Shown one piece after another: positions 1-64,000 of a stretch of DNA of 64,000 nt (the first letter of the stretch is position 1; every line of letters begins with the position of its first letter). The notes beneath the pieces were generated by a model. It had not been told where the DNA came from. It saw only the letters and a program-made list of their open reading frames with translations, and ran no database searches. The stretch covers positions 1 through 64,000 of the IMG/VR virus record IMGVR_UViG_3300021963_000035. One strand, written 5' to 3'. Source of the DNA: a virus. The position numbers and the translations under genes were made by a program.

Positions 1-1
1 A

Positions 2-400
2 TTAACTGAAGATTTTGCAAATTATTTGTTAGAATGGCTGATGCCTCATCCAGAATATCACAAAGAGATCACATTCAGTGTTAGTGCTAAACTAAGTTGT
101 AGTGGTGAGGCGAAACACGAAGCTATCCGACCAGATATAGTTTGCGACTACGAAACATTAGGATATACATATCTTAAATTTGTAGTAGCCACAGAAGAAG
201 ATGCAGAAGAAGCAATTGAAACAGCAGAGATTTATAGAGCCGAAGGATTTACAGGACCAGTTTATCTTATGCCAGTTGGTGGTGTAGAATCTGTTTATAC
301 TCTTAACAATCGAAGAGTCGCTGAACTAGCAATGAAGAATGGTTTGCGCTATTCGGATCGTTTGCAGGTTCCGTTATTTAAAAATGAGTGGGGAACTTAA
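2..400 (+). CDS. queE: 7-carboxy-7-deazaguanine synthase QueE-like radical SAM protein, C-terminal part (5'-truncated by window edge)
   Basis: The frame is open from nt 2. The C-terminal motifs ITFSVSAKL, YLKFVV, VYLMPVGG and LRYSDRLQVPLFKNEWGT match the QueE/NrdG-like C-terminus. The CxxxCxxC motif would lie upstream of the window. Confidence 0.75.
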   Translation, partial: LTEDFANYLLEWLMPHPEYHKEITFSVSAKLSCSGEAKHEAIRPDIVCDYETLGYTYLKFVVATEEDAEEAIETAEIYRAEGFTGPVYLMPVGGVESVYTLNNRRVAELAMKNGLRYSDRLQVPLFKNEWGT

Positions 401-852
401 TGAAAAAGATTATTAAAAAAGTCTTAGGACTAGATAAATTAGAAGATTCTATTGCTAAAGCAGAAGCAGAATTAAAAGCTGCCAATGAAAGATTGGCTCA
501 GGCCGAACAAGCTGCCGCGGAAGCTAAAATTAAAGAAGAAGAAGCCAAACTTACTCCAAAAGAACGTGCCAGCAGAAAAGGCGAACCTTGGGTAGGTGTT
601 TTGGAAACTCACGTAAACAAAGAAAATCTTCGTAACGGTTTTTTTGAACTTGACTGGAATGATGAATTTATTGTACAATTGAGACAAGCAGGATACGGTT
701 ACGAGGGAGATCCTGATGAAGAAGTAGTCGATCGCTGGTTTAGAGCCCTTTGCGGAGATGTTGCAGGAACAGAAGGAATCAACATGGATCGTAGAGGCGC
801 AGGTTATATTAACGTACAAAAAATCGCTGAAGGCAAATCGCAAGTTTCATGA
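400..852 (+). CDS. conserved phage hypothetical protein with N-terminal coiled coil
   Basis: ORF track gives 388..852. The ATG at 400 overlapping the queE stop (TAATG) is the more plausible start. Confidence 0.75.
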   Translation: MKKIIKKVLGLDKLEDSIAKAEAELKAANERLAQAEQAAAEAKIKEEEAKLTPKERASRKGEPWVGVLETHVNKENLRNGFFELDWNDEFIVQLRQAGYGYEGDPDEEVVDRWFRALCGDVAGTEGINMDRRGAGYINVQKIAEGKSQVS

Positions 853-1835
853 CATATATTCTAGTAGATACTGCTAATACTTTTTTTAGAGCAAGGCACG
901 TTATCAACGGTGATACTGAAATAAAGCTAGGAATGGCTTTTCATATCACCCTTAATTCTATTAAAAAAGCCTGGAAGGACTTTAACGGTTCTCACGTTAT
1001 CTTTTGTCTCGAAGGACGCAGTTGGCGTAAGGACTATTATGCTCCTTATAAGCGTAATAGAGCAGATGCTAGAGCTATTCTTACTCCCGCAGAACAAGAA
1101 GAAGACAAATTGTTTTGGGAAGCATTTGACACGTTTAAAGAGTTTATCAGCGAAAAGACTAACTGTACTGTTCTTAGACACGAGCAGTTAGAAGCAGACG
1201 ATCTTATTGCAGGCTGGATCCAAAGTCATCCTAACGATGATCACGTTGTGATTTCTACTGATACAGATTTTGTTCAGTTAATTGCAACTAATGTAAAACA
1301 ATACAACGGTGTTACTGAAACTACAATTACACACGAAGGTTTCTTTGACGAAAAAGGCAAACCTGTAATCGACAAAAAAACTAAAGAACCAAAAGCAGCA
1401 CCAGATCCACAATGGTTGTTGTTTGAAAAATGTATGCGAGGCGATACTAGCGATAATGTCTTTAGTGCATTTCCTGGCGTTCGAACTAAAGGATCTAAAA
1501 ATAAAGTAGGTCTTATGGAAGCATATGAGGATCGCAACTCTAAAGGATTTAACTGGAACAATCTAATGCTACAACGTTGGGTAGACCATAACGGTCAAGA
1601 ACATCGTGTATTTGAAGATTACGAAAGAAATCGCAGATTGATTGATTTGTCTGCACAACCAGATGACATTAGAGAAATTATCAAGAACACTATCGACGAG
1701 GCGATTAAGAAAAATAAAAATATCGATCAAGTCGGAATAAGATTGATTAAATTTTGTAATATGTTTGATCTCAAAAAAATTGCAGATCAAGCACAAATAT
1801 ATGCAGAACCACTTAATGCGAGGTATACACAATGA
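849..1835 (+). CDS. rnh: T4-like RNase H / 5'-3' exonuclease (FEN-1 family)
   Basis: Motifs ILVDTAN, SWRKDYYAPYKRNR, LEADDLIA, ISTDTDFVQL and GDTSDNV are the conserved acidic active-site blocks of T4 RNase H and PolI 5' nucleases. Confidence 0.9.
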   Translation: MTYILVDTANTFFRARHVINGDTEIKLGMAFHITLNSIKKAWKDFNGSHVIFCLEGRSWRKDYYAPYKRNRADARAILTPAEQEEDKLFWEAFDTFKEFISEKTNCTVLRHEQLEADDLIAGWIQSHPNDDHVVISTDTDFVQLIATNVKQYNGVTETTITHEGFFDEKGKPVIDKKTKEPKAAPDPQWLLFEKCMRGDTSDNVFSAFPGVRTKGSKNKVGLMEAYEDRNSKGFNWNNLMLQRWVDHNGQEHRVFEDYERNRRLIDLSAQPDDIREIIKNTIDEAIKKNKNIDQVGIRLIKFCNMFDLKKIADQAQIYAEPLNARYTQ

Positions 1836-2308
1836 CTGAACTACATGCAAAACCAATAATTCCTAACAAATATTGGGTAGTAGAACAAAACGGTTTACGT
1901 TATGCTACTTTAAGAAAAAACGAAGACAACAGATTTGTTATGTCTAACGAAACAGGAATTGAAATTTTTGAAACTAAAGAAAGTTTAATTCGACAATACG
2001 GCAAAGGTTTCTTTATAGCAAAAATCTTAAAAGAAGCGGACGGTAGTCCTGTTAATGAAGTCCATGGCTATTCTACTAGTACCGAACCTCATAACTCAGT
2101 TTTTGATATCAAAAATAAACTTCCCTTATTCACTAAAAGTGAAGATAGTAAAAGTCTTTACTGTGCAGGATATTACATCATACGCTTTGATAAAGGTTGG
2201 GTCAAAAGTTTCTGTCCTAAACTAATTACATTGCAGAGATACGAATATCAAGGTCCTTTTAAGACCGAAAATGAAATGAAGCAGGCACTGTCAAATGCAT
2301 CAAAATAA
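1832..2308 (+). CDS. hypothetical protein
   Basis: 158-aa ORF, ATGA-coupled to rnh. Confidence 0.75.
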   Translation: MTELHAKPIIPNKYWVVEQNGLRYATLRKNEDNRFVMSNETGIEIFETKESLIRQYGKGFFIAKILKEADGSPVNEVHGYSTSTEPHNSVFDIKNKLPLFTKSEDSKSLYCAGYYIIRFDKGWVKSFCPKLITLQRYEYQGPFKTENEMKQALSNASK

Positions 2309-2543
2309 ATTACCAGATAGATTGGGCAGTGTTGAAAGATTGGCACAACGACTCAAATCTGCCGAAGCTTCGCAACAAAAAGAAATAAAGTTAACTATTC
2401 AAGAAGCACGTGAACTTGTAATGGATTTAGGTTTATTGACTGCCAAAATGGGTAATCATATTCAGGAAATACATGAGATGATTACCAAAATACAATTAAA
2501 CAACGAAACTATCGAAGTAAAATTCGATGGCGGAACATTTTAA
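2295..2543 (+). CDS. hypothetical protein
   Basis: 82-aa helical ORF overlapping the upstream gene. Confidence 0.7.
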   Translation: MHQNKLPDRLGSVERLAQRLKSAEASQQKEIKLTIQEARELVMDLGLLTAKMGNHIQEIHEMITKIQLNNETIEVKFDGGTF

Positions 2544-2546
2544 AGG

Positions 2547-2579
2547 ATAAATATATACGTACTTTTCTGGACGTATATA
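2547..2579 (+). promoter_or_regulatory. late-promoter-like ATAAATA overlapping the 5' arm of an RBS-sequestering hairpin
   Basis: ATAAATA at 2547-2553. The inverted repeat TATATACGT (2552-2560) / ACGTATATA (2571-2579) ends immediately before the ATG at 2580. Confidence 0.6.
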
Positions 2580-2867
2580 ATGAGCAGACCTAAACCTAAA
2601 GTTTTACTTGAGATAGCTAACAAGGAAACTTTTAAGATTGAACAAATTTTAGAAAGCGAAGCCATTTGGGCTGTTTTCTATAAGGGTCAACCATTCAACT
2701 TAAAGAGCGGAAGTTTGGTATCGAGTTACCCTGGACCTAAATATAAAAAAGTTTCTTTTAGCAATCCCGGACACGCACACAATCTTGCTAAAAAACTAAA
2801 TCGTCTATTTAAAACTACAGACTTTGATGTAGTTAAATTAACACAAGGCGAAATTCTTAAGAAATAA
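2580..2867 (+). CDS. conserved phage hypothetical protein (basic)
   Basis: 95-aa ORF MSRPKPKVLLE...YPGPKYKKVSFSNPGHA. Confidence 0.75.
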   Translation: MSRPKPKVLLEIANKETFKIEQILESEAIWAVFYKGQPFNLKSGSLVSSYPGPKYKKVSFSNPGHAHNLAKKLNRLFKTTDFDVVKLTQGEILKK

Positions 2868-2868
2868 A

Positions 2869-3255
2869 ATGGATCCAAAAGATAACTACACGTTATTATT
2901 TTTACGTGCAGCTAATCAAGATGAGAATAAAGATTTTATTTCTTCGAGATCCATTTGGTGGTATAACCAAAGAAACAAATCCGAAGGCGGTCTTAGATTA
3001 ACCGAACAAGGATATACTTTTGTAATCGAACAAGCACAGATCAAAGAATATGTTGTTCCATTTCCCAATGATCTAAAACTAACTCCACAAATACTCATTT
3101 GGCTTGACAAATTCATTGCTGGTCCGTATTATATTAATAAAAAATCTATAATAGTTTTTTCAGAAAAAGTAGCATTTGAACTGTACCTATTTTCTGGCGA
3201 TGTTCATAAAATGGGTGCTGCAAAAGCTCTCTCCAAACACATGGCTCAGGATTAA
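2869..3255 (+). CDS. hypothetical protein
   Basis: 128-aa ORF tightly packed in the operon. Confidence 0.75.
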   Translation: MDPKDNYTLLFLRAANQDENKDFISSRSIWWYNQRNKSEGGLRLTEQGYTFVIEQAQIKEYVVPFPNDLKLTPQILIWLDKFIAGPYYINKKSIIVFSEKVAFELYLFSGDVHKMGAAKALSKHMAQD

Positions 3256-3288
3256 CTGGGCATTCATATATCAAGTTTAAATAAGTTT

Positions 3289-3564
3289 ATGTTTAAAATC
3301 AATCCACTGAACATTTTAAAGAAAAGAAGGTTAAGCTTTGTTCCTCCTCATTTCTCAAAAATACAAATTCAAAATCACGATTTATTCTTTGATACTGATT
3401 TGATCAAATGGATTGATACGAAATTAAACGGTAGGTATACGATTGTAAATCTACCGTATGTTACCAGCGAAGGCAAAAGTCAAACAGGAACATTTGCTGC
3501 CTTTGAAGACCCAAGAGAGTTAACATACTTTATGTTAGCCTGCCCACATTTAAGGAGAAACTAA
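3289..3564 (+). CDS. hypothetical protein
   Basis: 91-aa ORF with TTAAATA at 3277-3283 just upstream. Confidence 0.7.
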   Translation: MFKINPLNILKKRRLSFVPPHFSKIQIQNHDLFFDTDLIKWIDTKLNGRYTIVNLPYVTSEGKSQTGTFAAFEDPRELTYFMLACPHLRRN

Positions 3565-3788
3565 TGACTGAAGAAGTTCAAAATCAAGCACAGACACCAC
3601 CTCAAGAGCAACCACAACAACCTCAAGAGCAAGGTGCAGATCTAAATATCAGCGATCTACAAGCGTTAAAAAATATCATTGATATCGCTAGCACCAGAGG
3701 TGCTTTTAAAGCACCAGAATTAGCAGCAGTAGGAGCGGTTTACAATAAGTTGACCAATTTTTTAAATACGGTCGCTAAAGGACAATAA
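3564..3788 (+). CDS. hypothetical protein (Gln/Pro-rich N-terminus)
   Basis: 74-aa ORF with AGGAG SD and TAATG coupling. Confidence 0.75.
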   Translation: MTEEVQNQAQTPPQEQPQQPQEQGADLNISDLQALKNIIDIASTRGAFKAPELAAVGAVYNKLTNFLNTVAKGQ

Positions 3789-3790
3789 TT

Positions 3791-4414
3791 ATGGCAATTC
3801 TAAAACACGTAGGTAAAATGAAAGCAAACGGAGCTAAAGTTCTAGTGGCTTTCAGAACTGTACCTGGAGATCCTTATTACGCTTTAGTTATAGGAACCGC
3901 CAATCTTTCTGATACATATCACAATGCTATCATTAGTCTAGTTGAAAGTCAACAAGCACAGGATTCTAATGAATTCGGAGATATTTTAAGTATCAGACAT
4001 TTTCCAGACGGACGCACTATGTTGAATGCTTTACACGTTGATGGAAAATTAATAAAAGTTCCAACTACCGACGTGATTATGACTCCGGATACTTCTAACA
4101 CTATTCCGTTAGATCAATTGAATACTTTGATTGCTGAACAGAAAGGTGTAGCAGTTGATGAGCTAGCCGGTCTTATTGGCCAAGATCCTAATACACAAAT
4201 ACAGAATGTAGGCGATGTAAAAGATCTATCTCCGCAACCTCAAACAACACCCAAGGAAGAAAGCGGTGTCTTAAGTGATAGAGATCTTGCTAAATCTTAT
4301 CGTAGTCAAGCAGATGCTATGTACAAAGAAGCTGCAAGATTACGCAAACAAGCAGACGAAATCGATCCTCCTGCTAAGAAGACAGCAAAGATAAAAGAAG
4401 AAACCAGTGCCTAA
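3791..4414 (+). CDS. hypothetical protein
   Basis: 207-aa ORF with AGGA SD. Confidence 0.8.
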   Translation: MAILKHVGKMKANGAKVLVAFRTVPGDPYYALVIGTANLSDTYHNAIISLVESQQAQDSNEFGDILSIRHFPDGRTMLNALHVDGKLIKVPTTDVIMTPDTSNTIPLDQLNTLIAEQKGVAVDELAGLIGQDPNTQIQNVGDVKDLSPQPQTTPKEESGVLSDRDLAKSYRSQADAMYKEAARLRKQADEIDPPAKKTAKIKEETSA

Positions 4415-4712
4415 AAAATTATTCAGACCGCCCAAAAATGTCATAAATGAGTGGCCTGAAATTTTTGAAGATATGTACATGAGTACTATGCCCCTCTATT
4501 ATACTAAGAAAATGCAAATTAAATTTGAAGACGGGCGCATCTGGGAAATCAACATAACAGATCTTTTAAAAGAAGTCCATTCGGATGAGTTAGCAGGAAA
4601 GTTGGTGGAAACGTTTAACGAATATCGAGACGAAATCAAAGGAATAGAATTCGATATCGATATCGCTAAACTGAAAAAAGATATTAAAAGATCTACTAAA
4701 AGAATCTTATAG
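4407..4712 (+). CDS. hypothetical protein
   Basis: 101-aa ORF with GTG start. Its TAG stop abuts the convergent ugd stop. Confidence 0.7.
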   Translation: MPKKLFRPPKNVINEWPEIFEDMYMSTMPLYYTKKMQIKFEDGRIWEINITDLLKEVHSDELAGKLVETFNEYRDEIKGIEFDIDIAKLKKDIKRSTKRIL

Positions 4713-5933
4713 TCTGGTATTTCCGTAATGTATAACTGTGTAATCTAGGTTATCTTTATTAAAAGTTCTCCAAGGGTCAACAATGATTGACCCTTTTTCT
4801 ATTTTGCAATAAAGACCTTGGCTTTCTTCAAAACCTCTATATTCATAAGTAACTCTACGATTATGTGCCAATAACACAACTCCGTAGCATCCATTTATAT
4901 CGTCACCTGTGAGAGGATCTATATAGGTAGGAGCATATCCTGCTTCTTGGCAAAAATGTCCTATAAGTAAACTATAACTACCGTCTATATAAGGAACATC
5001 AGGTTTATACGCCTTTCCATGTATAAAGATGCTCATAGAATTTTCTTTTGCTAGTCTTACTAATTCTAATGCTAGATTCTTTGCTTGTATTTCTCTCGCA
5101 TTCATTATTGCATCAAACAAGTCGTATCCGAGATCTAATTTTTGTGCTAGGTATCTCAATGCGATATTGTCTCTAGGATGGCAAGAGCCTCCGTCGCCCA
5201 TTCCTGCTTTCATGTATTGCGGGCCCATTATACGCATTGTACTTTTTGCCAATGCATCAGTCACTACATCGACATTGATATTTCCTTGCTTCACTGCAAC
5301 GTCTTGAATCATGTTCACAAGACCAATTTTAGTAGAAATAAAGGTATTGTAGAATACTTTGATACACTCACATTCGTCCCAGGTGCCTACTACATACCTG
5401 GGATTATTTTCCATTACAGTTTTATAAAAATCAATTAATTGTTTAGCATCTCCAGTTTCACTACCATCTTCTGTTCCTATCATAACCATTTCTGGATTAA
5501 TCATGTCCCAAGCTACACTGCCCATAGCGATTAGATACGGATTGTAAACAAATCGAGGATTTGTAATATAAGGAATAAAATGTTTTCGTACAGTTCCTGG
5601 TAACACTGTGCTTATCAACACTAACAATTGATCTTTCTTCATATGATAGTTTGCTTCGATAATTACATCTGTCACTATATCATATTGAAAATCTTTTGGT
5701 TCTAAATGTGCTGTTGGTGCTTTACCGTCATATAGAGGATCGTGTGGAGTAGGTACAGCTATGAATACTATGTCTTTATCTTTAACCGCTTCTTCTACTG
5801 TTTTACATATTTTTACCAACATAGTCGGATCCACTAGGCTAACATCATAGCCCGAGACCTTGTGGCCTTTCTTAGCAATTTCTTCTGCACAAGGTAACCC
5901 CAATTTACCCAGACCAATAAAACCAATACGCAT
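4707..5933 (-). CDS. ugd: UDP-glucose/GDP-mannose 6-dehydrogenase family protein
   Basis: Rossmann GFIGLGKLG, FIAVPTP, ISTVLPGT, IKVFYNTFISTKI, catalytic GDGGSCHPRD and GKAYKP motifs. Confidence 0.9.
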   Translation of the reverse strand: MRIGFIGLGKLGLPCAEEIAKKGHKVSGYDVSLVDPTMLVKICKTVEEAVKDKDIVFIAVPTPHDPLYDGKAPTAHLEPKDFQYDIVTDVIIEANYHMKKDQLLVLISTVLPGTVRKHFIPYITNPRFVYNPYLIAMGSVAWDMINPEMVMIGTEDGSETGDAKQLIDFYKTVMENNPRYVVGTWDECECIKVFYNTFISTKIGLVNMIQDVAVKQGNINVDVVTDALAKSTMRIMGPQYMKAGMGDGGSCHPRDNIALRYLAQKLDLGYDLFDAIMNAREIQAKNLALELVRLAKENSMSIFIHGKAYKPDVPYIDGSYSLLIGHFCQEAGYAPTYIDPLTGDDINGCYGVVLLAHNRRVTYEYRGFEESQGLYCKIEKGSIIVDPWRTFNKDNLDYTVIHYGNTRL

Positions 5934-5941
5934 AAAACCCC

Positions 5942-5970
5942 CAAATAAATAATAGCAGCATATTTATTTG
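5942..5970. promoter_or_regulatory. face-to-face pair of late-promoter-like ATAAATA motifs between divergent genes
   Basis: Perfect inverted repeat CAAATAAATA (5942-5951) / TATTTATTTG (5961-5970). Confidence 0.6.
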
Positions 5971-5999
5971 AAAAATATTTTATTTTATACAGGTCTGAA

Positions 6000-7241
6000 A
6001 TGGAGAAAATTACTAACTTTTTAACTGACAACGCCTATGTCCAAGATCCAAGAAGTTCCTGTCTCACAGTGTCATTGAACGATTTTTTAAATGATGATTT
6101 AAAAAACGATTTAAAGAATGTGTCATATGCCGATGTTCTAATCAAATATCCGAATTGGGAAAAGAATTCTGATTTTTTTAAATTTATAAACGAATCAACC
6201 CTAGACGAATTAAGGAATAATAAAAGATTTTTTCTTTTCTTTGATTGTACAACTGAAGGTTATTCCCCGTTGTTTGAATCTCCGTATTTTGATATACTAT
6301 ATTACAACTGTAAAAAATATAATATCTCACCAAATAAAATATTCTATGTATCATCAAACGCACAAGATTCAAAAAACATAAAAAATTTTAATAAAAAAAA
6401 TCAAATAACAGAATCAATTAATGTTTTTAGTTTTCCTGCATTTGAGCTTGCAACTAAAGATATCGTCATCGGAACTCCAAGACGTATGAATCTTGATGCT
6501 TACTTACAAACAACATTATCTAATGTGAACTCTCAATTCACCGGTGAGAAACTTTTTATCAGTCTAAGTCGAGTTAACAGAGATTATAGATCGCTAGCAC
6601 AGTATCTATTATCTCAGAGTGAATCGTCAAAATATGCCATAATTAGCCATGATATTTTTAGAGAAAATTTAGATTTTTTAGCAGACCGATGGAGGCATCA
6701 ATTTAAGGTACTAAGAGACGAGCCTAAAGAAAATATTAGATCCTGGTTAAAATCTTTACCTATAATTGCTGATACTAGAGATTTTCAAACTAATCACGCA
6801 TTAAACAGTAATAGTCATTTACATCATCAAACTCTGTTTCAAATAGTTAACGAAACAAAAGTCGAAGATTTGTATAGAACTACTCTTTTTTATAGTGAAA
6901 AAACATTCAAGCCCATAGCGCATTTTCAACCTTTTTTAATCTACGGTCAACAAGGTTGCAATAGAGGACTTCAAGAATTCGGTTACAAATTATATACAGA
7001 TTGGTTTGATTATAGTTTTGACGACGAAGTAGACCACGAATACAGATATGTTAAGCTACTTAAAGAAGTAGAAACAGCAGTTAACAAATTAAAAAATTTA
7101 TCTAAAAAAGAACAAATCCAGTGGAGATTTAAAAATTTAGAAATATTAAAACATAATTACACAGTATTAGAAAATAATGAATATACTAAAAAAGTTATTA
7201 ACCAAATCGGTCAAACAATCTCCACCTACATTAATCAATAA
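6000..7241 (+). CDS. putative glycosyltransferase-like protein (SEKTFKPI family)
   Basis: C-terminal IVNET...FYSEKTFKPIAHFQPFLIYG...GYKLYTDWFDYSFDD block recalls the GT10/GT-B donor-binding (YxTEK-like) motif. Paralogous to 8079..9170. Confidence 0.55.
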   Translation: MEKITNFLTDNAYVQDPRSSCLTVSLNDFLNDDLKNDLKNVSYADVLIKYPNWEKNSDFFKFINESTLDELRNNKRFFLFFDCTTEGYSPLFESPYFDILYYNCKKYNISPNKIFYVSSNAQDSKNIKNFNKKNQITESINVFSFPAFELATKDIVIGTPRRMNLDAYLQTTLSNVNSQFTGEKLFISLSRVNRDYRSLAQYLLSQSESSKYAIISHDIFRENLDFLADRWRHQFKVLRDEPKENIRSWLKSLPIIADTRDFQTNHALNSNSHLHHQTLFQIVNETKVEDLYRTTLFYSEKTFKPIAHFQPFLIYGQQGCNRGLQEFGYKLYTDWFDYSFDDEVDHEYRYVKLLKEVETAVNKLKNLSKKEQIQWRFKNLEILKHNYTVLENNEYTKKVINQIGQTISTYINQ

Positions 7242-8082
7242 ACCTGTCCAACGAATTTTTACATTCGGTTGCAGTTTTACGAAATATCATTGGATGACTT
7301 GGCCAGAGATAGTTGCTTACGAATTAAATGTTCCTCTTTTTAATTACGGAAAAAGCGGCGCAGGAAATCAATATATTGCAAACATGATCTGTCAGGCAGA
7401 TGCCATACATAAATTCAACGAAAACGATTTAGTAATGATTTGTTGGACAAATGTCTGCAGAGAAGATAGATATAAAAATCAGAGTTGGATTACACCTGGA
7501 AATATTTTTACACAAGGAATTTATAGTGAAGAATATGTTAAAGAGTGGGCAGATCCAGTTGGGTATATGTTAAGAGATATCTGCACAATAAAATTAAGTA
7601 TAAATTTTTTAGAAAATGTAAAATGTCAATTTCATATGTTCTCTATGTGTAACATTATAGATATCGTTGATCAAAGTCAAAACAACCTTCTAAAAAATTT
7701 ATTCTTTAAACAAAAAATAAAAGAGATGTACAAGAATGAATTAAATCAATTACATCCTGATTTTTTTAGTACGTTATGGAAGAATGATTTACAAGCTCAT
7801 AAATTTCCAAGAGACGAAAAACAAATTTCAAAATTTTTTAAAGATGGTCACCCCTCTCCCGAAGAACACCTTGAGTACTTACAACATATATTCCCTAATA
7901 GTTTTAGCGAAAAAACTGTAAACGCAGTAAACGAAAAACATTCTTTTTTTGTAAAACATTTAAAATTTCTTTCTTCTCATTATAATAGACCATTTACAGT
8001 ATACGAATTAGATCATCGAGAAAATAATTTGTTAGCTAAAGGTACTACACTAGTAGAATCACAAGAAACAACATTTATATGA
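7177..8082 (+). CDS. SGNH/GDSL-hydrolase-like protein (possible sugar O-acyl transferase/esterase)
   Basis: Block I FTFGCSFT, block II NYGKSGAGN and block V DGHPSPEEH. The start is uncertain (65-nt overlap). Confidence 0.6.
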   Translation: MNILKKLLTKSVKQSPPTLINKPVQRIFTFGCSFTKYHWMTWPEIVAYELNVPLFNYGKSGAGNQYIANMICQADAIHKFNENDLVMICWTNVCREDRYKNQSWITPGNIFTQGIYSEEYVKEWADPVGYMLRDICTIKLSINFLENVKCQFHMFSMCNIIDIVDQSQNNLLKNLFFKQKIKEMYKNELNQLHPDFFSTLWKNDLQAHKFPRDEKQISKFFKDGHPSPEEHLEYLQHIFPNSFSEKTVNAVNEKHSFFVKHLKFLSSHYNRPFTVYELDHRENNLLAKGTTLVESQETTFI

Positions 8083-9170
8083 AAATATTTAAAAGTTCAA
8101 ATTTAAATTTATTAATGAAAGATAATCACTTTCATTTTTTACCGTTTGAATTTGAAAATAAAAAATGGACTATTGTTGATAAAATATCAGATAGCGATGT
8201 AGTACCAGTATTGTTTACATACGGGGAAGAGTTAATAAAAAAAACAGTCAATGAAATGAAAGAGTTAGGGCATACCGATCAACCGGTAATAGTCCTAAAT
8301 TTATTTCATTTAATGGATAATGAAAATAATAAAATTGCTAACCGAACATATTTAGAACTTTGGAAGAAATACCTAAACTGTCCGGTTTTTATGATACACT
8401 CTAACTTAGACGAAACTTCTGAGGATTGTATTTTTAACGATATACTATGGAACAGACAAAAAGCATACTGTACCGAATATCAGATGTTTGATTTAAAAAA
8501 CAGAGCCTGGTCATTATATGCAACAAAGAAAATGTACAACATAGGACAGTTTGAAAAAAATGATCACTGTAAAATATTTCTATCTCCAATAAGGATATAC
8601 AGTGACTCTAATCATATTAGAATGACTTATCGAGCTAAGTTACTAAGTTTGATAAAAAACAAAAACGGTTATTATAGCGACAATACTAATGGAATGGTTT
8701 TAGAATCTGAGGAAGGTTTAAAGTTCAATAATAGACTATTGTCAGGTGGCGGAACTTGGTGGCCCGTTGCTAATAAATTTTACGAATCTTCTTATATCAG
8801 TATCTATGTAGAAACAATTCTAGAAAGAGATAAGCTGAGAAGTATAACTGAGAAAACCTGGGATCCTTTAATTAAAGGACATTTTATTCTACCTTTCGGA
8901 TATCAGGGACTAATAAAAGATATTGAGTCCTATGGTTTTAAATTACCCAACTGGATTGATTATTCTTACGACGATATCGAAGATATCGAAGACCGGTGGA
9001 ATCAGTACGAAAAAGAAGTTAATCGAATTTTATCTCTTAGAATGCAACAGCTTAATCTTTTATGGAAACAAGATTTAAATCTGTTAAAATATAATAGAGA
9101 TTTATTTTTTAAAAGAAAGTACGATAGTCTGTATGATAAAATTCTTTTAAAATTAAAAAACAGAACATAG
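8079..9170 (+). CDS. putative glycosyltransferase-like protein (TEKTWDPL family)
   Basis: ISIYVET...ITEKTWDPLIKGHFILPFG...GFKLPNWIDYSYDD, paralogous to 6000..7241. Confidence 0.55.
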   Translation: MKIFKSSNLNLLMKDNHFHFLPFEFENKKWTIVDKISDSDVVPVLFTYGEELIKKTVNEMKELGHTDQPVIVLNLFHLMDNENNKIANRTYLELWKKYLNCPVFMIHSNLDETSEDCIFNDILWNRQKAYCTEYQMFDLKNRAWSLYATKKMYNIGQFEKNDHCKIFLSPIRIYSDSNHIRMTYRAKLLSLIKNKNGYYSDNTNGMVLESEEGLKFNNRLLSGGGTWWPVANKFYESSYISIYVETILERDKLRSITEKTWDPLIKGHFILPFGYQGLIKDIESYGFKLPNWIDYSYDDIEDIEDRWNQYEKEVNRILSLRMQQLNLLWKQDLNLLKYNRDLFFKRKYDSLYDKILLKLKNRT

Positions 9171-10520
9171 TTTGTAAAATTGTTCCATTTCAGGAAATGT
9201 TTTTAGAAAATTAGTTCCCCGTCTGCGATCGTACTCATTGAACCAATTATAAAAATCTTTTCGACCTTCTTTTAATCGTTCTTCGCTATAGTTAGTTGTT
9301 TTCATATAATCAACTACACGCCTAAATTTTTCAAACTCAAGATCGGAGAATTTAGTACGATCCAGATCATCCAAGTTATCTTTGATGAATTTTAGATGCG
9401 ATTCCATGTAAGGAATGTAATCTTCCTTGGGCAGTATATTCATGTCATACTGCAAAGGTTCTTTTAAAAACGGTGTATCAAATCTAATGCGTTGCCATTT
9501 ATTTTGTTCTAAACCGTTATATCTCTTTCTCCACTCTAATATCTTTTCCAGCAAACTCTGAAAATTTGTCACTGTAAGAATATTAAAAGTTATCATAAAA
9601 GTAATAGGCAATGCTGTCTTGGTAAGATAGGTATTTAAATTTGTTTCCCACACAGATAGATCCAACCCTGTACGAATATACTCTGCAGAATCTCCCCATG
9701 TATCTATACTAGTAAAAATTTTAAAATCTTTTATTTTACCGTTATTAACTAAATTATTAACTTTTTCTACTAGTCTACTGATTAGTAAGGGCTTAACACC
9801 AAAATTGCTGTTGATGTTTAATTCTAAATTTGGTAGGGGATTCTGTTCTAAATCATCTAGCAATTTCCAAGTACTCTGTTGCAATAAAGGTTCGCCACCA
9901 GTAATACGCAAGATAGTTAATGTCTTACGAACTTCTGGCCACCACTCCCACCAAGCAGCAACATATGGATTTGTTTCTTCTTCGTAGATTTGAAACCAAT
10001 TGATATCATTCCGATGATTACGAACCATAGTATACGGTCCGTGATCTTTGATCTCTTTATAATAGCTGCTGCTGTGTTTAGGATGACAATATCCGCACTT
10101 GAAATTGCATTCATTTCCAAAAGAAATTTCAATATACTGTGGGTTAACAGGACTCATTGGATTTTCGACAACATTTTTAAAACGTTGCTCTGTGTAGATA
10201 CTAGCATTACGCTCGTGTCGATCACTGATGTATTCAGATCCTAATGCTTCTATATTCCAACAATATTGACACCCTGACGGTTTCTTGCCTTCTAACATGT
10301 CAAATCTCTCTGACATCTTTTGTGGTGTATTATGCAATACGCTAGGATTGTGTGATAACTGATCTAGAGGAATCTTATGAGGAGGGGGATGATAACAACT
10401 ATGTGTTTCTCCCGTCTGTAGATATATTGTAGTATGATGCCATTTGGCCATACAGAATGTAGGACTAACTTCATTCATTATCGGAATGAACTTTTTAATC
10501 CTCGATATGTCTTGCATCAA
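9153..10520 (-). CDS. radical SAM enzyme with N-terminal SPASM/twitch-like Cys region
   Basis: CNFKCGYC (CxxxCxxC), ITGGEPLL, plus N-terminal Cys motifs FCMAKW...HSCYH...GCQYCW. Confidence 0.85.
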   Translation of the reverse strand: MMQDISRIKKFIPIMNEVSPTFCMAKWHHTTIYLQTGETHSCYHPPPHKIPLDQLSHNPSVLHNTPQKMSERFDMLEGKKPSGCQYCWNIEALGSEYISDRHERNASIYTEQRFKNVVENPMSPVNPQYIEISFGNECNFKCGYCHPKHSSSYYKEIKDHGPYTMVRNHRNDINWFQIYEEETNPYVAAWWEWWPEVRKTLTILRITGGEPLLQQSTWKLLDDLEQNPLPNLELNINSNFGVKPLLISRLVEKVNNLVNNGKIKDFKIFTSIDTWGDSAEYIRTGLDLSVWETNLNTYLTKTALPITFMITFNILTVTNFQSLLEKILEWRKRYNGLEQNKWQRIRFDTPFLKEPLQYDMNILPKEDYIPYMESHLKFIKDNLDDLDRTKFSDLEFEKFRRVVDYMKTTNYSEERLKEGRKDFYNWFNEYDRRRGTNFLKTFPEMEQFYKLCSVF

Positions 10521-11538
10521 ACTGTTCCTTTAACCAAATAAAATCATTAATCTTTGCTAATTTTTCAGGATCATCTTGCCATTCAACACCGAATGATCTA
10601 CCAGAGACTGCTCCATCTATAGCATACTTTCCATAAAGACTATGTTTGCCTAGAGTACACCATGCTTCTAGTCTCTCTTCTGATTCTTTACTTACTTGTC
10701 CGTGGAGTCTTTTACTGGCTAATTTGACACATTCTCTAAATGCGCTACGCCAGGTACTGAATGGATCTGTGTTAAATGCTGTAACATTGCTAACCTGTTC
10801 CATTGCTTTAAATTTTTTACTGATACTAGTAGTCATGTCAGGGCTAGAAACATCAACTTCTAATGTCAGCTGGGTAGGTAAAAGTTTAACGCCGCCGTAA
10901 CCATACTCAAGATCATTTATAGGATTACGGCTGCGCCATACGTGAACTACATCTCTATCGTGCTTAGGAACATAATAATCTAAATTAAAATCTTCTAGCA
11001 ACTCTGCATCAGCATCTACGACCCAGAACATAGGTGTTGATACTAATTTTGCTGCTTCTATATGGGCTTGATGGATTCCTTTTACACCGTGAACACGTTT
11101 AGAATCAGGGTAACGATTTAAAAGTTTTTGATAGTTTTCATCTGCAAAAGTTTCATTATAACTTATAAAAACAATTTCAGACGGGATTGAATAGGTTGCA
11201 TTTATGTCAAGGTCTTTAGTCTTACCAGTAAAAAACTGATATTGCCATTCTCGCTTGGTGATATTGGTTCCTCTAGGAATCAAATATACGCCAAGTCGCC
11301 TTCCATTATCTTGCAGAAATCTGTGTATGTATTCTTTATCCCAAGCAGGAACAATATAGTCGAAATCGTAAAAAATAGTACAGTCATCATCTATTATCCA
11401 AGCAAATTTAGTAAATGTATCTGATAGTGCTTGCTGAACACTTTCTCTTTTTTGAGCGTGTGAAAACTTTTTCTTTATCTGTTGCCATCTAGATTCAGAA
11501 CCGGGAGTTTTTTGATCGATAAAAAATAGATCATACAT
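10495..11538 (-). CDS. putative glycosyltransferase (GT-A fold, GT2-like)
   Basis: IVFISYNE...RVHGVKGIHQAHIEAA...FWVVDADA (DxD)...YGYGGVKL...WRSAFREC. A degenerate N-terminal copy has WIIDDD. Confidence 0.65.
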   Translation of the reverse strand: MYDLFFIDQKTPGSESRWQQIKKKFSHAQKRESVQQALSDTFTKFAWIIDDDCTIFYDFDYIVPAWDKEYIHRFLQDNGRRLGVYLIPRGTNITKREWQYQFFTGKTKDLDINATYSIPSEIVFISYNETFADENYQKLLNRYPDSKRVHGVKGIHQAHIEAAKLVSTPMFWVVDADAELLEDFNLDYYVPKHDRDVVHVWRSRNPINDLEYGYGGVKLLPTQLTLEVDVSSPDMTTSISKKFKAMEQVSNVTAFNTDPFSTWRSAFRECVKLASKRLHGQVSKESEERLEAWCTLGKHSLYGKYAIDGAVSGRSFGVEWQDDPEKLAKINDFIWLKEQFDARHIED

Positions 11539-12436
11539 TTGTATAGTAGTAAGTAGCGCAAAGATTTATTGTTTCGTTATAAACATCAGAGACATATTTG
11601 CTTTGATCTTTATCAAAATTTAAATATTCGAATCCTAGATTGTAACGGATTTTTTCTCCCAGATCTTTGATAGCATCAACAAGACCGTTGTCGTTATCTT
11701 CTTCATACGGCTTACCGTACTGTTCCCAAATGCCTTTTAATATTTCAAAGTCTCTTACATCTACATAATTCCAATCAGTGCAATTAGTTAACCAGGTACC
11801 TAATCTTGCACCGTAAATGGCATATAGTCCGTTATCTACGTGTGCTCCAACTGTTGACCAAATTTTTAATCTATGTAAATTATGCCACCAAACACGTTGT
11901 CGTATTTCTTGAGGCGGAACTTTGACTCCATTATATAATGTCATTTTAACACCCTCTCTAAAGCCAGCTCTCCAGGCCTGATACGGTGTTACATTAATAA
12001 TACTCTGGCTGAAAGATTTAGGATGATTCCTATATCCGTCTTCCCAACAAAAGTCCACTTGTGCTTGGTCACTTTCTGCGGCTTCGTGTGTTTTCATGTT
12101 TCTAATAAAATCTTTATTCCAGATTTTTAGGCCGCCGTTGCCGTATCGAAGGTTGTTTACAGAATTAATTCCGCACCAGCCATAGACTTGTATCTTAGGA
12201 TCATCCATGCTAAGATCTAAATCAAAAAAACTAGTATCAACTATATTATCACCGTCGACTGTAATAAGCCAATCCGTGTCTGATAATTCTGCCGCAGCCT
12301 TGTGTGCAGCATCAGAACCCTTAACACCGTGAATACGTTTAGCCCAGGGTGCTTTAGTTAAAAGATCCGCATAATTTAAATCTGCGTTTGGTTCGTCATA
12401 GGAAATAAAAACGATGTCGTGCTCAATTACTTTCAT
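11531..12436 (-). CDS. putative glycosyltransferase (GT-A fold, GT2-like)
   Basis: IVFISYDE...RIHGVKGSDAAHKAAA...ITVDGDN (DxD)...YGNGGLKI...AWRAGFREG. Paralogue of 10495..11538. Confidence 0.65.
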   Translation of the reverse strand: MKVIEHDIVFISYDEPNADLNYADLLTKAPWAKRIHGVKGSDAAHKAAAELSDTDWLITVDGDNIVDTSFFDLDLSMDDPKIQVYGWCGINSVNNLRYGNGGLKIWNKDFIRNMKTHEAAESDQAQVDFCWEDGYRNHPKSFSQSIINVTPYQAWRAGFREGVKMTLYNGVKVPPQEIRQRVWWHNLHRLKIWSTVGAHVDNGLYAIYGARLGTWLTNCTDWNYVDVRDFEILKGIWEQYGKPYEEDNDNGLVDAIKDLGEKIRYNLGFEYLNFDKDQSKYVSDVYNETINLCATYYYTNV

Positions 12437-13050
12437 TTGACCTCAAATGCTATCTTATCAACAAACTTCAGGTAGTACATACTAATGTCAACAGGAAGAT
12501 GACTGCTATTGAAGAACATCCTATGTTCTCCGTGAGTGATTAGAGTTTGTAAATCTAATTTTATTGTATTATAAATTACCGTAGCGTCGTTGTAATCAGT
12601 TATCCAAATATTGTGATCGTATTCGATCCATTTTTCTAATAATTGAATTAAATCTTTATTATGTAATTTAATTACTAACTCTTTTGGTTCTAGTAAAATA
12701 GAAATTCCAATATCTACTGTATTATCAAGTATCTCGTTTTGGAATTCAATTCTTGACAAATCACCCCAATCCGAAACTTTCTGTGGTTTTAATTTAATAT
12801 GATTTGTTTTCAAATCATTACAATATCTATACATTCCGGCATTTACTAACGGATCTAAAAATTCCATTTCGGACTCGTGCATCTTTCTTACTTCACTGTG
12901 CATAATGTGAGTACGATTTTGATATTTCCTAGGATCCTTAGGATGAACTCCCACAATATCTCCGTTAAAAATATTGTAACTAATATGCCAATCCTCTTTT
13001 TGCGCTTCGGCAAATTCTGTTAATAATTTTATAAAATTTGTGTTATCCAT
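12433..13050 (-). CDS. hypothetical protein in glycosyltransferase operon
   Basis: 205-aa ORF overlapping both neighbours. Confidence 0.7.
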   Translation of the reverse strand: MDNTNFIKLLTEFAEAQKEDWHISYNIFNGDIVGVHPKDPRKYQNRTHIMHSEVRKMHESEMEFLDPLVNAGMYRYCNDLKTNHIKLKPQKVSDWGDLSRIEFQNEILDNTVDIGISILLEPKELVIKLHNKDLIQLLEKWIEYDHNIWITDYNDATVIYNTIKLDLQTLITHGEHRMFFNSSHLPVDISMYYLKFVDKIAFEVK

Positions 13051-13897
13051 CCTTTATCCTTTTTCGATTGATACGATTATATGTATTAATATCGTCCATT
13101 GTTATAACACTCTTATTTACATAATGTACGATGTCGGTTTGCGAATAATTTCCAATTTTAAGCTGAGCTTCTCGATTTAGAAAGAATTTTAGGTATCTTG
13201 TCCAATTTTCATCAACTAAATTAGCATCTTGCACATTGGATTTCATATGGACTATGCGAGGGAATCCTAAATCGAATGATATTTCATCTGTTATTCCTAA
13301 AATCTTAGAAGATAGTGCAAATGCTTCATCTGTTCCTATAGGTGATCCCACATCCTGATCTATCATTAAATTTTTAAACTCTTTAGGATACTTGGTTATG
13401 TATCGCACCATTTTAAAAAACTCTCTAGATATTTCAGAGTCCTTTTTAAAAAATGTAAAAGCAGAGTATAAATCTGGAAGATCGTTTTTAGTGAACATTC
13501 GACGATAAAAATCAGACTTTATTTTATCGCCTCTAAAGTTATATGCCCCTTTGGTTACATATAAATCTGTAAATTCTCTAAGTTTATCTATCCAATGACT
13601 GTAATCCGACATAAACAACATGTCTGCATCAAGGCAAACGGTATCGTCCCAAGGACTCAGTTGATCCATCCAACTTCTTCCGTCCCAATGAGTTTCTTTA
13701 TTCCAAAATTGAATCTTATCGAACACCCAGATATTGTTTAATATCGGAAGCCAATTCTCATCATCGGTGACTATTGCTACGTTGTCGTATCCTGTTGGCT
13801 GTGTCTTTTTAATAGACAATGCTAATGCATGCGCCATTCTATGATAATTATGACTCTGATGTTTAGCAACAATGATCAAATAACCAAATGATCTCAT
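13043..13897 (-). CDS. putative glycosyltransferase (GT-A, GT8-like)
   Basis: YHRMAHALALSIK...VAIVTD...SPWDDTVCLDADML (DxD)...YSAFTFFKK...TDEAFAL...VHMK. Confidence 0.65.
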   Translation of the reverse strand: MRSFGYLIIVAKHQSHNYHRMAHALALSIKKTQPTGYDNVAIVTDDENWLPILNNIWVFDKIQFWNKETHWDGRSWMDQLSPWDDTVCLDADMLFMSDYSHWIDKLREFTDLYVTKGAYNFRGDKIKSDFYRRMFTKNDLPDLYSAFTFFKKDSEISREFFKMVRYITKYPKEFKNLMIDQDVGSPIGTDEAFALSSKILGITDEISFDLGFPRIVHMKSNVQDANLVDENWTRYLKFFLNREAQLKIGNYSQTDIVHYVNKSVITMDDINTYNRINRKRIKDG

Positions 13898-14739
13898 AAT
13901 TCTAAAATTGTGTCTATGTTATCAATTAAAAACTGTTTATTCATAAAATGAAGATCAGTATCTTTAACTTTTATGGGGTAAATTTTATCAGTCTTTGGTA
14001 AAAGAAATTTTAATAAAGAGTTTTTATTAAATTCTTGAACTATAACTGCTTCGTGAATCGTTTTAATCGGAGGTAATTCATATTTTACGTTCTTTTTAAA
14101 ACCATCAATTATATGTAGAGCAACCGTAAATGCTATATCATTTCGAAACTGTTTAGTATCAAACTTGTAAATAGAACCAAAATAAAAATAATTGTTCTTT
14201 ATAAATTTAACTAGATCAAATATAGCTTTCGATTCTGCATCTTTTTTAAAAAAAATAGTTGTAGCCCATTTTAAATCTAATGATGTAGGACTAAGTCGAT
14301 AATCTAATATTCCTTTAACTTCAGGATCAAAAAAATCTACAGCTGAAGATATTAAAAAACTTTGATCTACATCCCAATACCTGTTTAGCTCTTTAGTAAA
14401 AATTAAAAAATCAGAATCAAATAGCAATGTCTGATCGTATGGAGTTAAATCGTATGCAGAATCTCTGTTTAGATTTAAAAAAGAAGTTTGCTCACCAGTT
14501 ACAAGGCTTTTCCTCTTATTAGTAGCAACTACATCATCTGTTAATACAATAGACTCAAAAACTTGATCTAATAAAGTCTGATACTTTGTATTAGTTAAAC
14601 TCTCAAGAGACTTCGAATCAGTTACTAAAGAAACAGGATAACCTAAATTGTCTTTAGCTAACTTAGCTGACCCTAACGCCATTAACAAATAATTTGTCTT
14701 TTCGTTATTATGAGCGTAAGTTAATAAACCACGTTTCAT
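13894..14739 (-). CDS. putative glycosyltransferase (GT-A, GT8-like)
   Basis: NYLLMA...VSLVTD...TPYDQTLLFDSDFL (DxD)...WATTIFFKK...RNDIAFTVA...HFMNK. Paralogue of 13043..13897. Confidence 0.65.
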   Translation of the reverse strand: MKRGLLTYAHNNEKTNYLLMALGSAKLAKDNLGYPVSLVTDSKSLESLTNTKYQTLLDQVFESIVLTDDVVATNKRKSLVTGEQTSFLNLNRDSAYDLTPYDQTLLFDSDFLIFTKELNRYWDVDQSFLISSAVDFFDPEVKGILDYRLSPTSLDLKWATTIFFKKDAESKAIFDLVKFIKNNYFYFGSIYKFDTKQFRNDIAFTVALHIIDGFKKNVKYELPPIKTIHEAVIVQEFNKNSLLKFLLPKTDKIYPIKVKDTDLHFMNKQFLIDNIDTILEL

Positions 14740-15086
14740 AGATCTACCAATCCAGAAACAGTTCGTTGTTTTTTTAATTTTTCAAATTCTAAGATGTAAT
14801 CAGTAGTCGATGCAAAATATGCATCAAGGATTTTATCCATAAAATCACTGACGTCTTTTATTAGGATAGGATTTTGATTAACATCGAGAACGGGAACATT
14901 TTCTAATCGATTCTTTCTAATTAAAAAATCAATAAAATTAATTAGATTACTATCAATGTAAAAAATTCCGCCGTCGTGCCCTATAGTAAGATTTGATTGA
15001 AGCTTATCCTTTAGAATCTTTATTTGAGATTCTAAAGTTTTTCTATAATTGGCAAAATCTAATGCTCGTTTTAATGTTTCATCCAT
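14736..15086 (-). CDS. hypothetical protein (first gene of GT operon)
   Basis: 116-aa ORF, ATGA-coupled to the GT gene. Confidence 0.75.
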   Translation of the reverse strand: MDETLKRALDFANYRKTLESQIKILKDKLQSNLTIGHDGGIFYIDSNLINFIDFLIRKNRLENVPVLDVNQNPILIKDVSDFMDKILDAYFASTTDYILEFEKLKKQRTVSGLVDL

Positions 15087-15089
15087 GAT

Positions 15090-15117
15090 AGTACAGTCTG
15101 TTAATAAACTGTACTTA
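15090..15117 (-). promoter_or_regulatory. hairpin over translation start with overlapping TAAGTA (late-promoter variant)
   Basis: Inverted repeat AGTACAGT (15090-15097) / ACTGTACT (15108-15115), 3 nt from the ATG. Minus-strand TAAGTA at 15112-15117. Confidence 0.4.
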
Positions 15118-15149
15118 GTGAGGATTTAGATATGCGTTGAGATTTATGA

Positions 15150-16091
15150 TTACGAACCAGTCCAATCGACTTGGCCGTAACCACCGGGACCGGGACCAAC
15201 GATAGTATTAAAGCTCTTACGCTGAGTTACCTGGCACTGAGCTAGGCCACCTGCACTGTCGCCGTAACCTACACCCTGGCCAATTGCTGTTCCACCGCTA
15301 TAACTATCTCTAAATCTCACAATAATGGTAACTTGAGAGGATAGACCGGGAACACCGTTATTGTTAACTGCGATTAGTTGAAGTTGATTTCCACTATAGC
15401 TTCCAGAACCATTTAATGTATAGAATGCTCTTTCAGTGACGCCTGTTGCATAGTAGTCTGTGGCTCCAAAAAACTGAGGACCACCGTTTAAAGATTGATT
15501 AGCAGTATCGCAAATCGTTTGCCAGCTGTTCGAATGAGGAGCATTGTTTCCTGTAATAGATGGAGAAAATGTAGGTCTAACAAAGAAACCACCGCCCGCA
15601 TTAAAGAAAGCGTTGGCGTCTGATGCTGTTGCAAATGAAATTACTGCGGAGTACTGAGCTTGAACGCTGAAAGTTATCGACTTAGGTGGCAATGCTGCTA
15701 GATTTGTTGGAATAGTATCTTCATATTCACCAACTGCTACTGAGAATCTTGAGCTATTAATAGTATCTGCTAGTGTATTATATGCATCATACGTAGACCA
15801 TTGAATTGTACTATACAAAGCAACGTTAGTTAGTGTGCCACTTCCTGCCTGGTGTGTTCTTGCTTTCAGTATATCGAGACGCATAGCATCCCATTGTGAT
15901 TCTCTTACCTTTGTATCTGTATTTACAGCAACGTTTGACGCATCTAATGCAACACCATATCCGTACTGATATCTAGCAGAATATTGGGTGTCTCCGCTTG
16001 CTATGTAAGTTTGACCAGAATCTAATACCCTGCCTGTCTTATTTCTTAAGGTATTCCAATCACTAACTGAAATTTTATCATATTGTGCCAC
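15150..16091 (-). CDS. putative virion structural (tail/baseplate-associated) protein
   Basis: 313 aa, GTG start with GGAG SD, G/S/T/A-rich, ANAFFNAGG motif, last gene of the fibre block. Confidence 0.6.
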   Translation of the reverse strand: MAQYDKISVSDWNTLRNKTGRVLDSGQTYIASGDTQYSARYQYGYGVALDASNVAVNTDTKVRESQWDAMRLDILKARTHQAGSGTLTNVALYSTIQWSTYDAYNTLADTINSSRFSVAVGEYEDTIPTNLAALPPKSITFSVQAQYSAVISFATASDANAFFNAGGGFFVRPTFSPSITGNNAPHSNSWQTICDTANQSLNGGPQFFGATDYYATGVTERAFYTLNGSGSYSGNQLQLIAVNNNGVPGLSSQVTIIVRFRDSYSGGTAIGQGVGYGDSAGGLAQCQVTQRKSFNTIVGPGPGGYGQVDWTGS

Positions 16092-16104
16092 TATATACTC
16101 CCGA

Positions 16105-17919
16105 TCATAATATTACACATTCTACTAATTTAATATCTTCATTATCGCTCGATTCTAGAGCTATTGCAAAAACATCATTTGAATGAGGGACTGCTGCTGA
16201 AGCACAACCATTATTTGCTGCGATGAGTCTATCACCCTTCTTAACTCTTCCTATAACCTTAACAGGCACACGTCCCTTTAATGCTATATATGTTCCTCCT
16301 TCAAGATCACTATTCATCTTGAACGCAGGTTTTTCGGAAACTGCTCCAATAGCACGTTGTCCCCAAGAGCTAGCAGTAACTTCCTTTTCTCCTCCGACTA
16401 CAACAACTGTTCCGACAGCATATTCCTGATCTGCTAGATATTTTTCTGCCAAGTCAGCATATCTAGCTGCTGTAGCTGTACCCTGGAACAATTCTGCGTC
16501 GATGTTTCCGTCTGAACTTCTAGCTACTACTGAAGTTTTATCAACTGCAACTGGCACACTTATGCTAGTTGAATAATATAAAGATCCAACCTTTAGTTGA
16601 TCTGCCTTATCTGCTACACCCACGAACTGATTAGCAAAAACATTACCAGCTGCATTTCTAGAAACAATAGATGACTTATCAATCGAAGCTGGTATAGCAG
16701 TGCTATCACTCTTATTATTAAGTTTGTCAGCATTTCCAGCTGAACCTGTTACAGATCCAAAGATAGTAGCAGGATTATTTGAGTCACCGACAGTACCAAA
16801 AAACGATCCATAGAAGGATTTAGTTGAAGCGACAAACGCATTTGAGTCGTCAGACGCTTTAATATTTCCTTTATGGATACCGGTAGTATCACCGTAAACC
16901 ATTGTTATAGGTGATTGTGAAGATCCTACATTAGTAGCGTATACATTTCTTAGATAAATGTCTCTATATTTGTAAGATGTACTACCAATATCGTATGTTA
17001 GACCTGCACCCGGAGCAATGCCCGAACTACTTACTATCATAATATCTCTGTCTACGCCACCATCCACGATCCTATGTATCATTTGACCAGGAGAATTTGT
17101 AGTTCTTCCCTTTTGATTTTCAAAAATTACATATTCGCCGCCTTGGATATAATTTCTAAATTCGCTATCTTGACCTACTTTTAGGCCAACGTCAGCAAAA
17201 CTAACTTCTTGATTAAAGGTTGCATTAGTTTTTTGTATGTATTCGCTGGCCAACACTCCGCCTAATCTTAATGCATTAGAAGTAGTTCCCCAGAATCTCC
17301 AGTCGTTACTAGATTCACCAGTAGTTGCATTAGTATCAGGTAATGTTACACCCTTCTTTAGAGTACTGAACCCTGATATCCCTTCTGCAGGATCAATGAC
17401 GAATGCTTGTTTGCTTATTATCGCTACTACTGTATCTGCTACTAAAATTTTTAGAATAGCATAATTTGTATTAGTATCTTTTTCTTTTACAACTGACGCT
17501 TGGAAAGTCGAAGCCCCAAACGCTGGCGCAGTTGGAGGGCCAATTAAAGTAAAGTCTGATCCGTTCCAGGCTTTTAATTGATTAGTACCAGTGTCAAACC
17601 AAAAATCTCCAGTAGCTAAACCAGTAGGTGGAATATCTCCAATTTCACAACCGCCTGCTACCTTCCATCTAGCACCGTTATAAAATCTTAATTTCTTTGC
17701 ACCGCTATCGTACCAAATCTGTCCATCAATCCTTTTAGGCGGTGCTGTGGTATTTGCAAAATTTTGAAGCAAATGTAGGAAGTTTTCGTTTTGAATTTCA
17801 CCGTAACCGGCATAGTTTTTACCCACAAATCTTATATCTGTAGATGTGTCTACTGTCCCTTCGTTGACAGTAGCTTTTAAAGTTCCGTTAAAATTATTAA
17901 TTGGGTATGAATACGCCAT
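16105..17919 (-). CDS. tail fibre protein with C-terminal intramolecular-chaperone (peptidase G2/S74-like) domain
   Basis: Shared fibre N-terminus (VGKNYAGYGEIQNENFLHLLQNFA...GQIWYD). C-terminus ATAARYADLAEKY...GTVVVVGG...IALKGRVPVKV. Confidence 0.75.
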   Translation of the reverse strand: MAYSYPINNFNGTLKATVNEGTVDTSTDIRFVGKNYAGYGEIQNENFLHLLQNFANTTAPPKRIDGQIWYDSGAKKLRFYNGARWKVAGGCEIGDIPPTGLATGDFWFDTGTNQLKAWNGSDFTLIGPPTAPAFGASTFQASVVKEKDTNTNYAILKILVADTVVAIISKQAFVIDPAEGISGFSTLKKGVTLPDTNATTGESSNDWRFWGTTSNALRLGGVLASEYIQKTNATFNQEVSFADVGLKVGQDSEFRNYIQGGEYVIFENQKGRTTNSPGQMIHRIVDGGVDRDIMIVSSSGIAPGAGLTYDIGSTSYKYRDIYLRNVYATNVGSSQSPITMVYGDTTGIHKGNIKASDDSNAFVASTKSFYGSFFGTVGDSNNPATIFGSVTGSAGNADKLNNKSDSTAIPASIDKSSIVSRNAAGNVFANQFVGVADKADQLKVGSLYYSTSISVPVAVDKTSVVARSSDGNIDAELFQGTATAARYADLAEKYLADQEYAVGTVVVVGGEKEVTASSWGQRAIGAVSEKPAFKMNSDLEGGTYIALKGRVPVKVIGRVKKGDRLIAANNGCASAAVPHSNDVFAIALESSDNEDIKLVECVIL

Positions 17920-17937
17920 TCTCTGCTCCGTTTTTAG

Positions 17938-17944
17938 TATTTAT
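17938..17944 (-). promoter_or_regulatory. late promoter motif ATAAATA
   Basis: Lies 18 nt upstream of the fibre gene, followed by a GGAG SD. Confidence 0.6.
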
Positions 17945-17946
17945 TC

Positions 17947-18429
17947 TTATACAATTTGATTAACACCGCGTTTTTTCTCGATTTCTGCTTTCTCTTCCTC
18001 GGTGCTAACCCAATGATATACATCAGTATTAGAATAATTTTGCAATTTTGTCTGATGTTTTGTTCGCTGTGCATCCAGAAAATCTATCATTTCTTGAAAT
18101 TCCGGTGTCAAATTTAAGGAAGGATTGGCTCGTAGCATACCAATAATGATATTAATCTGCTTGTGTACAGGATACTTGTCTATAATTTTTTGATTAGTAC
18201 CGTACTTTACCAAAGATTCCGAAATAATAGGCTTTTGAAATCTATTTCTAATTTCGCCTGTTTCGTAATCTCCGTACCAAAATTCCCCAGCATCCTCATC
18301 TATATCAATAGATTTGATGTGAAATTTACTTTGAAAAGCCGGCTCGTTTCTAGGAGTATCATCTGTGACTTCCCCAATTAATGCTCCAGTGCTTTTTAAG
18401 AATATCAGTTCTCTTAACAATTTTGCCAT
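17947..18429 (-). CDS. hypothetical protein, possible tail-fibre assembly factor
   Basis: 160 aa, between fibre genes. The IIDKYPVHKQIN segment recalls fibre-associated chaperones. GAGG SD. Confidence 0.55.
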   Translation of the reverse strand: MAKLLRELIFLKSTGALIGEVTDDTPRNEPAFQSKFHIKSIDIDEDAGEFWYGDYETGEIRNRFQKPIISESLVKYGTNQKIIDKYPVHKQINIIIGMLRANPSLNLTPEFQEMIDFLDAQRTKHQTKLQNYSNTDVYHWVSTEEEKAEIEKKRGVNQIV

Positions 18430-18438
18430 TTTTATTCC

Positions 18439-18927
18439 TCACAATCCCCAATGTAAAACTAAGCTATACTTGGGTCTTTCGTCCTGTTCAATCTTAGTAA
18501 CTTCATGTTCTATATGTATTGGCATATCTAACATTGCTCCCGGTTCTTCTTCGACTAGGTGTGCACCGGTTTCATCATAGTAAACAAAGTGAGGTTTATC
18601 ACTTCTTAAGAAAATTAATTTAAATTTCCAATAACCGCCTGCACTATCTCTATGTCGTAATAGATAATCACCCGGATCATATCTATTGATAACAAATCCT
18701 TCTATGTCATCTTTATCGTCTGGTATAGTTTTCCATACAGCCTGTTTTAATTCTTCACTCATGTTAAAATAAAACAAGCTCTTTAACTGACTATTCCCGT
18801 AATCTGTTACAAAATTATATTCTTGTCCTGGCGCTCTTACGCTGAACTTGTGGCTTTCTTTCTCTGCAAGTTCTATGATCTCGTCAACATTAGTAATATA
18901 ATTTTTAACAAGATTAACCTGATACAT
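18439..18927 (-). CDS. 2OG-Fe(II) oxygenase superfamily protein
   Basis: INRYDPGDYLLRHRD (HxD), distal HEVT and PKYSL (RxS-position) motifs of the double-stranded beta-helix fold. Confidence 0.8.
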   Translation of the reverse strand: MYQVNLVKNYITNVDEIIELAEKESHKFSVRAPGQEYNFVTDYGNSQLKSLFYFNMSEELKQAVWKTIPDDKDDIEGFVINRYDPGDYLLRHRDSAGGYWKFKLIFLRSDKPHFVYYDETGAHLVEEEPGAMLDMPIHIEHEVTKIEQDERPKYSLVLHWGL

Positions 18928-20725
18928 ATTCCCAACTCGTTCTATTTGAATTAACTCTATAAGTTAAATTATTATTTCTTGTAGGATCGTTTACTGTCAA
19001 TGCCCCGTCTGTTACAGAAGAGACATATGTAATTCCAATAAATCGTCCTGTGGTAAATCCTGCACCACTCATACTAATATTTTGTATAGTGCTTGCGATT
19101 CTGCAAGTAGTATTTGCAGCAAAACTAGCCGGAGGTGCAATAGCATTTAACAACTCTACTATCGATCCGGCGCCAGCGGATGTCTTATCCAGTCCCCTAG
19201 TATCTAAACTAAAAAATAATGGTTTAGAAGCAATAGCATCGTCTACATATTTTTTTGTTGCAGCATGCATTGGCGATGTTGGATCTGCTGATAAGGTTAG
19301 TAAACCAGTCATTGTTCCGCCTGCCACTGGAACCTTAGTGCTGTCATAAATCGTAATATCAGATGTACCGTCAAAACTAATAGTGTTTATTGATCTTGCA
19401 GTTTGAAATTTTGTAGCTGTAGCTGCATTTCCGTTTAAAGAAGCAGTGATAGTGTTAGCAGAAAAATTACCACTGTTGTCTCTCGCTACAATAAATCCAC
19501 CACTGTTTCCTGATGTTGCTTTAATATTCCATGTCTCTGGATAAGTTCCTAGATACTCAGCAGGAGCTCCTGGTTGGACATCTCTTTGAATATATGCTCC
19601 AGCTGTTAATCCAGCGCCTGCCCCTGTCGGAGCAACTATGGTAATATCACCAGTACCATCAAATGATACTCCATTAATATTTCTTGCTGTTAGTAATTTG
19701 CTAGCTGAACTAGCGTTGCCTGTAACATTACCAGTAACATTTCCTGTAAAGGTTGCATTATTGCCATCTGTCCCGCTGTCTAACACTGTAGTACCGTTAA
19801 GAGCTTTGACATCTCCTTTTACGTTTCCTACAACATTTCCAACTAAATCAGCAGTGATTACTCCTGCTGAAAAATCACCGTTGCCATCTCTAGATACTAA
19901 CTTACCACTTTGATTTGCAGAGGAAGATGTAACATTCCAAAATACCTCAGCAGATCCATTAAAGTTAGACCCTGATATGTGAGTACCGGCCCTTAAAGAA
20001 TACGGTACACTTTGATTAGCAATAGTAATATTTTGTGTTCCGTCAAAATATTGATCATTTATGTATCTTCCATTTAACAGTCTTGTAGCAGTTGATGCAT
20101 TGCCAACAAGACTTCCGGAAATATTAGCACCGGATGAAAGATTTAATCCGACAGTAATATTATTAAAACCAGTTATAGCTTCGCTAGGATCGATAGTAAA
20201 AATATTTTTAGATAAAATTGCTAGAACTGTTCCATCTACAACTAATTTTGATATCGGATAATATGTGTTGTTACCGCCTTTAATTTTTGTAGATATTAAT
20301 CTTGTGTCACCGTATCCTTGTATTGCTTCTGGACCAATTAAACTCCAGCCTGCGGCAGAATATGGACTTGTTCCATCATAAACAAATAATTGCTCAGTTG
20401 TAGATTTAAACCACAGATCTCCTTTTCCCGGAGATGTAGGAGCAGATTCTGCTACCTGTGCGTTTGCTACAGCTTTCCATCCAGTTATATCATAAACATT
20501 AACTGTCTTAGTTAACGTATTATAATAAATTTGTCCTTGTACCGGCTTTGATGGCGGTTCTGGAGCAGCAAAGTTTTCTAATAAAAATAAAAAGTTTTCG
20601 TTTTGATATTCACCATACCCGGCATAATTCCTGCCGACTAAAGTTAAGTCGGTAGTAGTGTTAATCGTGCCATCTTCTAGCACAGTTAACGCAGTTCCGC
20701 TCCATTTGTTAATCTGATATGCCAT
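18914..20725 (-). CDS. tail fibre protein with internal repeats
   Basis: Shared fibre N-terminus, three AxxAxKL/RxxxRxINxxxFDGTxxITI repeats, and ATKKYVD motif. Confidence 0.8.
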   Translation of the reverse strand: MAYQINKWSGTALTVLEDGTINTTTDLTLVGRNYAGYGEYQNENFLFLLENFAAPEPPSKPVQGQIYYNTLTKTVNVYDITGWKAVANAQVAESAPTSPGKGDLWFKSTTEQLFVYDGTSPYSAAGWSLIGPEAIQGYGDTRLISTKIKGGNNTYYPISKLVVDGTVLAILSKNIFTIDPSEAITGFNNITVGLNLSSGANISGSLVGNASTATRLLNGRYINDQYFDGTQNITIANQSVPYSLRAGTHISGSNFNGSAEVFWNVTSSSANQSGKLVSRDGNGDFSAGVITADLVGNVVGNVKGDVKALNGTTVLDSGTDGNNATFTGNVTGNVTGNASSASKLLTARNINGVSFDGTGDITIVAPTGAGAGLTAGAYIQRDVQPGAPAEYLGTYPETWNIKATSGNSGGFIVARDNSGNFSANTITASLNGNAATATKFQTARSINTISFDGTSDITIYDSTKVPVAGGTMTGLLTLSADPTSPMHAATKKYVDDAIASKPLFFSLDTRGLDKTSAGAGSIVELLNAIAPPASFAANTTCRIASTIQNISMSGAGFTTGRFIGITYVSSVTDGALTVNDPTRNNNLTYRVNSNRTSWEYVSG

Positions 20726-20739
20726 GTTTCAATTCCTAA

Positions 20740-22620
20740 TTATGGTAAATCTTGTTGCCAGGTCCACACTCCTGAGCTAATTGCGTATTCTTTTACAAGT
20801 CTTGTAATAACTATATCAGGTGTAGGCAAAGACAACGGAGAAATGTTTAAGTCTGATAAAACAGTTCCTGTAGTCGTTGGACTAACTCCCGTTACTACTA
20901 ACGAGAACGATTTACTAATCTCACTAGTAAATGTAAATGTCTCTGAAGTATTGCTGTAATAATATGTTAATACTCTACATTTAGTGTTTGGCTGATGCTC
21001 TGCAACTGGAAATAATTTTTCTATATACGTTGCAATAGCACCATTGGACAACGGAGCTCCTGGATTTAACGGATCAGATATGTCCATGCTAAAGCCTAAG
21101 TTAGCTCTTCCTACTGCATAATCAACATATGCTTTAGGGGCTGCATCATTAGCTGCACTAGGGCTTGTTACAGTGTTAGTAAATGAATCATATGTATACT
21201 TGATTTCTTTAATTTCAGATCCTGATACTCGAATAGCACCTACTCCGGCCGGATTTAAGATTAAATCAGTATTTGTAAATCTTGTAGTGATTTCATTATC
21301 ATTGATAAAAATATCATCTACTGTAAAACTTGTAAATGTACCAAAGGATGTTAATCCAGGTGCATTAGTAATTGCAGCAGATAAAGTATTTCCGTTTAAT
21401 ACTTCAACTCCGCCAATCTTAAGACTTTTTCCAGCATCAAGGTTTATATGTTCTGAGAAGTTCCAAGCACGACTGGCCAATGCCATTCTGCCGCCGGATG
21501 CCGCAGCACCATCTTTAGACCACATTATGATGTGGTCAGTGGTTCCTTTCAGTGTGATACCGCCCTGATCACCGCTATCGTCTGTAGGTGATGCAACCTT
21601 AGCAATTTCTATCAACTTGTCTTCAACTGTTAATGTCGATGTGTTAACTGTTGTTGTATCACCTAATACTGTTAAATTACCGTTTACCTGAAGATTTCCG
21701 CCTATTAAGGCTGTACTTTCTGCGTTGTTAGGAAATACACTAACTATCTGATCAAGTGGATTCACTTCAATTGCTGTCTGTAACTGAGTTCCGCTCGATC
21801 TGGCTAATAATTTTATTCGTTTACTAATAGAATCATTTTGAACTATTAGATCTCCGGATCCATCTAGATATAGTTTTGCCTGTAACGAATCGCCAAATGT
21901 ATATCCGTTATTGTTGGTCGACGATATCGATCCTTGTATATTGACTGATGGAACATCAGTTTGAAAGTATGAAGTAGACGACTTATTGTTTAACTTTTCA
22001 CTGTTTAAAGCTGTTCCGTTCCATTTTACTCCTATTAGAGTGCCCGGGGTGAATCCTATTTCAATATCAGTATTATCAGGAAAGCCAACTATTCCGACCG
22101 ATGGCCTAAATTTATCCTTACTGAATATTCCTAATAAATTTCCACCGCAGTACATTAATGCAATGGTGTGATCCAATCCTAAAGTATCAGTTGATGTCTG
22201 TACTCTAAAGCCTGTCTCTTTTTGTAATTCAGTATAAATCGGAGCTACTAATATCAAAGTAGTTCCATCGTAAAAAAATAATTGATTGGTTCTATCGTTA
22301 AACCAGAGATCTCCCGCTCCCAAACTTAACGGTTGATTAACTGAGATTGTAGCAGTCCCTACTGAAACAAAGTCTAATCCGTTGTAAACTTTTAATTTCT
22401 GTTCTGTAGTATCATACCAAAGCTGACCACTAATCGGACTAGTTGGTTGTGTTGTACTAGAAAAATTCTCAAGCAATTTAACAAAGTTTTCGTTGATGTA
22501 TTCACCAAACCCGCTATAATTCTTTCCCACAAGTGTTAGAGACGAACTTAGCTGATCTATCTGACCATCTGCTACCGTTGCTAGAGTATTTCCATCTGAT
22601 TTATTAATAATATAAGACAT
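20740..22620 (-). CDS. tail fibre protein
   Basis: Shared N-terminus (LVGKNYSGFGEYINENFVKLLENFS...GQLWYD), GNLTVLGDTTTVNTSTLTVEDK and APKAYVD motifs. Confidence 0.8.
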   Translation of the reverse strand: MSYIINKSDGNTLATVADGQIDQLSSSLTLVGKNYSGFGEYINENFVKLLENFSSTTQPTSPISGQLWYDTTEQKLKVYNGLDFVSVGTATISVNQPLSLGAGDLWFNDRTNQLFFYDGTTLILVAPIYTELQKETGFRVQTSTDTLGLDHTIALMYCGGNLLGIFSKDKFRPSVGIVGFPDNTDIEIGFTPGTLIGVKWNGTALNSEKLNNKSSTSYFQTDVPSVNIQGSISSTNNNGYTFGDSLQAKLYLDGSGDLIVQNDSISKRIKLLARSSGTQLQTAIEVNPLDQIVSVFPNNAESTALIGGNLQVNGNLTVLGDTTTVNTSTLTVEDKLIEIAKVASPTDDSGDQGGITLKGTTDHIIMWSKDGAAASGGRMALASRAWNFSEHINLDAGKSLKIGGVEVLNGNTLSAAITNAPGLTSFGTFTSFTVDDIFINDNEITTRFTNTDLILNPAGVGAIRVSGSEIKEIKYTYDSFTNTVTSPSAANDAAPKAYVDYAVGRANLGFSMDISDPLNPGAPLSNGAIATYIEKLFPVAEHQPNTKCRVLTYYYSNTSETFTFTSEISKSFSLVVTGVSPTTTGTVLSDLNISPLSLPTPDIVITRLVKEYAISSGVWTWQQDLP

Positions 22621-22631
22621 TTATTTTTCCA

Positions 22632-24752
22632 TTATGTCAAAGTAGTGAACTTATCGACACCATATCTAATGATATAGTTGACTGTTAAGAACGGATTCAT
22701 TAAAGAGAACGATTGTCCTAGACTAGCCAGTGTTCTATCTTTAATACCACCCGATGTTGGCAGTCCTTGTAACTGATTCGAAACATATGACGATGGTCCA
22801 GAAATTAGTTGACCGCCGTCTTGAGGAGTAGCAGTGTCTGCTCTATAGGCATAATACTGTTCACCCTTAGTACCATTTAAGTTTGTTCCTTTTAGATCGT
22901 GCTCGTGTTGAGGAAGATTTGATATTGACAGCGACGATGTAGCTGCTCCGGAGAATCCACCCAGTGTCGTTGCTTGATCACCTGGGACACGTCTAGGATT
23001 AGGAGTACCACCGCCTGCATCAACTACTCCGACTAGATTACCGTTATCCATATCTTCTTTACCTAATGCAAATCTACCTCTTAAATCAGGTAACTTGAAG
23101 TACAATGTGGGATCGCCGATCCAGGTATAATTTAAAGGGACATACTTGTCTAAAATTATATCGTATAGATCTCTATATCTATTTTTTAACACTTCACTAC
23201 CGTCGCATAAGAAAAATCCAGGAGGTGCAATATTTCCTGCATAAGGTAAAATAGCACCAACAGGAATTCCTAAGCTGCCTACAAAATTATCTCGGGTCAT
23301 CCTTCTAATTTTATCTGTAGTGGTTGCGTTAGGAACGTAAACTAAAAGTTGAGTAGTATCATCCGAAGTAGTAATTGTTGACTTGTTTGTAAACAAGTTT
23401 ACAGATAATGTAGTCGGGAATGTTTTATTATACCCGCCTGTTGCACCGTCGAACGATACTGGATCAGACACCACATCTCCAGTTAACTGGAATGTTGTGC
23501 TTTGTTTTAAAGAATCAGCTGTACCAGCTGTTCCTGTAATATTTCCGCTAAAAGATCCTTCAAAGGTATCTGCCACTACTCGCTTTGCATATACGTTATT
23601 AAATCTGTTTCCGCCAGCAGTAGAATCTGCACCTATATCATAAAGATTTGATGTCTTAGGTAATATAGTATTCATCGTAGAAGTATTTTGTACTTCTAGA
23701 TTTCCTCCGATAACAGCACTCTTAGTAACTGCAATGCCACCTGCTGTCTGTATACTACCGCTAGAAAGATTTACGGCCGAAGCTGTATTTGTAATGTATA
23801 AAGTGCCAGACAGTTTCTGATTACCAATTATATCTAAAGATTCTTGAGGATCTAATTGATTAATACCAACAGATTCGTTCTTAATTCTAATTACTGTGTT
23901 TGGCTGTGATAATTTACTAGTCTGTATATCAATTGGATTACCAGCTAATGAGTTATAAATCTTGGCACCGGTTGCTGTATTTTGTAACTTAAATTCGCTG
24001 TTAATTACTAGACCGTTAGAGTTATTAATATTAAATTGATTATCAACTGTATTAATTTGATCAGTTCTTAAAAATTTAGTAGCCGATACATCAGTAGTAC
24101 CAATTCTTAATGCTTCTGCTGATGTTGATATTCCAATTAATTTAGTGACATATCCAGCATCCAATGTGGTGGTTGTTATATTCAAACCAGGTTTGATACC
24201 TTGTTCAAATCCTGAAATAGTTGTCTTGGGACTGAATGCAACTGAGCTAACAATTGCTACCGGCTTGTCGTCTACATAAAAACTTAATACTGTTTTCGAT
24301 GTCGTGTCTTGTGCTACAATGGTTTCAACTAACGGCCCGGTTCTTGTTCCGCCGCTATAGAACGGTCCGACTAAAATCCACCTAGAACCAGAATAAATTG
24401 ATAACTGTTGATTACTGGTATTAACCCATAGATCGCCCTGCCTGCTTGAAGCAGCATCCGGTTCTTCTACTCCGGTTTGTATATTGCTTGCAGCCTTCCA
24501 ATTGGTACTATCCCAAACTTTTAATTGTTCGTTTTGCGTATCATACCACAATTGACCTTCAACTGCATTAATTGGTTTTGAACCTGAAGCAAAATTTTCT
24601 AGTAAATGTAAAAAATTCTCAGCAATAATTTGACCATAGCCTGTAACATTTCTTCCAGGAAATATTAAGCTGGTATCAGTATTAGAAGTATTGTCATATA
24701 CTGTAATAGGTACTTTAGTATTTTTATCTGTAAAATTGACTGTATATGGCAT
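22632..24752 (-). CDS. tail fibre protein with phage tail-collar domain (gp12-like)
   Basis: Shared N-terminus. Collar domain IPVGAILPYAG...GFFLCDGSEV...FKLPDLRGRF, LPQHEH and NPFLTVNYII. Confidence 0.85.
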   Translation of the reverse strand: MPYTVNFTDKNTKVPITVYDNTSNTDTSLIFPGRNVTGYGQIIAENFLHLLENFASGSKPINAVEGQLWYDTQNEQLKVWDSTNWKAASNIQTGVEEPDAASSRQGDLWVNTSNQQLSIYSGSRWILVGPFYSGGTRTGPLVETIVAQDTTSKTVLSFYVDDKPVAIVSSVAFSPKTTISGFEQGIKPGLNITTTTLDAGYVTKLIGISTSAEALRIGTTDVSATKFLRTDQINTVDNQFNINNSNGLVINSEFKLQNTATGAKIYNSLAGNPIDIQTSKLSQPNTVIRIKNESVGINQLDPQESLDIIGNQKLSGTLYITNTASAVNLSSGSIQTAGGIAVTKSAVIGGNLEVQNTSTMNTILPKTSNLYDIGADSTAGGNRFNNVYAKRVVADTFEGSFSGNITGTAGTADSLKQSTTFQLTGDVVSDPVSFDGATGGYNKTFPTTLSVNLFTNKSTITTSDDTTQLLVYVPNATTTDKIRRMTRDNFVGSLGIPVGAILPYAGNIAPPGFFLCDGSEVLKNRYRDLYDIILDKYVPLNYTWIGDPTLYFKLPDLRGRFALGKEDMDNGNLVGVVDAGGGTPNPRRVPGDQATTLGGFSGAATSSLSISNLPQHEHDLKGTNLNGTKGEQYYAYRADTATPQDGGQLISGPSSYVSNQLQGLPTSGGIKDRTLASLGQSFSLMNPFLTVNYIIRYGVDKFTTLT

Positions 24753-24754
24753 CT

Positions 24755-25402
24755 TTATACCTCAGTGAAACCGGTTAAGCTCTGAACACGGATTGTGTAA
24801 TCAATCTGCAACAATCTGTTCAAAGATTTCTGTACAGGATGGAATATAACGTGTGTCAACAGTTTGTAATTTCCTGCAGGATCGTATCCTTTTAAACCTA
24901 ACTCGTCAAAAACAAAATTACCGTCCATTGATTGACTATTATCAAACGCCTCTTGCCCTAACGGCTCTCCATAATCTAAAAAACAACTAACCACAATATC
25001 TGTATATGTTGCTCCACTTATATGACGAATTTCCATTTTATTTCTAACGGGATCCAAATTATCTTTTTGGTATTCGTCTACTACTTTGGCATAAGTTTGA
25101 TTATACAAACTGGAATTTGTTCCTGTTGTATTCGGAGTCAAATAAGTTATCAATCCTGTAGGATCAACCGTTGTTCCGCCTGTTCCAAAAACCATCTGAT
25201 AAATGGTTCCTTTGCCCTGAGCTGCAAGACTATTAGCTAGGGCAGTACTCATGTTTTCGTAATGAATTGCATTGCGTTTATTAACAGCAATTTCTCCAGT
25301 ATCAGGGTACCATATTTTAATATGACCTTCGACATGAAACCCAGCAAATTCGTTAGGTTTTTTAGTGTTTTCTAAGTTTGACATAGTTAGATTTTCTTCC
25401 AT
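24755..25402 (-). CDS. baseplate / fibre-attachment structural protein
   Basis: 215 aa between the giant wedge gene and the fibres, with FDELGL...LLTHVIFHPVQKS. Confidence 0.6.
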   Translation of the reverse strand: MEENLTMSNLENTKKPNEFAGFHVEGHIKIWYPDTGEIAVNKRNAIHYENMSTALANSLAAQGKGTIYQMVFGTGGTTVDPTGLITYLTPNTTGTNSSLYNQTYAKVVDEYQKDNLDPVRNKMEIRHISGATYTDIVVSCFLDYGEPLGQEAFDNSQSMDGNFVFDELGLKGYDPAGNYKLLTHVIFHPVQKSLNRLLQIDYTIRVQSLTGFTEV

Positions 25403-25406
25403 CTTG

Positions 25407-25413
25407 TATTTAT
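25407..25413 (-). promoter_or_regulatory. late promoter motif ATAAATA
   Basis: ATAAATACAAGATG on the minus strand, overlapping the upstream stop codon. Confidence 0.55.
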
Positions 25414-28400
25414 TCGGGTAATTTTGTAGTCTTATTTCTCAAGAAATTAGCTACAGGAGTGGTATTATCAAGCAATGTAGTGCCCGACGATGCTGTAGTT
25501 AATCCCTGATCGTAAAAAATCTGCCCAGTACGCTTAATTACTGTAATTCTCACACCGGCAGGTACAGCTTTAGTTAATCTAATGTAAGGAGTTTTTCCGT
25601 TGACACTAAAGTCTGCTTCAACATCAATGTCTGCTGCTGGACTTTCTAATCCGTTGTTTTCAGAATACTGCTTATATGAGTCTTTAACTAATCGTTTGCC
25701 TTGGATAAAGACCTCCAGTTGATCGCAAGGGCCATAAGTAGACGGTATTGTATTTCTATACCAGCTCGATCTTGTGCCTTGTGCCGGAGTGAAGCTCAGA
25801 GGACCTATTAGCAGAGTTGATCCGTCACTAACAAAATCTTCTCTAGCTTGATACTCTCGATATGGTAGAGATTGATAAATGCTGACATCTACTACTTTGG
25901 ATCCAATTTCGTGTGACTCGGCAATCGCTGAACCGTACACTCCTCTTCTTAATTGTCCTAGTATGTTACCAGTTTTAGTGTAGTACTCGATACGCTCGCT
26001 ATTGACGAATATTGTTCCTGGTACTCGATCTGCAACATTCGGAACCGGTAACGAACTAGCATCATTTACTTCTATAACAGTATCATAATACTTTAATTCT
26101 TTTGCCAATTCGACAGAGTTTATAGAGTAATTTGTGAAATGATTATGATTCAACATATCTTTATAAAGCTCGTACGCAACTGGATCTTTATAGACATTGT
26201 TTCCAAATATTAATACTGTAATAATATCTGTATCTATAGTTTCTACTCTTAATTCAGCTATGCTGTAAAGTTTGTTATAGCTGTAGTCAACTTCAGGAGT
26301 TAGTCGATGGCCGTTCTTGTAAATCCAAATAAATGAATTTGAGATAGACTGTCTCCTAATAGGTAGAGATGTTTTGCTACCGACAAATCTATCTTTAACT
26401 AAAGATAGTGTTGAGTATTCACTGAACCAGGTTACTAATATTTGATCATTAGGATTTAAACTTAACGAACTATCAAAAACAATATTATTATTAGAAATTG
26501 TATATTTGACATCTCTTACAATTTCTACAATAATTTCATCATTAATTGTTAATTCAGAACTTAATACTGTTAAGGTATTTGTTTGACCGTCAAACAACCA
26601 TTGTCTAATAAATTCAGCAAGGACATTATTAATATAAACCTTTATCTGAGATAATAGTATTGATCCTGAAGCAACTGCTGGATCAGTTCCTATAACAAAA
26701 GAATTATTTGAACCATTATATTTTACTGATAACATGTCTCCCGAATCAATATATAATCCGTTAACTTCTACTATCATGTTTCCAGCAGCAGAAGCTTTTT
26801 CTAAACTAACAAAGTTATCAAGAGAATAAGTTCTTGTAGATCCGTCGTATATTATTGTTTGTTGATTAATTCTTATAGGAGTTTTATCAATTAAAGAATT
26901 GTTCAATCCTCCCATAACAAGAATCTTAATTTGATCACCAACGTTAGGAGCGCCAGGAAATTCTACTGCTGTATTATTAGTATTATTCAAGACTGTTGCA
27001 GAATTAATGAATATTGCCGATGACTCAATTCCATTTACTGTAGCAACTATTTTACTAGTATCTGCGTACCTTGCATTAGTTACAAAGAATCTCGTATTTC
27101 CGTCGCCTACAAATTCTACATAGTCTAGTATTCCATATCCGCCCGGACCGAAGCTAACAATTTCTATCGGTATTCCAAATGAAGGTGGATTTAAAAATTC
27201 AATAGTGCCGACGTCTAAGTTTACCCAAGCATCAGAAGTTGTATCATATTTGTCAAGTGTTAATACTTGTTTTATTTTGTCAAGATAAACTGCAACTGCA
27301 TTAAACTCTAAGATGCTTTGGCCAATTTCAAACTTTCTGTTTATTCCATTGCCAAAGTAAACTCTGCTTAATACATTAGGAGCTCCGATATTAACTGAAG
27401 TAAAAACTTTAATAGATACAGAATCTAATACTTGACCAGGAATATTTTCCTCAGGAGCAGGCACCTGTGACGGGCTGATGAATGTTTCGCCATAAACTAA
27501 AATTTCATCTACAGTCTTACCTGTAGCAGTCGTATACAGACTATTGGTGTTCGCCAATGTACCGCCACTTAGATTTGTATCTAAAACATTTAGATCGCTG
27601 ATTACTACAGTTCCGTCGCTATCACTAGATCTAAATATTAAAATGTCACCAGCCTGTGTGTGAAGATTGTAAGGTAAATTAACTGACTTAGTTACTCCGT
27701 TTCCTACAAATGTATTCATTACTGCGGTAACTGGAGCAGATGTTTTTCCATTTGGCTGAACTGTCGAGCCGTCATACACATCATAGTAAGGATCGTCAAT
27801 TCTTGTAAACTTTCCTGTCTTATCAGGAAGCGTAGAAAAGTCTCCTCGCTTAATGTAGACGTTAATCGCTTGACCTATTGCAGGAACGTATGGCAATTCA
27901 ACTGATGTTGTGCTGCCGTCTGCTATAACATAATAGTCGCTATTTGCAGATACGCTGTCCCAACTGTCACTAAACCAAGGCAATGCGTCCCAACCCCCTG
28001 TTGCGGTGAATGACGATCCTTGTATAATCACTCCGCCGAAGTCTATACCTGTCATTAGCTGTTCTGTATTGTTTCCTATCATTCCAGCATCTGGGGAATA
28101 AAACTTGTTTATTCTGTCAACGCTGTCTAATATAGAATCATTTTTTTCATAAGATATTTTGATCGATGCACCGTTAACAGGAACATATGAGAATTTAACT
28201 CTGCCTTTTAATACAGAATTTCCATCAATTTCTTTAGTGTATAAAGTAACTGTGTAAAGATTTGATAAAATTAAATTATTGTCAATATAGATAGTAAATT
28301 TAGATCTATCTCTAGTAGGAGGATATTTTAAATCAAACACCGCTGTTCTGCCATTAGCAGTTAAAGTTTCTTCTTGCGTAAACTTAGTGAAAGATCCTTG

Positions 28401-31400
28401 TTTTGAAATCCTATCGAATTTAATTCCAAGATTCATCGATCGTACAACGCCTCGACCAATCGTTGCATAGGCCGTTGCCGTTAATGATAAATCAGTATTT
28501 CCGCCAACTAATTCTACTGTAGGAGATGTTATATAACCAGATCCTGATGTTAAAACAACTACACCAGAAACCTTTCCGTTTGCAATATAAGCTTTAGCAG
28601 TGGCACCTGATCCTCCGCCACCGGTGATTAAAACTTGTGGGGGATTAATGTAACCCGATCCTGCATAATAAACATTAATTTCAGAAATTCCGTAGCTGTT
28701 ATTATCTGCCCAGAATTTCCAAGGATAAGTCGAAGTTATTTCATTTGTCGATTTAACTGGTAATACTTGCCCTTCCGATTTATTAAATGTCGGTGGCAAA
28801 TCAAAATCTGAAATTATAGATCGTGTTTGATCTAGGCTATCATAACAACTTGTATACTCTCTTATTTTTGTTCTATATGGTTTTACTTCTTTTAGGTATT
28901 CTTCAAAGCTTTCTAAATTATCATTTTGATAATGTGTTTTTTGTACTAAATCGCCAACGCTGTGTAGAGCCTGTAAGAAGCTGGTCTTGAATGCCCAATC
29001 TACATATAGTTGTTCTGAGAAAACATAATGAATACTATTAAAGAAAATTTGATTCCATTTATATTGCAAATCATCTATTAATATATCAGTTTTGATAGCT
29101 TCTATAATATTTCTCGTTTCAGCCAATGGTTGCTTATCGTACGCAGCGAAATCGTAAGTGCCAACATTATCATAACCAACTTGATTAATTGAAGTATCAT
29201 AAAGAGTACTAGAAATTTGTATTGTTCCGTTCTGTCTACCGATTAATTCATATTTCTTGTTTAGTGTTGTAGCAGTAACATCGACTACCTGCAACACTGC
29301 CCATCCACCTGATCCGTATTCAGAAACTTTTACCAACGAATTATTTTCTAATTCAGTTAACGTATCGTCTAAATATAGACCAAGAATTTCGTGGTCGATT
29401 CTTGTAGAAGAACTAAAACCAGTTTTCCACCAATCAACATAGGACCAATATTTGGTAGTATCATATCCCTGTGTTAGAGATCTATAATACTGGCTTGTTC
29501 GATCTTCATATTGATATACAGTCCAATAATTATTATAAGTTTCGTCGTTGGTGACTAGTACCGAGAACCCTCTAACAGTTAATGTTATAGAATCATACTT
29601 TTTACCTTTGTTGATAATAGTATACCCTGTAATTCTTCCAGAATTATCTATGGTTAACTCAACTTTAGCACCGACTCCAGTACCGGAAATTGTTACTGGT
29701 GGCGGAATTCTATAACCAAAACCAGAATCTAATATATCAAGTGATTCTAGTTTTCCGTCAATGATATTACCTCTCAGAGATGCCGTTCTAACTTTAGGGA
29801 CTGTTAATTGTGTTAGGTCCAAATAAGTTTCAACAGTAATATCATATAGATTCAATAACGGATTTGGAATCTCATCAACTGACCCCAATCTTTCAAAGTT
29901 TAAATTATCTGCAAAAGGTTTAGTAGTTAAAATTTCATTAACATTATCTAAGAAAATTTTAAAAGCTGTGGATCTATCTATAAACATACTCTGTCTTGGT
30001 CTAAAAGATAGCCCATATTTCTGTTTTGCAGATAATGACGGATCTGGCACTTTGTTACCCATTGTGTCGTATCCAACTAAACTGTCAATCCATTTTCTTT
30101 CTAATGTTTCTGCTGGTATACTATCAGCAACACCTTCTGTTAATAACTGATATTCATTATGAATTAAATTAATATTTTTATTTTCTTTATACCATTGTAT
30201 GTTGAATAATATTTGATCTTTTGTAAGAACTTTATCAAAATTGAATGCAACATACTCGTTGATTCCTATTACACCGATATAAGGAATTCCAGCCAATGAC
30301 GGTGAATTAATAAATGCAGCCACAGATGCTGCACTAATAGATCTGTTCTTAATGTCTGGAACAACAACAGTATTTTTTACCCAGTAATAATATAAAGTTT
30401 TATTAATTAAACCTGTGTTCGTATCATAAAACTCTTTAGAGTTGTATGTGGAATCATCAGGATATAATGGCTGTCCGCTTATTCCAACAGCCAATCCTTC
30501 ATTAGTGTCTGCAACCAACGACCATTCAGAAGGTAGTAATTCTGTTTCTATCCATTCATAAATGTCAACACTTGAACCTACAACCTGTTGATTCCAATGT
30601 CCTGTCCTGTAGGCAGTAGTTCCTTGCTCATAATTTAGCCATTTAGCAGTATCGGAATTCCACCAAAGCATTCCTATCTGATCTCCGTACCAGGCTTGAT
30701 TAGAATCAACTACTACTTGTTCTTCATTTCCTCTAGAATAGAATGCAGGATCATAAGGATTTTTAAATCTAATCTCTTCTTCGACTATTCCTAAAAACTT
30801 TCCTTTATAGTGATCAACTATATCAATATCTGCAATCTTAACATTTTTAGAAGGATCGTAGACTGATAAACTCTTGATTAATGATATGTTGGATTGTAAC
30901 TGTTGTTTGGCCAAATTCGTCCAGACAACTTTATCTTGTTGTTTTGTGTATAGCCTTATTTGTCCAGCAGTAGTTAAGACATTTGGCTCATCATTATATG
31001 TCGGTGAACCAACAAGAACAAAATTTTCTGTTGCAGAAATACTGTATCCAAAACTTTCGTTTGGTACAAAGTCTGCATCAAGATCTTCTGCTAACAGATA
31101 TTCAGTATCTTGTTTTTCAAAAACATAAACTCTTCCTGACGATCCCCTGGCCTGACTAAACGTAGTCGTTCCATTGTCAAAGACTGTGTTGTCCGAGAAT
31201 CTTGTTTTTAATCTCGAAGTTGAATTTGCTGCACCAACAACTAAACGATTTCCACTTGGAGTAAGAATTAAGTTACTTCCGAACTTTTCAAATGCTTCTA
31301 AATCTAATCCGTTAATCTTGTTAGTTAATTTATAGTTCGGTGATGTTGCAGAATTTTTAAGTACATAAACTAATCCGCTGTCTGTTAGATTAAAATCTCC

Positions 31401-34400
31401 GTATGGAGCAGAAACAACAATAATAGATCCGTTTATATTAGAAGATACTGCATAACCAAGTCTGTCACCAGTGTTTAATGTTTCAACACCGATATCACTA
31501 ATCGTTGAAATATTTGATATATCAACTGATTGATATAATTCTAAAATATCTCCGCTGTCTATTTTATAGATATAAACTTTACCTGTATTCGTTTTAGATG
31601 AATCTTCTGGTTCAAATCCCGGTGATCCGACTACCAAAGTCGAACCGTCTTGACTATAAGCTACAGAATAACCGAATTGATCGTAAGGATCTACAGAAAA
31701 TTCTTTAAACAAATCATCAGTTTTTAATCTCCAGATGTCACTAGTGCCATCATTATAAAATTGATAAACATTACCGCTATAATTATTTGCGCCAGGTGCA
31801 CCGACTGCTAGGTATGTAACATCTCCTAACTTTGTAGACGATAAACTAAATCCAAAACTTTCATACGCTGCCGGTCTTGGAGAAACATAAGTGTCTTTCT
31901 GGGTCCATTGATCATTTTCCCATTTATAAAAAGTGATGACACCTTGTTTAATATATCCCGGATCAATACCTCCGCTATCGGCTAATATGTAATCTGTCAA
32001 TTGCCATTGGCTAGAATTTAAAGTTATAGAACTTCCGTCGCCGTTAATATTCTCAGTGGCTTTCCACAGTTTTCCATTATATACAACTACTTGACCGGTT
32101 AGGTAAGTAGCTGATGGACTGAACGTGCCTCTATAAGCAGAATTAACTCCGCCTGCATCATAAGAACTTACAATCAACCATTGTTCATCATTAGTAACAT
32201 GAAGATTTGATCCGTACTTGTTAGTTAATTCCGATAAGAACTCGTTAGGTGGGATTAATATCTGCGAACTCTTTAGTCCGTCAGTATCTGGTTTATAAAC
32301 AACAACAGCTGAATTTCCATATAAGGAAGCAATCGCTTGTTTTCTTTCTGGTACATAGAATACACTAGTTCCTGCATAAAGAGGAGAAGTTGTACCAAAT
32401 TCAAGCACTTTATTATAGGTGTAAACAGAACTTTGTTTTTGTAATACTTCCCAATTTCCTTCTTCGTCATCATCTATAAAAATAGTATCGCCGACTTTTA
32501 ATCTTGCTATTGAATTATAATCAGTATCATTCGAAGTTGCAAAACGGCATTCAACAAATCTACCTATATCGATAGCTGAACTATCTTCTGGCAATATCGG
32601 TGTTGATGAAGTACCTGCAATTACAAAAGAGAATCTATCAACTGATTTTACTTTATAAAATCCAGTTAAGTTTGTAATACTGGTTAATCCTACGTATTCG
32701 TCTACAGACAGATCATGAGGAAAATTTAATACAACAGTAACGTCATTGGTTATATCATCTTTAGTTACAGAATTTAGATCAAATGAAGTTCTTGTATATC
32801 TTAGAATACTCCATTGTATATCTTCTGTGTCAAATGTTACCCAAACATGATCTCCGTATTTGACTTCACTTATATTCAAGTCAGGTATATTATCTCTAGA
32901 TGATATTGCCCATTGTACCTGATCTACTGCAACATACCCTGCGGTATGAGAAGGAAGTTCGTATTTTTTCTGAGGATTAACATCTGTACTAAACGGAACT
33001 AGTGATATTGAATAAGAATTATTATCAACTCTTATATACTGATCACTTACATCCTGAGAAGGAACATTATTTGTTAACAGTATTGGTTGAGGATTTAATC
33101 TAAATTTTCCAGAATTAAGATAAAACTCAACTTCGTTAAATTGATCTACTCCGCCGAATGTTCCTAGTCTAAATGCCCATTCTTCTTTTAATTGAATACT
33201 ATCAAGTTTTCCATTGCTTAACTTATCAAAGACCTTGGTAATAGAATTAGGAGTTCCTTTTTCTTTTATAAAGCCTTGATACAATTTAAACTGACTGATA
33301 TCATTTTGTGTAAGATTATCAAGATAATCTCTCTTTTGATATCCAATTGCATGTCTTGCTAGGTCTCGCTGGCTTGTGCCAACGCCTTCGGCATCAAGAT
33401 CATAATAATCTTCAAATTGATTAATCTTATAATCAAAGTTTGCTACTAATCCTTTTTCAGGAGTATAATCTAACTTAGTCCACTTTGTTTCGTCGAAAGA
33501 TACTGAACCTACTTGCTTTATTTGGCTGGTCCAATAAAACTCTCTATACTTGACGATGTCTCCTAACTTATAGTCTGTATACTCTTGCCATTTCTTAATA
33601 TTAACATTATCAAACAAGAATCCTGGGCTAGTATAATCTCCATCCCAATCAGTTGTTCTATAACCTATAACTTTCAATCTATCTTGTCTATATCCAGATG
33701 TCTTATCGTACAGAACATCGTTAAAGACTGTCCTGTCGTCAAAAATAACGACGTGCTCTTTTAGCACTAAATTTAAAGTTATAAAATATATCCCGTCAGA
33801 TGTGTCAACTACATCGACAGTCAGAGTCTGATAATCTCTAATAACATTTATATTAGACACTGGTAGTAATGTACCGTCACTCTTTAAAACAGAATAATCG
33901 TAAAAACTATCTAATAAAGATTCGGATACACCTACTCCAAATTTAAATACAAACTTTTTAGCATTAGGACTTAAACTTAATAAAGATCCCTCTGGCCAAT
34001 TATGCTTGGTCCAGAACATAAATTCTTTAACGCTGGTAAACCAATCATTTACTGTTGATAACTCGTAGTTGAATTCATCAAACTGTATGCCTATGCTCTT
34101 AAGATATTGTTCGTATCCAAATATAAAATCAATTACTTCTTGTACAGTGCCTAATACTGTCGAATATGGCAACACGCTAAGTTGTGAAAAATCAAATGTA
34201 TTACGCTTTAATGCTTCTACAGCCCCTTCTTGTGGTAAAGAAGGAATTTGCTTATAATATTCAGATTCGAAACTTGCACCGGCAGTGTGACTCGATATAA
34301 CTCTATAATACTGATTATTATATTTGACTATCTCACCCAAAGCATAATATTTGTTTTCAGTCCAAGTAACAAATGAGGAGGTGATTCCGCCAACGCTGAT

Positions 34401-37400
34401 TAATGGATCGCTTTGATTTGATATGGCTTGGTAATAATTAAAATAAGGTCGAACTTTGTCATATCCGTTTATCTTCCAACCTGCTGCGGTTTTTTCTATT
34501 AAAACTGCGCTATAAGATATGGAAGAGAACGGTGATCCTACATTAAAAATTATCTTAAAGTTTTCCTTAGGAACAAATACACTCCTACTAGTTGACTTAG
34601 GATTTTTACTATCTAAGATGTATTGTTGCTGAGATTCATCTACAAACCCAGAAATTTTGTTTGATAGTTTTACATCAATGCTGTTAAATTTGTTTTTTAT
34701 TTCTAGGTAATTCTGAGTTTTCGATTTTGAATAATCTATCAAATAATTTAATAAGCCTGCTGTTTGATTAGAATCAATATCAGGATAGACTATATCTTCG
34801 ATCTTAACAAATTCTTGAGTAGGTTGGTAGATCGGTTGGCCGATTATATTTTTAGATATTCTAAATGTATCTAACGATTTTGTAATAAAATCAAACGGTC
34901 TTAATAAACATAATGTTGATATTACTACAAAAGGATATTCGGAACTTTTTCTCCAGGCATTTTCTACAGGAGCAATATCGCCAAACTTGTACTCTCCTTT
35001 AGCAAGGACTAAACTAAATTCTTGGGCTAGATTGGATTCTAATGGAGATTGTAGATCTCCGTTTTCATTAACTGGAAGATGTTGTAACAGCGTAGGTCTC
35101 TTATATCTATCGTACTCGCCTGCTCTCGGACCTTGTCGTATAATACCGTCTTTTAAATCTTCCCATAATAATAAATTTCCGCTAGTATATGGGGCTGGTC
35201 CGTATTCCTCTTCCCACCATGTTGGTTTTTCACTAAACCCTAACATTTCCCAAGGACATACGTGAGGTCTATCAGTATCATAGAACCAATCATAGATACC
35301 TCTCCAATAACCTTTAAGATTAATTGTTTGGGTAGATTCTGTCATGTTAGAATAATTGTATGTGAACGAATTACCGTTCTCAAAATAATCATTCTTAATA
35401 TAATCAATGTTTGCTGCCGAAACCCATTTTAAGAAATAGGACGCCATTACAGAATTTGTCTCATCTTTGTTGAATAAAGAATTTCCGTAAAAACCTCCTA
35501 GGTTTTCGTCAATGTTAAAAACTGTTTCCTCATACGATGTTTTGATATTGTTGTAAATTCGTTTTTCTAATTCCAACAATAACTCATCTCTAAAATCATC
35601 ATAAGCAATTGTTACACTACCATCGTGACCTTGAATTACTTTTGTAGGAGTAACATAAGTGTCGTCTACATAAATTCTAGGAGTGAATTTTTTATATAAA
35701 CCTAACTTAGTCGGTGTAGGCGGAATAAAATTAAATGCAGTAGTTGAATACTGACGGATTTCTATAATGTCGCCTTCATTTAAATCTATTGTAACATTTA
35801 TAAATCCAAACGTAGAATCAAAAGTATATTCGCGATCTACTAACAATTGTACACCATTGTGATATACGTAAATGGCGTTTCTAGAAAGGGTCGAAAGATC
35901 AAATTTTTCTGTTAAGGCAAATACTTTTATCTGTCTTTCTACTGTATATTTGAATCCGAAATATGCTCCGCTACCTATCATGTCAGAATCGGCAAACGGA
36001 GAGTCAGCTGTTTTAACTTTGTTTAATTCTTTAAAAATTTGATCAACAAAATCTACTGGATTTAGATCATAATTCAGTTTAACTGCAAGAGTTAAAAAAT
36101 TATTTCTAAATTCAGAATATGATCTCCTAGCAAAATCTAAAGATTTAATAATATTTGTATTCTTATCACAGATCAATGTAATAGCGATCGGAGACAAACT
36201 AGCATGTTTGAGGAATCGTCGACCGTAATGTTGGTAATCTGATATATCTCTAAGATTAGAAGTTCCTGGAAAATTCCCACTAAACTCTTCGGTTATCTCT
36301 ACCATCGATCTTAAATGATCTAACGCTTGCCCAAAGGTAAATGAAGTTAGATCCTGATTTAATGGATTATTTTCTAATGTTGGAGGAATTTCATAATACC
36401 CTTGGTCAGGTACTGCATCAGTCCAAATTTTAATTGTAATAACTTCGCCGGCACTAAATGTATCTTCAAAAGTAAAGTCTCTATTATTAAGACCAGATCT
36501 AACATATCGGCCATTGTAAATATTTCCGTTTCTATAAAAAACGATTTTTTCTCTAGTAACCTGTTCCCAGAAAATAGTGTTAAATCTAATAGTATTTGTG
36601 CTAATACTTAATACAATACTATCAATAACTGGTTGTAGATATAGCGTATCAGTTTCAATCCAGGTATTTGAATATGTTACATTAGTTGAATCAACATTGG
36701 TTCTTAAAAATCCGCTGCTGATTTTCTTTTCTACTATTGATGTTGTTTGGTACTGGAACATATCACTGTCCCAAGTAGCATCAAATAATATATCACCTAT
36801 GTTATCAATATTAAGATAACTCAGGCTAAATCCTAATTCAACGTCAGATACACTTGATCCGACCTTATATGTTAATACTGTAGTTCCTTTGAACTTGCTT
36901 GACGGATAATAGGTTTCATTAGAAAAACTATAACCATCGCTGTCATATACATCAAATAAAGGAGCTTGATTTACTGCTGTCTTTAGTTGGCTTAAAGTCC
37001 AGGTAGTACCATCAAAATGGTACATTCTTCCGCCGTTGTCTTGTCCAAACTTTACAAGAACACAATCGCCAGATACACTGACTGCGTCCTCTTCTTCAAC
37101 TAGATGAATCTGTTTTCCTGTGATTCCGCTGTACTGAGTCTTTATAAAAGTTACTCTATAGATTTTATTTTTTACTAAACTATCAGTATCAGCTGTGAAT
37201 AAAACTCTGGCGCCTTCAAATAAATCAACGCCTTCAATGTTATAACCTGCAGAACCTTCTATAATACTAAATGCGTCAGATGTAAACACATCGATAAGGT
37301 CAATATCTTTCTTAGCGAAGCTACCGTGATTGAATAATTGAAGATCTGGTTTAAATTCTATAATTGGTCTTTTAGCCCTAGCCGACTCTGGTAAATCAAA

Positions 37401-38768
37401 AGTTGTGCCATTAAAAGTATGAGAGTATTCTAGAACACTCTTATGAAACCATCTATTGTATCTACTCCAAGGATTACTATCTACACTAGATTTATTAATA
37501 GTAATATAATCTTTGTCTAGAGGATATGAAGTAGCATCATCAAAAGGAACAGTGTCAAATCCTTCGTTATCAAAAACTATTTCGCCAGTTGAAGCTATTA
37601 ATGCTGGCGTCGATATTGTGTCAAATCTAATTAATCGAATTCCAACGCCGACACCTTCAACTAACCAAGTGCCTTTAGAATACTCTTCAGGAAATACTTG
37701 TCCAGAAAACTGGACTACTAATCCATTAGTAAATGTTACATTATTTGAACTCTTATAAGTTAACTTTTTTAATATTTCTTTTTCTACATCAAGTGTTGTG
37801 TTTTCATTAATATTCTTAACTAAGAATCTTCCTGTTCTTCCCGGTTCTTGATCGCTAACATAAAAAAGAATATCAGGAGATCCGTAAGGAACTGTGAAAG
37901 TAATCTTTCCAACTTCGATTCCGTTGTTAGTTACACCGGCACTATAATAATTTCTTTTATCTAAAGTAGTTTGTTCCCAATCCTGACTGTTTGAGTCAAT
38001 TGAGCTACCGTCACCGTTAATGTTAGTTTTTGCTCTCCATAACTTGCCAGCAAATTCTACAACATCTCCAACACGATAATACATGTTAGGATTAAACTCC
38101 CCAGACACATATTCTAAACCATTTGATGTTCTAATAGAAAATTTGTTTCTAGGAGAATTTACATCAAAGATATATGTCTGTCCTCTGTATAGTACAACAT
38201 CAGGATTTGCTGTTAATCCGTCCGGATTAAAAACCCAAGCAGGTAAATCTCCAACTGTTTGTGCTCTAACTTTATATTCGGATGTTATATTCTGGGCTTG
38301 ACCTTCTACTGTGACCACAGGAGGTCCATTGACTGCCCAATAGTATTCTCTAAAGTTTGAAAACTTATCCCAGTCAATCGGAGGATTCCAGGAATAGCTT
38401 TCTGTTTGTGTGATTAAATTATCTTTCTCGATAGAGTTACCAAAAAAGTTTAGTTGATTTTTAAAGTCTAGATAATCGTAAAATGTCGAAACATTATCGT
38501 CATCGTCAACAGTTACTATGCCTGGCTCTAATTGATATCTACTTCTAAGAGTATTATCAGTATCTAGGTAAACATCAGTGCTATTATAGGTCTTACCGTA
38601 TCTTCTGCCTACAAAACCAGATAATTTTTCTAACACTCCCGGTTGTACAAGAGGATCAAGTGTTCCTCCTAAAAACTTAGAGTTGTTACCTGTCTGAAAG
38701 ATCTTTGGTAGGAGATCAACTGTCCTTCTGATCTTAATACCACTTTGTGTAAAAACTTTTTCGGTCAT
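25410..38768 (-). CDS. giant (4452 aa) baseplate wedge-like structural protein with CBM5/12-like and FG-GAP beta-propeller repeats
   Basis: Directly follows gp6 (the gp7 position). Contains YLKEVKPYRTKIRE, GSGYxxPPxVxIxGGGGSGATA repeats, FG(Y/F)S...LxVG(A/S)P repeats and Y-x-x-G-x-x-V-x-Y modules. Confidence 0.75.
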   Translation of the reverse strand: MTEKVFTQSGIKIRRTVDLLPKIFQTGNNSKFLGGTLDPLVQPGVLEKLSGFVGRRYGKTYNSTDVYLDTDNTLRSRYQLEPGIVTVDDDDNVSTFYDYLDFKNQLNFFGNSIEKDNLITQTESYSWNPPIDWDKFSNFREYYWAVNGPPVVTVEGQAQNITSEYKVRAQTVGDLPAWVFNPDGLTANPDVVLYRGQTYIFDVNSPRNKFSIRTSNGLEYVSGEFNPNMYYRVGDVVEFAGKLWRAKTNINGDGSSIDSNSQDWEQTTLDKRNYYSAGVTNNGIEVGKITFTVPYGSPDILFYVSDQEPGRTGRFLVKNINENTTLDVEKEILKKLTYKSSNNVTFTNGLVVQFSGQVFPEEYSKGTWLVEGVGVGIRLIRFDTISTPALIASTGEIVFDNEGFDTVPFDDATSYPLDKDYITINKSSVDSNPWSRYNRWFHKSVLEYSHTFNGTTFDLPESARAKRPIIEFKPDLQLFNHGSFAKKDIDLIDVFTSDAFSIIEGSAGYNIEGVDLFEGARVLFTADTDSLVKNKIYRVTFIKTQYSGITGKQIHLVEEEDAVSVSGDCVLVKFGQDNGGRMYHFDGTTWTLSQLKTAVNQAPLFDVYDSDGYSFSNETYYPSSKFKGTTVLTYKVGSSVSDVELGFSLSYLNIDNIGDILFDATWDSDMFQYQTTSIVEKKISSGFLRTNVDSTNVTYSNTWIETDTLYLQPVIDSIVLSISTNTIRFNTIFWEQVTREKIVFYRNGNIYNGRYVRSGLNNRDFTFEDTFSAGEVITIKIWTDAVPDQGYYEIPPTLENNPLNQDLTSFTFGQALDHLRSMVEITEEFSGNFPGTSNLRDISDYQHYGRRFLKHASLSPIAITLICDKNTNIIKSLDFARRSYSEFRNNFLTLAVKLNYDLNPVDFVDQIFKELNKVKTADSPFADSDMIGSGAYFGFKYTVERQIKVFALTEKFDLSTLSRNAIYVYHNGVQLLVDREYTFDSTFGFINVTIDLNEGDIIEIRQYSTTAFNFIPPTPTKLGLYKKFTPRIYVDDTYVTPTKVIQGHDGSVTIAYDDFRDELLLELEKRIYNNIKTSYEETVFNIDENLGGFYGNSLFNKDETNSVMASYFLKWVSAANIDYIKNDYFENGNSFTYNYSNMTESTQTINLKGYWRGIYDWFYDTDRPHVCPWEMLGFSEKPTWWEEEYGPAPYTSGNLLLWEDLKDGIIRQGPRAGEYDRYKRPTLLQHLPVNENGDLQSPLESNLAQEFSLVLAKGEYKFGDIAPVENAWRKSSEYPFVVISTLCLLRPFDFITKSLDTFRISKNIIGQPIYQPTQEFVKIEDIVYPDIDSNQTAGLLNYLIDYSKSKTQNYLEIKNKFNSIDVKLSNKISGFVDESQQQYILDSKNPKSTSRSVFVPKENFKIIFNVGSPFSSISYSAVLIEKTAAGWKINGYDKVRPYFNYYQAISNQSDPLISVGGITSSFVTWTENKYYALGEIVKYNNQYYRVISSHTAGASFESEYYKQIPSLPQEGAVEALKRNTFDFSQLSVLPYSTVLGTVQEVIDFIFGYEQYLKSIGIQFDEFNYELSTVNDWFTSVKEFMFWTKHNWPEGSLLSLSPNAKKFVFKFGVGVSESLLDSFYDYSVLKSDGTLLPVSNINVIRDYQTLTVDVVDTSDGIYFITLNLVLKEHVVIFDDRTVFNDVLYDKTSGYRQDRLKVIGYRTTDWDGDYTSPGFLFDNVNIKKWQEYTDYKLGDIVKYREFYWTSQIKQVGSVSFDETKWTKLDYTPEKGLVANFDYKINQFEDYYDLDAEGVGTSQRDLARHAIGYQKRDYLDNLTQNDISQFKLYQGFIKEKGTPNSITKVFDKLSNGKLDSIQLKEEWAFRLGTFGGVDQFNEVEFYLNSGKFRLNPQPILLTNNVPSQDVSDQYIRVDNNSYSISLVPFSTDVNPQKKYELPSHTAGYVAVDQVQWAISSRDNIPDLNISEVKYGDHVWVTFDTEDIQWSILRYTRTSFDLNSVTKDDITNDVTVVLNFPHDLSVDEYVGLTSITNLTGFYKVKSVDRFSFVIAGTSSTPILPEDSSAIDIGRFVECRFATSNDTDYNSIARLKVGDTIFIDDDEEGNWEVLQKQSSVYTYNKVLEFGTTSPLYAGTSVFYVPERKQAIASLYGNSAVVVYKPDTDGLKSSQILIPPNEFLSELTNKYGSNLHVTNDEQWLIVSSYDAGGVNSAYRGTFSPSATYLTGQVVVYNGKLWKATENINGDGSSITLNSSQWQLTDYILADSGGIDPGYIKQGVITFYKWENDQWTQKDTYVSPRPAAYESFGFSLSSTKLGDVTYLAVGAPGANNYSGNVYQFYNDGTSDIWRLKTDDLFKEFSVDPYDQFGYSVAYSQDGSTLVVGSPGFEPEDSSKTNTGKVYIYKIDSGDILELYQSVDISNISTISDIGVETLNTGDRLGYAVSSNINGSIIVVSAPYGDFNLTDSGLVYVLKNSATSPNYKLTNKINGLDLEAFEKFGSNLILTPSGNRLVVGAANSTSRLKTRFSDNTVFDNGTTTFSQARGSSGRVYVFEKQDTEYLLAEDLDADFVPNESFGYSISATENFVLVGSPTYNDEPNVLTTAGQIRLYTKQQDKVVWTNLAKQQLQSNISLIKSLSVYDPSKNVKIADIDIVDHYKGKFLGIVEEEIRFKNPYDPAFYSRGNEEQVVVDSNQAWYGDQIGMLWWNSDTAKWLNYEQGTTAYRTGHWNQQVVGSSVDIYEWIETELLPSEWSLVADTNEGLAVGISGQPLYPDDSTYNSKEFYDTNTGLINKTLYYYWVKNTVVVPDIKNRSISAASVAAFINSPSLAGIPYIGVIGINEYVAFNFDKVLTKDQILFNIQWYKENKNINLIHNEYQLLTEGVADSIPAETLERKWIDSLVGYDTMGNKVPDPSLSAKQKYGLSFRPRQSMFIDRSTAFKIFLDNVNEILTTKPFADNLNFERLGSVDEIPNPLLNLYDITVETYLDLTQLTVPKVRTASLRGNIIDGKLESLDILDSGFGYRIPPPVTISGTGVGAKVELTIDNSGRITGYTIINKGKKYDSITLTVRGFSVLVTNDETYNNYWTVYQYEDRTSQYYRSLTQGYDTTKYWSYVDWWKTGFSSSTRIDHEILGLYLDDTLTELENNSLVKVSEYGSGGWAVLQVVDVTATTLNKKYELIGRQNGTIQISSTLYDTSINQVGYDNVGTYDFAAYDKQPLAETRNIIEAIKTDILIDDLQYKWNQIFFNSIHYVFSEQLYVDWAFKTSFLQALHSVGDLVQKTHYQNDNLESFEEYLKEVKPYRTKIREYTSCYDSLDQTRSIISDFDLPPTFNKSEGQVLPVKSTNEITSTYPWKFWADNNSYGISEINVYYAGSGYINPPQVLITGGGGSGATAKAYIANGKVSGVVVLTSGSGYITSPTVELVGGNTDLSLTATAYATIGRGVVRSMNLGIKFDRISKQGSFTKFTQEETLTANGRTAVFDLKYPPTRDRSKFTIYIDNNLILSNLYTVTLYTKEIDGNSVLKGRVKFSYVPVNGASIKISYEKNDSILDSVDRINKFYSPDAGMIGNNTEQLMTGIDFGGVIIQGSSFTATGGWDALPWFSDSWDSVSANSDYYVIADGSTTSVELPYVPAIGQAINVYIKRGDFSTLPDKTGKFTRIDDPYYDVYDGSTVQPNGKTSAPVTAVMNTFVGNGVTKSVNLPYNLHTQAGDILIFRSSDSDGTVVISDLNVLDTNLSGGTLANTNSLYTTATGKTVDEILVYGETFISPSQVPAPEENIPGQVLDSVSIKVFTSVNIGAPNVLSRVYFGNGINRKFEIGQSILEFNAVAVYLDKIKQVLTLDKYDTTSDAWVNLDVGTIEFLNPPSFGIPIEIVSFGPGGYGILDYVEFVGDGNTRFFVTNARYADTSKIVATVNGIESSAIFINSATVLNNTNNTAVEFPGAPNVGDQIKILVMGGLNNSLIDKTPIRINQQTIIYDGSTRTYSLDNFVSLEKASAAGNMIVEVNGLYIDSGDMLSVKYNGSNNSFVIGTDPAVASGSILLSQIKVYINNVLAEFIRQWLFDGQTNTLTVLSSELTINDEIIVEIVRDVKYTISNNNIVFDSSLSLNPNDQILVTWFSEYSTLSLVKDRFVGSKTSLPIRRQSISNSFIWIYKNGHRLTPEVDYSYNKLYSIAELRVETIDTDIITVLIFGNNVYKDPVAYELYKDMLNHNHFTNYSINSVELAKELKYYDTVIEVNDASSLPVPNVADRVPGTIFVNSERIEYYTKTGNILGQLRRGVYGSAIAESHEIGSKVVDVSIYQSLPYREYQAREDFVSDGSTLLIGPLSFTPAQGTRSSWYRNTIPSTYGPCDQLEVFIQGKRLVKDSYKQYSENNGLESPAADIDVEADFSVNGKTPYIRLTKAVPAGVRITVIKRTGQIFYDQGLTTASSGTTLLDNTTPVANFLRNKTTKLPE

Positions 38769-38769
38769 C

Positions 38770-41700
38770 TTATTGGCTCGTATTGCTAATTATAGAATTA
38801 GAATCTAGATTCATTTCTGCGGCAGTAATAGATTCAACTATTATGATATCATCTACTGTTGCTGCACTAATAAAAATTTCGTCTTGTCTTGATTGTATTT
38901 CAAATAAACTACCAAATTTCTGAGTGGATTGTTTTGGTACTAAAACAAAATTGCTTATGTCTGGAGATAGTTGATTTATTACATATGTGGCCATTTCTGT
39001 AAAATAGAATTTATCTCCAAAGTCCCAACCGTCTACATTAAAGAACTCGTTGATAGCAGCTATTATTCTTACCTTTACATCATTATCACTTATAGTTTTA
39101 TTAGGATTTTTTACTACCTTGAACTGTGCTTGAAACTGTATATCTGCTTTTGAACCAAACAAAGGCTTGAACTGCACAGGATGATAAATGATTTCATCAC
39201 TTACTGATTTGATTGCATTTAACCCAGAACCAAACTGTATTCTTAATTGATCGCTATTAGACAATAATGGTTTTGTAGAATACCCAGATAGATAATTTCT
39301 AAATTCAGTGTCATATGCTCTTGTTAAAATATAAACATCAATTATGTTGCTAACGCTAGGATCAATTCTTCTGTCAACTCCTGCATTATGAATGTATTGA
39401 AATTTAACATTATCTCTTCCTAGATTTGCTCTATAAGAACTATCTATAACAAATGTGTTAGTTGACTTGTCAACCCGTTTAACAACGTCCTCAGTTTGAT
39501 CGTAAAAATATACTAGGTCGCCGTCATTGTAGGAATTAATATTAACAAGGTTAGTTCTGCTGGCGATTTTAATAGCACCAGAAGAATTATCAATATACTG
39601 ATAATAAGTAGCGCCATATTCATCTATAGATTTTTTAAAGAAAATATACTTTAGATTATCGTCGCTACCTGCGATTATTTCAAATGATTCCGGATTATCA
39701 ACAACTCCGTCGTCGTCGCTATCAAAGAACGCTAATTTGACACTAGATGTACTTTGATAACCATCATCAAATCTAACATTATCAACTATTTCAAACTTAA
39801 TATCATTTTTAACAGGATATATTTTGTTATAATCTGTATTAATGCCCAAGATGTTTACTTGATCTTTTACAACCTGCTTGGTTTTTGTGTCGAATACTTT
39901 TTGTCTATTGTCAAAATAAAATCTATTTTGCTTTAGACTTTCAAAAACATAATCTAATTCTCTTACGTGTACATTAAATTTAATACCGTCATATACAAAT
40001 GCTAAGATCCAAGAACTATCTAAATTTAGACCTGTTGTGTCACCTGCTGTACCTGCACTAAAAAATTGTGAAGTAGTGTTAAGATTACTGGCTGTTATTA
40101 TTTTCCAATCTCGATCAGCAACACTGTATCTCAGACCAAAATTTGAATAATTGTTCATTAGATTTAATACTTCTGTCTCTAAGGCATCTCCGATATTAGT
40201 GATAAATTTTGGAATTACTCTAGATATAACAGAATCGGTTGGTACAGTATCGCTGAATGTAATTGGACCTTTTCCGTTGGCTAGCACACCTCTATTAGCG
40301 TTCGTTCCATCCCCTACTACACTTACAACTTTAACCCATAATCTGTCTTTCTGTTCCCAATCTGATAGATCGAGATCAACTAAAGTACCATTTTTAAAAG
40401 CTTTACCTGTAGGTGGAACAAATTTAACTAATGATCCTGCTTCAATGTATTTTAAATTTGTAGATGTATAATTTCCAACTTTTAATTTTGTAGAATCATT
40501 TACATTTCTAAAATATCCTGTACTAGAATCGCCGTCGGATGTTATCTGTAACCAATGAATGTTTAAGTCACCAAACAGAATTTTATCAAACTTACCTAAA
40601 TAAAAATTGTAAACTCCGGCACTGCTAATTGCAGGTTCAACGACTTGTCTTATAAAATTAACTATCTCAGATTTAGATTTAAATTTTAAAGAAAACGCTT
40701 TTTCTAATTCGTGTTTATATATTAATCCGTCATCTGCAAACACGTTAATCTTAGAATATTTTCCTGTTGCATCGACTATGTCAAAGTTCCTGCTAATTCC
40801 GCTAGATGTTCTATTGATTGCTTTTACTTTCAATACATCTTGGCTGGCAGACAAAGGAGCAAGGTTATAATCCTCACCAGTAATCATTCTATTTTGTGTA
40901 TAGTATAATGCAGGCGCTTTTGATCTAATGCTGCTAACTGTTTCTGATGCTGCGGCATTGTTGACAGTATATTTTAAACTTAATGTAAAAGTTAAAGTAT
41001 GCGGTGTTCCAGCTGCATTGACATATGGAACACTTACAGAAATGCCCCTCATTTCGTTAGGAGAAATAGAATAGGTTAAACCATTACTAACTCTGTAGTA
41101 CACTCTAAATGCGCCTTGAGGAAGATTTCCATATATGCCATCAGAAAATTGTAGTTCAATTTTATCATTTGCTGTTGTAACTACTGTAAAAATATTTCTA
41201 ATATCTTTACTAATACTGTTATAAATGATATTATTTCCGCTCAGCGAAGGTACTTTAGTCCATTCGTCTGTTTGTAACCCATTAGAATCTAATCTGTACA
41301 ACCAAACATCATCGTCATTAATGTTTGCACTATCAACTGAAACTCTTTCGTTAGTAGTAGGCTGAGCAATATTAAAATCTGCTAACTCTAAACTACCCTG
41401 TTTGAACATTAAAAAGAATCCGGTACCGGCGCTGGCTGCACCCTTACCATCAGATCTAAAAATAAATCCTAACTGATTGCCAGGAACTGGCGATTCTTCA
41501 GATATCTTCTCGCCGTCTGGGAATGCTGTACTTACTATTTCAAAGGCTGTAGATCTTGACGAAACAGCTCGGCTATAAGAATAAATTGGAACATCAGTTG
41601 TGTTAGTGTTGAACCTATATTGTTGGGTAGTTATACCATCTATAACTGCTTCTCCCTGACTGTTTCCAAATTGTGTATTTTCTGCCATTGCAGAATTTAA

Positions 41701-42177
41701 GACTAGTATGAATTGCTCATACCAATTGTTATTTGTAGGATCATTCCAAACTATAATTTGTTGGGATAGATTTTTACCATTACTGTCAACTATTGATTCT
41801 GTAGTACTAACAGTGTCAAATTTTAATAACCCAGATGCAGCCTTGCATCTCTTGGCGTTATAAGACAGCATACGAGCTAGACGTAGTACGCTTTCTTTTC
41901 TATCAGCTATATCGATAAAGTTTTCTCTAGATGCTAAGTCGATTCGAAAACTTAAACTCTGGCCTAGAAATGCGATAGCATCGATCAATGCGAGATATTC
42001 GCTCGATTCGATAAAGTCGTTAAAATCTTCGGGGTAATTTTCTTGAAGATAAGTGATAATAACTCTACGAAGATTTTCAAAATCGTAAGATTTAAAATCA
42101 GCATTTTTAAATGTCTGATATATTCGTTTCCAATCTTCTGCTAGAATTAAATTATTTTGTCTACTAGTTGTGGTCAT
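38770..42177 (-). CDS. gp6: baseplate wedge subunit (T4 gp6-like)
   Basis: YDFENLR...DFNDFIESS...ENFIDIADRKESVLRLARMLSYNAK and ETVSSIRSKAPALYYTQNRMITGEDY. Confidence 0.85.
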   Translation of the reverse strand: MTTTSRQNNLILAEDWKRIYQTFKNADFKSYDFENLRRVIITYLQENYPEDFNDFIESSEYLALIDAIAFLGQSLSFRIDLASRENFIDIADRKESVLRLARMLSYNAKRCKAASGLLKFDTVSTTESIVDSNGKNLSQQIIVWNDPTNNNWYEQFILVLNSAMAENTQFGNSQGEAVIDGITTQQYRFNTNTTDVPIYSYSRAVSSRSTAFEIVSTAFPDGEKISEESPVPGNQLGFIFRSDGKGAASAGTGFFLMFKQGSLELADFNIAQPTTNERVSVDSANINDDDVWLYRLDSNGLQTDEWTKVPSLSGNNIIYNSISKDIRNIFTVVTTANDKIELQFSDGIYGNLPQGAFRVYYRVSNGLTYSISPNEMRGISVSVPYVNAAGTPHTLTFTLSLKYTVNNAAASETVSSIRSKAPALYYTQNRMITGEDYNLAPLSASQDVLKVKAINRTSSGISRNFDIVDATGKYSKINVFADDGLIYKHELEKAFSLKFKSKSEIVNFIRQVVEPAISSAGVYNFYLGKFDKILFGDLNIHWLQITSDGDSSTGYFRNVNDSTKLKVGNYTSTNLKYIEAGSLVKFVPPTGKAFKNGTLVDLDLSDWEQKDRLWVKVVSVVGDGTNANRGVLANGKGPITFSDTVPTDSVISRVIPKFITNIGDALETEVLNLMNNYSNFGLRYSVADRDWKIITASNLNTTSQFFSAGTAGDTTGLNLDSSWILAFVYDGIKFNVHVRELDYVFESLKQNRFYFDNRQKVFDTKTKQVVKDQVNILGINTDYNKIYPVKNDIKFEIVDNVRFDDGYQSTSSVKLAFFDSDDDGVVDNPESFEIIAGSDDNLKYIFFKKSIDEYGATYYQYIDNSSGAIKIASRTNLVNINSYNDGDLVYFYDQTEDVVKRVDKSTNTFVIDSSYRANLGRDNVKFQYIHNAGVDRRIDPSVSNIIDVYILTRAYDTEFRNYLSGYSTKPLLSNSDQLRIQFGSGLNAIKSVSDEIIYHPVQFKPLFGSKADIQFQAQFKVVKNPNKTISDNDVKVRIIAAINEFFNVDGWDFGDKFYFTEMATYVINQLSPDISNFVLVPKQSTQKFGSLFEIQSRQDEIFISAATVDDIIIVESITAAEMNLDSNSIISNTSQ

Positions 42178-42195
42178 TTTTCTTATCCTATCACA

Positions 42196-42202
42196 TATTT
42201 AC
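42196..42202 (-). promoter_or_regulatory. late promoter motif variant GTAAATA
   Basis: Intergenic, 18 nt upstream of the gp6 ATG, with an AGGA SD in between. Confidence 0.5.
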
Positions 42203-42218
42203 CCAATAAAATTAAGTG

Positions 42219-42659
42219 CTATGTTAATAAATTATTGTCTCTACTAAAAGTAAAAGCCATTTTTTCACTAACGTTAAATGGCAAATAAACTGCATCAATA
42301 ATGATCTGTATCCCTACTTGAGTTGCATCAACTGTAACTTGTTGAATAGCAATCCTAGGATCCGAATTAACTATTGCCTCAACATCTTTAATGATGATAT
42401 TTTTATTTGTTTCAGTCATTGGTTCAAATAACATGTCCCATATTATTGTACCGTACCCTGGTTTTTCTAGCTTTTCACCTTTTCTTATATGAAAATGATT
42501 AATCAAATCTTGTTTTACTAGAGCAATATCATACAATTTAAAATTCTTAGTAGTTTGATTAGAGCTAAACCCTCTGTAGGTATATTTTCCAGAATTATTG
42601 TCTCCAACTGCTGCTACTCTGCTAGATACTTTCTTTTGATTATATAATTTGTTTGCCAT
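42219..42659 (-). CDS. gp25: baseplate wedge subunit (gp25-like)
   Basis: VKQDLINHFHIRKGEK...YGTIIWDMLFEP...IVNSDPRI is the gp25/GPW family pattern. Confidence 0.85.
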   Translation of the reverse strand: MANKLYNQKKVSSRVAAVGDNNSGKYTYRGFSSNQTTKNFKLYDIALVKQDLINHFHIRKGEKLEKPGYGTIIWDMLFEPMTETNKNIIIKDVEAIVNSDPRIAIQQVTVDATQVGIQIIIDAVYLPFNVSEKMAFTFSRDNNLLT

Positions 42660-44227
42660 TATTCTGAATCCCTATCTGTATTTTGTTTATTAAAAATCTG
42701 AGGGGCAAAATTTTCGTGTCCGGGCCAGGGCTCGTGCATAGGAACACGCCTCATAATACTGGCTATTCCTTCCGCCTGATATCTGTTTTCCCAACCCTTA
42801 GCAGTATCCGTGGCAAAATTCTTTCTCAATGCTAATGCTTCTACCGGTTCTGCTGTCTCAGCTTTTTCTGCAATAGGGCCGTTCATGTCTATCCTATTGG
42901 CAGTTTCGTAATGGCGGTCACCGCTTCTTATATGTGTATTACCGGCCGCAGTAAATCTATTATCGCCGTCCGTTCTTACATTAAAATTACCAGCTGTAAC
43001 AAATTTTGCATCGGTATTAACTACAGTTTCTAGATTTCCTTTTACTGAAATTTTACCGTTGCTACCTACTGTTAAATTAAAATCTGTTTCGACATCTATC
43101 TGCACTCTACCAGTTGCAGATCTCATATTAATATTTCTTCCTGCTTCTAAATTAATATCTCTATCTGCACGAATGTTTAAATCATTTTGTGTATGAATAC
43201 TGATACTATCGTCGGCAAAAATATCAATCTTACCATTGCTGGTCATTTCTATCCAGGTAGTGCCTTTAGAATTTCCTATGTAAATTAAATCCTCGCTGTT
43301 GTGAAACAACAACTGATGTCCAGTCCTAGTCCTTATTCTAAAATATTCACTATAAGGTATATTAGGAGTACCTTTTTCGTTCTTTAATAAATCAACATAA
43401 TCCTGGCCGCCTTCGCTTGCTGGTGTTTTTCTGGTGTATTGATCATCACCATCATCCATTATTATCTGTGTTCCACCTAAACGACTTACTGGTATCGGTT
43501 TAGTAGTTTGAGTTGCAGAATTTTTAATGAATGCTTTCTTACCTTCTTGGTCCAACGGGCCTGGAGTTGATATTCCGAATACCATTCCAGGGATATCTCT
43601 TCTTGCAGTAGTAGGTGCAGTACCTCTAACATCATCGTCAAGCAGCCCTTGTTCTAAAAATCTATCGGCGATAGGATGTACGGGTTTCTTTGCTAAATCT
43701 ATTCTAGTGCCTAAACCTTTATCAAATAAATCTCTATTGTATTCTGCAACAGGTAAGGGTTGTTTAGTTGCATATTTTTTTTGATCTGCGGGACTTATAT
43801 CAACATTTAATGATCCGCCAATTGCAGGAATCATGTGATTCATTCCTCGGTCCGGAACGCAGCCCATCCAATACCCATCTGCAGGGTTTCCATTAACAAA
43901 AAAGCAAAGAACAAAAACTCCTAGATCAGGAGGAACGAACCACATTCCATAACTTTTTTGTGTGTCATTAAATCCCGTAGCTGCATCAGTTTTCTCAGCA
44001 GTATTATTTCCTACGTGTTCTAAACTTGTTACTCCATAGAAAGGAGAAGCATATCTTACAATTAAAGAATTTCCGTATTCAACTAACTTATTACCTTGAT
44101 GACGCATCAGTACTACACGCAAACTGCCCATGTATGAAGCATCTACATATCCCACTACCTTTGCTAGGTATGGACTGTGCGGTAGTTTAGTACCTTGGCC
44201 CGCTGGTTCTCTTCGTTCTATTGTCAT
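42659..44227 (-). CDS. gp5: baseplate central spike (gp5/VgrG-like OB fold + beta-helix; no lysozyme domain evident)
   Basis: SYGMWFVPPDLG...FVNG (OB fold), RIRTRTGHQLL...GTTWIEMTSNGKIDIF, beta-helix repeats and terminal PMHEPWPGHEN. Confidence 0.75.
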   Translation of the reverse strand: MTIERREPAGQGTKLPHSPYLAKVVGYVDASYMGSLRVVLMRHQGNKLVEYGNSLIVRYASPFYGVTSLEHVGNNTAEKTDAATGFNDTQKSYGMWFVPPDLGVFVLCFFVNGNPADGYWMGCVPDRGMNHMIPAIGGSLNVDISPADQKKYATKQPLPVAEYNRDLFDKGLGTRIDLAKKPVHPIADRFLEQGLLDDDVRGTAPTTARRDIPGMVFGISTPGPLDQEGKKAFIKNSATQTTKPIPVSRLGGTQIIMDDGDDQYTRKTPASEGGQDYVDLLKNEKGTPNIPYSEYFRIRTRTGHQLLFHNSEDLIYIGNSKGTTWIEMTSNGKIDIFADDSISIHTQNDLNIRADRDINLEAGRNINMRSATGRVQIDVETDFNLTVGSNGKISVKGNLETVVNTDAKFVTAGNFNVRTDGDNRFTAAGNTHIRSGDRHYETANRIDMNGPIAEKAETAEPVEALALRKNFATDTAKGWENRYQAEGIASIMRRVPMHEPWPGHENFAPQIFNKQNTDRDSE

Positions 44228-44228
44228 A

Positions 44229-46511
44229 TTATGCCACTATTATTACTTCAGAAGCTGGTGCTGAAGGATCTTCTTGACCACCTGGGGATTCTGGTAACAC
44301 CTTAGTCTTATCTTGAGTTTCTGGTGTTTCTTGCTGGTCAAGATAATCGTCTGGCTGACCGGGCATCCTAATCAGTGTAAGACTTTGTGTAAATTTTCCG
44401 TCAGTAAATTTACTGGAACAATCGTTTACTTTATAAATTCCACTAAACTCACTTACGGTGTTTCCTATAGAGGTAAATTCATACAATCCAGTTTCTGGGT
44501 TAATATCTCTAGGTGTTAAAAATTCTAAAATCACATAAACTTCACTGCCTTCGTAAGTCATAGTGCCGTCTTGCGTAATAGCGTCATTCTGTTTTTGAGC
44601 GAAGTAATTCCCCATACCACTATCTACCATCCAGTAAGGATCTCCTAATATATCTAGGTTGACTTTAATCATGTCTCCTTTAGTTGTTAGATTTTGCTGA
44701 AACATTTCTGCTATTTTCTTTTCTGATCGAACATCACCCGCACCACCCGGATACGAATCTTCTAAAGACTCGGGGCTATTTTTCATCTGTGCTATCGGAG
44801 AATTTGACGCTGCAACCTCATCCGTCTGTCCGCCGTCTTGTGTGACGAATTTCGTTTCAGTACCTGGGGCTAAAGATTGCACCGCTTGTGACTTAACTCC
44901 ACCGGTGTCTGTTGGGCCAGCGCCTGACGCTCCTGTATAAAACAATGTATCAAATTTTATATCAAATCTTAATACGTGATCATTTTTGCCAGTATAGATA
45001 TATTGATATCGCTTGGCTATTTTCTTTTGTAATTTACTATATCCTATCACAGCAGTACTAGGATTCATGTAAACGCTATGATGCACCCTATAAGGAACTA
45101 TTCTATAGATGATCTTTTTAGCGTAGTCTTTTGTTAGAGGATCAAACTCTAGTAATTTCATCTGTACATCAATTTTAAACCATTCAATAGTTCCGTCATC
45201 GGCGATTTTTTTAAATGTATCTATAGACCATTTACTACTCATTATAATTTGCACAAGTATATCTGTAATACTTTGACCTTGAGCAAACTGAAAAGCTCTA
45301 GCGTTAGGATCGATGATAACTTTATCTCTGTTGATCTTAGCACTGTCAGGATCATATACATCACCTTCTAAAGGCATGACAAAATTTCCGCCCCTAGATG
45401 CATCAAATCCCATGCTGCTATCGCCGATAGCATTGTTGCCAAAATCAGTTACTCCTTGAGGATCTTTTCCAACTTTTAAAGGAACATATTCGAAATTTGT
45501 AGTAGCTCCGCCATCGGAGCCTCCTTCGCCTTGTGTAATTCCTATAGGATCATGACCGTCCTTGGGAAAAACAAAAAGATATTCATTTGCTATAGATTGA
45601 TTTTTCTTTTCGGCTGCATTTCTTTTTTCTTGACCGTTTAAAATAGAACTAAGAGAAAATTCCCCAAATGATAATAATTCTTTTACTGAGCTTCCTTGTA
45701 ATTGAATATCTTTAAACGATTTGTTTACAACATTACTGAAACCGGTATGATTATAAGGAACTGCTTCTACTTTATAAGTTGATCCAGCATCGTTAACTTC
45801 CATTTTTACACCGATAAGTCTCATCGGAAAGTATTTGCTAAATTTACTAGATGCTAAGCCGTCGTCGGTATATCCTTGAAAATCAACTTTTAATAGATAA
45901 GGACAGTTATCTAGATAACTTTTGTATCCGGCTTTGTCTGCCGCATTCTGTAAACTCTGAAGGAACAATCCCATGCTATATGGTTCAACAACATCAAACA
46001 TTAATTTCATAGCATTACTATTACCATTCTTTTCTCTAGGAATTATTACAGAATTAATAATAAAGTTGTTTACAAAATATTCCGGTTTGCCGTAGTATGT
46101 TGATACTCTTAAATCATCGTATCTACCAGCTGAGCTGAAAACTACTCCTGCCTGAAACACCTTGTCATTTCTTACAAACTTTTTATTAAGATAAGCTAAA
46201 TTGTCTTGTCTATATGTCGCTGGATTATTATATTGTTCTTTAGTTAACACTGCTAAGGTGAATAACTGAGTGTATGAAGTAAACTTATCTAACGGATTAG
46301 CTATAGGAGTATAAGTGTAGGGCAATCGATCAGCAACAACTGTTACCTCGGGCAATCTTCTATTATCATCATCGGTAACATTTGTTTCAACTTTAGATTG
46401 GGTTGATGAGCCTGTGCTGTTAGAAATAATGAATCTTTTACGTGCATCGAGGTCGGCGGTAGATCCGTCGCTTATATCGTTCAATCTAACTGCTGTTCCT
46501 GAATCTGCCAT
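44229..46511 (-). CDS. baseplate hub protein (gp27-like)
   Basis: Position between the gp53-like and gp5-like genes. C-terminal ILGDPYW...FSGIYKV...SKFTDGKFTQSLTLIR is typical of hub proteins. Confidence 0.6.
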   Translation of the reverse strand: MADSGTAVRLNDISDGSTADLDARKRFIISNSTGSSTQSKVETNVTDDDNRRLPEVTVVADRLPYTYTPIANPLDKFTSYTQLFTLAVLTKEQYNNPATYRQDNLAYLNKKFVRNDKVFQAGVVFSSAGRYDDLRVSTYYGKPEYFVNNFIINSVIIPREKNGNSNAMKLMFDVVEPYSMGLFLQSLQNAADKAGYKSYLDNCPYLLKVDFQGYTDDGLASSKFSKYFPMRLIGVKMEVNDAGSTYKVEAVPYNHTGFSNVVNKSFKDIQLQGSSVKELLSFGEFSLSSILNGQEKRNAAEKKNQSIANEYLFVFPKDGHDPIGITQGEGGSDGGATTNFEYVPLKVGKDPQGVTDFGNNAIGDSSMGFDASRGGNFVMPLEGDVYDPDSAKINRDKVIIDPNARAFQFAQGQSITDILVQIIMSSKWSIDTFKKIADDGTIEWFKIDVQMKLLEFDPLTKDYAKKIIYRIVPYRVHHSVYMNPSTAVIGYSKLQKKIAKRYQYIYTGKNDHVLRFDIKFDTLFYTGASGAGPTDTGGVKSQAVQSLAPGTETKFVTQDGGQTDEVAASNSPIAQMKNSPESLEDSYPGGAGDVRSEKKIAEMFQQNLTTKGDMIKVNLDILGDPYWMVDSGMGNYFAQKQNDAITQDGTMTYEGSEVYVILEFLTPRDINPETGLYEFTSIGNTVSEFSGIYKVNDCSSKFTDGKFTQSLTLIRMPGQPDDYLDQQETPETQDKTKVLPESPGGQEDPSAPASEVIIVA

Positions 46512-46514
46512 CTA

Positions 46515-46814
46515 TTAAACTCCCAAGAATCTCTGAAGATTACTTTTCTTAGGTAAAAATATTTTAGTCCCTGTAGTAAAATCATATATTGGATCTTTTA
46601 TGGTATCCATGTTTCGTTGTGTAAACACCCACCAAAGTTTCGGACTACCGTATAAGTCGTACGCAAGCAAATCCGGTCTATAATTATATTGACTCTCAAT
46701 GACATATTGAATATCATCTGCCTCAGAAGGCACTGGTCGAATGTTTAATAATTCTAGATAAAGATCATTCTGAGTTGTTTTAAACCAAGGACTTGTATTA
46801 GTATAAGTTGCCAT
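46515..46814 (-). CDS. gp53: baseplate wedge gp53-like / LysM-like protein
   Basis: YRPDLLAYDLYGSPKLWWVF...N motif. Confidence 0.8.
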   Translation of the reverse strand: MATYTNTSPWFKTTQNDLYLELLNIRPVPSEADDIQYVIESQYNYRPDLLAYDLYGSPKLWWVFTQRNMDTIKDPIYDFTTGTKIFLPKKSNLQRFLGV

Positions 46815-46815
46815 T

Positions 46816-47862
46816 TTAAATTATTCCTACTTCTTGGCCAGAAACAAAGTTTTGTAAACTAAATTTCCTCAAACGCTCTCTGCTGTAGATCGGACTTACA
46901 GTCACAGACACTGTAGAAAATATAGGAACCCAATTGTCTACTCCGTTGTAAGGAACTTTTATGTAATTAACGTCGTCTTTTAGTTCTAGATTAAAAGATT
47001 TAACTACTACTGAAACATTATTGATCACCTGTGGACCATACCCACTTAAGGTACAGATCACAGGGGGATTTCCTACAAAATCTCCCGTTCCATAAAACAT
47101 TTTTGTTGCGGCTCGTAAAAACGTAATAGCTTCAAGATAATAGCCACCGTCAGCTACATCTTCTACCACAAAGTCTGCTGAAATAGTAATATCATCCACT
47201 TGACTATTTTTATAAGACAACATCGGAGCATTTGAATGCACAGGATCCGAAGTAGAGTAATTAGCTTTACTTGAAATTGTCATGTTTGGAGTAAACGGAA
47301 ATATCAATCCTTCGGATATTTTCAATCTTGAGAATGTTCCTATTCCGAAAATAGTATCAAAATCACAATATAGTTTTACTCTCCAATCACCTTCTCCACG
47401 GTCATTTCTTATTGCCACTGTCGATGTTCCGGTAAATAACTCTGCACCAGCAGGAAGACTTTTTCCCCTAGCTAGGCTAGCAAAATTATTGATTGCACCG
47501 GCTGTTCTACCGATAGCTCCCAATGCTCCTACTAATCGATCACCTATTCCAATACGTTGCAGTGTGGCAGCAGCATTGCCTGCATTTGCAGAAACTACTC
47601 CAGCATTGTCCCCGATTACTCCGGCGGCGGTTCTGACACCAGTAACTAAGCTCTGTCCTCTGCCAGCTTCAATGTCTTGTCTGTTTGAGGCTCCTCCGTT
47701 AAGTCCAGTACCAGGGGCTCCGGAATAGGTTTCAACTGTTCTGTTAAGATCAGCTACATCTGCAGGAGTTGGTTTTTGGTTGCTGATCGACTGTACCCCT
47801 TGTTGAATCATTGAGGACACTGTGTTGTATATCTTTGAGAACGGATTGGCAGACAAACTCAT
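46816..47862 (-). CDS. tail-tube initiator / baseplate tail-tube cap (gp48/gp54-like)
   Basis: LIFPFTPNMT...HSN...YKNSQVDDITISADF...GNPPVICTLSGYG, first gene of the baseplate operon. Confidence 0.6.
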   Translation of the reverse strand: MSLSANPFSKIYNTVSSMIQQGVQSISNQKPTPADVADLNRTVETYSGAPGTGLNGGASNRQDIEAGRGQSLVTGVRTAAGVIGDNAGVVSANAGNAAATLQRIGIGDRLVGALGAIGRTAGAINNFASLARGKSLPAGAELFTGTSTVAIRNDRGEGDWRVKLYCDFDTIFGIGTFSRLKISEGLIFPFTPNMTISSKANYSTSDPVHSNAPMLSYKNSQVDDITISADFVVEDVADGGYYLEAITFLRAATKMFYGTGDFVGNPPVICTLSGYGPQVINNVSVVVKSFNLELKDDVNYIKVPYNGVDNWVPIFSTVSVTVSPIYSRERLRKFSLQNFVSGQEVGII

Positions 47863-47882
47863 AATATTTTTACCTTTTAGTC

Positions 47883-47889
47883 TATTTAT
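47883..47889 (-). promoter_or_regulatory. late promoter motif ATAAATA for baseplate operon
   Basis: Lies 20 nt upstream of the ATG at 47862 in a divergent intergenic region. Confidence 0.6.
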
Positions 47890-47938
47890 TCTGTTAAAAA
47901 TGTGCTATTATATTACTATCTGAGGACCCATAACTATA

Positions 47939-48766
47939 ATGAATGTACAACCAAAAATAAAATACCTAACTAACAAAGATTTACTTCGAGAAATACATCT
48001 AAGCAAAAACACCTATTGCTCGTATCTACAGCCAGAATATCATGATTATGATCTAATAGTTCCTAGCCTAGAAAAAATTAATATTAGAACTATAGCGGAA
48101 GCCAAACGCAATCGTGCGGCCAAGCTCAGCAAACTAGCACACGAAAAAGCACTGCTAACTGATCGAAAAGCTGTTGCTAGAGATCATGAAGTAGACTACA
48201 AGAAAGTAGCAAAGAACGATGTTGTGTTTAGATTAATGACATTTGAACACATACCGTTAGCGCCAGGTCGTAAAAAGACTGTCAAATCTAGAGCAGACAG
48301 TCACGAAAAAGTAAACTTTCCTCCTTTCCAACATTGGAAATTCGATGACAAAGAAAACCTAATCTGTGTAGGTAAAAGCCACTGGAAAGGGGATCTGCAA
48401 CTAGGAGAGTTTTCTAAAGAACACGGACAGATGACTAATAATCTTGCCCGAATGTTTATTAAACTTTGTGAGCGTTATGCTACCAGAGGTAACGTTAGAG
48501 GTTATACCTACAACGACGAAATGCGCGGGCAAGCTATTCTCCAACTAACCCAGATAGGACTACAATTCGATGAAAGCAAATCAAATAATCCTTTTGCTTA
48601 CTATACTGCTGCTGTTACTAATTCATTCGTTAGAATTATCAACATTGAGAAACGCAATCAAAACATTAGAGACGACATTCTTGAAATGAACGGAATGAAT
48701 CCTAGCTGGACTAGACAAAACTCAGGGCCCGTTGGTGGCGGTGGAGACTGGGGCGGTGACGATTGA
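47939..48766 (+). CDS. gp55: late-transcription sigma factor (T4 gp55-like)
   Basis: YLTNKDLLREI N-terminus and GYTYNDEMRGQA...FDESKSNNPFAYYT...FVRIINIEKRNQ core, plus 55-47-46 synteny. Confidence 0.85.
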   Translation: MNVQPKIKYLTNKDLLREIHLSKNTYCSYLQPEYHDYDLIVPSLEKINIRTIAEAKRNRAAKLSKLAHEKALLTDRKAVARDHEVDYKKVAKNDVVFRLMTFEHIPLAPGRKKTVKSRADSHEKVNFPPFQHWKFDDKENLICVGKSHWKGDLQLGEFSKEHGQMTNNLARMFIKLCERYATRGNVRGYTYNDEMRGQAILQLTQIGLQFDESKSNNPFAYYTAAVTNSFVRIINIEKRNQNIRDDILEMNGMNPSWTRQNSGPVGGGGDWGGDD

Positions 48767-48791
48767 AATTAATCGCTCAACATGTTAAAAT
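48763..48791 (+). promoter_or_regulatory. sigma70-type (early) promoter for gp47-gp46
   Basis: TTGAAA (48763-48768), 17-bp spacer, TAAAAT (48786-48791) with extended TGn. GGAGG SD at 48798-48802. Confidence 0.6.
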
Positions 48792-48806
48792 TGCACTGGA
48801 GGATTT

Positions 48807-49817
48807 ATGAGTTTATTCAAAAAAGCAGCCTGTTTTACTGATATACATTTTGGTTTAAAAGGCGGTAGCCGAACACACAACAACGATTGTGAAGAATTTG
48901 TTAAATGGTTTTGCGACACTGCAAAAGCTGAAGGCTGCGATACTGTCATATTCCTAGGTGATTGGCATCATAATAGGTCGGCAACAGATGTAAGCACAAT
49001 GAATTACACTGTTAGTAATCTCAAACGACTAAATGATAACTTTGATCAAGTGTTTGTTATCACTGGCAACCACGATCAATTCTACAAAGATAAACGAGAA
49101 ATCAACAGTTTAGAGTTCGGCAGACTACTTCCAAACATAACACTAGTAGATAAAACTATCACTTCTGGTGATGTTACCATTATGCCCTGGTTAGTCGGAG
49201 ACGAATGGAAAGATGTTCCAAAGATTAAAAGTCAATACATCTTTGGACACTTAGAATTACCTTCATTTTACATGAATGCAATGGTGCAGATGCCCGATCA
49301 CGGACAATTACAAAGAGATCACTTTGTAAATCAAGAGTACGTGTTCACTGGACATTTCCATAAGCGTCAAGAAGCTAACAATATTGTCTACATAGGCAAT
49401 GCTTTTCCACACAACTACGCTGATAGTGGCGACGACGACCGAGGCATGATGATTTTAGAATGGGGTAAGAAGCCCGTTTATAAAAATTGGCCAGGACAGC
49501 CTGTATATCGAACATACAAGTTAAGTCAAATTATGGAAAATCCAGATGCATTGTTACATGAAAAAATGCATTGTAGGGTTAGCATCGACATACAGATTTC
49601 TTTTGAAGAAGCTAATCTTATTAAAGAAACGTTTATTCCCCAATACAATTTAAGAGAACTGATGTTAATACCTGAAAAAGAGCAAATTGCCGACAACTTT
49701 GAAATGGGGGATATTACATTTGAAAGTGTTGACAGTATTGTTATAGGTCAACTAAATGCTATCGAATCAGAATCATTCGATAAGAAACTGCTGCTGGACA
49801 TATATCAAAATCTATGA
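48807..49817 (+). CDS. gp47: recombination endonuclease subunit (gp47 / Mre11 / SbcD-like)
   Basis: Metallophosphoesterase motifs TDIHFG, LGDWHH, GNHD, GHLE and GHFH. Confidence 0.92.
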   Translation: MSLFKKAACFTDIHFGLKGGSRTHNNDCEEFVKWFCDTAKAEGCDTVIFLGDWHHNRSATDVSTMNYTVSNLKRLNDNFDQVFVITGNHDQFYKDKREINSLEFGRLLPNITLVDKTITSGDVTIMPWLVGDEWKDVPKIKSQYIFGHLELPSFYMNAMVQMPDHGQLQRDHFVNQEYVFTGHFHKRQEANNIVYIGNAFPHNYADSGDDDRGMMILEWGKKPVYKNWPGQPVYRTYKLSQIMENPDALLHEKMHCRVSIDIQISFEEANLIKETFIPQYNLRELMLIPEKEQIADNFEMGDITFESVDSIVIGQLNAIESESFDKKLLLDIYQNL

Positions 49818-51595
49818 TTAAAATAAAAAATTTAACTGTAAAAAACTTTATGAGTGTGGGTAATCAAACCCAGGCTGTAGATTTTGACAAAGGATCGTTA
49901 ACACTAGTATTAGGTGAGAATCTAGATCTAGGCGGAGACGGCACTGGTGCTAGGAACGGAACCGGTAAGACTACTATAGTAAATGCGTTGAGTTATGCGA
50001 TTTACGGCAATGCCCTAACAAATATTAAAAAAGATAATCTGATCAACAAAATCAACAATAAAAATATGTTGGTCACTGTTAGCTTTGATAAAAACGGTGT
50101 AGAGTATCACATTGAACGCGGTCGCAAACCTAACTTATTAAAACTTAGCATTAACGGTACAGAGTTACAGCCCATAGAACAAGACGAAAGCCAGGGCGAT
50201 TCTAGAGAAACACAAAAAGAAATAGAATCAGTATTCGGTATGACTCACGATATGTTCAAGCATCTCGTGGCTCTTAACACTTATACAGAACCGTTCCTGT
50301 CAATGAAAGCAGGTGATCAACGTGCAATCATTGAACAACTGCTGGGCATTACTATACTATCTGAAAAAGCAGATGCTTTAAAAGAAGGTATCAAGTTAAA
50401 CAAAGAATTAATTACTCAAGAAAATACAAAAATTGAAACTATTAAAGCGTCTAATGCTAGAATACAGCAAAGTATTGATGCATTAGAGCGTAAACAAACA
50501 TTGTGGTTACAGACCAAAGATGATACTGTAAGCAAATTAGAAAAAGACATCAAAGCATTGCAGCTTATAGACATTGATCTTGAAATTAACAATCAGAAGT
50601 TGTTAACTGATTGGAACAAGAACAAGAAAGAAATCGATAACCTAAACAGCCTATTGGCAAAACAGATAACAGCATTAGAAAAAGAACAACGGATCTTAGA
50701 CAAATTAAACAAGGAATTAGAATCTCTTGCAGAGCACAAGTGCCATAGCTGTGGGCAAGACCTTCACGACAGCAAACATCAGGAAATGATGGATGCTAAA
50801 CAGGCGCAGATACAAGAAAGTCTCAATAATGTAACTGCACATCAAGAAGAAATTACTGTGTTCAAAGAAGCATTAACTTTGCTAGGAGAACTAGGACCTT
50901 GTCCTAATGTAGTATATGACAGTTTAGAACAGGCTCTTAATCATAGAAACACATTAAGCAACTTAGAAAAAAATCTTGAAACTAAGAAAACAGAAAAAGA
51001 TCCATATCAGGATCAGATCGATGAATTAAAAAACACCGCTGTGCAGAACATTAACTGGAATAACATCAATGAACTAACAAAGATTAAAGATCATCAAGAG
51101 TTTTTATTAAAATTATTAACTAACAAAGATAGTTTTATTAGGAAACGCATCATCGATCAGAATCTAAGCTTCTTAAATGCTAGACTATCGTTCTATCTAG
51201 ATAGAATTGGACTTCCTCACCAGGTTACTTTCCAGAATGACCTATCAGTGTTGATTACACAGCTAGGACAAGATTTAGACTTTGACAATCTAAGTCGCGG
51301 AGAGCGCAATAGATTGATTCTAAGTCTAAGTTGGGCTTTCCGCGATGTGTGGGAAAATCTATATCAGAACATTAATTTGTTGTTTATTGATGAACTAGTT
51401 GATTCCGGAATGGATTCTAGTGGTGTTGAGAGTGCAATAGCTGTATTAAAGAAGATGACTAGAGAGCGTAATAAGAACGTTTTCCTGATCAGTCACCGGG
51501 ATGATCTAACTAATCGGGTCAATCAGGTACTACGTGTTATCAAAGAAAACGGCTTTACATCATATGCAACGGATGTGGATATTGTAGACAAATGA
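49814..51595 (+). CDS. gp46: recombination ATPase subunit (gp46 / Rad50 / SbcC-like)
   Basis: KNFMSVG, Walker A RNGTGKTT, zinc hook CHSC, signature LSRGE, Walker B LFIDE and H-loop ISHR. Confidence 0.92.
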   Translation: MIKIKNLTVKNFMSVGNQTQAVDFDKGSLTLVLGENLDLGGDGTGARNGTGKTTIVNALSYAIYGNALTNIKKDNLINKINNKNMLVTVSFDKNGVEYHIERGRKPNLLKLSINGTELQPIEQDESQGDSRETQKEIESVFGMTHDMFKHLVALNTYTEPFLSMKAGDQRAIIEQLLGITILSEKADALKEGIKLNKELITQENTKIETIKASNARIQQSIDALERKQTLWLQTKDDTVSKLEKDIKALQLIDIDLEINNQKLLTDWNKNKKEIDNLNSLLAKQITALEKEQRILDKLNKELESLAEHKCHSCGQDLHDSKHQEMMDAKQAQIQESLNNVTAHQEEITVFKEALTLLGELGPCPNVVYDSLEQALNHRNTLSNLEKNLETKKTEKDPYQDQIDELKNTAVQNINWNNINELTKIKDHQEFLLKLLTNKDSFIRKRIIDQNLSFLNARLSFYLDRIGLPHQVTFQNDLSVLITQLGQDLDFDNLSRGERNRLILSLSWAFRDVWENLYQNINLLFIDELVDSGMDSSGVESAIAVLKKMTRERNKNVFLISHRDDLTNRVNQVLRVIKENGFTSYATDVDIVDK

Positions 51596-51831
51596 GCTAC
51601 GAAGCACATGATCGATTGATCAAGGCCTTTCAGGAATACTTTAAGGCCAAAATGAAATTTGACAAAGAAAATTCAGACAAAGGCGGCATAGAGGCAAGAT
51701 TTTGGCTATCAGAAATACGTAACGAGGCAAGCGACTTAAGAATAGAAATTCAAAAAGACAGAAAAGAACGCAGAAAGGCTAGATTAGGCAAAAACGGCAG
51801 GCCAAGAAAGGACGGCACGATTAGAGATTAG
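51592..51831 (+). CDS. small basic DNA-binding protein (Hc1-like helix + AT-hook-like GRPRK)
   Basis: 79 aa. KF...GIEARFWLSEIRNEASDLRIEIQ resembles the histone-H1-like Hc1 pattern, and the C-terminus carries KNGRPRK. Confidence 0.5.
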   Translation: MSYEAHDRLIKAFQEYFKAKMKFDKENSDKGGIEARFWLSEIRNEASDLRIEIQKDRKERRKARLGKNGRPRKDGTIRD

Positions 51832-51845
51832 AACTAAAATAGTAA

Positions 51846-52280
51846 ATGCAGTGGACATATCAGAATACACTTGTGGAAGAATTGCCGGAAGATTGTATAG
51901 GATTCGTCTATCTGATCACCAATCTAATCACTGGACGCAAATACATAGGCAAAAAACTGGCACAGTTTAAACGCACAAAACCACCACTCAAAGGCAAAAA
52001 ACTTAAAAGACGCAGCACTGTAGAAAGCGATTGGCGCGAATATTGGGGCTCATCTGATAAGTTACAAGCAGATGTACAAACACTAGGTCCAGAAAAATTC
52101 ACCAGAGAAATACTTTATTACTGCAAAAGCAAGGCTGAAATGAGCTATCTTGAGGCTAGAGAACAGTTTGAACGTAAGGTTTTGGAAACAGACGAGTACT
52201 ATAATGGCATTATTAATGTCAGAGTAGGCGGTTCAAACATACTTAGGCAACGTCTAGAAGAACATAAAAAGGCAAAATAA
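51846..52280 (+). CDS. minimal GIY-YIG endonuclease (Seg-like catalytic domain only)
   Basis: GFVYLITNLITGRKYIGKK (GIY-YIG), YWGSS, FTREIL, catalytic-type LEAREQ and YYN. Only 144 aa. Confidence 0.85.
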   Translation: MQWTYQNTLVEELPEDCIGFVYLITNLITGRKYIGKKLAQFKRTKPPLKGKKLKRRSTVESDWREYWGSSDKLQADVQTLGPEKFTREILYYCKSKAEMSYLEAREQFERKVLETDEYYNGIINVRVGGSNILRQRLEEHKKAK

Positions 52281-52640
52281 CGCGGTTTAGGGCTTGCGCA
52301 GGCCAATGTCGTGCGCCTATGATAAGGGGTTTAACTACGCCCGGACGGAAATCTCTCGCCGCAAAGAGTACTCAACCACTATCCTTAACAGGACGTTAAT
52401 GGCAAAGACCTTGCTGTATGGTTGTTTGGAGAGCGAAATAGGCAAAAAGAGGGGAGAAAAACCCCACGTCTACATAGATGATAGCAGATTTATGTAGGCC
52501 GCCGTTGTAATAAGACGGAGCTCGAGGTACCGGACAACCGCCTCTGTAACGCTCTACTGCTGTGTGACATTGTGCAACTCGGATAATGTTATCTTTGCCC
52601 GGCCTGGGCAAAGTGTGACTGAACAATCTGGATAATATTA
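52281..52640 (+). ncRNA. putative large structured non-coding RNA directly downstream of GIY-YIG gene
   Basis: GC-rich non-coding island with at least 10 helices, including a three-way junction closed by CAACCA (52373-78) / TGGTTG (52419-24) and a nested GGAGC...GAGG...CGG-ACAA-CCG-CCTC...GCTCT stem (52517-52555). The strand is inferred from G-U-compatible pairs and co-orientation. Confidence 0.6.
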
Positions 52641-52641
52641 A

Positions 52642-52737
52642 TAGTGCTTCGCACTAATTATTCTCTACTATTAAAAAGAAGATAAATGTGTTTGAGCGAA
52701 GCGAAAAACACAGATGAGCGTAGCTCATCTTCGAAGA
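52642..52737. repeat. cluster of GC-GNA-GC mini-hairpins / palindromes
   Basis: TAGTGC-TTC-GCACTA (52642-56; GCGAAGC on the minus strand), GCGAAGC inside TGTGTTT/AAACACA (52687-52712), AGATGAGC-GTA-GCTCATCT (52712-30) and TCTTCGAAGA (52728-37). Confidence 0.75.
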
Positions 52738-52743
52738 ATGAAA

Positions 52744-52750
52744 ATAAATA
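52744..52750 (+). promoter_or_regulatory. late promoter motif ATAAATA
   Basis: Lies 25 nt upstream of the ATG at 52776, with an AGGA SD. Confidence 0.55.
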
Positions 52751-52775
52751 ATATATCTGTTTTAGGAATAATAAC

Positions 52776-54005
52776 ATGCGAATAACTGATGTCCTCGTCG
52801 AAACGAATACAAATGCCAAGTCACGATTAGATGAAAAACCAATGGGGATCCTAAGTAAATTAGGAAACAAAGCCCTTTCTAAGTTGGGTAGTGGTCGTGC
52901 TGCTGGTCGCCTAAGCACTGGTGATCTAGCTAACAAAATACACAAAGAATATGATACCTATCTAGGTAAAACAGGACAAGAGCCTAGCAAAGAATCTGTA
53001 TTGGCTTTCCTACAATTCAAGGGATATCCTACGCAAGGCGCAGAAAAGATCCTAAACAGTCCCGAAGCACAAGGTCAAGCACCTACTGGACCACTAGGCA
53101 AGGGTAGTCCTGGTGCTGCTCGTCCAGGTGCTGGTAAAGCCAGTGCTGCTCCTGGCGCAGATAAGATTGAACCTAAAATGGGAGATGAGCCGGCAGGTGA
53201 TGCAACAGCTCCAACTGATGGTAAGACAGAACCAACAATGGGGGCAGAAAAACCTAATTTTAGTACAGGTCCTCAACCTACAATGAAAGGTGCAGACGGT
53301 AAAGCATTACCAACAGGTATTCCTAGTACAACAGATCCACTAGCAGCTATACGTAAAAATGCAGGACTACCTCCTGCTGCTGATAAACCTGCTGCACCGG
53401 CAGCAGATGTTCCAGGTGCTCCACCAGGAGATGACAAGAAAGCTGCTGCTAAATCACGTATCGATCAGATGAAAAAAGATAAAGCAGCAGGTACTGGATT
53501 CGGAGGCTTTGTTAAAGGTGCTAAGGCCAAAGGTCTAGTAACGGCAGGTATGTATGAAGCAACAGCTATTCCTAGCTCTGTGATAGACAAAGCTCTGTTA
53601 AAGGCTGCACAAGATGCAGAACGCATGGGTATTGGTCAAGCATTAGGAGATCCAGAAGACGATCAACAAGGTGCTCCAGCTGGTCCTATGAGCAAAGGCG
53701 GTGCAGGTGGTGGACAACAAGGCGGATTCATGGCCGGGGTCAAACAAGGAATGGGTGGCGGCGCAGCAGGTGATGAAGATCCTGCTAAGGTTAAAGGTAG
53801 TTTGAATATAAATCAGCTGTCGTCTCTGATGCCAGGTGTTGACCCTAGACAACTACAACAGGCTGTAGCACGTATTAAAGCTGGTCAAGAGCCAAGTCGT
53901 ATGCATATGCAGACATTGGCACAGGCATTTACTGCTATTGTGCAAGCTGATCCACAGACTACACAACAGATCATGATGCTACTCAAGCGTGTAAGTGCTG
54001 CTTAA
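52776..54005 (+). CDS. low-complexity (Pro/Ala/Gly-rich) probable internal virion protein
   Basis: 409 aa. N-terminal MRITDVLVE...RLDE with L-x-E sites, long disordered central region, late promoter upstream. Confidence 0.6.
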   Translation: MRITDVLVETNTNAKSRLDEKPMGILSKLGNKALSKLGSGRAAGRLSTGDLANKIHKEYDTYLGKTGQEPSKESVLAFLQFKGYPTQGAEKILNSPEAQGQAPTGPLGKGSPGAARPGAGKASAAPGADKIEPKMGDEPAGDATAPTDGKTEPTMGAEKPNFSTGPQPTMKGADGKALPTGIPSTTDPLAAIRKNAGLPPAADKPAAPAADVPGAPPGDDKKAAAKSRIDQMKKDKAAGTGFGGFVKGAKAKGLVTAGMYEATAIPSSVIDKALLKAAQDAERMGIGQALGDPEDDQQGAPAGPMSKGGAGGGQQGGFMAGVKQGMGGGAAGDEDPAKVKGSLNINQLSSLMPGVDPRQLQQAVARIKAGQEPSRMHMQTLAQAFTAIVQADPQTTQQIMMLLKRVSAA

Positions 54006-54175
54006 AAGAAAGGTAATCCTGTCTTTTTAGTAGTTTCGAGATTTTCTTTTATGATCTCAGCCACGAGTAAACGTTCTTCCTGGCTGAGCATCATGGCTTC
54101 GGAATAGCTCATTCCTCGCATATACCAACACATTTTAAGAACTTCTTTCTTAATACCCAGAGCCTCTTTATCCAT
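54002..54175 (-). CDS. gp51-like small tail/baseplate assembly chaperone ORF (57 aa; probably also the -1 frameshift extension of the upstream gene)
   Basis: Not in the ORF track (<60 aa). Translates as MDKEALGIKKEVLKMCWYMRGMSYSEAMMLSQEERLLVAEIIKENLETTKKTGLPFF*. The frame stays open upstream through the TTTTTTC heptamer at 54235-54229. Confidence 0.75.
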   Translation of the reverse strand: MDKEALGIKKEVLKMCWYMRGMSYSEAMMLSQEERLLVAEIIKENLETTKKTGLPFF

Positions 54176-54213
54176 CTGCTCTACTATCTGTAAGATCTCC
54201 GACTCTGGTAGTG

Positions 54214-55092
54214 TTAAGATCTTACGGCGAAAAAATTTGATTGATCCATCACGATAGGAGTGCTAAAGAGATGCTCGCATTCTGGACATTTTACTTTTTG
54301 AGGTTTAAGTTCTACTTGTTCTTTAATACCAGTGATGTGTTTGTGTATAGTATCAAATACATTACTTGGAGCATTGTCGATAAATTCTTTAATCATTTTC
54401 TGATCGCTCACAGGACCGGTAGGTGTTTCTATTCTTGCAATGCATCCCGAGATAAGATTAACAGTGTACTCAGTTAATCTAACAAAGCCTTTGCCAAACT
54501 TGTCCATTTTTTCTTCGTCGGTAAGTTTGTCATCTGTGGCAATGTCAACTAATTTTTGCTGTTCTAAAGTTTGTAATTGTGCTTTAGAAAGTTCTTGATA
54601 GCTGTATGGTCTAATGATTACTTTCAATGGATCGACAGCAATGGTATTTTGATATTTAAAATTTTCAAAAGTTTCTAACCAACCTCGTAGATTCATTTCG
54701 TAGTCACTGGTTGTATCACAGCTTGGACAGGTAACAGTAATATCCATGTTCTCACCGTAAGTGGCTAACCTAATAGCAATTAACGCACAGTCTACATCGA
54801 TACTAGGCATCTTCCAAGGATCTAATATAGCTGGCATACAGCTTTTGATAATTTCAACAGTGGTCTGACCGGTTAACAATGCATCCGGAGTTTTAAATAA
54901 CAATTCGTCTTTAGCAGTCATAGCATATACAGGGTACTCGCCGTTAGTACTTCTGTCAATAGTACCCGGAGGATAATACTCGCCGTTTGATGGCAATTTA
55001 ATCCAAATTTTTGGTTGTCTAAAATACTGACTTAGTGGGTTACTATTTGATTTGACTGTTTGTGTAGCTTCATTTGCAACAAAATCTGACAT
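54214..55092 (-). CDS. gp26: baseplate-hub / tail assembly chaperone (gp26-like)
   Basis: NPLSQYFRQP...LPSNG...MTAKDELLFKTPDALL...IAIRLATYGE, two CxxC motifs (CPSC, CPEC) and C-terminal SNFF. Confidence 0.7.
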   Translation of the reverse strand: MSDFVANEATQTVKSNSNPLSQYFRQPKIWIKLPSNGEYYPPGTIDRSTNGEYPVYAMTAKDELLFKTPDALLTGQTTVEIIKSCMPAILDPWKMPSIDVDCALIAIRLATYGENMDITVTCPSCDTTSDYEMNLRGWLETFENFKYQNTIAVDPLKVIIRPYSYQELSKAQLQTLEQQKLVDIATDDKLTDEEKMDKFGKGFVRLTEYTVNLISGCIARIETPTGPVSDQKMIKEFIDNAPSNVFDTIHKHITGIKEQVELKPQKVKCPECEHLFSTPIVMDQSNFFAVRS

Positions 55093-55102
55093 TATTATCT
55101 CC

Positions 55103-55128
55103 GATAAATACTATGTAGATTATTTATC
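55103..55128. promoter_or_regulatory. face-to-face pair of late promoters (GATAAATA / TATTTATC)
   Basis: Perfect 8-bp inverted repeat with a 10-nt spacer between the divergent chaperone and tape-measure genes. Confidence 0.65.
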
Positions 55129-55154
55129 TACGCATTTTTTAGAAGATTTTAACT

Positions 55155-57794
55155 ATGACTGTACTAGTCGATATTCCTGGAGTTGGTGTTGTAGAAGCTA
55201 GAAACGCTGCTACTGAAGCCACTCTGCGCTCAATTTTAAAAACCATGCAAGGAATCCAGAAAAATACTGGAGGTAGTGGACGCGGAGGTGGTGGCGGAGG
55301 TGGTGGCGGTGCTGCTGAGGGTGCTGCCGGTGCAGGAAAAATGGGCAACGCGGCATTCGCTGCCGGAGTTGCTATAGGAAAATTTGCCACTGCTGTAAAG
55401 AGTACAGCAGCAACGATTGATAGATTAGGCACTAGCATGATCAACACCGTTGATAGTTTAGCTAACATGGGAGATAGTGTAACTGGTGCAGCTGGTGCAT
55501 TAGGCGGACTTGTTAGTAAGATACCGGTGGTGGGCGGAATGATGGCTGCGGCATTTACCGCAGTAGCCAGTGCAGTTGAACATACATCAAAATCATTCCA
55601 GGCGGCAACGGCCAGCGGCGCAACGTTTGGCGGCAGTGTTCAACGATTTGGAGCTGCTGCCAGTGCCGCAGGCATGACAATGGATCAGTTTGGCCAACTC
55701 ATCGGAAAAAATGGTGAGGCAATGATGTTGTTAGGTGGTACTACTGAAGACGGGGCCAAACGTTTTGCTGACATCAGTAGGAATTTAAGAACATCTAGTA
55801 AAGAATTATATAACTTAGGCTACAATACTCAAGATGTAAATGAAGGATTAGCAGCTTATACAAAACTAACAAAATTAACTGGCGGAGCTAGTCAAATGAC
55901 CAATGCTCAGTTAGTATCAGGAACCAAACAATACTTAAAAGAATTAGATTTATTAGCCAAGGTTACTGGAGAGAGCAGAAAAGAAATAGAAGCTAGACAG
56001 GCTAAAATAGCTGCCGATGCCAGAGTACAAGCGGCGGTCGGTGCATTAGATCCAAAAGTAGCAAAAGCATTTAATGATACTATTAGTGTATTGCCTAAAT
56101 CTGTCGATGGAGTTACAACCGATCTTATGACAACATTGGTGGGTATGACTCCCGATGCTCAAGCATTTCAAAGCATGATGAGCAATACCGCAGAAGTTAT
56201 GAAAGAATTAGGCGCTAAAGCGCAAGCCGGTGGAGAACTTACCGATGCCGATAGAGAAAGATTAAGAAACACTCTCATTGCAGAAGCAAAAGCCAAAGAA
56301 AACGAAATTAATAATATTGCAAAATATAATCAAGAATTTGGATTTTTGCAACAGGTAGTAACTGATGCTAAAAATTTAGAAAAGAATGGTATTGCTCGTG
56401 CAAGACAAAATCAAACAGATACACAAAATACAACCGATGGAGTAAATGCTAACCTGGTCAGTATGCAACAGCAATTGGCAGAAATGAGTAATTCATTTCA
56501 ATTATTTTTAGCAGGTCAAGGTAAGTTACTAGGCAGCATGATGGAATTGCTGGGGCAATTCGCTGGGTTTGTTCAAAAATATTTGTTACCAATAATACAA
56601 GATTATCTAGTGCCTGCTCTGAAAGCAGTTGCTAAGTTTATTGTCAACTATGTTATACCTGCATTTGAATGGATGATCAAAACTGTTATCAGTTTAGCTA
56701 AACAGGTATATGAATTCCTTACACCTATTTTTGGATACCTTGCAGACCAGATTAAAAAACATGTGATTCCTGCCCTTCTAGAAATTGTGTTGTTTGTTGA
56801 AAGAAATTGGAAACCAATTCTTGCTGCTTTTGCTACTTTTATTGCTGTGTCCGTTGTGCCTCCATTAATAGCATTTGTCGGAGCACTGGCATCATCTCTT
56901 TTAGCTTTTTTACCATTTGTAGCAGTAGGTGCCGCAGTTGTAGCAGCATTTATTTTAATAGACAAAATAATGGATCGATATGGTATAAAAGTGAATATGT
57001 TAACAGATGCATTCAGCTGGTTAAAGCTTAGGATGGAAGACTGGTGGATGTGGATGAAGGAAGGAGTATATAAATTTTTAAATATAATCCCTGGCATGCG
57101 AGGCGATTATGATGAAAAATTAAAAGAAATTAAACAAGAAAGAGAAGGTAATAAAGAAGAACGTGAAAAAATCGAAAAAAAGCTTACAGCTGATGCTCTA
57201 AAAAATAAAGCAGATGCAGAAGCACGTGACAAAGAAATTGACAAATTAGAAAATAAAAGACGAGAAGATCTTAAAAACGGCAATTACGGAAAGGCATTCG
57301 GCTTACCTTCGATCGAAGAAATCAAACGTATGGGCGGTCCTAACTTTGGAGTTCCTGCATACACAGCCCCCGGCGGGGGTGGTGCAGCTGGCGGCGGTGG
57401 CGGCCCCGAAGATTCTAGAACAGGTGAAGACTATAAAGGCGTCAGCGGTTCAATGAGTCCAGACACATTGGCAAGAATGCAATACGGAAGATTAACTGGA
57501 GCCACGCACGAAGAAACACGTAGAGCTATAGAACGACAAGCAGAAGAAAAGAAAGCTGCCAAAGAAAAAGCAGACAAAGAAGCAGAAGAGAAGAAAAAAG
57601 CAGAGGAAAAAGCCAAAGAAGAAGAAAAGAAAAAAGGCAGTCCTCAGAAGTCTGCTGAAGTATTACTAGCAGAATTAAATACTAAGCTAGATGCAAATAA
57701 TCAATTGATGAAAGATTTGGTTCGATTAAATGACGGACAATTAGTTGCTGTAGAAGGTTTAGGTAATGATGCTTTCCGTTATCCTAGATCTTAA
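55155..57794 (+). CDS. tape-measure-like protein
   Basis: 879 aa, Ala/Gly-rich helical, amphipathic repeats, a hydrophobic segment (ILAAFATFIAVSVVPPLIAFVGAL...) and a charged C-terminus. Adjacent to the chaperone pair. Confidence 0.7.
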   Translation: MTVLVDIPGVGVVEARNAATEATLRSILKTMQGIQKNTGGSGRGGGGGGGGGAAEGAAGAGKMGNAAFAAGVAIGKFATAVKSTAATIDRLGTSMINTVDSLANMGDSVTGAAGALGGLVSKIPVVGGMMAAAFTAVASAVEHTSKSFQAATASGATFGGSVQRFGAAASAAGMTMDQFGQLIGKNGEAMMLLGGTTEDGAKRFADISRNLRTSSKELYNLGYNTQDVNEGLAAYTKLTKLTGGASQMTNAQLVSGTKQYLKELDLLAKVTGESRKEIEARQAKIAADARVQAAVGALDPKVAKAFNDTISVLPKSVDGVTTDLMTTLVGMTPDAQAFQSMMSNTAEVMKELGAKAQAGGELTDADRERLRNTLIAEAKAKENEINNIAKYNQEFGFLQQVVTDAKNLEKNGIARARQNQTDTQNTTDGVNANLVSMQQQLAEMSNSFQLFLAGQGKLLGSMMELLGQFAGFVQKYLLPIIQDYLVPALKAVAKFIVNYVIPAFEWMIKTVISLAKQVYEFLTPIFGYLADQIKKHVIPALLEIVLFVERNWKPILAAFATFIAVSVVPPLIAFVGALASSLLAFLPFVAVGAAVVAAFILIDKIMDRYGIKVNMLTDAFSWLKLRMEDWWMWMKEGVYKFLNIIPGMRGDYDEKLKEIKQEREGNKEEREKIEKKLTADALKNKADAEARDKEIDKLENKRREDLKNGNYGKAFGLPSIEEIKRMGGPNFGVPAYTAPGGGGAAGGGGGPEDSRTGEDYKGVSGSMSPDTLARMQYGRLTGATHEETRRAIERQAEEKKAAKEKADKEAEEKKKAEEKAKEEEKKKGSPQKSAEVLLAELNTKLDANNQLMKDLVRLNDGQLVAVEGLGNDAFRYPRS

Positions 57795-57809
57795 TAAATT
57801 GGAAAATTA

Positions 57810-59504
57810 ATGAGCTGGAAAAAATATTTTACCCCTGTTAAAGTTAACGATGGATCACTAAGTCCGCTAGGAAATGGTGGTAAGCCCGGTCCGGCCCGTA
57901 CAAACTATAGCAGCTACTTGCCGGATGTCTATTCCGGTACTCCTAATCGTATTGAACGATATATGCAGTACGATACCATGGACATGGACAGCGAAGTTAA
58001 TGCTGCTCTAGATATTCTTGCAGAATTTTGTAGTCAAAAAAACAAAGAAAACAGCACACCATTCCAAATATTTTTTAAAGGTAGTCCAACGGCTACTGAA
58101 GTGAAGCTGATCAAAGAAAGTCTACAGAAGTGGAGCAAACAGCAAAAATTTGAAACTAGGATATTCCGTATCATACGAAATGCTTTCAAATACGGAGACT
58201 GTTTTTTTGTTAGAGATCCAGAAGACGGTACTTGGTTTTATGTCGACACTGCCAAAGTTACAAAGATTATTGTTAACGAATCAGAAGGTAAAAAACCTGA
58301 GCAGTATGTGATACAAGATTTTAATCCTAATTTTAAAAACTTAGTAATCACTAAAATGCATCCGGACACACATAACACTCCTTCGGGGACAGCAGCATAT
58401 GTCAGTGGTGGTGCATTTGCACGAGGAATGGTAGGTGCAGCACCTCAGCAGACTGGTACAAGATTCAGTAAAAATATACAAGAAATTGCCATAGACGCCA
58501 AACATGTTATACACATCGGATTAAGTGAAGGCCTAGACAATAACTATCCTTTTGGTAACAGTCTATTAGAATCAGTATTCAAAGTTTATAAACAAAAAGA
58601 ACTACTAGAAGATGCGATCATTATCTATCGTATCCAACGTGCTCCGGAACGTAGAATTTTCTACATTGATGTAGGTAACATGCCAGCACACATGGCTATG
58701 GGATTTGTTGAGCGTGTTAAAAATGAAATACATCAGAGACGCATTCCTAGTTCAACAGGCGGCGGCCAAAATGTAATCGATGCTAGCTATAATCCGCTGT
58801 CAATGAACGAAGACTACTTCTTCCCTCAAACAGCAGAAGGTCGCGGATCAAAAGTTGATACACTGCCCGGCGGTACTAATCTCGGTGAGATCGACGATCT
58901 AAAATATTTCACTAACAAGTTATTCCGTGCTTTACGCATACCTAGCAGCTATTTGCCAACTGGTCCAGACGACAGTCAAATGGCATTTACTGACGGAAAG
59001 GTCGGTACTGCTTACATCCAAGAATTAAGATTTAACGAATACTGTAAAAGATTGCAAAGTTTGTTAATCGAAGAGTTTGATTTAGAATTTAAACTTTGGA
59101 TGGTTAACAAAGGTATTAACATCGACAACAGTGTATTTGAATTGAAGTTCAATGCACCGCAGAACTTTGCTGCATATCGTCAAAGTGAACTAGACAATGC
59201 TAGAGCACAGAGTTTCGGAGTGTTGCAGGAAGTTCCGTATCTAAGCAAACGTTTTGCTCTCAAGCGTTTCTTAGGACTTACCCAAGAAGAAATTACAGAA
59301 AACGAACGTCTCTGGAAAGAAGAAAATGGCGGCAAACTTGCACCATCTGCTGATGCAGCTGGACAGATGCGATCGATGGGTGTAACTCCTGGGGGAATAT
59401 CAGCAGACATGGCCGATCAAACGGCAGAAGCACCTCCAGGCATGGAAGCTGAAGCGCCAGCGGAAGGCGAACCCGCAGCAGCCGAAACACCTCCGGCACA
59501 GTAA
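57810..59504 (+). CDS. gp20: portal protein (T4 gp20-like)
   Basis: LLEDAIIIYRIQRAPERRIFYIDVGNMP, EDYFFP...GRGSKVDTLPGG.NLGEIDDLKYF and ELRFNEYCKRLQ. Confidence 0.95.
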   Translation: MSWKKYFTPVKVNDGSLSPLGNGGKPGPARTNYSSYLPDVYSGTPNRIERYMQYDTMDMDSEVNAALDILAEFCSQKNKENSTPFQIFFKGSPTATEVKLIKESLQKWSKQQKFETRIFRIIRNAFKYGDCFFVRDPEDGTWFYVDTAKVTKIIVNESEGKKPEQYVIQDFNPNFKNLVITKMHPDTHNTPSGTAAYVSGGAFARGMVGAAPQQTGTRFSKNIQEIAIDAKHVIHIGLSEGLDNNYPFGNSLLESVFKVYKQKELLEDAIIIYRIQRAPERRIFYIDVGNMPAHMAMGFVERVKNEIHQRRIPSSTGGGQNVIDASYNPLSMNEDYFFPQTAEGRGSKVDTLPGGTNLGEIDDLKYFTNKLFRALRIPSSYLPTGPDDSQMAFTDGKVGTAYIQELRFNEYCKRLQSLLIEEFDLEFKLWMVNKGINIDNSVFELKFNAPQNFAAYRQSELDNARAQSFGVLQEVPYLSKRFALKRFLGLTQEEITENERLWKEENGGKLAPSADAAGQMRSMGVTPGGISADMADQTAEAPPGMEAEAPAEGEPAAAETPPAQ

Positions 59505-59516
59505 AACATTTTGGTG

Positions 59517-59523
59517 ATAAATA
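59517..59523 (+). promoter_or_regulatory. late promoter motif ATAAATA
   Basis: ATAAATACAAGATG, only 4 nt from the ATG. Confidence 0.55.
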
Positions 59524-59527
59524 CAAG

Positions 59528-59773
59528 ATGCGCCTATTAGAATTCTTATATTTCAACGACGACAACAGCGACTATAGCATTGACAGACGCTATGAAAATG
59601 GTCGCGACTCTGACGTACTAAAGAAGGGCGATACTAGAAAAGTACGCCTTACATTAAAGCAGATCAATATGTTACGTATGCAAAGCGAAGCACACGAAGC
59701 AGAACAAGAGTCTGAATTAGGTTTTATAAGACAAATGTATGGCCAACCACCAGCAGAAGCACAGCCGCAGTAA
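59528..59773 (+). CDS. small head-cluster protein (gp67/gp68 position)
   Basis: 81 aa after the portal gene: MRLLEFL...TRKVRLTLKQINMLR...IRQMYG. Confidence 0.65.
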   Translation: MRLLEFLYFNDDNSDYSIDRRYENGRDSDVLKKGDTRKVRLTLKQINMLRMQSEAHEAEQESELGFIRQMYGQPPAEAQPQ

Positions 59774-60362
59774 GCCCGCAGTAGTTCTAGGTAATGGTGT
59801 TAGTAGATTAAAAGCCAATCTAAACGAGCTTAAAACACACTTTATTACCTACGGTTGCAACGCTTTATACAGAGAATACTCCCCAGATTATCTTGTAGCA
59901 GTTGATGTAAAAATGATCAACGAGATCATTAGTTCTGGATATCAAAATCAGAATGAAGTTTGGACAAACCCAAACAAAGGTATTACTTCCACAGCCGGTA
60001 TTAACTTGTTTGATCCGCACAAAGGTTGGAGTAGCGGACCTACAGCATTATGGTTAGCTTGCCAAAACGGACATAAAGAGATCTATATATTGGGTTTTGA
60101 TTATGCTGGCGTAGAAGGTAAGTTTAATAATGTGTATGCTGACACATTTAACTATAAAAAAAGTACAGAAATACCAACGTTTTTTGGTAACTGGGCTAAT
60201 CAAACAGCACAAATTATCAGTGGTTTCAAAGAGATAGCGTTCTATCGAGTAGTAGATAAAGGCTACATGACACCCGATCCGTTACAAGGATCCTTTCATA
60301 ATTTTTTCAACATCCCTTACAGCGAATTTGAGAATAGATTTCCTGGTTCTACATTTATCTAA
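59739..60362 (+). CDS. Maf/DUF115 / CST-type sialyltransferase-like fold protein (putative glycosyltransferase)
   Basis: AVVLGNGVSR, TYGCNALY, PDYLVAVD, WSSGPTALWLA and IYILGFDY form the GNGPS...CN...D...SSG...G(F/I)D pattern of GT29/GT42/Maf-like proteins. Confidence 0.6.
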   Translation: MANHQQKHSRSKPAVVLGNGVSRLKANLNELKTHFITYGCNALYREYSPDYLVAVDVKMINEIISSGYQNQNEVWTNPNKGITSTAGINLFDPHKGWSSGPTALWLACQNGHKEIYILGFDYAGVEGKFNNVYADTFNYKKSTEIPTFFGNWANQTAQIISGFKEIAFYRVVDKGYMTPDPLQGSFHNFFNIPYSEFENRFPGSTFI

Positions 60363-60411
60363 TCAAATTGATCAAAAAAGCGTCATATAACGCCATTTTA
60401 TTATCTTAGTA

Positions 60412-60418
60412 TTAAATA
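60412..60418 (+). promoter_or_regulatory. late promoter motif variant TTAAATA for head genes
   Basis: Intergenic, upstream of an AAGGAG SD and the ATG at 60458. Confidence 0.45.
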
Positions 60419-60457
60419 AAACTGACAGCCAAACTATACAATTAAAGGAGATCTCTC

Positions 60458-61408
60458 ATGGCCGATAAAACAATTATTGAGCAGATGCTTGAGCATCTGG
60501 TTAACGGCGATAAAGCCAAAGCAGAAGAATTATTCCACGAGTATGTAGTATCAACATCTCGTGATATCTACGAATCACTAATCGATTCCGAAATCGACGA
60601 AGCTTCTCAAGATGAAGACGATCTAGACGAAGCTAGCAAAAAAGATCAAGAAGATGAAGACGATCTAGAAGAAGCTAGCAAAAAAGATCAAGAAGATGAA
60701 GACGATCTAGAAGAAAACTACGACGAATTTGCAACAGAAGGCGACGACGAAGAAGGCGGTTTTCCAGGTAGCATGGAAAAAACCGGCGATCTAGAAAAAG
60801 AAATTGACGACGAAGAAGGTGAAGGTGAAGGCGAAGACGAAGGTGACATGGATGCACCAGCAACCAAAGGTGATATCATGTCTGTCAAAGACGATGTCGA
60901 AGAACTTCTAGCAGCATTTGACGAATACAAAGCACAAGAAGAAGGTGAAGGCCACAATTTTGATGGCGAAACAGACATGGATGACATGATGGGCAAAAAT
61001 GGTCCTAAAATGGATTCTTTTGACACAGAATTAGAAACTGTACGTGAGTATGTTGAGAAAGTTCCAGCAGGTCACGGTGCTGAAAAGAAAGGTAGTGCTG
61101 AACAAGGTGGTACAAATACTAAGTCTATTATCGACAACATGAAAAATGACATGGGCGGCACAACTGCTAACATCGTTAGCGGACGCAATGGTGCAGATTC
61201 AGGTCATCAAGGAATGACAGGCGACCTAAAAGGTAGCGGTCTATCAAAAGGAAAGCCACAACTACAAGACGGCGGTAACATTAACGTTCCTGGTGGAAAT
61301 GCTGGTAAGACAGGTTTCAAACACAAGGAGCCAGGACACGGCGCTGAGAAAAAAGGCGCGGGTGAGCAAGGCGGCACAAACTCAACTAGTTTGTTCCGTA
61401 AAAAGTAA
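60458..61408 (+). CDS. acidic prohead core / scaffold-type protein
   Basis: 316 aa, extremely D/E-rich, many L-x-E sites, between the portal and protease genes. Confidence 0.7.
   Translation: MADKTIIEQMLEHLVNGDKAKAEELFHEYVVSTSRDIYESLIDSEIDEASQDEDDLDEASKKDQEDEDDLEEASKKDQEDEDDLEENYDEFATEGDDEEGGFPGSMEKTGDLEKEIDDEEGEGEGEDEGDMDAPATKGDIMSVKDDVEELLAAFDEYKAQEEGEGHNFDGETDMDDMMGKNGPKMDSFDTELETVREYVEKVPAGHGAEKKGSAEQGGTNTKSIIDNMKNDMGGTTANIVSGRNGADSGHQGMTGDLKGSGLSKGKPQLQDGGNINVPGGNAGKTGFKHKEPGHGAEKKGAGEQGGTNSTSLFRKK
60609..60715 (+). repeat. 42-bp in-frame tandem repeat (~2.5 copies; DEDDL(D/E)EASKKDQE)
   Basis: gatgaagacgatctagaNgaagctagcaaaaaagatcaagaa starting at 60611, 60653 and (partial) 60695. Confidence 0.9.
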
Positions 61409-61421
61409 TCGGAGCCTTTAG

Positions 61422-62051
61422 GTGAAAAATTACCTTAGCGAGCATCTGAGTTTCGATCAGGCGCAGTTGGTTATTGAAAGTGCCAACGAGGAAAACGGCA
61501 ATAAAAGTTTGCATCTAAGCGGAATCTGCGTTCAAGGAGATATCCGCAATGCAAACCAGCGTGTTTATCCATCTTCTGAGATTGCAAAGGCTGTCAAGAC
61601 TATCAACGATCAGCTAGCTGGCGGATACTCTGTGCTTGGGGAAGTTGATCATCCTGCGGATCTACGCATTAATTTGGACCGAGTCAGCCACATGATTACA
61701 AAAATGTGGATGGATGGTCCAAATGGTTACGGAAAAATGAAAATCCTACCAACTCCTATGGGACAGCTAATTTCAACCATGTTGGAGAGTGGGGTTAAAT
61801 TAGGCGTATCAAGCAGAGGCTCCGGTGAAGTTGATGGCGACGGAAAAGTCAATGGTTTTGAAATTATTACTGTTGATGTTGTTGCACAACCATCAGCTCC
61901 GGGAGCTTACCCAACCCCGGTTTACGAACACTTGATGAATCAAGCAGGTGGATATAAGGCATTTAGAATAGCACAAGAAGTCCAAGGCGATACAAAGGCA
62001 CAGAAGTACATAGCAGAGAGTCTTAAACAGATTATCTCTAAACTCAAATAA
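61422..62051 (+). CDS. gp21: prohead core protease (T4 gp21-like)
   Basis: NANQRVYP, LGEVDHP (catalytic His), LGVSSRGSG (catalytic Ser) and DVVAQPSAPGA. GTG start. Confidence 0.93.
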   Translation: MKNYLSEHLSFDQAQLVIESANEENGNKSLHLSGICVQGDIRNANQRVYPSSEIAKAVKTINDQLAGGYSVLGEVDHPADLRINLDRVSHMITKMWMDGPNGYGKMKILPTPMGQLISTMLESGVKLGVSSRGSGEVDGDGKVNGFEIITVDVVAQPSAPGAYPTPVYEHLMNQAGGYKAFRIAQEVQGDTKAQKYIAESLKQIISKLK

Positions 62052-62065
62052 TGTAGGAGAATCAC

Positions 62066-63160
62066 ATGCTAGATTTTGTAAAACAACTTTTTGAAAACAA
62101 TGTGATTTCCGAGGAAATGAAATCGGAGATTGAAACTGCTTGGCAAAGCAAGATTCAAGAAAACCGTGATCAAGTAACTGCTGAGTTGCGCGAAGAATTT
62201 GCTCAGAAATATGAGCATGACAAGAGTGCAATGGTAGAAGCTGTAGAAGCCATGTTACAAGATAGACTACAAGCGGAACTAGGCGAATTAGCTGAAGATC
62301 GCAATGGTCTAATTGAAGCAAAGGCCAAGTATGTTAAGAAAATGAAGCAAGATTCAAAAACAATGGAATCATTTGTATTTGCAAAATTGCAACAAGAACT
62401 TAGCGAACTACATGCTGATCGTCTAGCAGTAGCAGAAAATGTCTCTAAATTAGAAGCATTCATTGTGGAAGCACTAGCTAAAGAAATCGCAGAATTCCAC
62501 ACTGACAAGAAAGATCTTGCCGAAACAAAAGTACGTTTAGTACGTGAAAGCAAGACTAAATTTGAAGCTGTAAAGAAAGAGTTTATCACTCGTTCAGCAG
62601 CAATTGTCAAAGAAGCCGTAGCTACAAAACTACGTCAAGAAATGACACAACTCAAAGAAGACATTGAAGCTGCTCGCCGTAACGACTTTGGTCGCAGAAT
62701 TTTTGAAAGCTTTGCTAGTGAATACTCAGCGAGTTATCTCAATGAGAAAAGCGAAACTGCAAAACTATTAAAAGTAGTTAAGCAGAAAGAAGCTGAACTA
62801 GAAGAAGCAGCAAAAATTGTAGCAGAAACACAAAAATTAGTTGAAAGCAGGAACAAAGAAATTCGCATTGCGAAAGATCTTGCGACCCGTAAGGAAATTA
62901 TGAGTGAATTACTAGGTCCACTTGCAGGAGACAAACGCACAGTAATGGGCGAGTTGCTAGAAAGTGTAGCAACAGAAAAATTACGCGGAGCATACGACAA
63001 GTATCTACCAGCCGTATTGGCGGAAGAAGCTCCAAAAAGAAAGGCAATAACTGAAGGCAAAGAGATCACAGGCGATAAAGAGGCCCCACAACAGAACAGC
63101 AGCGAAGGTAAGACTGCTGAAATTTTCACAATCCGCAAGCTTGCGGGACTTAAAGTTTAA
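62066..63160 (+). CDS. gp22: prohead core scaffolding protein (gp22-like)
   Basis: 364-aa coiled-coil acidic protein between the protease and MCP genes, AGGAG SD. Confidence 0.8.
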   Translation: MLDFVKQLFENNVISEEMKSEIETAWQSKIQENRDQVTAELREEFAQKYEHDKSAMVEAVEAMLQDRLQAELGELAEDRNGLIEAKAKYVKKMKQDSKTMESFVFAKLQQELSELHADRLAVAENVSKLEAFIVEALAKEIAEFHTDKKDLAETKVRLVRESKTKFEAVKKEFITRSAAIVKEAVATKLRQEMTQLKEDIEAARRNDFGRRIFESFASEYSASYLNEKSETAKLLKVVKQKEAELEEAAKIVAETQKLVESRNKEIRIAKDLATRKEIMSELLGPLAGDKRTVMGELLESVATEKLRGAYDKYLPAVLAEEAPKRKAITEGKEITGDKEAPQQNSSEGKTAEIFTIRKLAGLKV

Positions 63161-63171
63161 GGAGAACTAAT

Positions 63172-64000
63172 ATGTCAGAACTACTCGAGTCACGCTGGCA
63201 GGAAACCAAAGAGGCACTATTAGAAGGCCTACAAGGAACTCGTCGTTCAGTAATGGCCACTACTCTAGAAAATACCCGCAAGTATTTGTCAGAGAGTGCC
63301 ACTGCTGGTGCTACTTCTGCCGGTAATGTCGCAACCCTAAATCGTGTGATCCTTCCAGTGATCAGACGTGTAATGCCAACTGTCATCGCAAATGAACTAG
63401 TTGGTGTACAACCTATGACTGGTCCAGTTGGTCAAATCCATACATTACGTGTTCGTTACAGCGACACTGATGCTGGTGCTGGCGTAGTAGCTGGTGAAGA
63501 AGCATTCAGCCCATTTAAGATTGCTTCTGCATATTCTGGTAATTCTAGCGAAGGAAATCCAAAAGCAGATTCAACTGCTTCTAAGGAAGGCCGCGCTGGT
63601 AACAGAATGAGCATCCAAATCTAGAAGCAAACTGTCGAGGCAAAAACTCGTAAGTTAAGCGCAAGATGGACATTTGAAGCTGCACAAGATGCACAAGCCC
63701 AACAAGGTATTGACATCGAAGCAGAAATCATGGCTGCTCTAGCTCAAGAAATCACAGCTGAAATCGACCAGGAAGTTTTAACTTCACTACGTACCTTAGC
63801 AGGTTCAGCAGTTGAGACTTATAACCAAGCTGCCGTTTCAGGTACTGCTACATTCGTTGGTGACGAACACGCTGCTCTAGCTGTTCAAATCAACCGTGTT
63901 GCTAACTTGATCGCTCAGCGTACACGTCGTGGTGCAGGTAACTACGCAGTTGTTAGCCCATTTGCGTTAACAATTCTTCAGTCTGCAACTACTTCTGCTT
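63172..64000 (+). CDS. gp23: major capsid protein (T4 gp23-like), 3'-truncated by window and interrupted by one in-frame TAG at 63622-63624
   Basis: VILPVIRRVMP...VGVQPMTGPVGQI. After the TAG the same frame continues KQTVEAKTRKLSARWTFEAAQDAQAQQGIDIEAEIMAALAQEITAEIDQE...IAQRTRRGAGN to the window end. Confidence 0.92.

What the first reader, a model, noticed from the sequence alone, without database searches (positions are those of the whole stretch)
51846..52640. Catalytic-domain-only GIY-YIG nuclease followed immediately by a large structured putative ncRNA: candidate RNA-associated nuclease system
Seen in sequence: the 144-aa GIY-YIG ORF ends soon after the YYN motif and has no NUMOD/HTH/zinc-finger DNA-binding tail. 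Starting one base after its stop is the only long intergenic stretch in 64 kb (~495 nt), visibly more GC-rich than the surrounding genome and densely paired. Helices: GCGCA/TGCGC (52296-52316); CTCT/AGAG (52353-68); a three-way junction CAACCA/TGGTTG (52373-52424) enclosing TCCT-TAAC-AGGA and GGCAA/TTGCT; GGGG/CCCC (52451-65); CTACATAGA/TTTATGTAG (52470-97); CCGT/ACGG (52502-18); a nested GGAGC-GAGG-CGG(ACAA)CCG-CCTC-GCTCT stem (52517-55); CTTTGCCC/GGGCAAAG (52593-52613). Established: Seg/I-TevI-type GIY-YIG homing enzymes get specificity from an appended DNA-binding domain, and compact nucleases paired with an adjacent structured RNA (IscB/TnpB with omega RNA, HEARO) are RNA-guided. Inference: this may be an undescribed nuclease-RNA ribonucleoprotein, with the RNA acting as guide, scaffold or antitoxin, or a nickase acting on an adjacent replication/packaging element. 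I do not recognise the RNA as a known family.
Basis: partly seen in the sequence, partly recalled or inferred. Interest (0 to 1): 0.85.

Follow-up and report, generated by a model that had tools for sequence, protein, structure and literature searches.

The report
Known orphan phage RNA behind nuclease gene
The gene-free stretch behind a small nuclease gene of this uncultured T4-like phage encodes a real, knotted non-coding RNA of about 450 bases; its first third is the catalogued orphan motif Polynucleobacter-1, and nothing found here shows that it guides the nuclease.

Summary
A 144-aa GIY-YIG protein with only a catalytic domain (51846-52280) is followed by the only long gene-free gap of the window. 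That gap encodes a + strand structured RNA running from about 52291 to 52733.

The RNA is not unknown. Bases 52291-52427 match Rfam RF01718 (Polynucleobacter-1, Weinberg 2010) at 88 bits against a threshold of 37. That paper already placed the motif downstream of the gene family of P-SSM2 PSSM2_218, which I show is this GIY-YIG family.

The remaining 300 nt are not in the Rfam model, though the 2010 supplementary alignment already marks tail hairpins and a pseudoknot:
- a tail domain with two covarying pseudoknots;
- a module with the same 7-nt box twice (GGAUAAU);
- a GNRA hairpin and a terminator.

In an RNA-first search, 103 of 103 contigs with enough upstream DNA carry the nuclease gene upstream. 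All of them share one gene order, so this is not independent evidence of a functional link. The same protein family occurs widely without any such RNA. No guide-like segment exists, and no cis partner for the boxes was found.

My reading is a free-standing phage RNA made at the end of the gp47-gp46-GIY operon, presenting twin boxes to an unknown trans partner. An RNA-guided nuclease is unlikely (about 5%). This scan has already met the same RNA in over 100 other genomes.

The parts
51846..52280 (+). 144-aa GIY-YIG nuclease gene, catalytic domain only (SegE type; same family as cyanophage P-SSM2 PSSM2_218, T4-GC 213)
   Evidence: Pfam PF19835 at 6e-36. It is 43% identical to PSSM2_218, E 6e-26. 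Model pLDDT is 93 and the best fold match is the I-TevI catalytic domain. F20, V21, Y22, Y33, G35, Y66, S69, R87, E103 and N120 are invariant in 38 diverse homologues. They are also invariant in 99 unique clade members, except one V21I.
52291..52427 (+). 5' domain, the Rfam RF01718 Polynucleobacter-1 motif. Helices: P1 52296-300/52312-16; P2 about 52326-42; P3 52353-56/52365-68; three-way junction P4 52373-78/52419-24 with arms 52382-84/52391-93 and 52399-403/52413-17
   Evidence: cmscan gives 88 bits against a gathering score of 37, over model positions 1-141. P1, P4 and P4b are 100% paired, with 3, 4 and 4 covarying pairs.
52441..52561 (+). Tail domain. Helices: T1 52441-43/52501-03; T2 52451-54/52462-65; T3 52470-79/52488-97; T5 52517-21/52551-55; T4 52524-28/52540-44. 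Pseudoknot PKa is 52504-08 with 52534-38. Pseudoknot PKb is the T3 loop 52483-87 with 52557-61
   Evidence: T3 is 96.8% paired with 9 covarying pairs. PKb is 100% paired (AGCAG/CUGCU versus AGCGU/ACGCU in 10 against 18 sequences). PKa is 99.3% paired with 3 covarying pairs. The close pair L017/L031 differs in the knot by a compensated double change.
52562..52656 (+). Twin-box module. Unit 1 is GUGUGAC..CAACUC plus box GGAUAAU (52581-87). Hairpin H6 is 52593-52613. Unit 2 is GUGUGAC..CAAUCU plus box GGAUAAU (52630-36). Hairpin H7 is 52642-56, with an invariant GCUUCGC
   Evidence: Both boxes are identical in 43 of 44 unique relatives while the box differs between phages: GGAUAAU, GCAUAAU, AGAUAAU, ACAUGAU, ACAUGAA, AGAUGAU. 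H6 is 98.7% paired and H7 90% paired with 4 covarying pairs. The module is also kept where the 5' domain is of another type.
52657..52686 (+). Variable, unpaired A/U-rich linker
   Evidence: Length and sequence vary freely in A1. Nucleotide identity to relatives is 27-72%.
52687..52712 (+). Hairpin H8, with a GNRA-type loop in relatives (GAA triloop here) and tandem G.A pairs
   Evidence: In A1 the outer stem covaries: GUGUU/AACAC, GCGUU/AACGC, GCUUU/AAAGC, GUUC/GAAC. Loops are GCAA, GAAA, GUAA, GGAA. In L041 the tandem G.A is replaced by Watson-Crick pairs. This was read by eye, because MAFFT columns are shifted by the window's 1-nt deletion (helices 15-16).
52713..52733 (+). Terminator hairpin H9 (52713-29). 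The U run is weak here and is UUUUU in most relatives. It marks the 3' end of the RNA
   Evidence: 98.5% paired with 6 covarying pairs. T runs in relatives are visible in A1. The consensus scan calls this hairpin a terminator only on the minus strand.
52743..52775 (+). AAUAAAUA, resembling the T4 late promoter (52743-50), and AGGA ribosome-binding site (52764-67) of the next gene. Not part of the RNA
   Evidence: Sequence. TAAATA is conserved at this place in A1. The comparison with the T4 late-promoter consensus TATAAATA is from my own knowledge.

Best explanation
The gap encodes a full-length member of the extended Polynucleobacter-1 ('twin-box') RNA family of uncultured freshwater T4-like phages.

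Shown:
- It is a + strand RNA of about 450 nt.
- It has a 5' three-way-junction domain (Rfam RF01718), a doubly pseudoknotted tail, a module that shows one 7-nt box twice around a hairpin, a GNRA hairpin and a terminator.

Inferred:
- It is transcribed as the last part of the gp47-gp46-p79-GIY operon. No terminator and no room for a promoter lies between the GIY stop codon and helix P1.
- It is probably then trimmed to a stable RNA.
- It acts in trans. The ornate 5' two thirds give a rigid, nuclease-resistant body. The twin boxes, single-stranded and kept identical, are the working surface.
- That surface is read by a two-site or dimeric partner, a protein or another RNA, encoded elsewhere in the phage or in the host.
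- The RNA would then work as a sponge, decoy or scaffold, or as a regulator with two seeds.
- The GIY-YIG enzyme is an ordinary, strongly conserved nuclease gene. It shares the operon and its history with the RNA but does not need it for targeting.
For: Identity:
- RF01718 at 88 bits.
- The 2010 description, including the upstream gene family.
- PSSM2_218 is a homologue of the window's protein.

RNA and strand:
- Covariation in 13 helices and 2 pseudoknots.
- G.U to A.C ratio of 117 to 21.
- z-score -2.41 on + against -1.36 on -.
- GNRA loops in H8.

Co-transcription:
- The RNA starts 1-15 nt after the stop codon in 55 relatives.
- In some relatives the ORF runs 3 codons further into the same sequence.
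- No + strand promoter-like site lies in 52100-52290.

Not a leader of the next gene: in L017 and L031 the RNA is followed directly by a convergent gene, and elsewhere the next gene varies.

Trans partner:
- The boxes are identical in 43 of 44 relatives, yet differ between close relatives (L017 AGAUAAU, L031 GGAUAAU).
- Box position 2 (G or C) has no complementary column anywhere from 300 nt upstream of the GIY start to 520 nt past the stop.
- The box is not a recurrent motif of the genome (18 copies, as chance predicts).

The twin-box and terminator modules are the conserved core: they persist where the 5' domain is replaced by other folds.

Independence from the nuclease: the protein family occurs without the RNA. 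L021 keeps an intact GIY gene but has lost the RF01718 domain and tail.
Against: - No transcript data.
- No partner for the boxes was found.
- The record is only 42% complete and the host is unknown.
- Within this clade the RNA never occurs without the GIY gene (103 of 103).
- GIY clades follow RNA type beyond gp46 divergence (regression term 0.135, 0 of 500 permutations). A functional tie to the nuclease is therefore not excluded.
- The 3' module has few G.U pairs (8 against 2 A.C), so its strand is less firmly fixed.
- In the window the terminator's U run is weak.
Confidence: 0.6

Rival explanations
1. Nuclease-RNA ribonucleoprotein. The RNA binds the domain-less GIY-YIG enzyme and gives it a target, a scaffold or a brake, with the twin boxes or the linker as the specificity element.
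For: - The enzyme has no DNA-binding domain.
- The RNA starts at its stop codon.
- 103 of 103 co-occurrence in an RNA-first search.
- GIY clades track RNA type beyond gp46 divergence.
- The catalytic residues are invariant.
Against: - The short form is the norm for this family.
- The family occurs with no RNA behind it in at least 8 cultured phages and several metagenomic contigs.
- All co-occurrence lies in one gene order.
- L021 has an intact GIY gene without the RF01718 domain.
- There is no 15-20 nt hypervariable segment. Seven-nt boxes are too short to guide.
- In the copy in the Polynucleobacter chromosome and its relatives, the 130 nt printed upstream of the RNA carry stop codons in all three frames (read from the alignment).
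Confidence: 0.05
2. Cis-acting 3' untranslated element. The structure only protects or regulates the gp47-gp46-GIY messenger (block to exonucleases, terminator efficiency, insulation of early from late transcription) and has no function in trans.
For: - It sits at the 3' end of an operon, ends in a terminator and is followed by a late-promoter-like site.
- It lies at the border between the replication/recombination genes and the baseplate genes in all relatives.
Against: - About 450 nt with two pseudoknots, a three-way junction and invariant unpaired boxes is far more than protection or termination needs.
- Related phages with the same gene order use quite different 5' domains yet keep the twin-box module.
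- A copy of the motif lies in a bacterial chromosome.
Confidence: 0.15
3. Decoy of a sequence-specific endoribonuclease. The two repeat units are cut or bound at the boxes by a host defence nuclease, or a phage one, as the repeats of type III antitoxin RNAs (ToxI) are. Box changes would follow the enzyme met in each host.
For: - Two direct repeat units with a period of about 50 nt, each ending in the same box, flank a hairpin.
- The boxes change fast and together.
- No cis partner exists.
Against: - There are only two units.
- No ToxN/AbiQ-like gene lies nearby, and PADLOC gives only 'homing endonuclease' for the GIY protein.
- The conserved flanks and the large 5' body have no parallel in ToxI.
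- L029 carries a single unit.
Confidence: 0.1
4. DNA-level element. The repeats, the A/T-rich tract and the GCGNAGC mini-hairpins of 52562-52735 form a replication origin or a nick or packaging site used by the neighbouring nuclease.
For: - Direct repeats, an A/T-rich linker and GC-GNA-GC hairpins on both strands (earlier first-reader notes).
- The 3' module has too few G.U pairs to fix the strand.
Against: - The helices covary as in RNA.
- H8 loops are GNRA tetraloops on the + strand only.
- H6 tolerates U.G on +.
- The module is contiguous with, and knotted into, a + strand RNA: PKb ends at 52561, one base before unit 1.
- The repeat unit occurs nowhere else in 148 kb.
Confidence: 0.05

Closest known systems
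Polynucleobacter-1 RNA motif (Rfam RF01718; Weinberg et al. 2010, Genome Biol 11:R31, PMC2864571)
   Same: Bases 52291-52427 match the whole 141-position model at 88 bits. The position matches too, downstream of the GOS11034 / PSSM2_218 gene family. The 3' hairpins and one pseudoknot are already marked in the authors' supplementary alignment. The copy in the Polynucleobacter chromosome also shows twin boxes (AGCGAAA after AACUC and AAUCU) in the printed flank.
   Different: The Rfam model and the paper cover only the first third. The second pseudoknot, the twin-box module and the GNRA hairpin plus terminator are not described. Nor are the identity of the upstream gene as a GIY-YIG nuclease or the home in T4-like phages: the authors found the motif in no purified phage. 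Function was and remains unknown.
Seg-type and I-TevI-type GIY-YIG homing endonucleases of T4
   Same: The catalytic domain is shared: Pfam SegE_GIY-YIG, I-TevI-like fold, and invariant Tyr, Tyr, Arg, Glu and Asn.
   Different: There is no DNA-binding tail. The gene order is fixed, dN is about a tenth of dS, and the gene is single-copy in nearly all phage records that carry it. These are not the marks of a selfish, sporadic homing gene. In size it is nearer to T4 endonuclease II (DenA, 136 aa; from my own knowledge, not tested).
OMEGA systems (IscB/TnpB with omega RNA; HEARO RNA)
   Same: A small nuclease gene sits next to a large conserved structured RNA, and both RNA motifs come from the same 2010 survey paper.
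   Different: The nuclease fold differs (GIY-YIG, not RuvC/HNH). Co-occurrence is not obligate, there is no guide segment and no sign of a mobile element.
Large orphan structured RNAs of phages and bacteria (GOLLD, ROOL, OLE)
   Same: Several hundred nucleotides, many helices and pseudoknots, phage-borne, function unknown.
   Different: No sequence or model match. The twin identical boxes have no described parallel in those RNAs (from my own knowledge).

Membership tests
Rfam RF01718 Polynucleobacter-1 RNA | Covariance-model score at or above the curated gathering score over the full model | tested here: met
   88 bits against 37, model positions 1-141 of 141, E 5e-19. It is the single copy in the 148.6-kb record.
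Rfam RF01718 Polynucleobacter-1 RNA | Consensus helices kept by compensatory changes | tested here: met
   P1, P4 and P4b are 100% paired, with 3, 4 and 4 covarying pairs in 28 relatives.
Rfam RF01718 Polynucleobacter-1 RNA | Lies downstream of a gene of the GOS11034 / P-SSM2 PSSM2_218 family | tested here: met
   The upstream protein is 43% identical to PSSM2_218 (E 6e-26), and both are PF19835.
Rfam RF01718 Polynucleobacter-1 RNA | Optional 3' tail with hairpins and a pseudoknot (authors' alignment) | tested here: met
   T2, T3, T4 and T5 plus PKb, and a further knot PKa.
GIY-YIG nuclease superfamily, SegE-type domain (PF19835) | Profile match above the cut-off and a GIY-YIG fold | tested here: met
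   123.8 bits against 25. Best fold match is the I-TevI catalytic domain, probability 0.99, TM 0.67 by target.
GIY-YIG nuclease superfamily, SegE-type domain (PF19835) | Catalytic Tyr (GIY), Tyr (YIG), Arg, Glu and Asn conserved | tested here: met
   Y22, Y33, R87, E103 and N120 are invariant in 38 diverse and 99 clade sequences. Their equivalence to I-TevI residues rests on the fold match and my recall, not on a residue-by-residue superposition.
Free-standing homing endonuclease (Seg / I-TevI kind) | Appended DNA-binding domain (NUMOD, zinc finger, helix-turn-helix) | tested here: not met
   The protein ends 21 residues after the domain and has no other Pfam or NCBIfam match.
Free-standing homing endonuclease (Seg / I-TevI kind) | Sporadic presence, variable insertion sites, relaxed selection | tested here: not met
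   The gene follows gp46 in 81 of 82 contigs and in all 80 loci of the first set. dN is 0.08-0.24 against dS of 0.8 or more. There is one place per record in 498 phage records.
RNA-guided nuclease systems (IscB/TnpB-omega RNA) | Protein family and RNA always occur together | tested here: not met
   There is no RNA behind homologues in 8 cultured phages and in L325 and L327-L329.
RNA-guided nuclease systems (IscB/TnpB-omega RNA) | Hypervariable guide of about 15-20 nt at one end of a conserved scaffold | tested here: not met
   The only unpaired variable parts are the 30-nt A/U-rich linker inside the RNA and two 7-nt boxes.
RNA-guided nuclease systems (IscB/TnpB-omega RNA) | Protein binds the RNA and cleaves targets that match it | not testable with these tools
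   Needs biochemistry.
Type III antitoxin RNA (ToxI kind) | Tandem direct repeats next to a ToxN/AbiQ-type endoribonuclease gene | tested here: not met
   There are only two units. The neighbours give no such PADLOC match.

The most novel reading that the evidence does not exclude
The domain-less GIY-YIG enzyme and the twin-box RNA work as one ribonucleoprotein in this phage clade. The RNA would tether, aim or restrain the nuclease, which would be the first RNA-dependent GIY-YIG enzyme. What keeps this open is the never-broken co-occurrence in the clade and the match between GIY clades and RNA types.
Probability: 0.05. Interest if true: 0.9.

Novelty: new member of a known kind. Interest (0 to 1): 0.4.

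Why it matters
Polynucleobacter-1 has been an orphan motif since 2010. Three findings turn a catalogue entry into a testable object:
- It is the head of a knotted RNA of about 450 nt carried by abundant freshwater T4-like phages.
- Its long-noted upstream gene is a GIY-YIG nuclease.
- Its conserved core is a pair of identical, fast-changing boxes.

The boxes name the exact residues to mutate and to use as bait. If their reader is a host or phage factor, this would be a new way for large phages to control or evade something by RNA.

For this window alone the gain is small. The RNA is a typical member of its family, and this scan has already described the same family on other DNA.

Tried and rejected
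1. Partner of the twin boxes in cis. Box position 2 (G in 33 and C in 10 unique relatives) has no complementary column from -300 of the GIY start to +520 after the stop.

2. Boxes as a genome-wide promoter or motif. GUGAC-N-GGAUAAU occurs only at these two places. The 7-mer occurs 18 times in 148.6 kb, as chance predicts. The spacing to GUGAC (10-12 nt) does not fit a sigma-70 promoter.

3. Trans target in the phage. One exact 12-nt antisense match to unit 2 lies inside a coding region at G000:70974-70985. It is absent from the orthologous site of a relative carrying the same box (L337, same contig as L031), so it is chance.

4. Phage tRNAs as readers. There is no tRNA in the record.

5. RegA as reader. 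No PF01818 match in the 42%-complete record. This is untestable here.

6. Recent transfer of a GIY-RNA cassette. L017 and L031 are similar upstream too. RNA type needs 2 changes on the GIY tree and 4 on the gp46 tree. This fits mostly vertical descent.

7. An embedded element at the 3' end of the GIY gene. Synonymous conservation is spread evenly along the gene.

A viral scan for the Polynucleobacter-type sequence found nothing. I therefore could not read the gene context of the chromosomal copy.

9. Sequence searches of solved structures found nothing.

10. Expression data.
Full report
**What is there.** The window is part of a 148.6-kb record of an uncultured T4-like phage. On the + strand lie these genes:
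- a gp47/Mre11-like gene (48807-49817);
- a gp46/Rad50-like gene (49814-51595);
- a small basic ORF (p79, 51592-51831);
- a 144-aa ORF (51846-52280).

After them come 495 nt without a credible ORF, and then a 409-aa low-complexity protein. The ORFs of the window tile it closely, and this is the only gap above about 110 nt. The gap has 45-47.5% G+C against 36.3% for the window.

**The protein.** It matches Pfam PF19835 (SegE_GIY-YIG) over the whole 123-position profile and nothing else.
- An AlphaFold model built on 38 diverse homologues has pLDDT 93. Its best solved-structure matches are the I-TevI catalytic domain.
- F20, V21, Y22, Y33, G35, Y66, S69, R87, E103 and N120 are invariant in those homologues. 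They are also invariant in 99 unique proteins of the clade, with one V21I.
- The 'catalytic domain only' form is the rule in this subfamily, not an oddity. Of 2415 representative clusters, the best 150 are mostly 130-170 aa.
- The gene is single-copy in 498 phage records, mostly cyanomyoviruses, where it is mislabelled 'NAD synthetase'.

**The RNA is a known family.** cmscan places Rfam RF01718, Polynucleobacter-1, at 52291-52427 on the + strand. The score is 88 bits against a gathering score of 37, over the full model. The supplementary text of Weinberg et al. 2010 (PMC2864571) makes three relevant statements:
- the motif lies mostly downstream of genes of family GOS11034, possibly homologous to PSSM2_218 of cyanophage P-SSM2;
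- its 3' half is not always found;
- it was seen in no purified phage.

PSSM2_218 is a 145-aa PF19835 protein, 43% identical to the window's protein. What the authors did not say is that the gene is a GIY-YIG nuclease. Their alignment also marks tail hairpins and one pseudoknot.

**The whole element.** Eighty viral contigs found through the protein all share the order gp47-gp46-(p79)-GIY. In about 55 of them the 470 nt after the stop codon are 70-86% identical to the window's. I tested a hand-built structure on 28 of them (A1).
- It has 88.8% of cells paired, against 76.6% in column shuffles and 34-45% with slid partners.
- 49 pairs have changes on both sides (0 of 500 shuffles).

Besides the Rfam domain, the structure holds:
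- a tail with helices T1-T5;
- pseudoknot PKb (loop 52483-87 with 52557-61);
- hairpin H6;
- hairpin H7 with an invariant GCUUCGC;
- hairpin H8 with GNRA loops and tandem G.A pairs;
- terminator hairpin H9, followed by UUUUU in most relatives.

G.U pairs outnumber A.C 117 to 21 in the first 270 nt. The + strand also folds better than its shuffles, z -2.41 against -1.36 for the other strand. After H9 come AAUAAAUA and a ribosome-binding site for the next gene. From my own knowledge, AAUAAAUA resembles the T4 late-promoter consensus.

**Twin boxes.** Two direct repeat units flank H6. Each reads GUGUGAC, a few bases, CAAYUC, then a 7-nt box.
- In the window both boxes read GGAUAAU (52581-87 and 52630-36).
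- Among relatives the box is GGAUAAU, GCAUAAU, AGAUAAU, ACAUGAU, ACAUGAA or AGAUGAU. The two copies are the same in 43 of 44 unique sequences.
- L017 and L031 have RNAs that are 97-100% identical. Their main differences in the conserved modules are both boxes (A to G) and a compensated double change in PKb.
- The copy in the Polynucleobacter chromosome, printed in the 2010 alignment, shows the same layout with AGCGAAA.
- I found no cis partner, no genome-wide use of the box, and no conserved antisense site in the phage.

I saw the repeat units and their matching dinucleotides, before I looked up earlier notes of this scan. Those notes describe the same 'twin boxes' in other genomes, and I adopt their name.

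**Linkage to the nuclease.** An RNA-first scan of viral contigs used a pattern from unit 2. It returned 114 new contigs.
- 103 have the GIY gene upstream on the same strand. The other 11 are too short on that side.
- All that reach far enough upstream also carry gp46 there (81 of 82). The linkage is therefore confounded with one conserved gene order.

Outside the clade the protein sits elsewhere, with no such RNA:
- Melnitz phages (68% identical), phiN3, S-SRM01, ACP17, P-HM1, P-SSM2, Moby and a Variovorax phage;
- metagenomic contigs, where it follows regA or other genes at a gap of about 20-35 nt, or about 180 nt in L328.

Inside the clade, contigs that lack RF01718 are not empty. They carry other GC-rich, conserved, covarying 5' domains at the same place, followed by the same twin-box and terminator modules. 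A 63%-identical relative has yet another version, with boxes CGAAUGAGUG.

Three natural variants show that the modules can be separated:
- L021 has an intact GIY gene but has lost the RF01718 domain and tail.
- L029 has one repeat unit.
- L003 lacks P3 to T2.

**Evolution of the pair.**
- The GIY gene is better conserved than its neighbours. It is 72-89% identical at the protein level, against 53-77% for gp46 and gp47.
- Its synonymous differences are below saturation: pS is 0.49-0.69 in loci of the RF01718 type and up to 0.80 in the others, against 0.71-0.90 for gp46 and gp47. The effect is spread evenly along the gene.
- At equal gp46 distance, GIY proteins differ by 0.12 when the RNA type is the same and by 0.26-0.28 when it differs (0 of 500 permutations).
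- On the GIY tree the RF01718 type needs 2 changes, one of them the loss in L021. On the gp46 tree it needs 4.

This shows that gene and RNA descend together. It does not show that they touch.

**Reading.** The best-supported account is a free-standing phage RNA, made as the last part of the gp47-gp46-p79-GIY transcript and ended by H9. Its conserved working part is the twin-box module, read by a partner in trans. The 5' domains are interchangeable bodies. I give this 0.6. The identity part alone is close to certain, and the mechanism part is inference.

The rivals:
- plain 3' UTR element, 0.15;
- endoribonuclease decoy, 0.10;
- nuclease-RNA particle, 0.05;
- DNA-level origin or nick site, 0.05.

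**Novelty and score.** The RNA in this window is an ordinary member of a catalogued family, in its published neighbourhood. The uncatalogued two thirds, the twin boxes and the nature of the upstream gene are real additions. However, this scan has already reported them from more than 100 other genomes. Interest 0.4.

Noticed in passing
window 51592-51831 (+): A 79-aa ORF with a Lys/Arg-rich tail lies between gp46 and the GIY gene. Its start overlaps the gp46 stop. It is kept in most relatives but evolves fast (32-63% identity) and has no family match. It is a possible nucleic-acid-binding protein, and so a candidate reader of the RNA.
   Followed up: partly
window 51846-52280 versus 48807-51595: The GIY gene has fewer synonymous differences (pS 0.49-0.69 in loci with the RF01718-type RNA) than gp46 and gp47 next to it (0.71-0.90, saturated). 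The effect is spread evenly over the gene and is unexplained. Possible causes are codon constraint, high expression, or a younger common ancestor of the GIY-RNA block.
   Followed up: partly
L021:4436-5260; L029:4445-4760; L003:4445-4800: Natural variants of the RNA. L021 has a 92-aa ORF in place of the RF01718 domain and tail. L029 has lost one repeat unit and H6, as if by recombination between the two GUGUGAC repeats. L003 lacks P3 to T2. They may be real variants or assembly errors.
   Followed up: partly
L059:4433-4945 and L058, L070, L071, L073, L075, L080: A second, uncatalogued 5' domain type of about 390 nt follows the GIY gene in these relatives. It is GC-rich and highly conserved, with visible compensatory changes. 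It is followed by twin boxes ACAUGAU or ACAUGAA.
   Followed up: partly
L327:1-475 and L329:1-475: Marine T4-like contigs carry a TnpB-like gene (OrfB_IS605, Cas12f-like domains) just upstream of the gp44/gp62/regA cluster. In these contigs the GIY homologue follows regA.
   Followed up: no
window 25410-38768 (-): A single ORF of 4452 aa, followed by further ORFs of 1135, 760 and 706 aa on the same strand. These are presumably giant fibre or structural proteins.
   Followed up: no
window 52776-54005 (+): The gene after the RNA encodes a 409-aa Ala/Gly/Pro-rich low-complexity protein with no family match. It is absent or replaced in many relatives.
   Followed up: partly
G000:C1:70974-70985 (outside the window): An exact 12-nt antisense match to repeat unit 2 (AUUAUCCAGAUU) lies inside a 121-aa ORF. 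It is not kept in a relative with the same box, so I read it as chance.
   Followed up: yes
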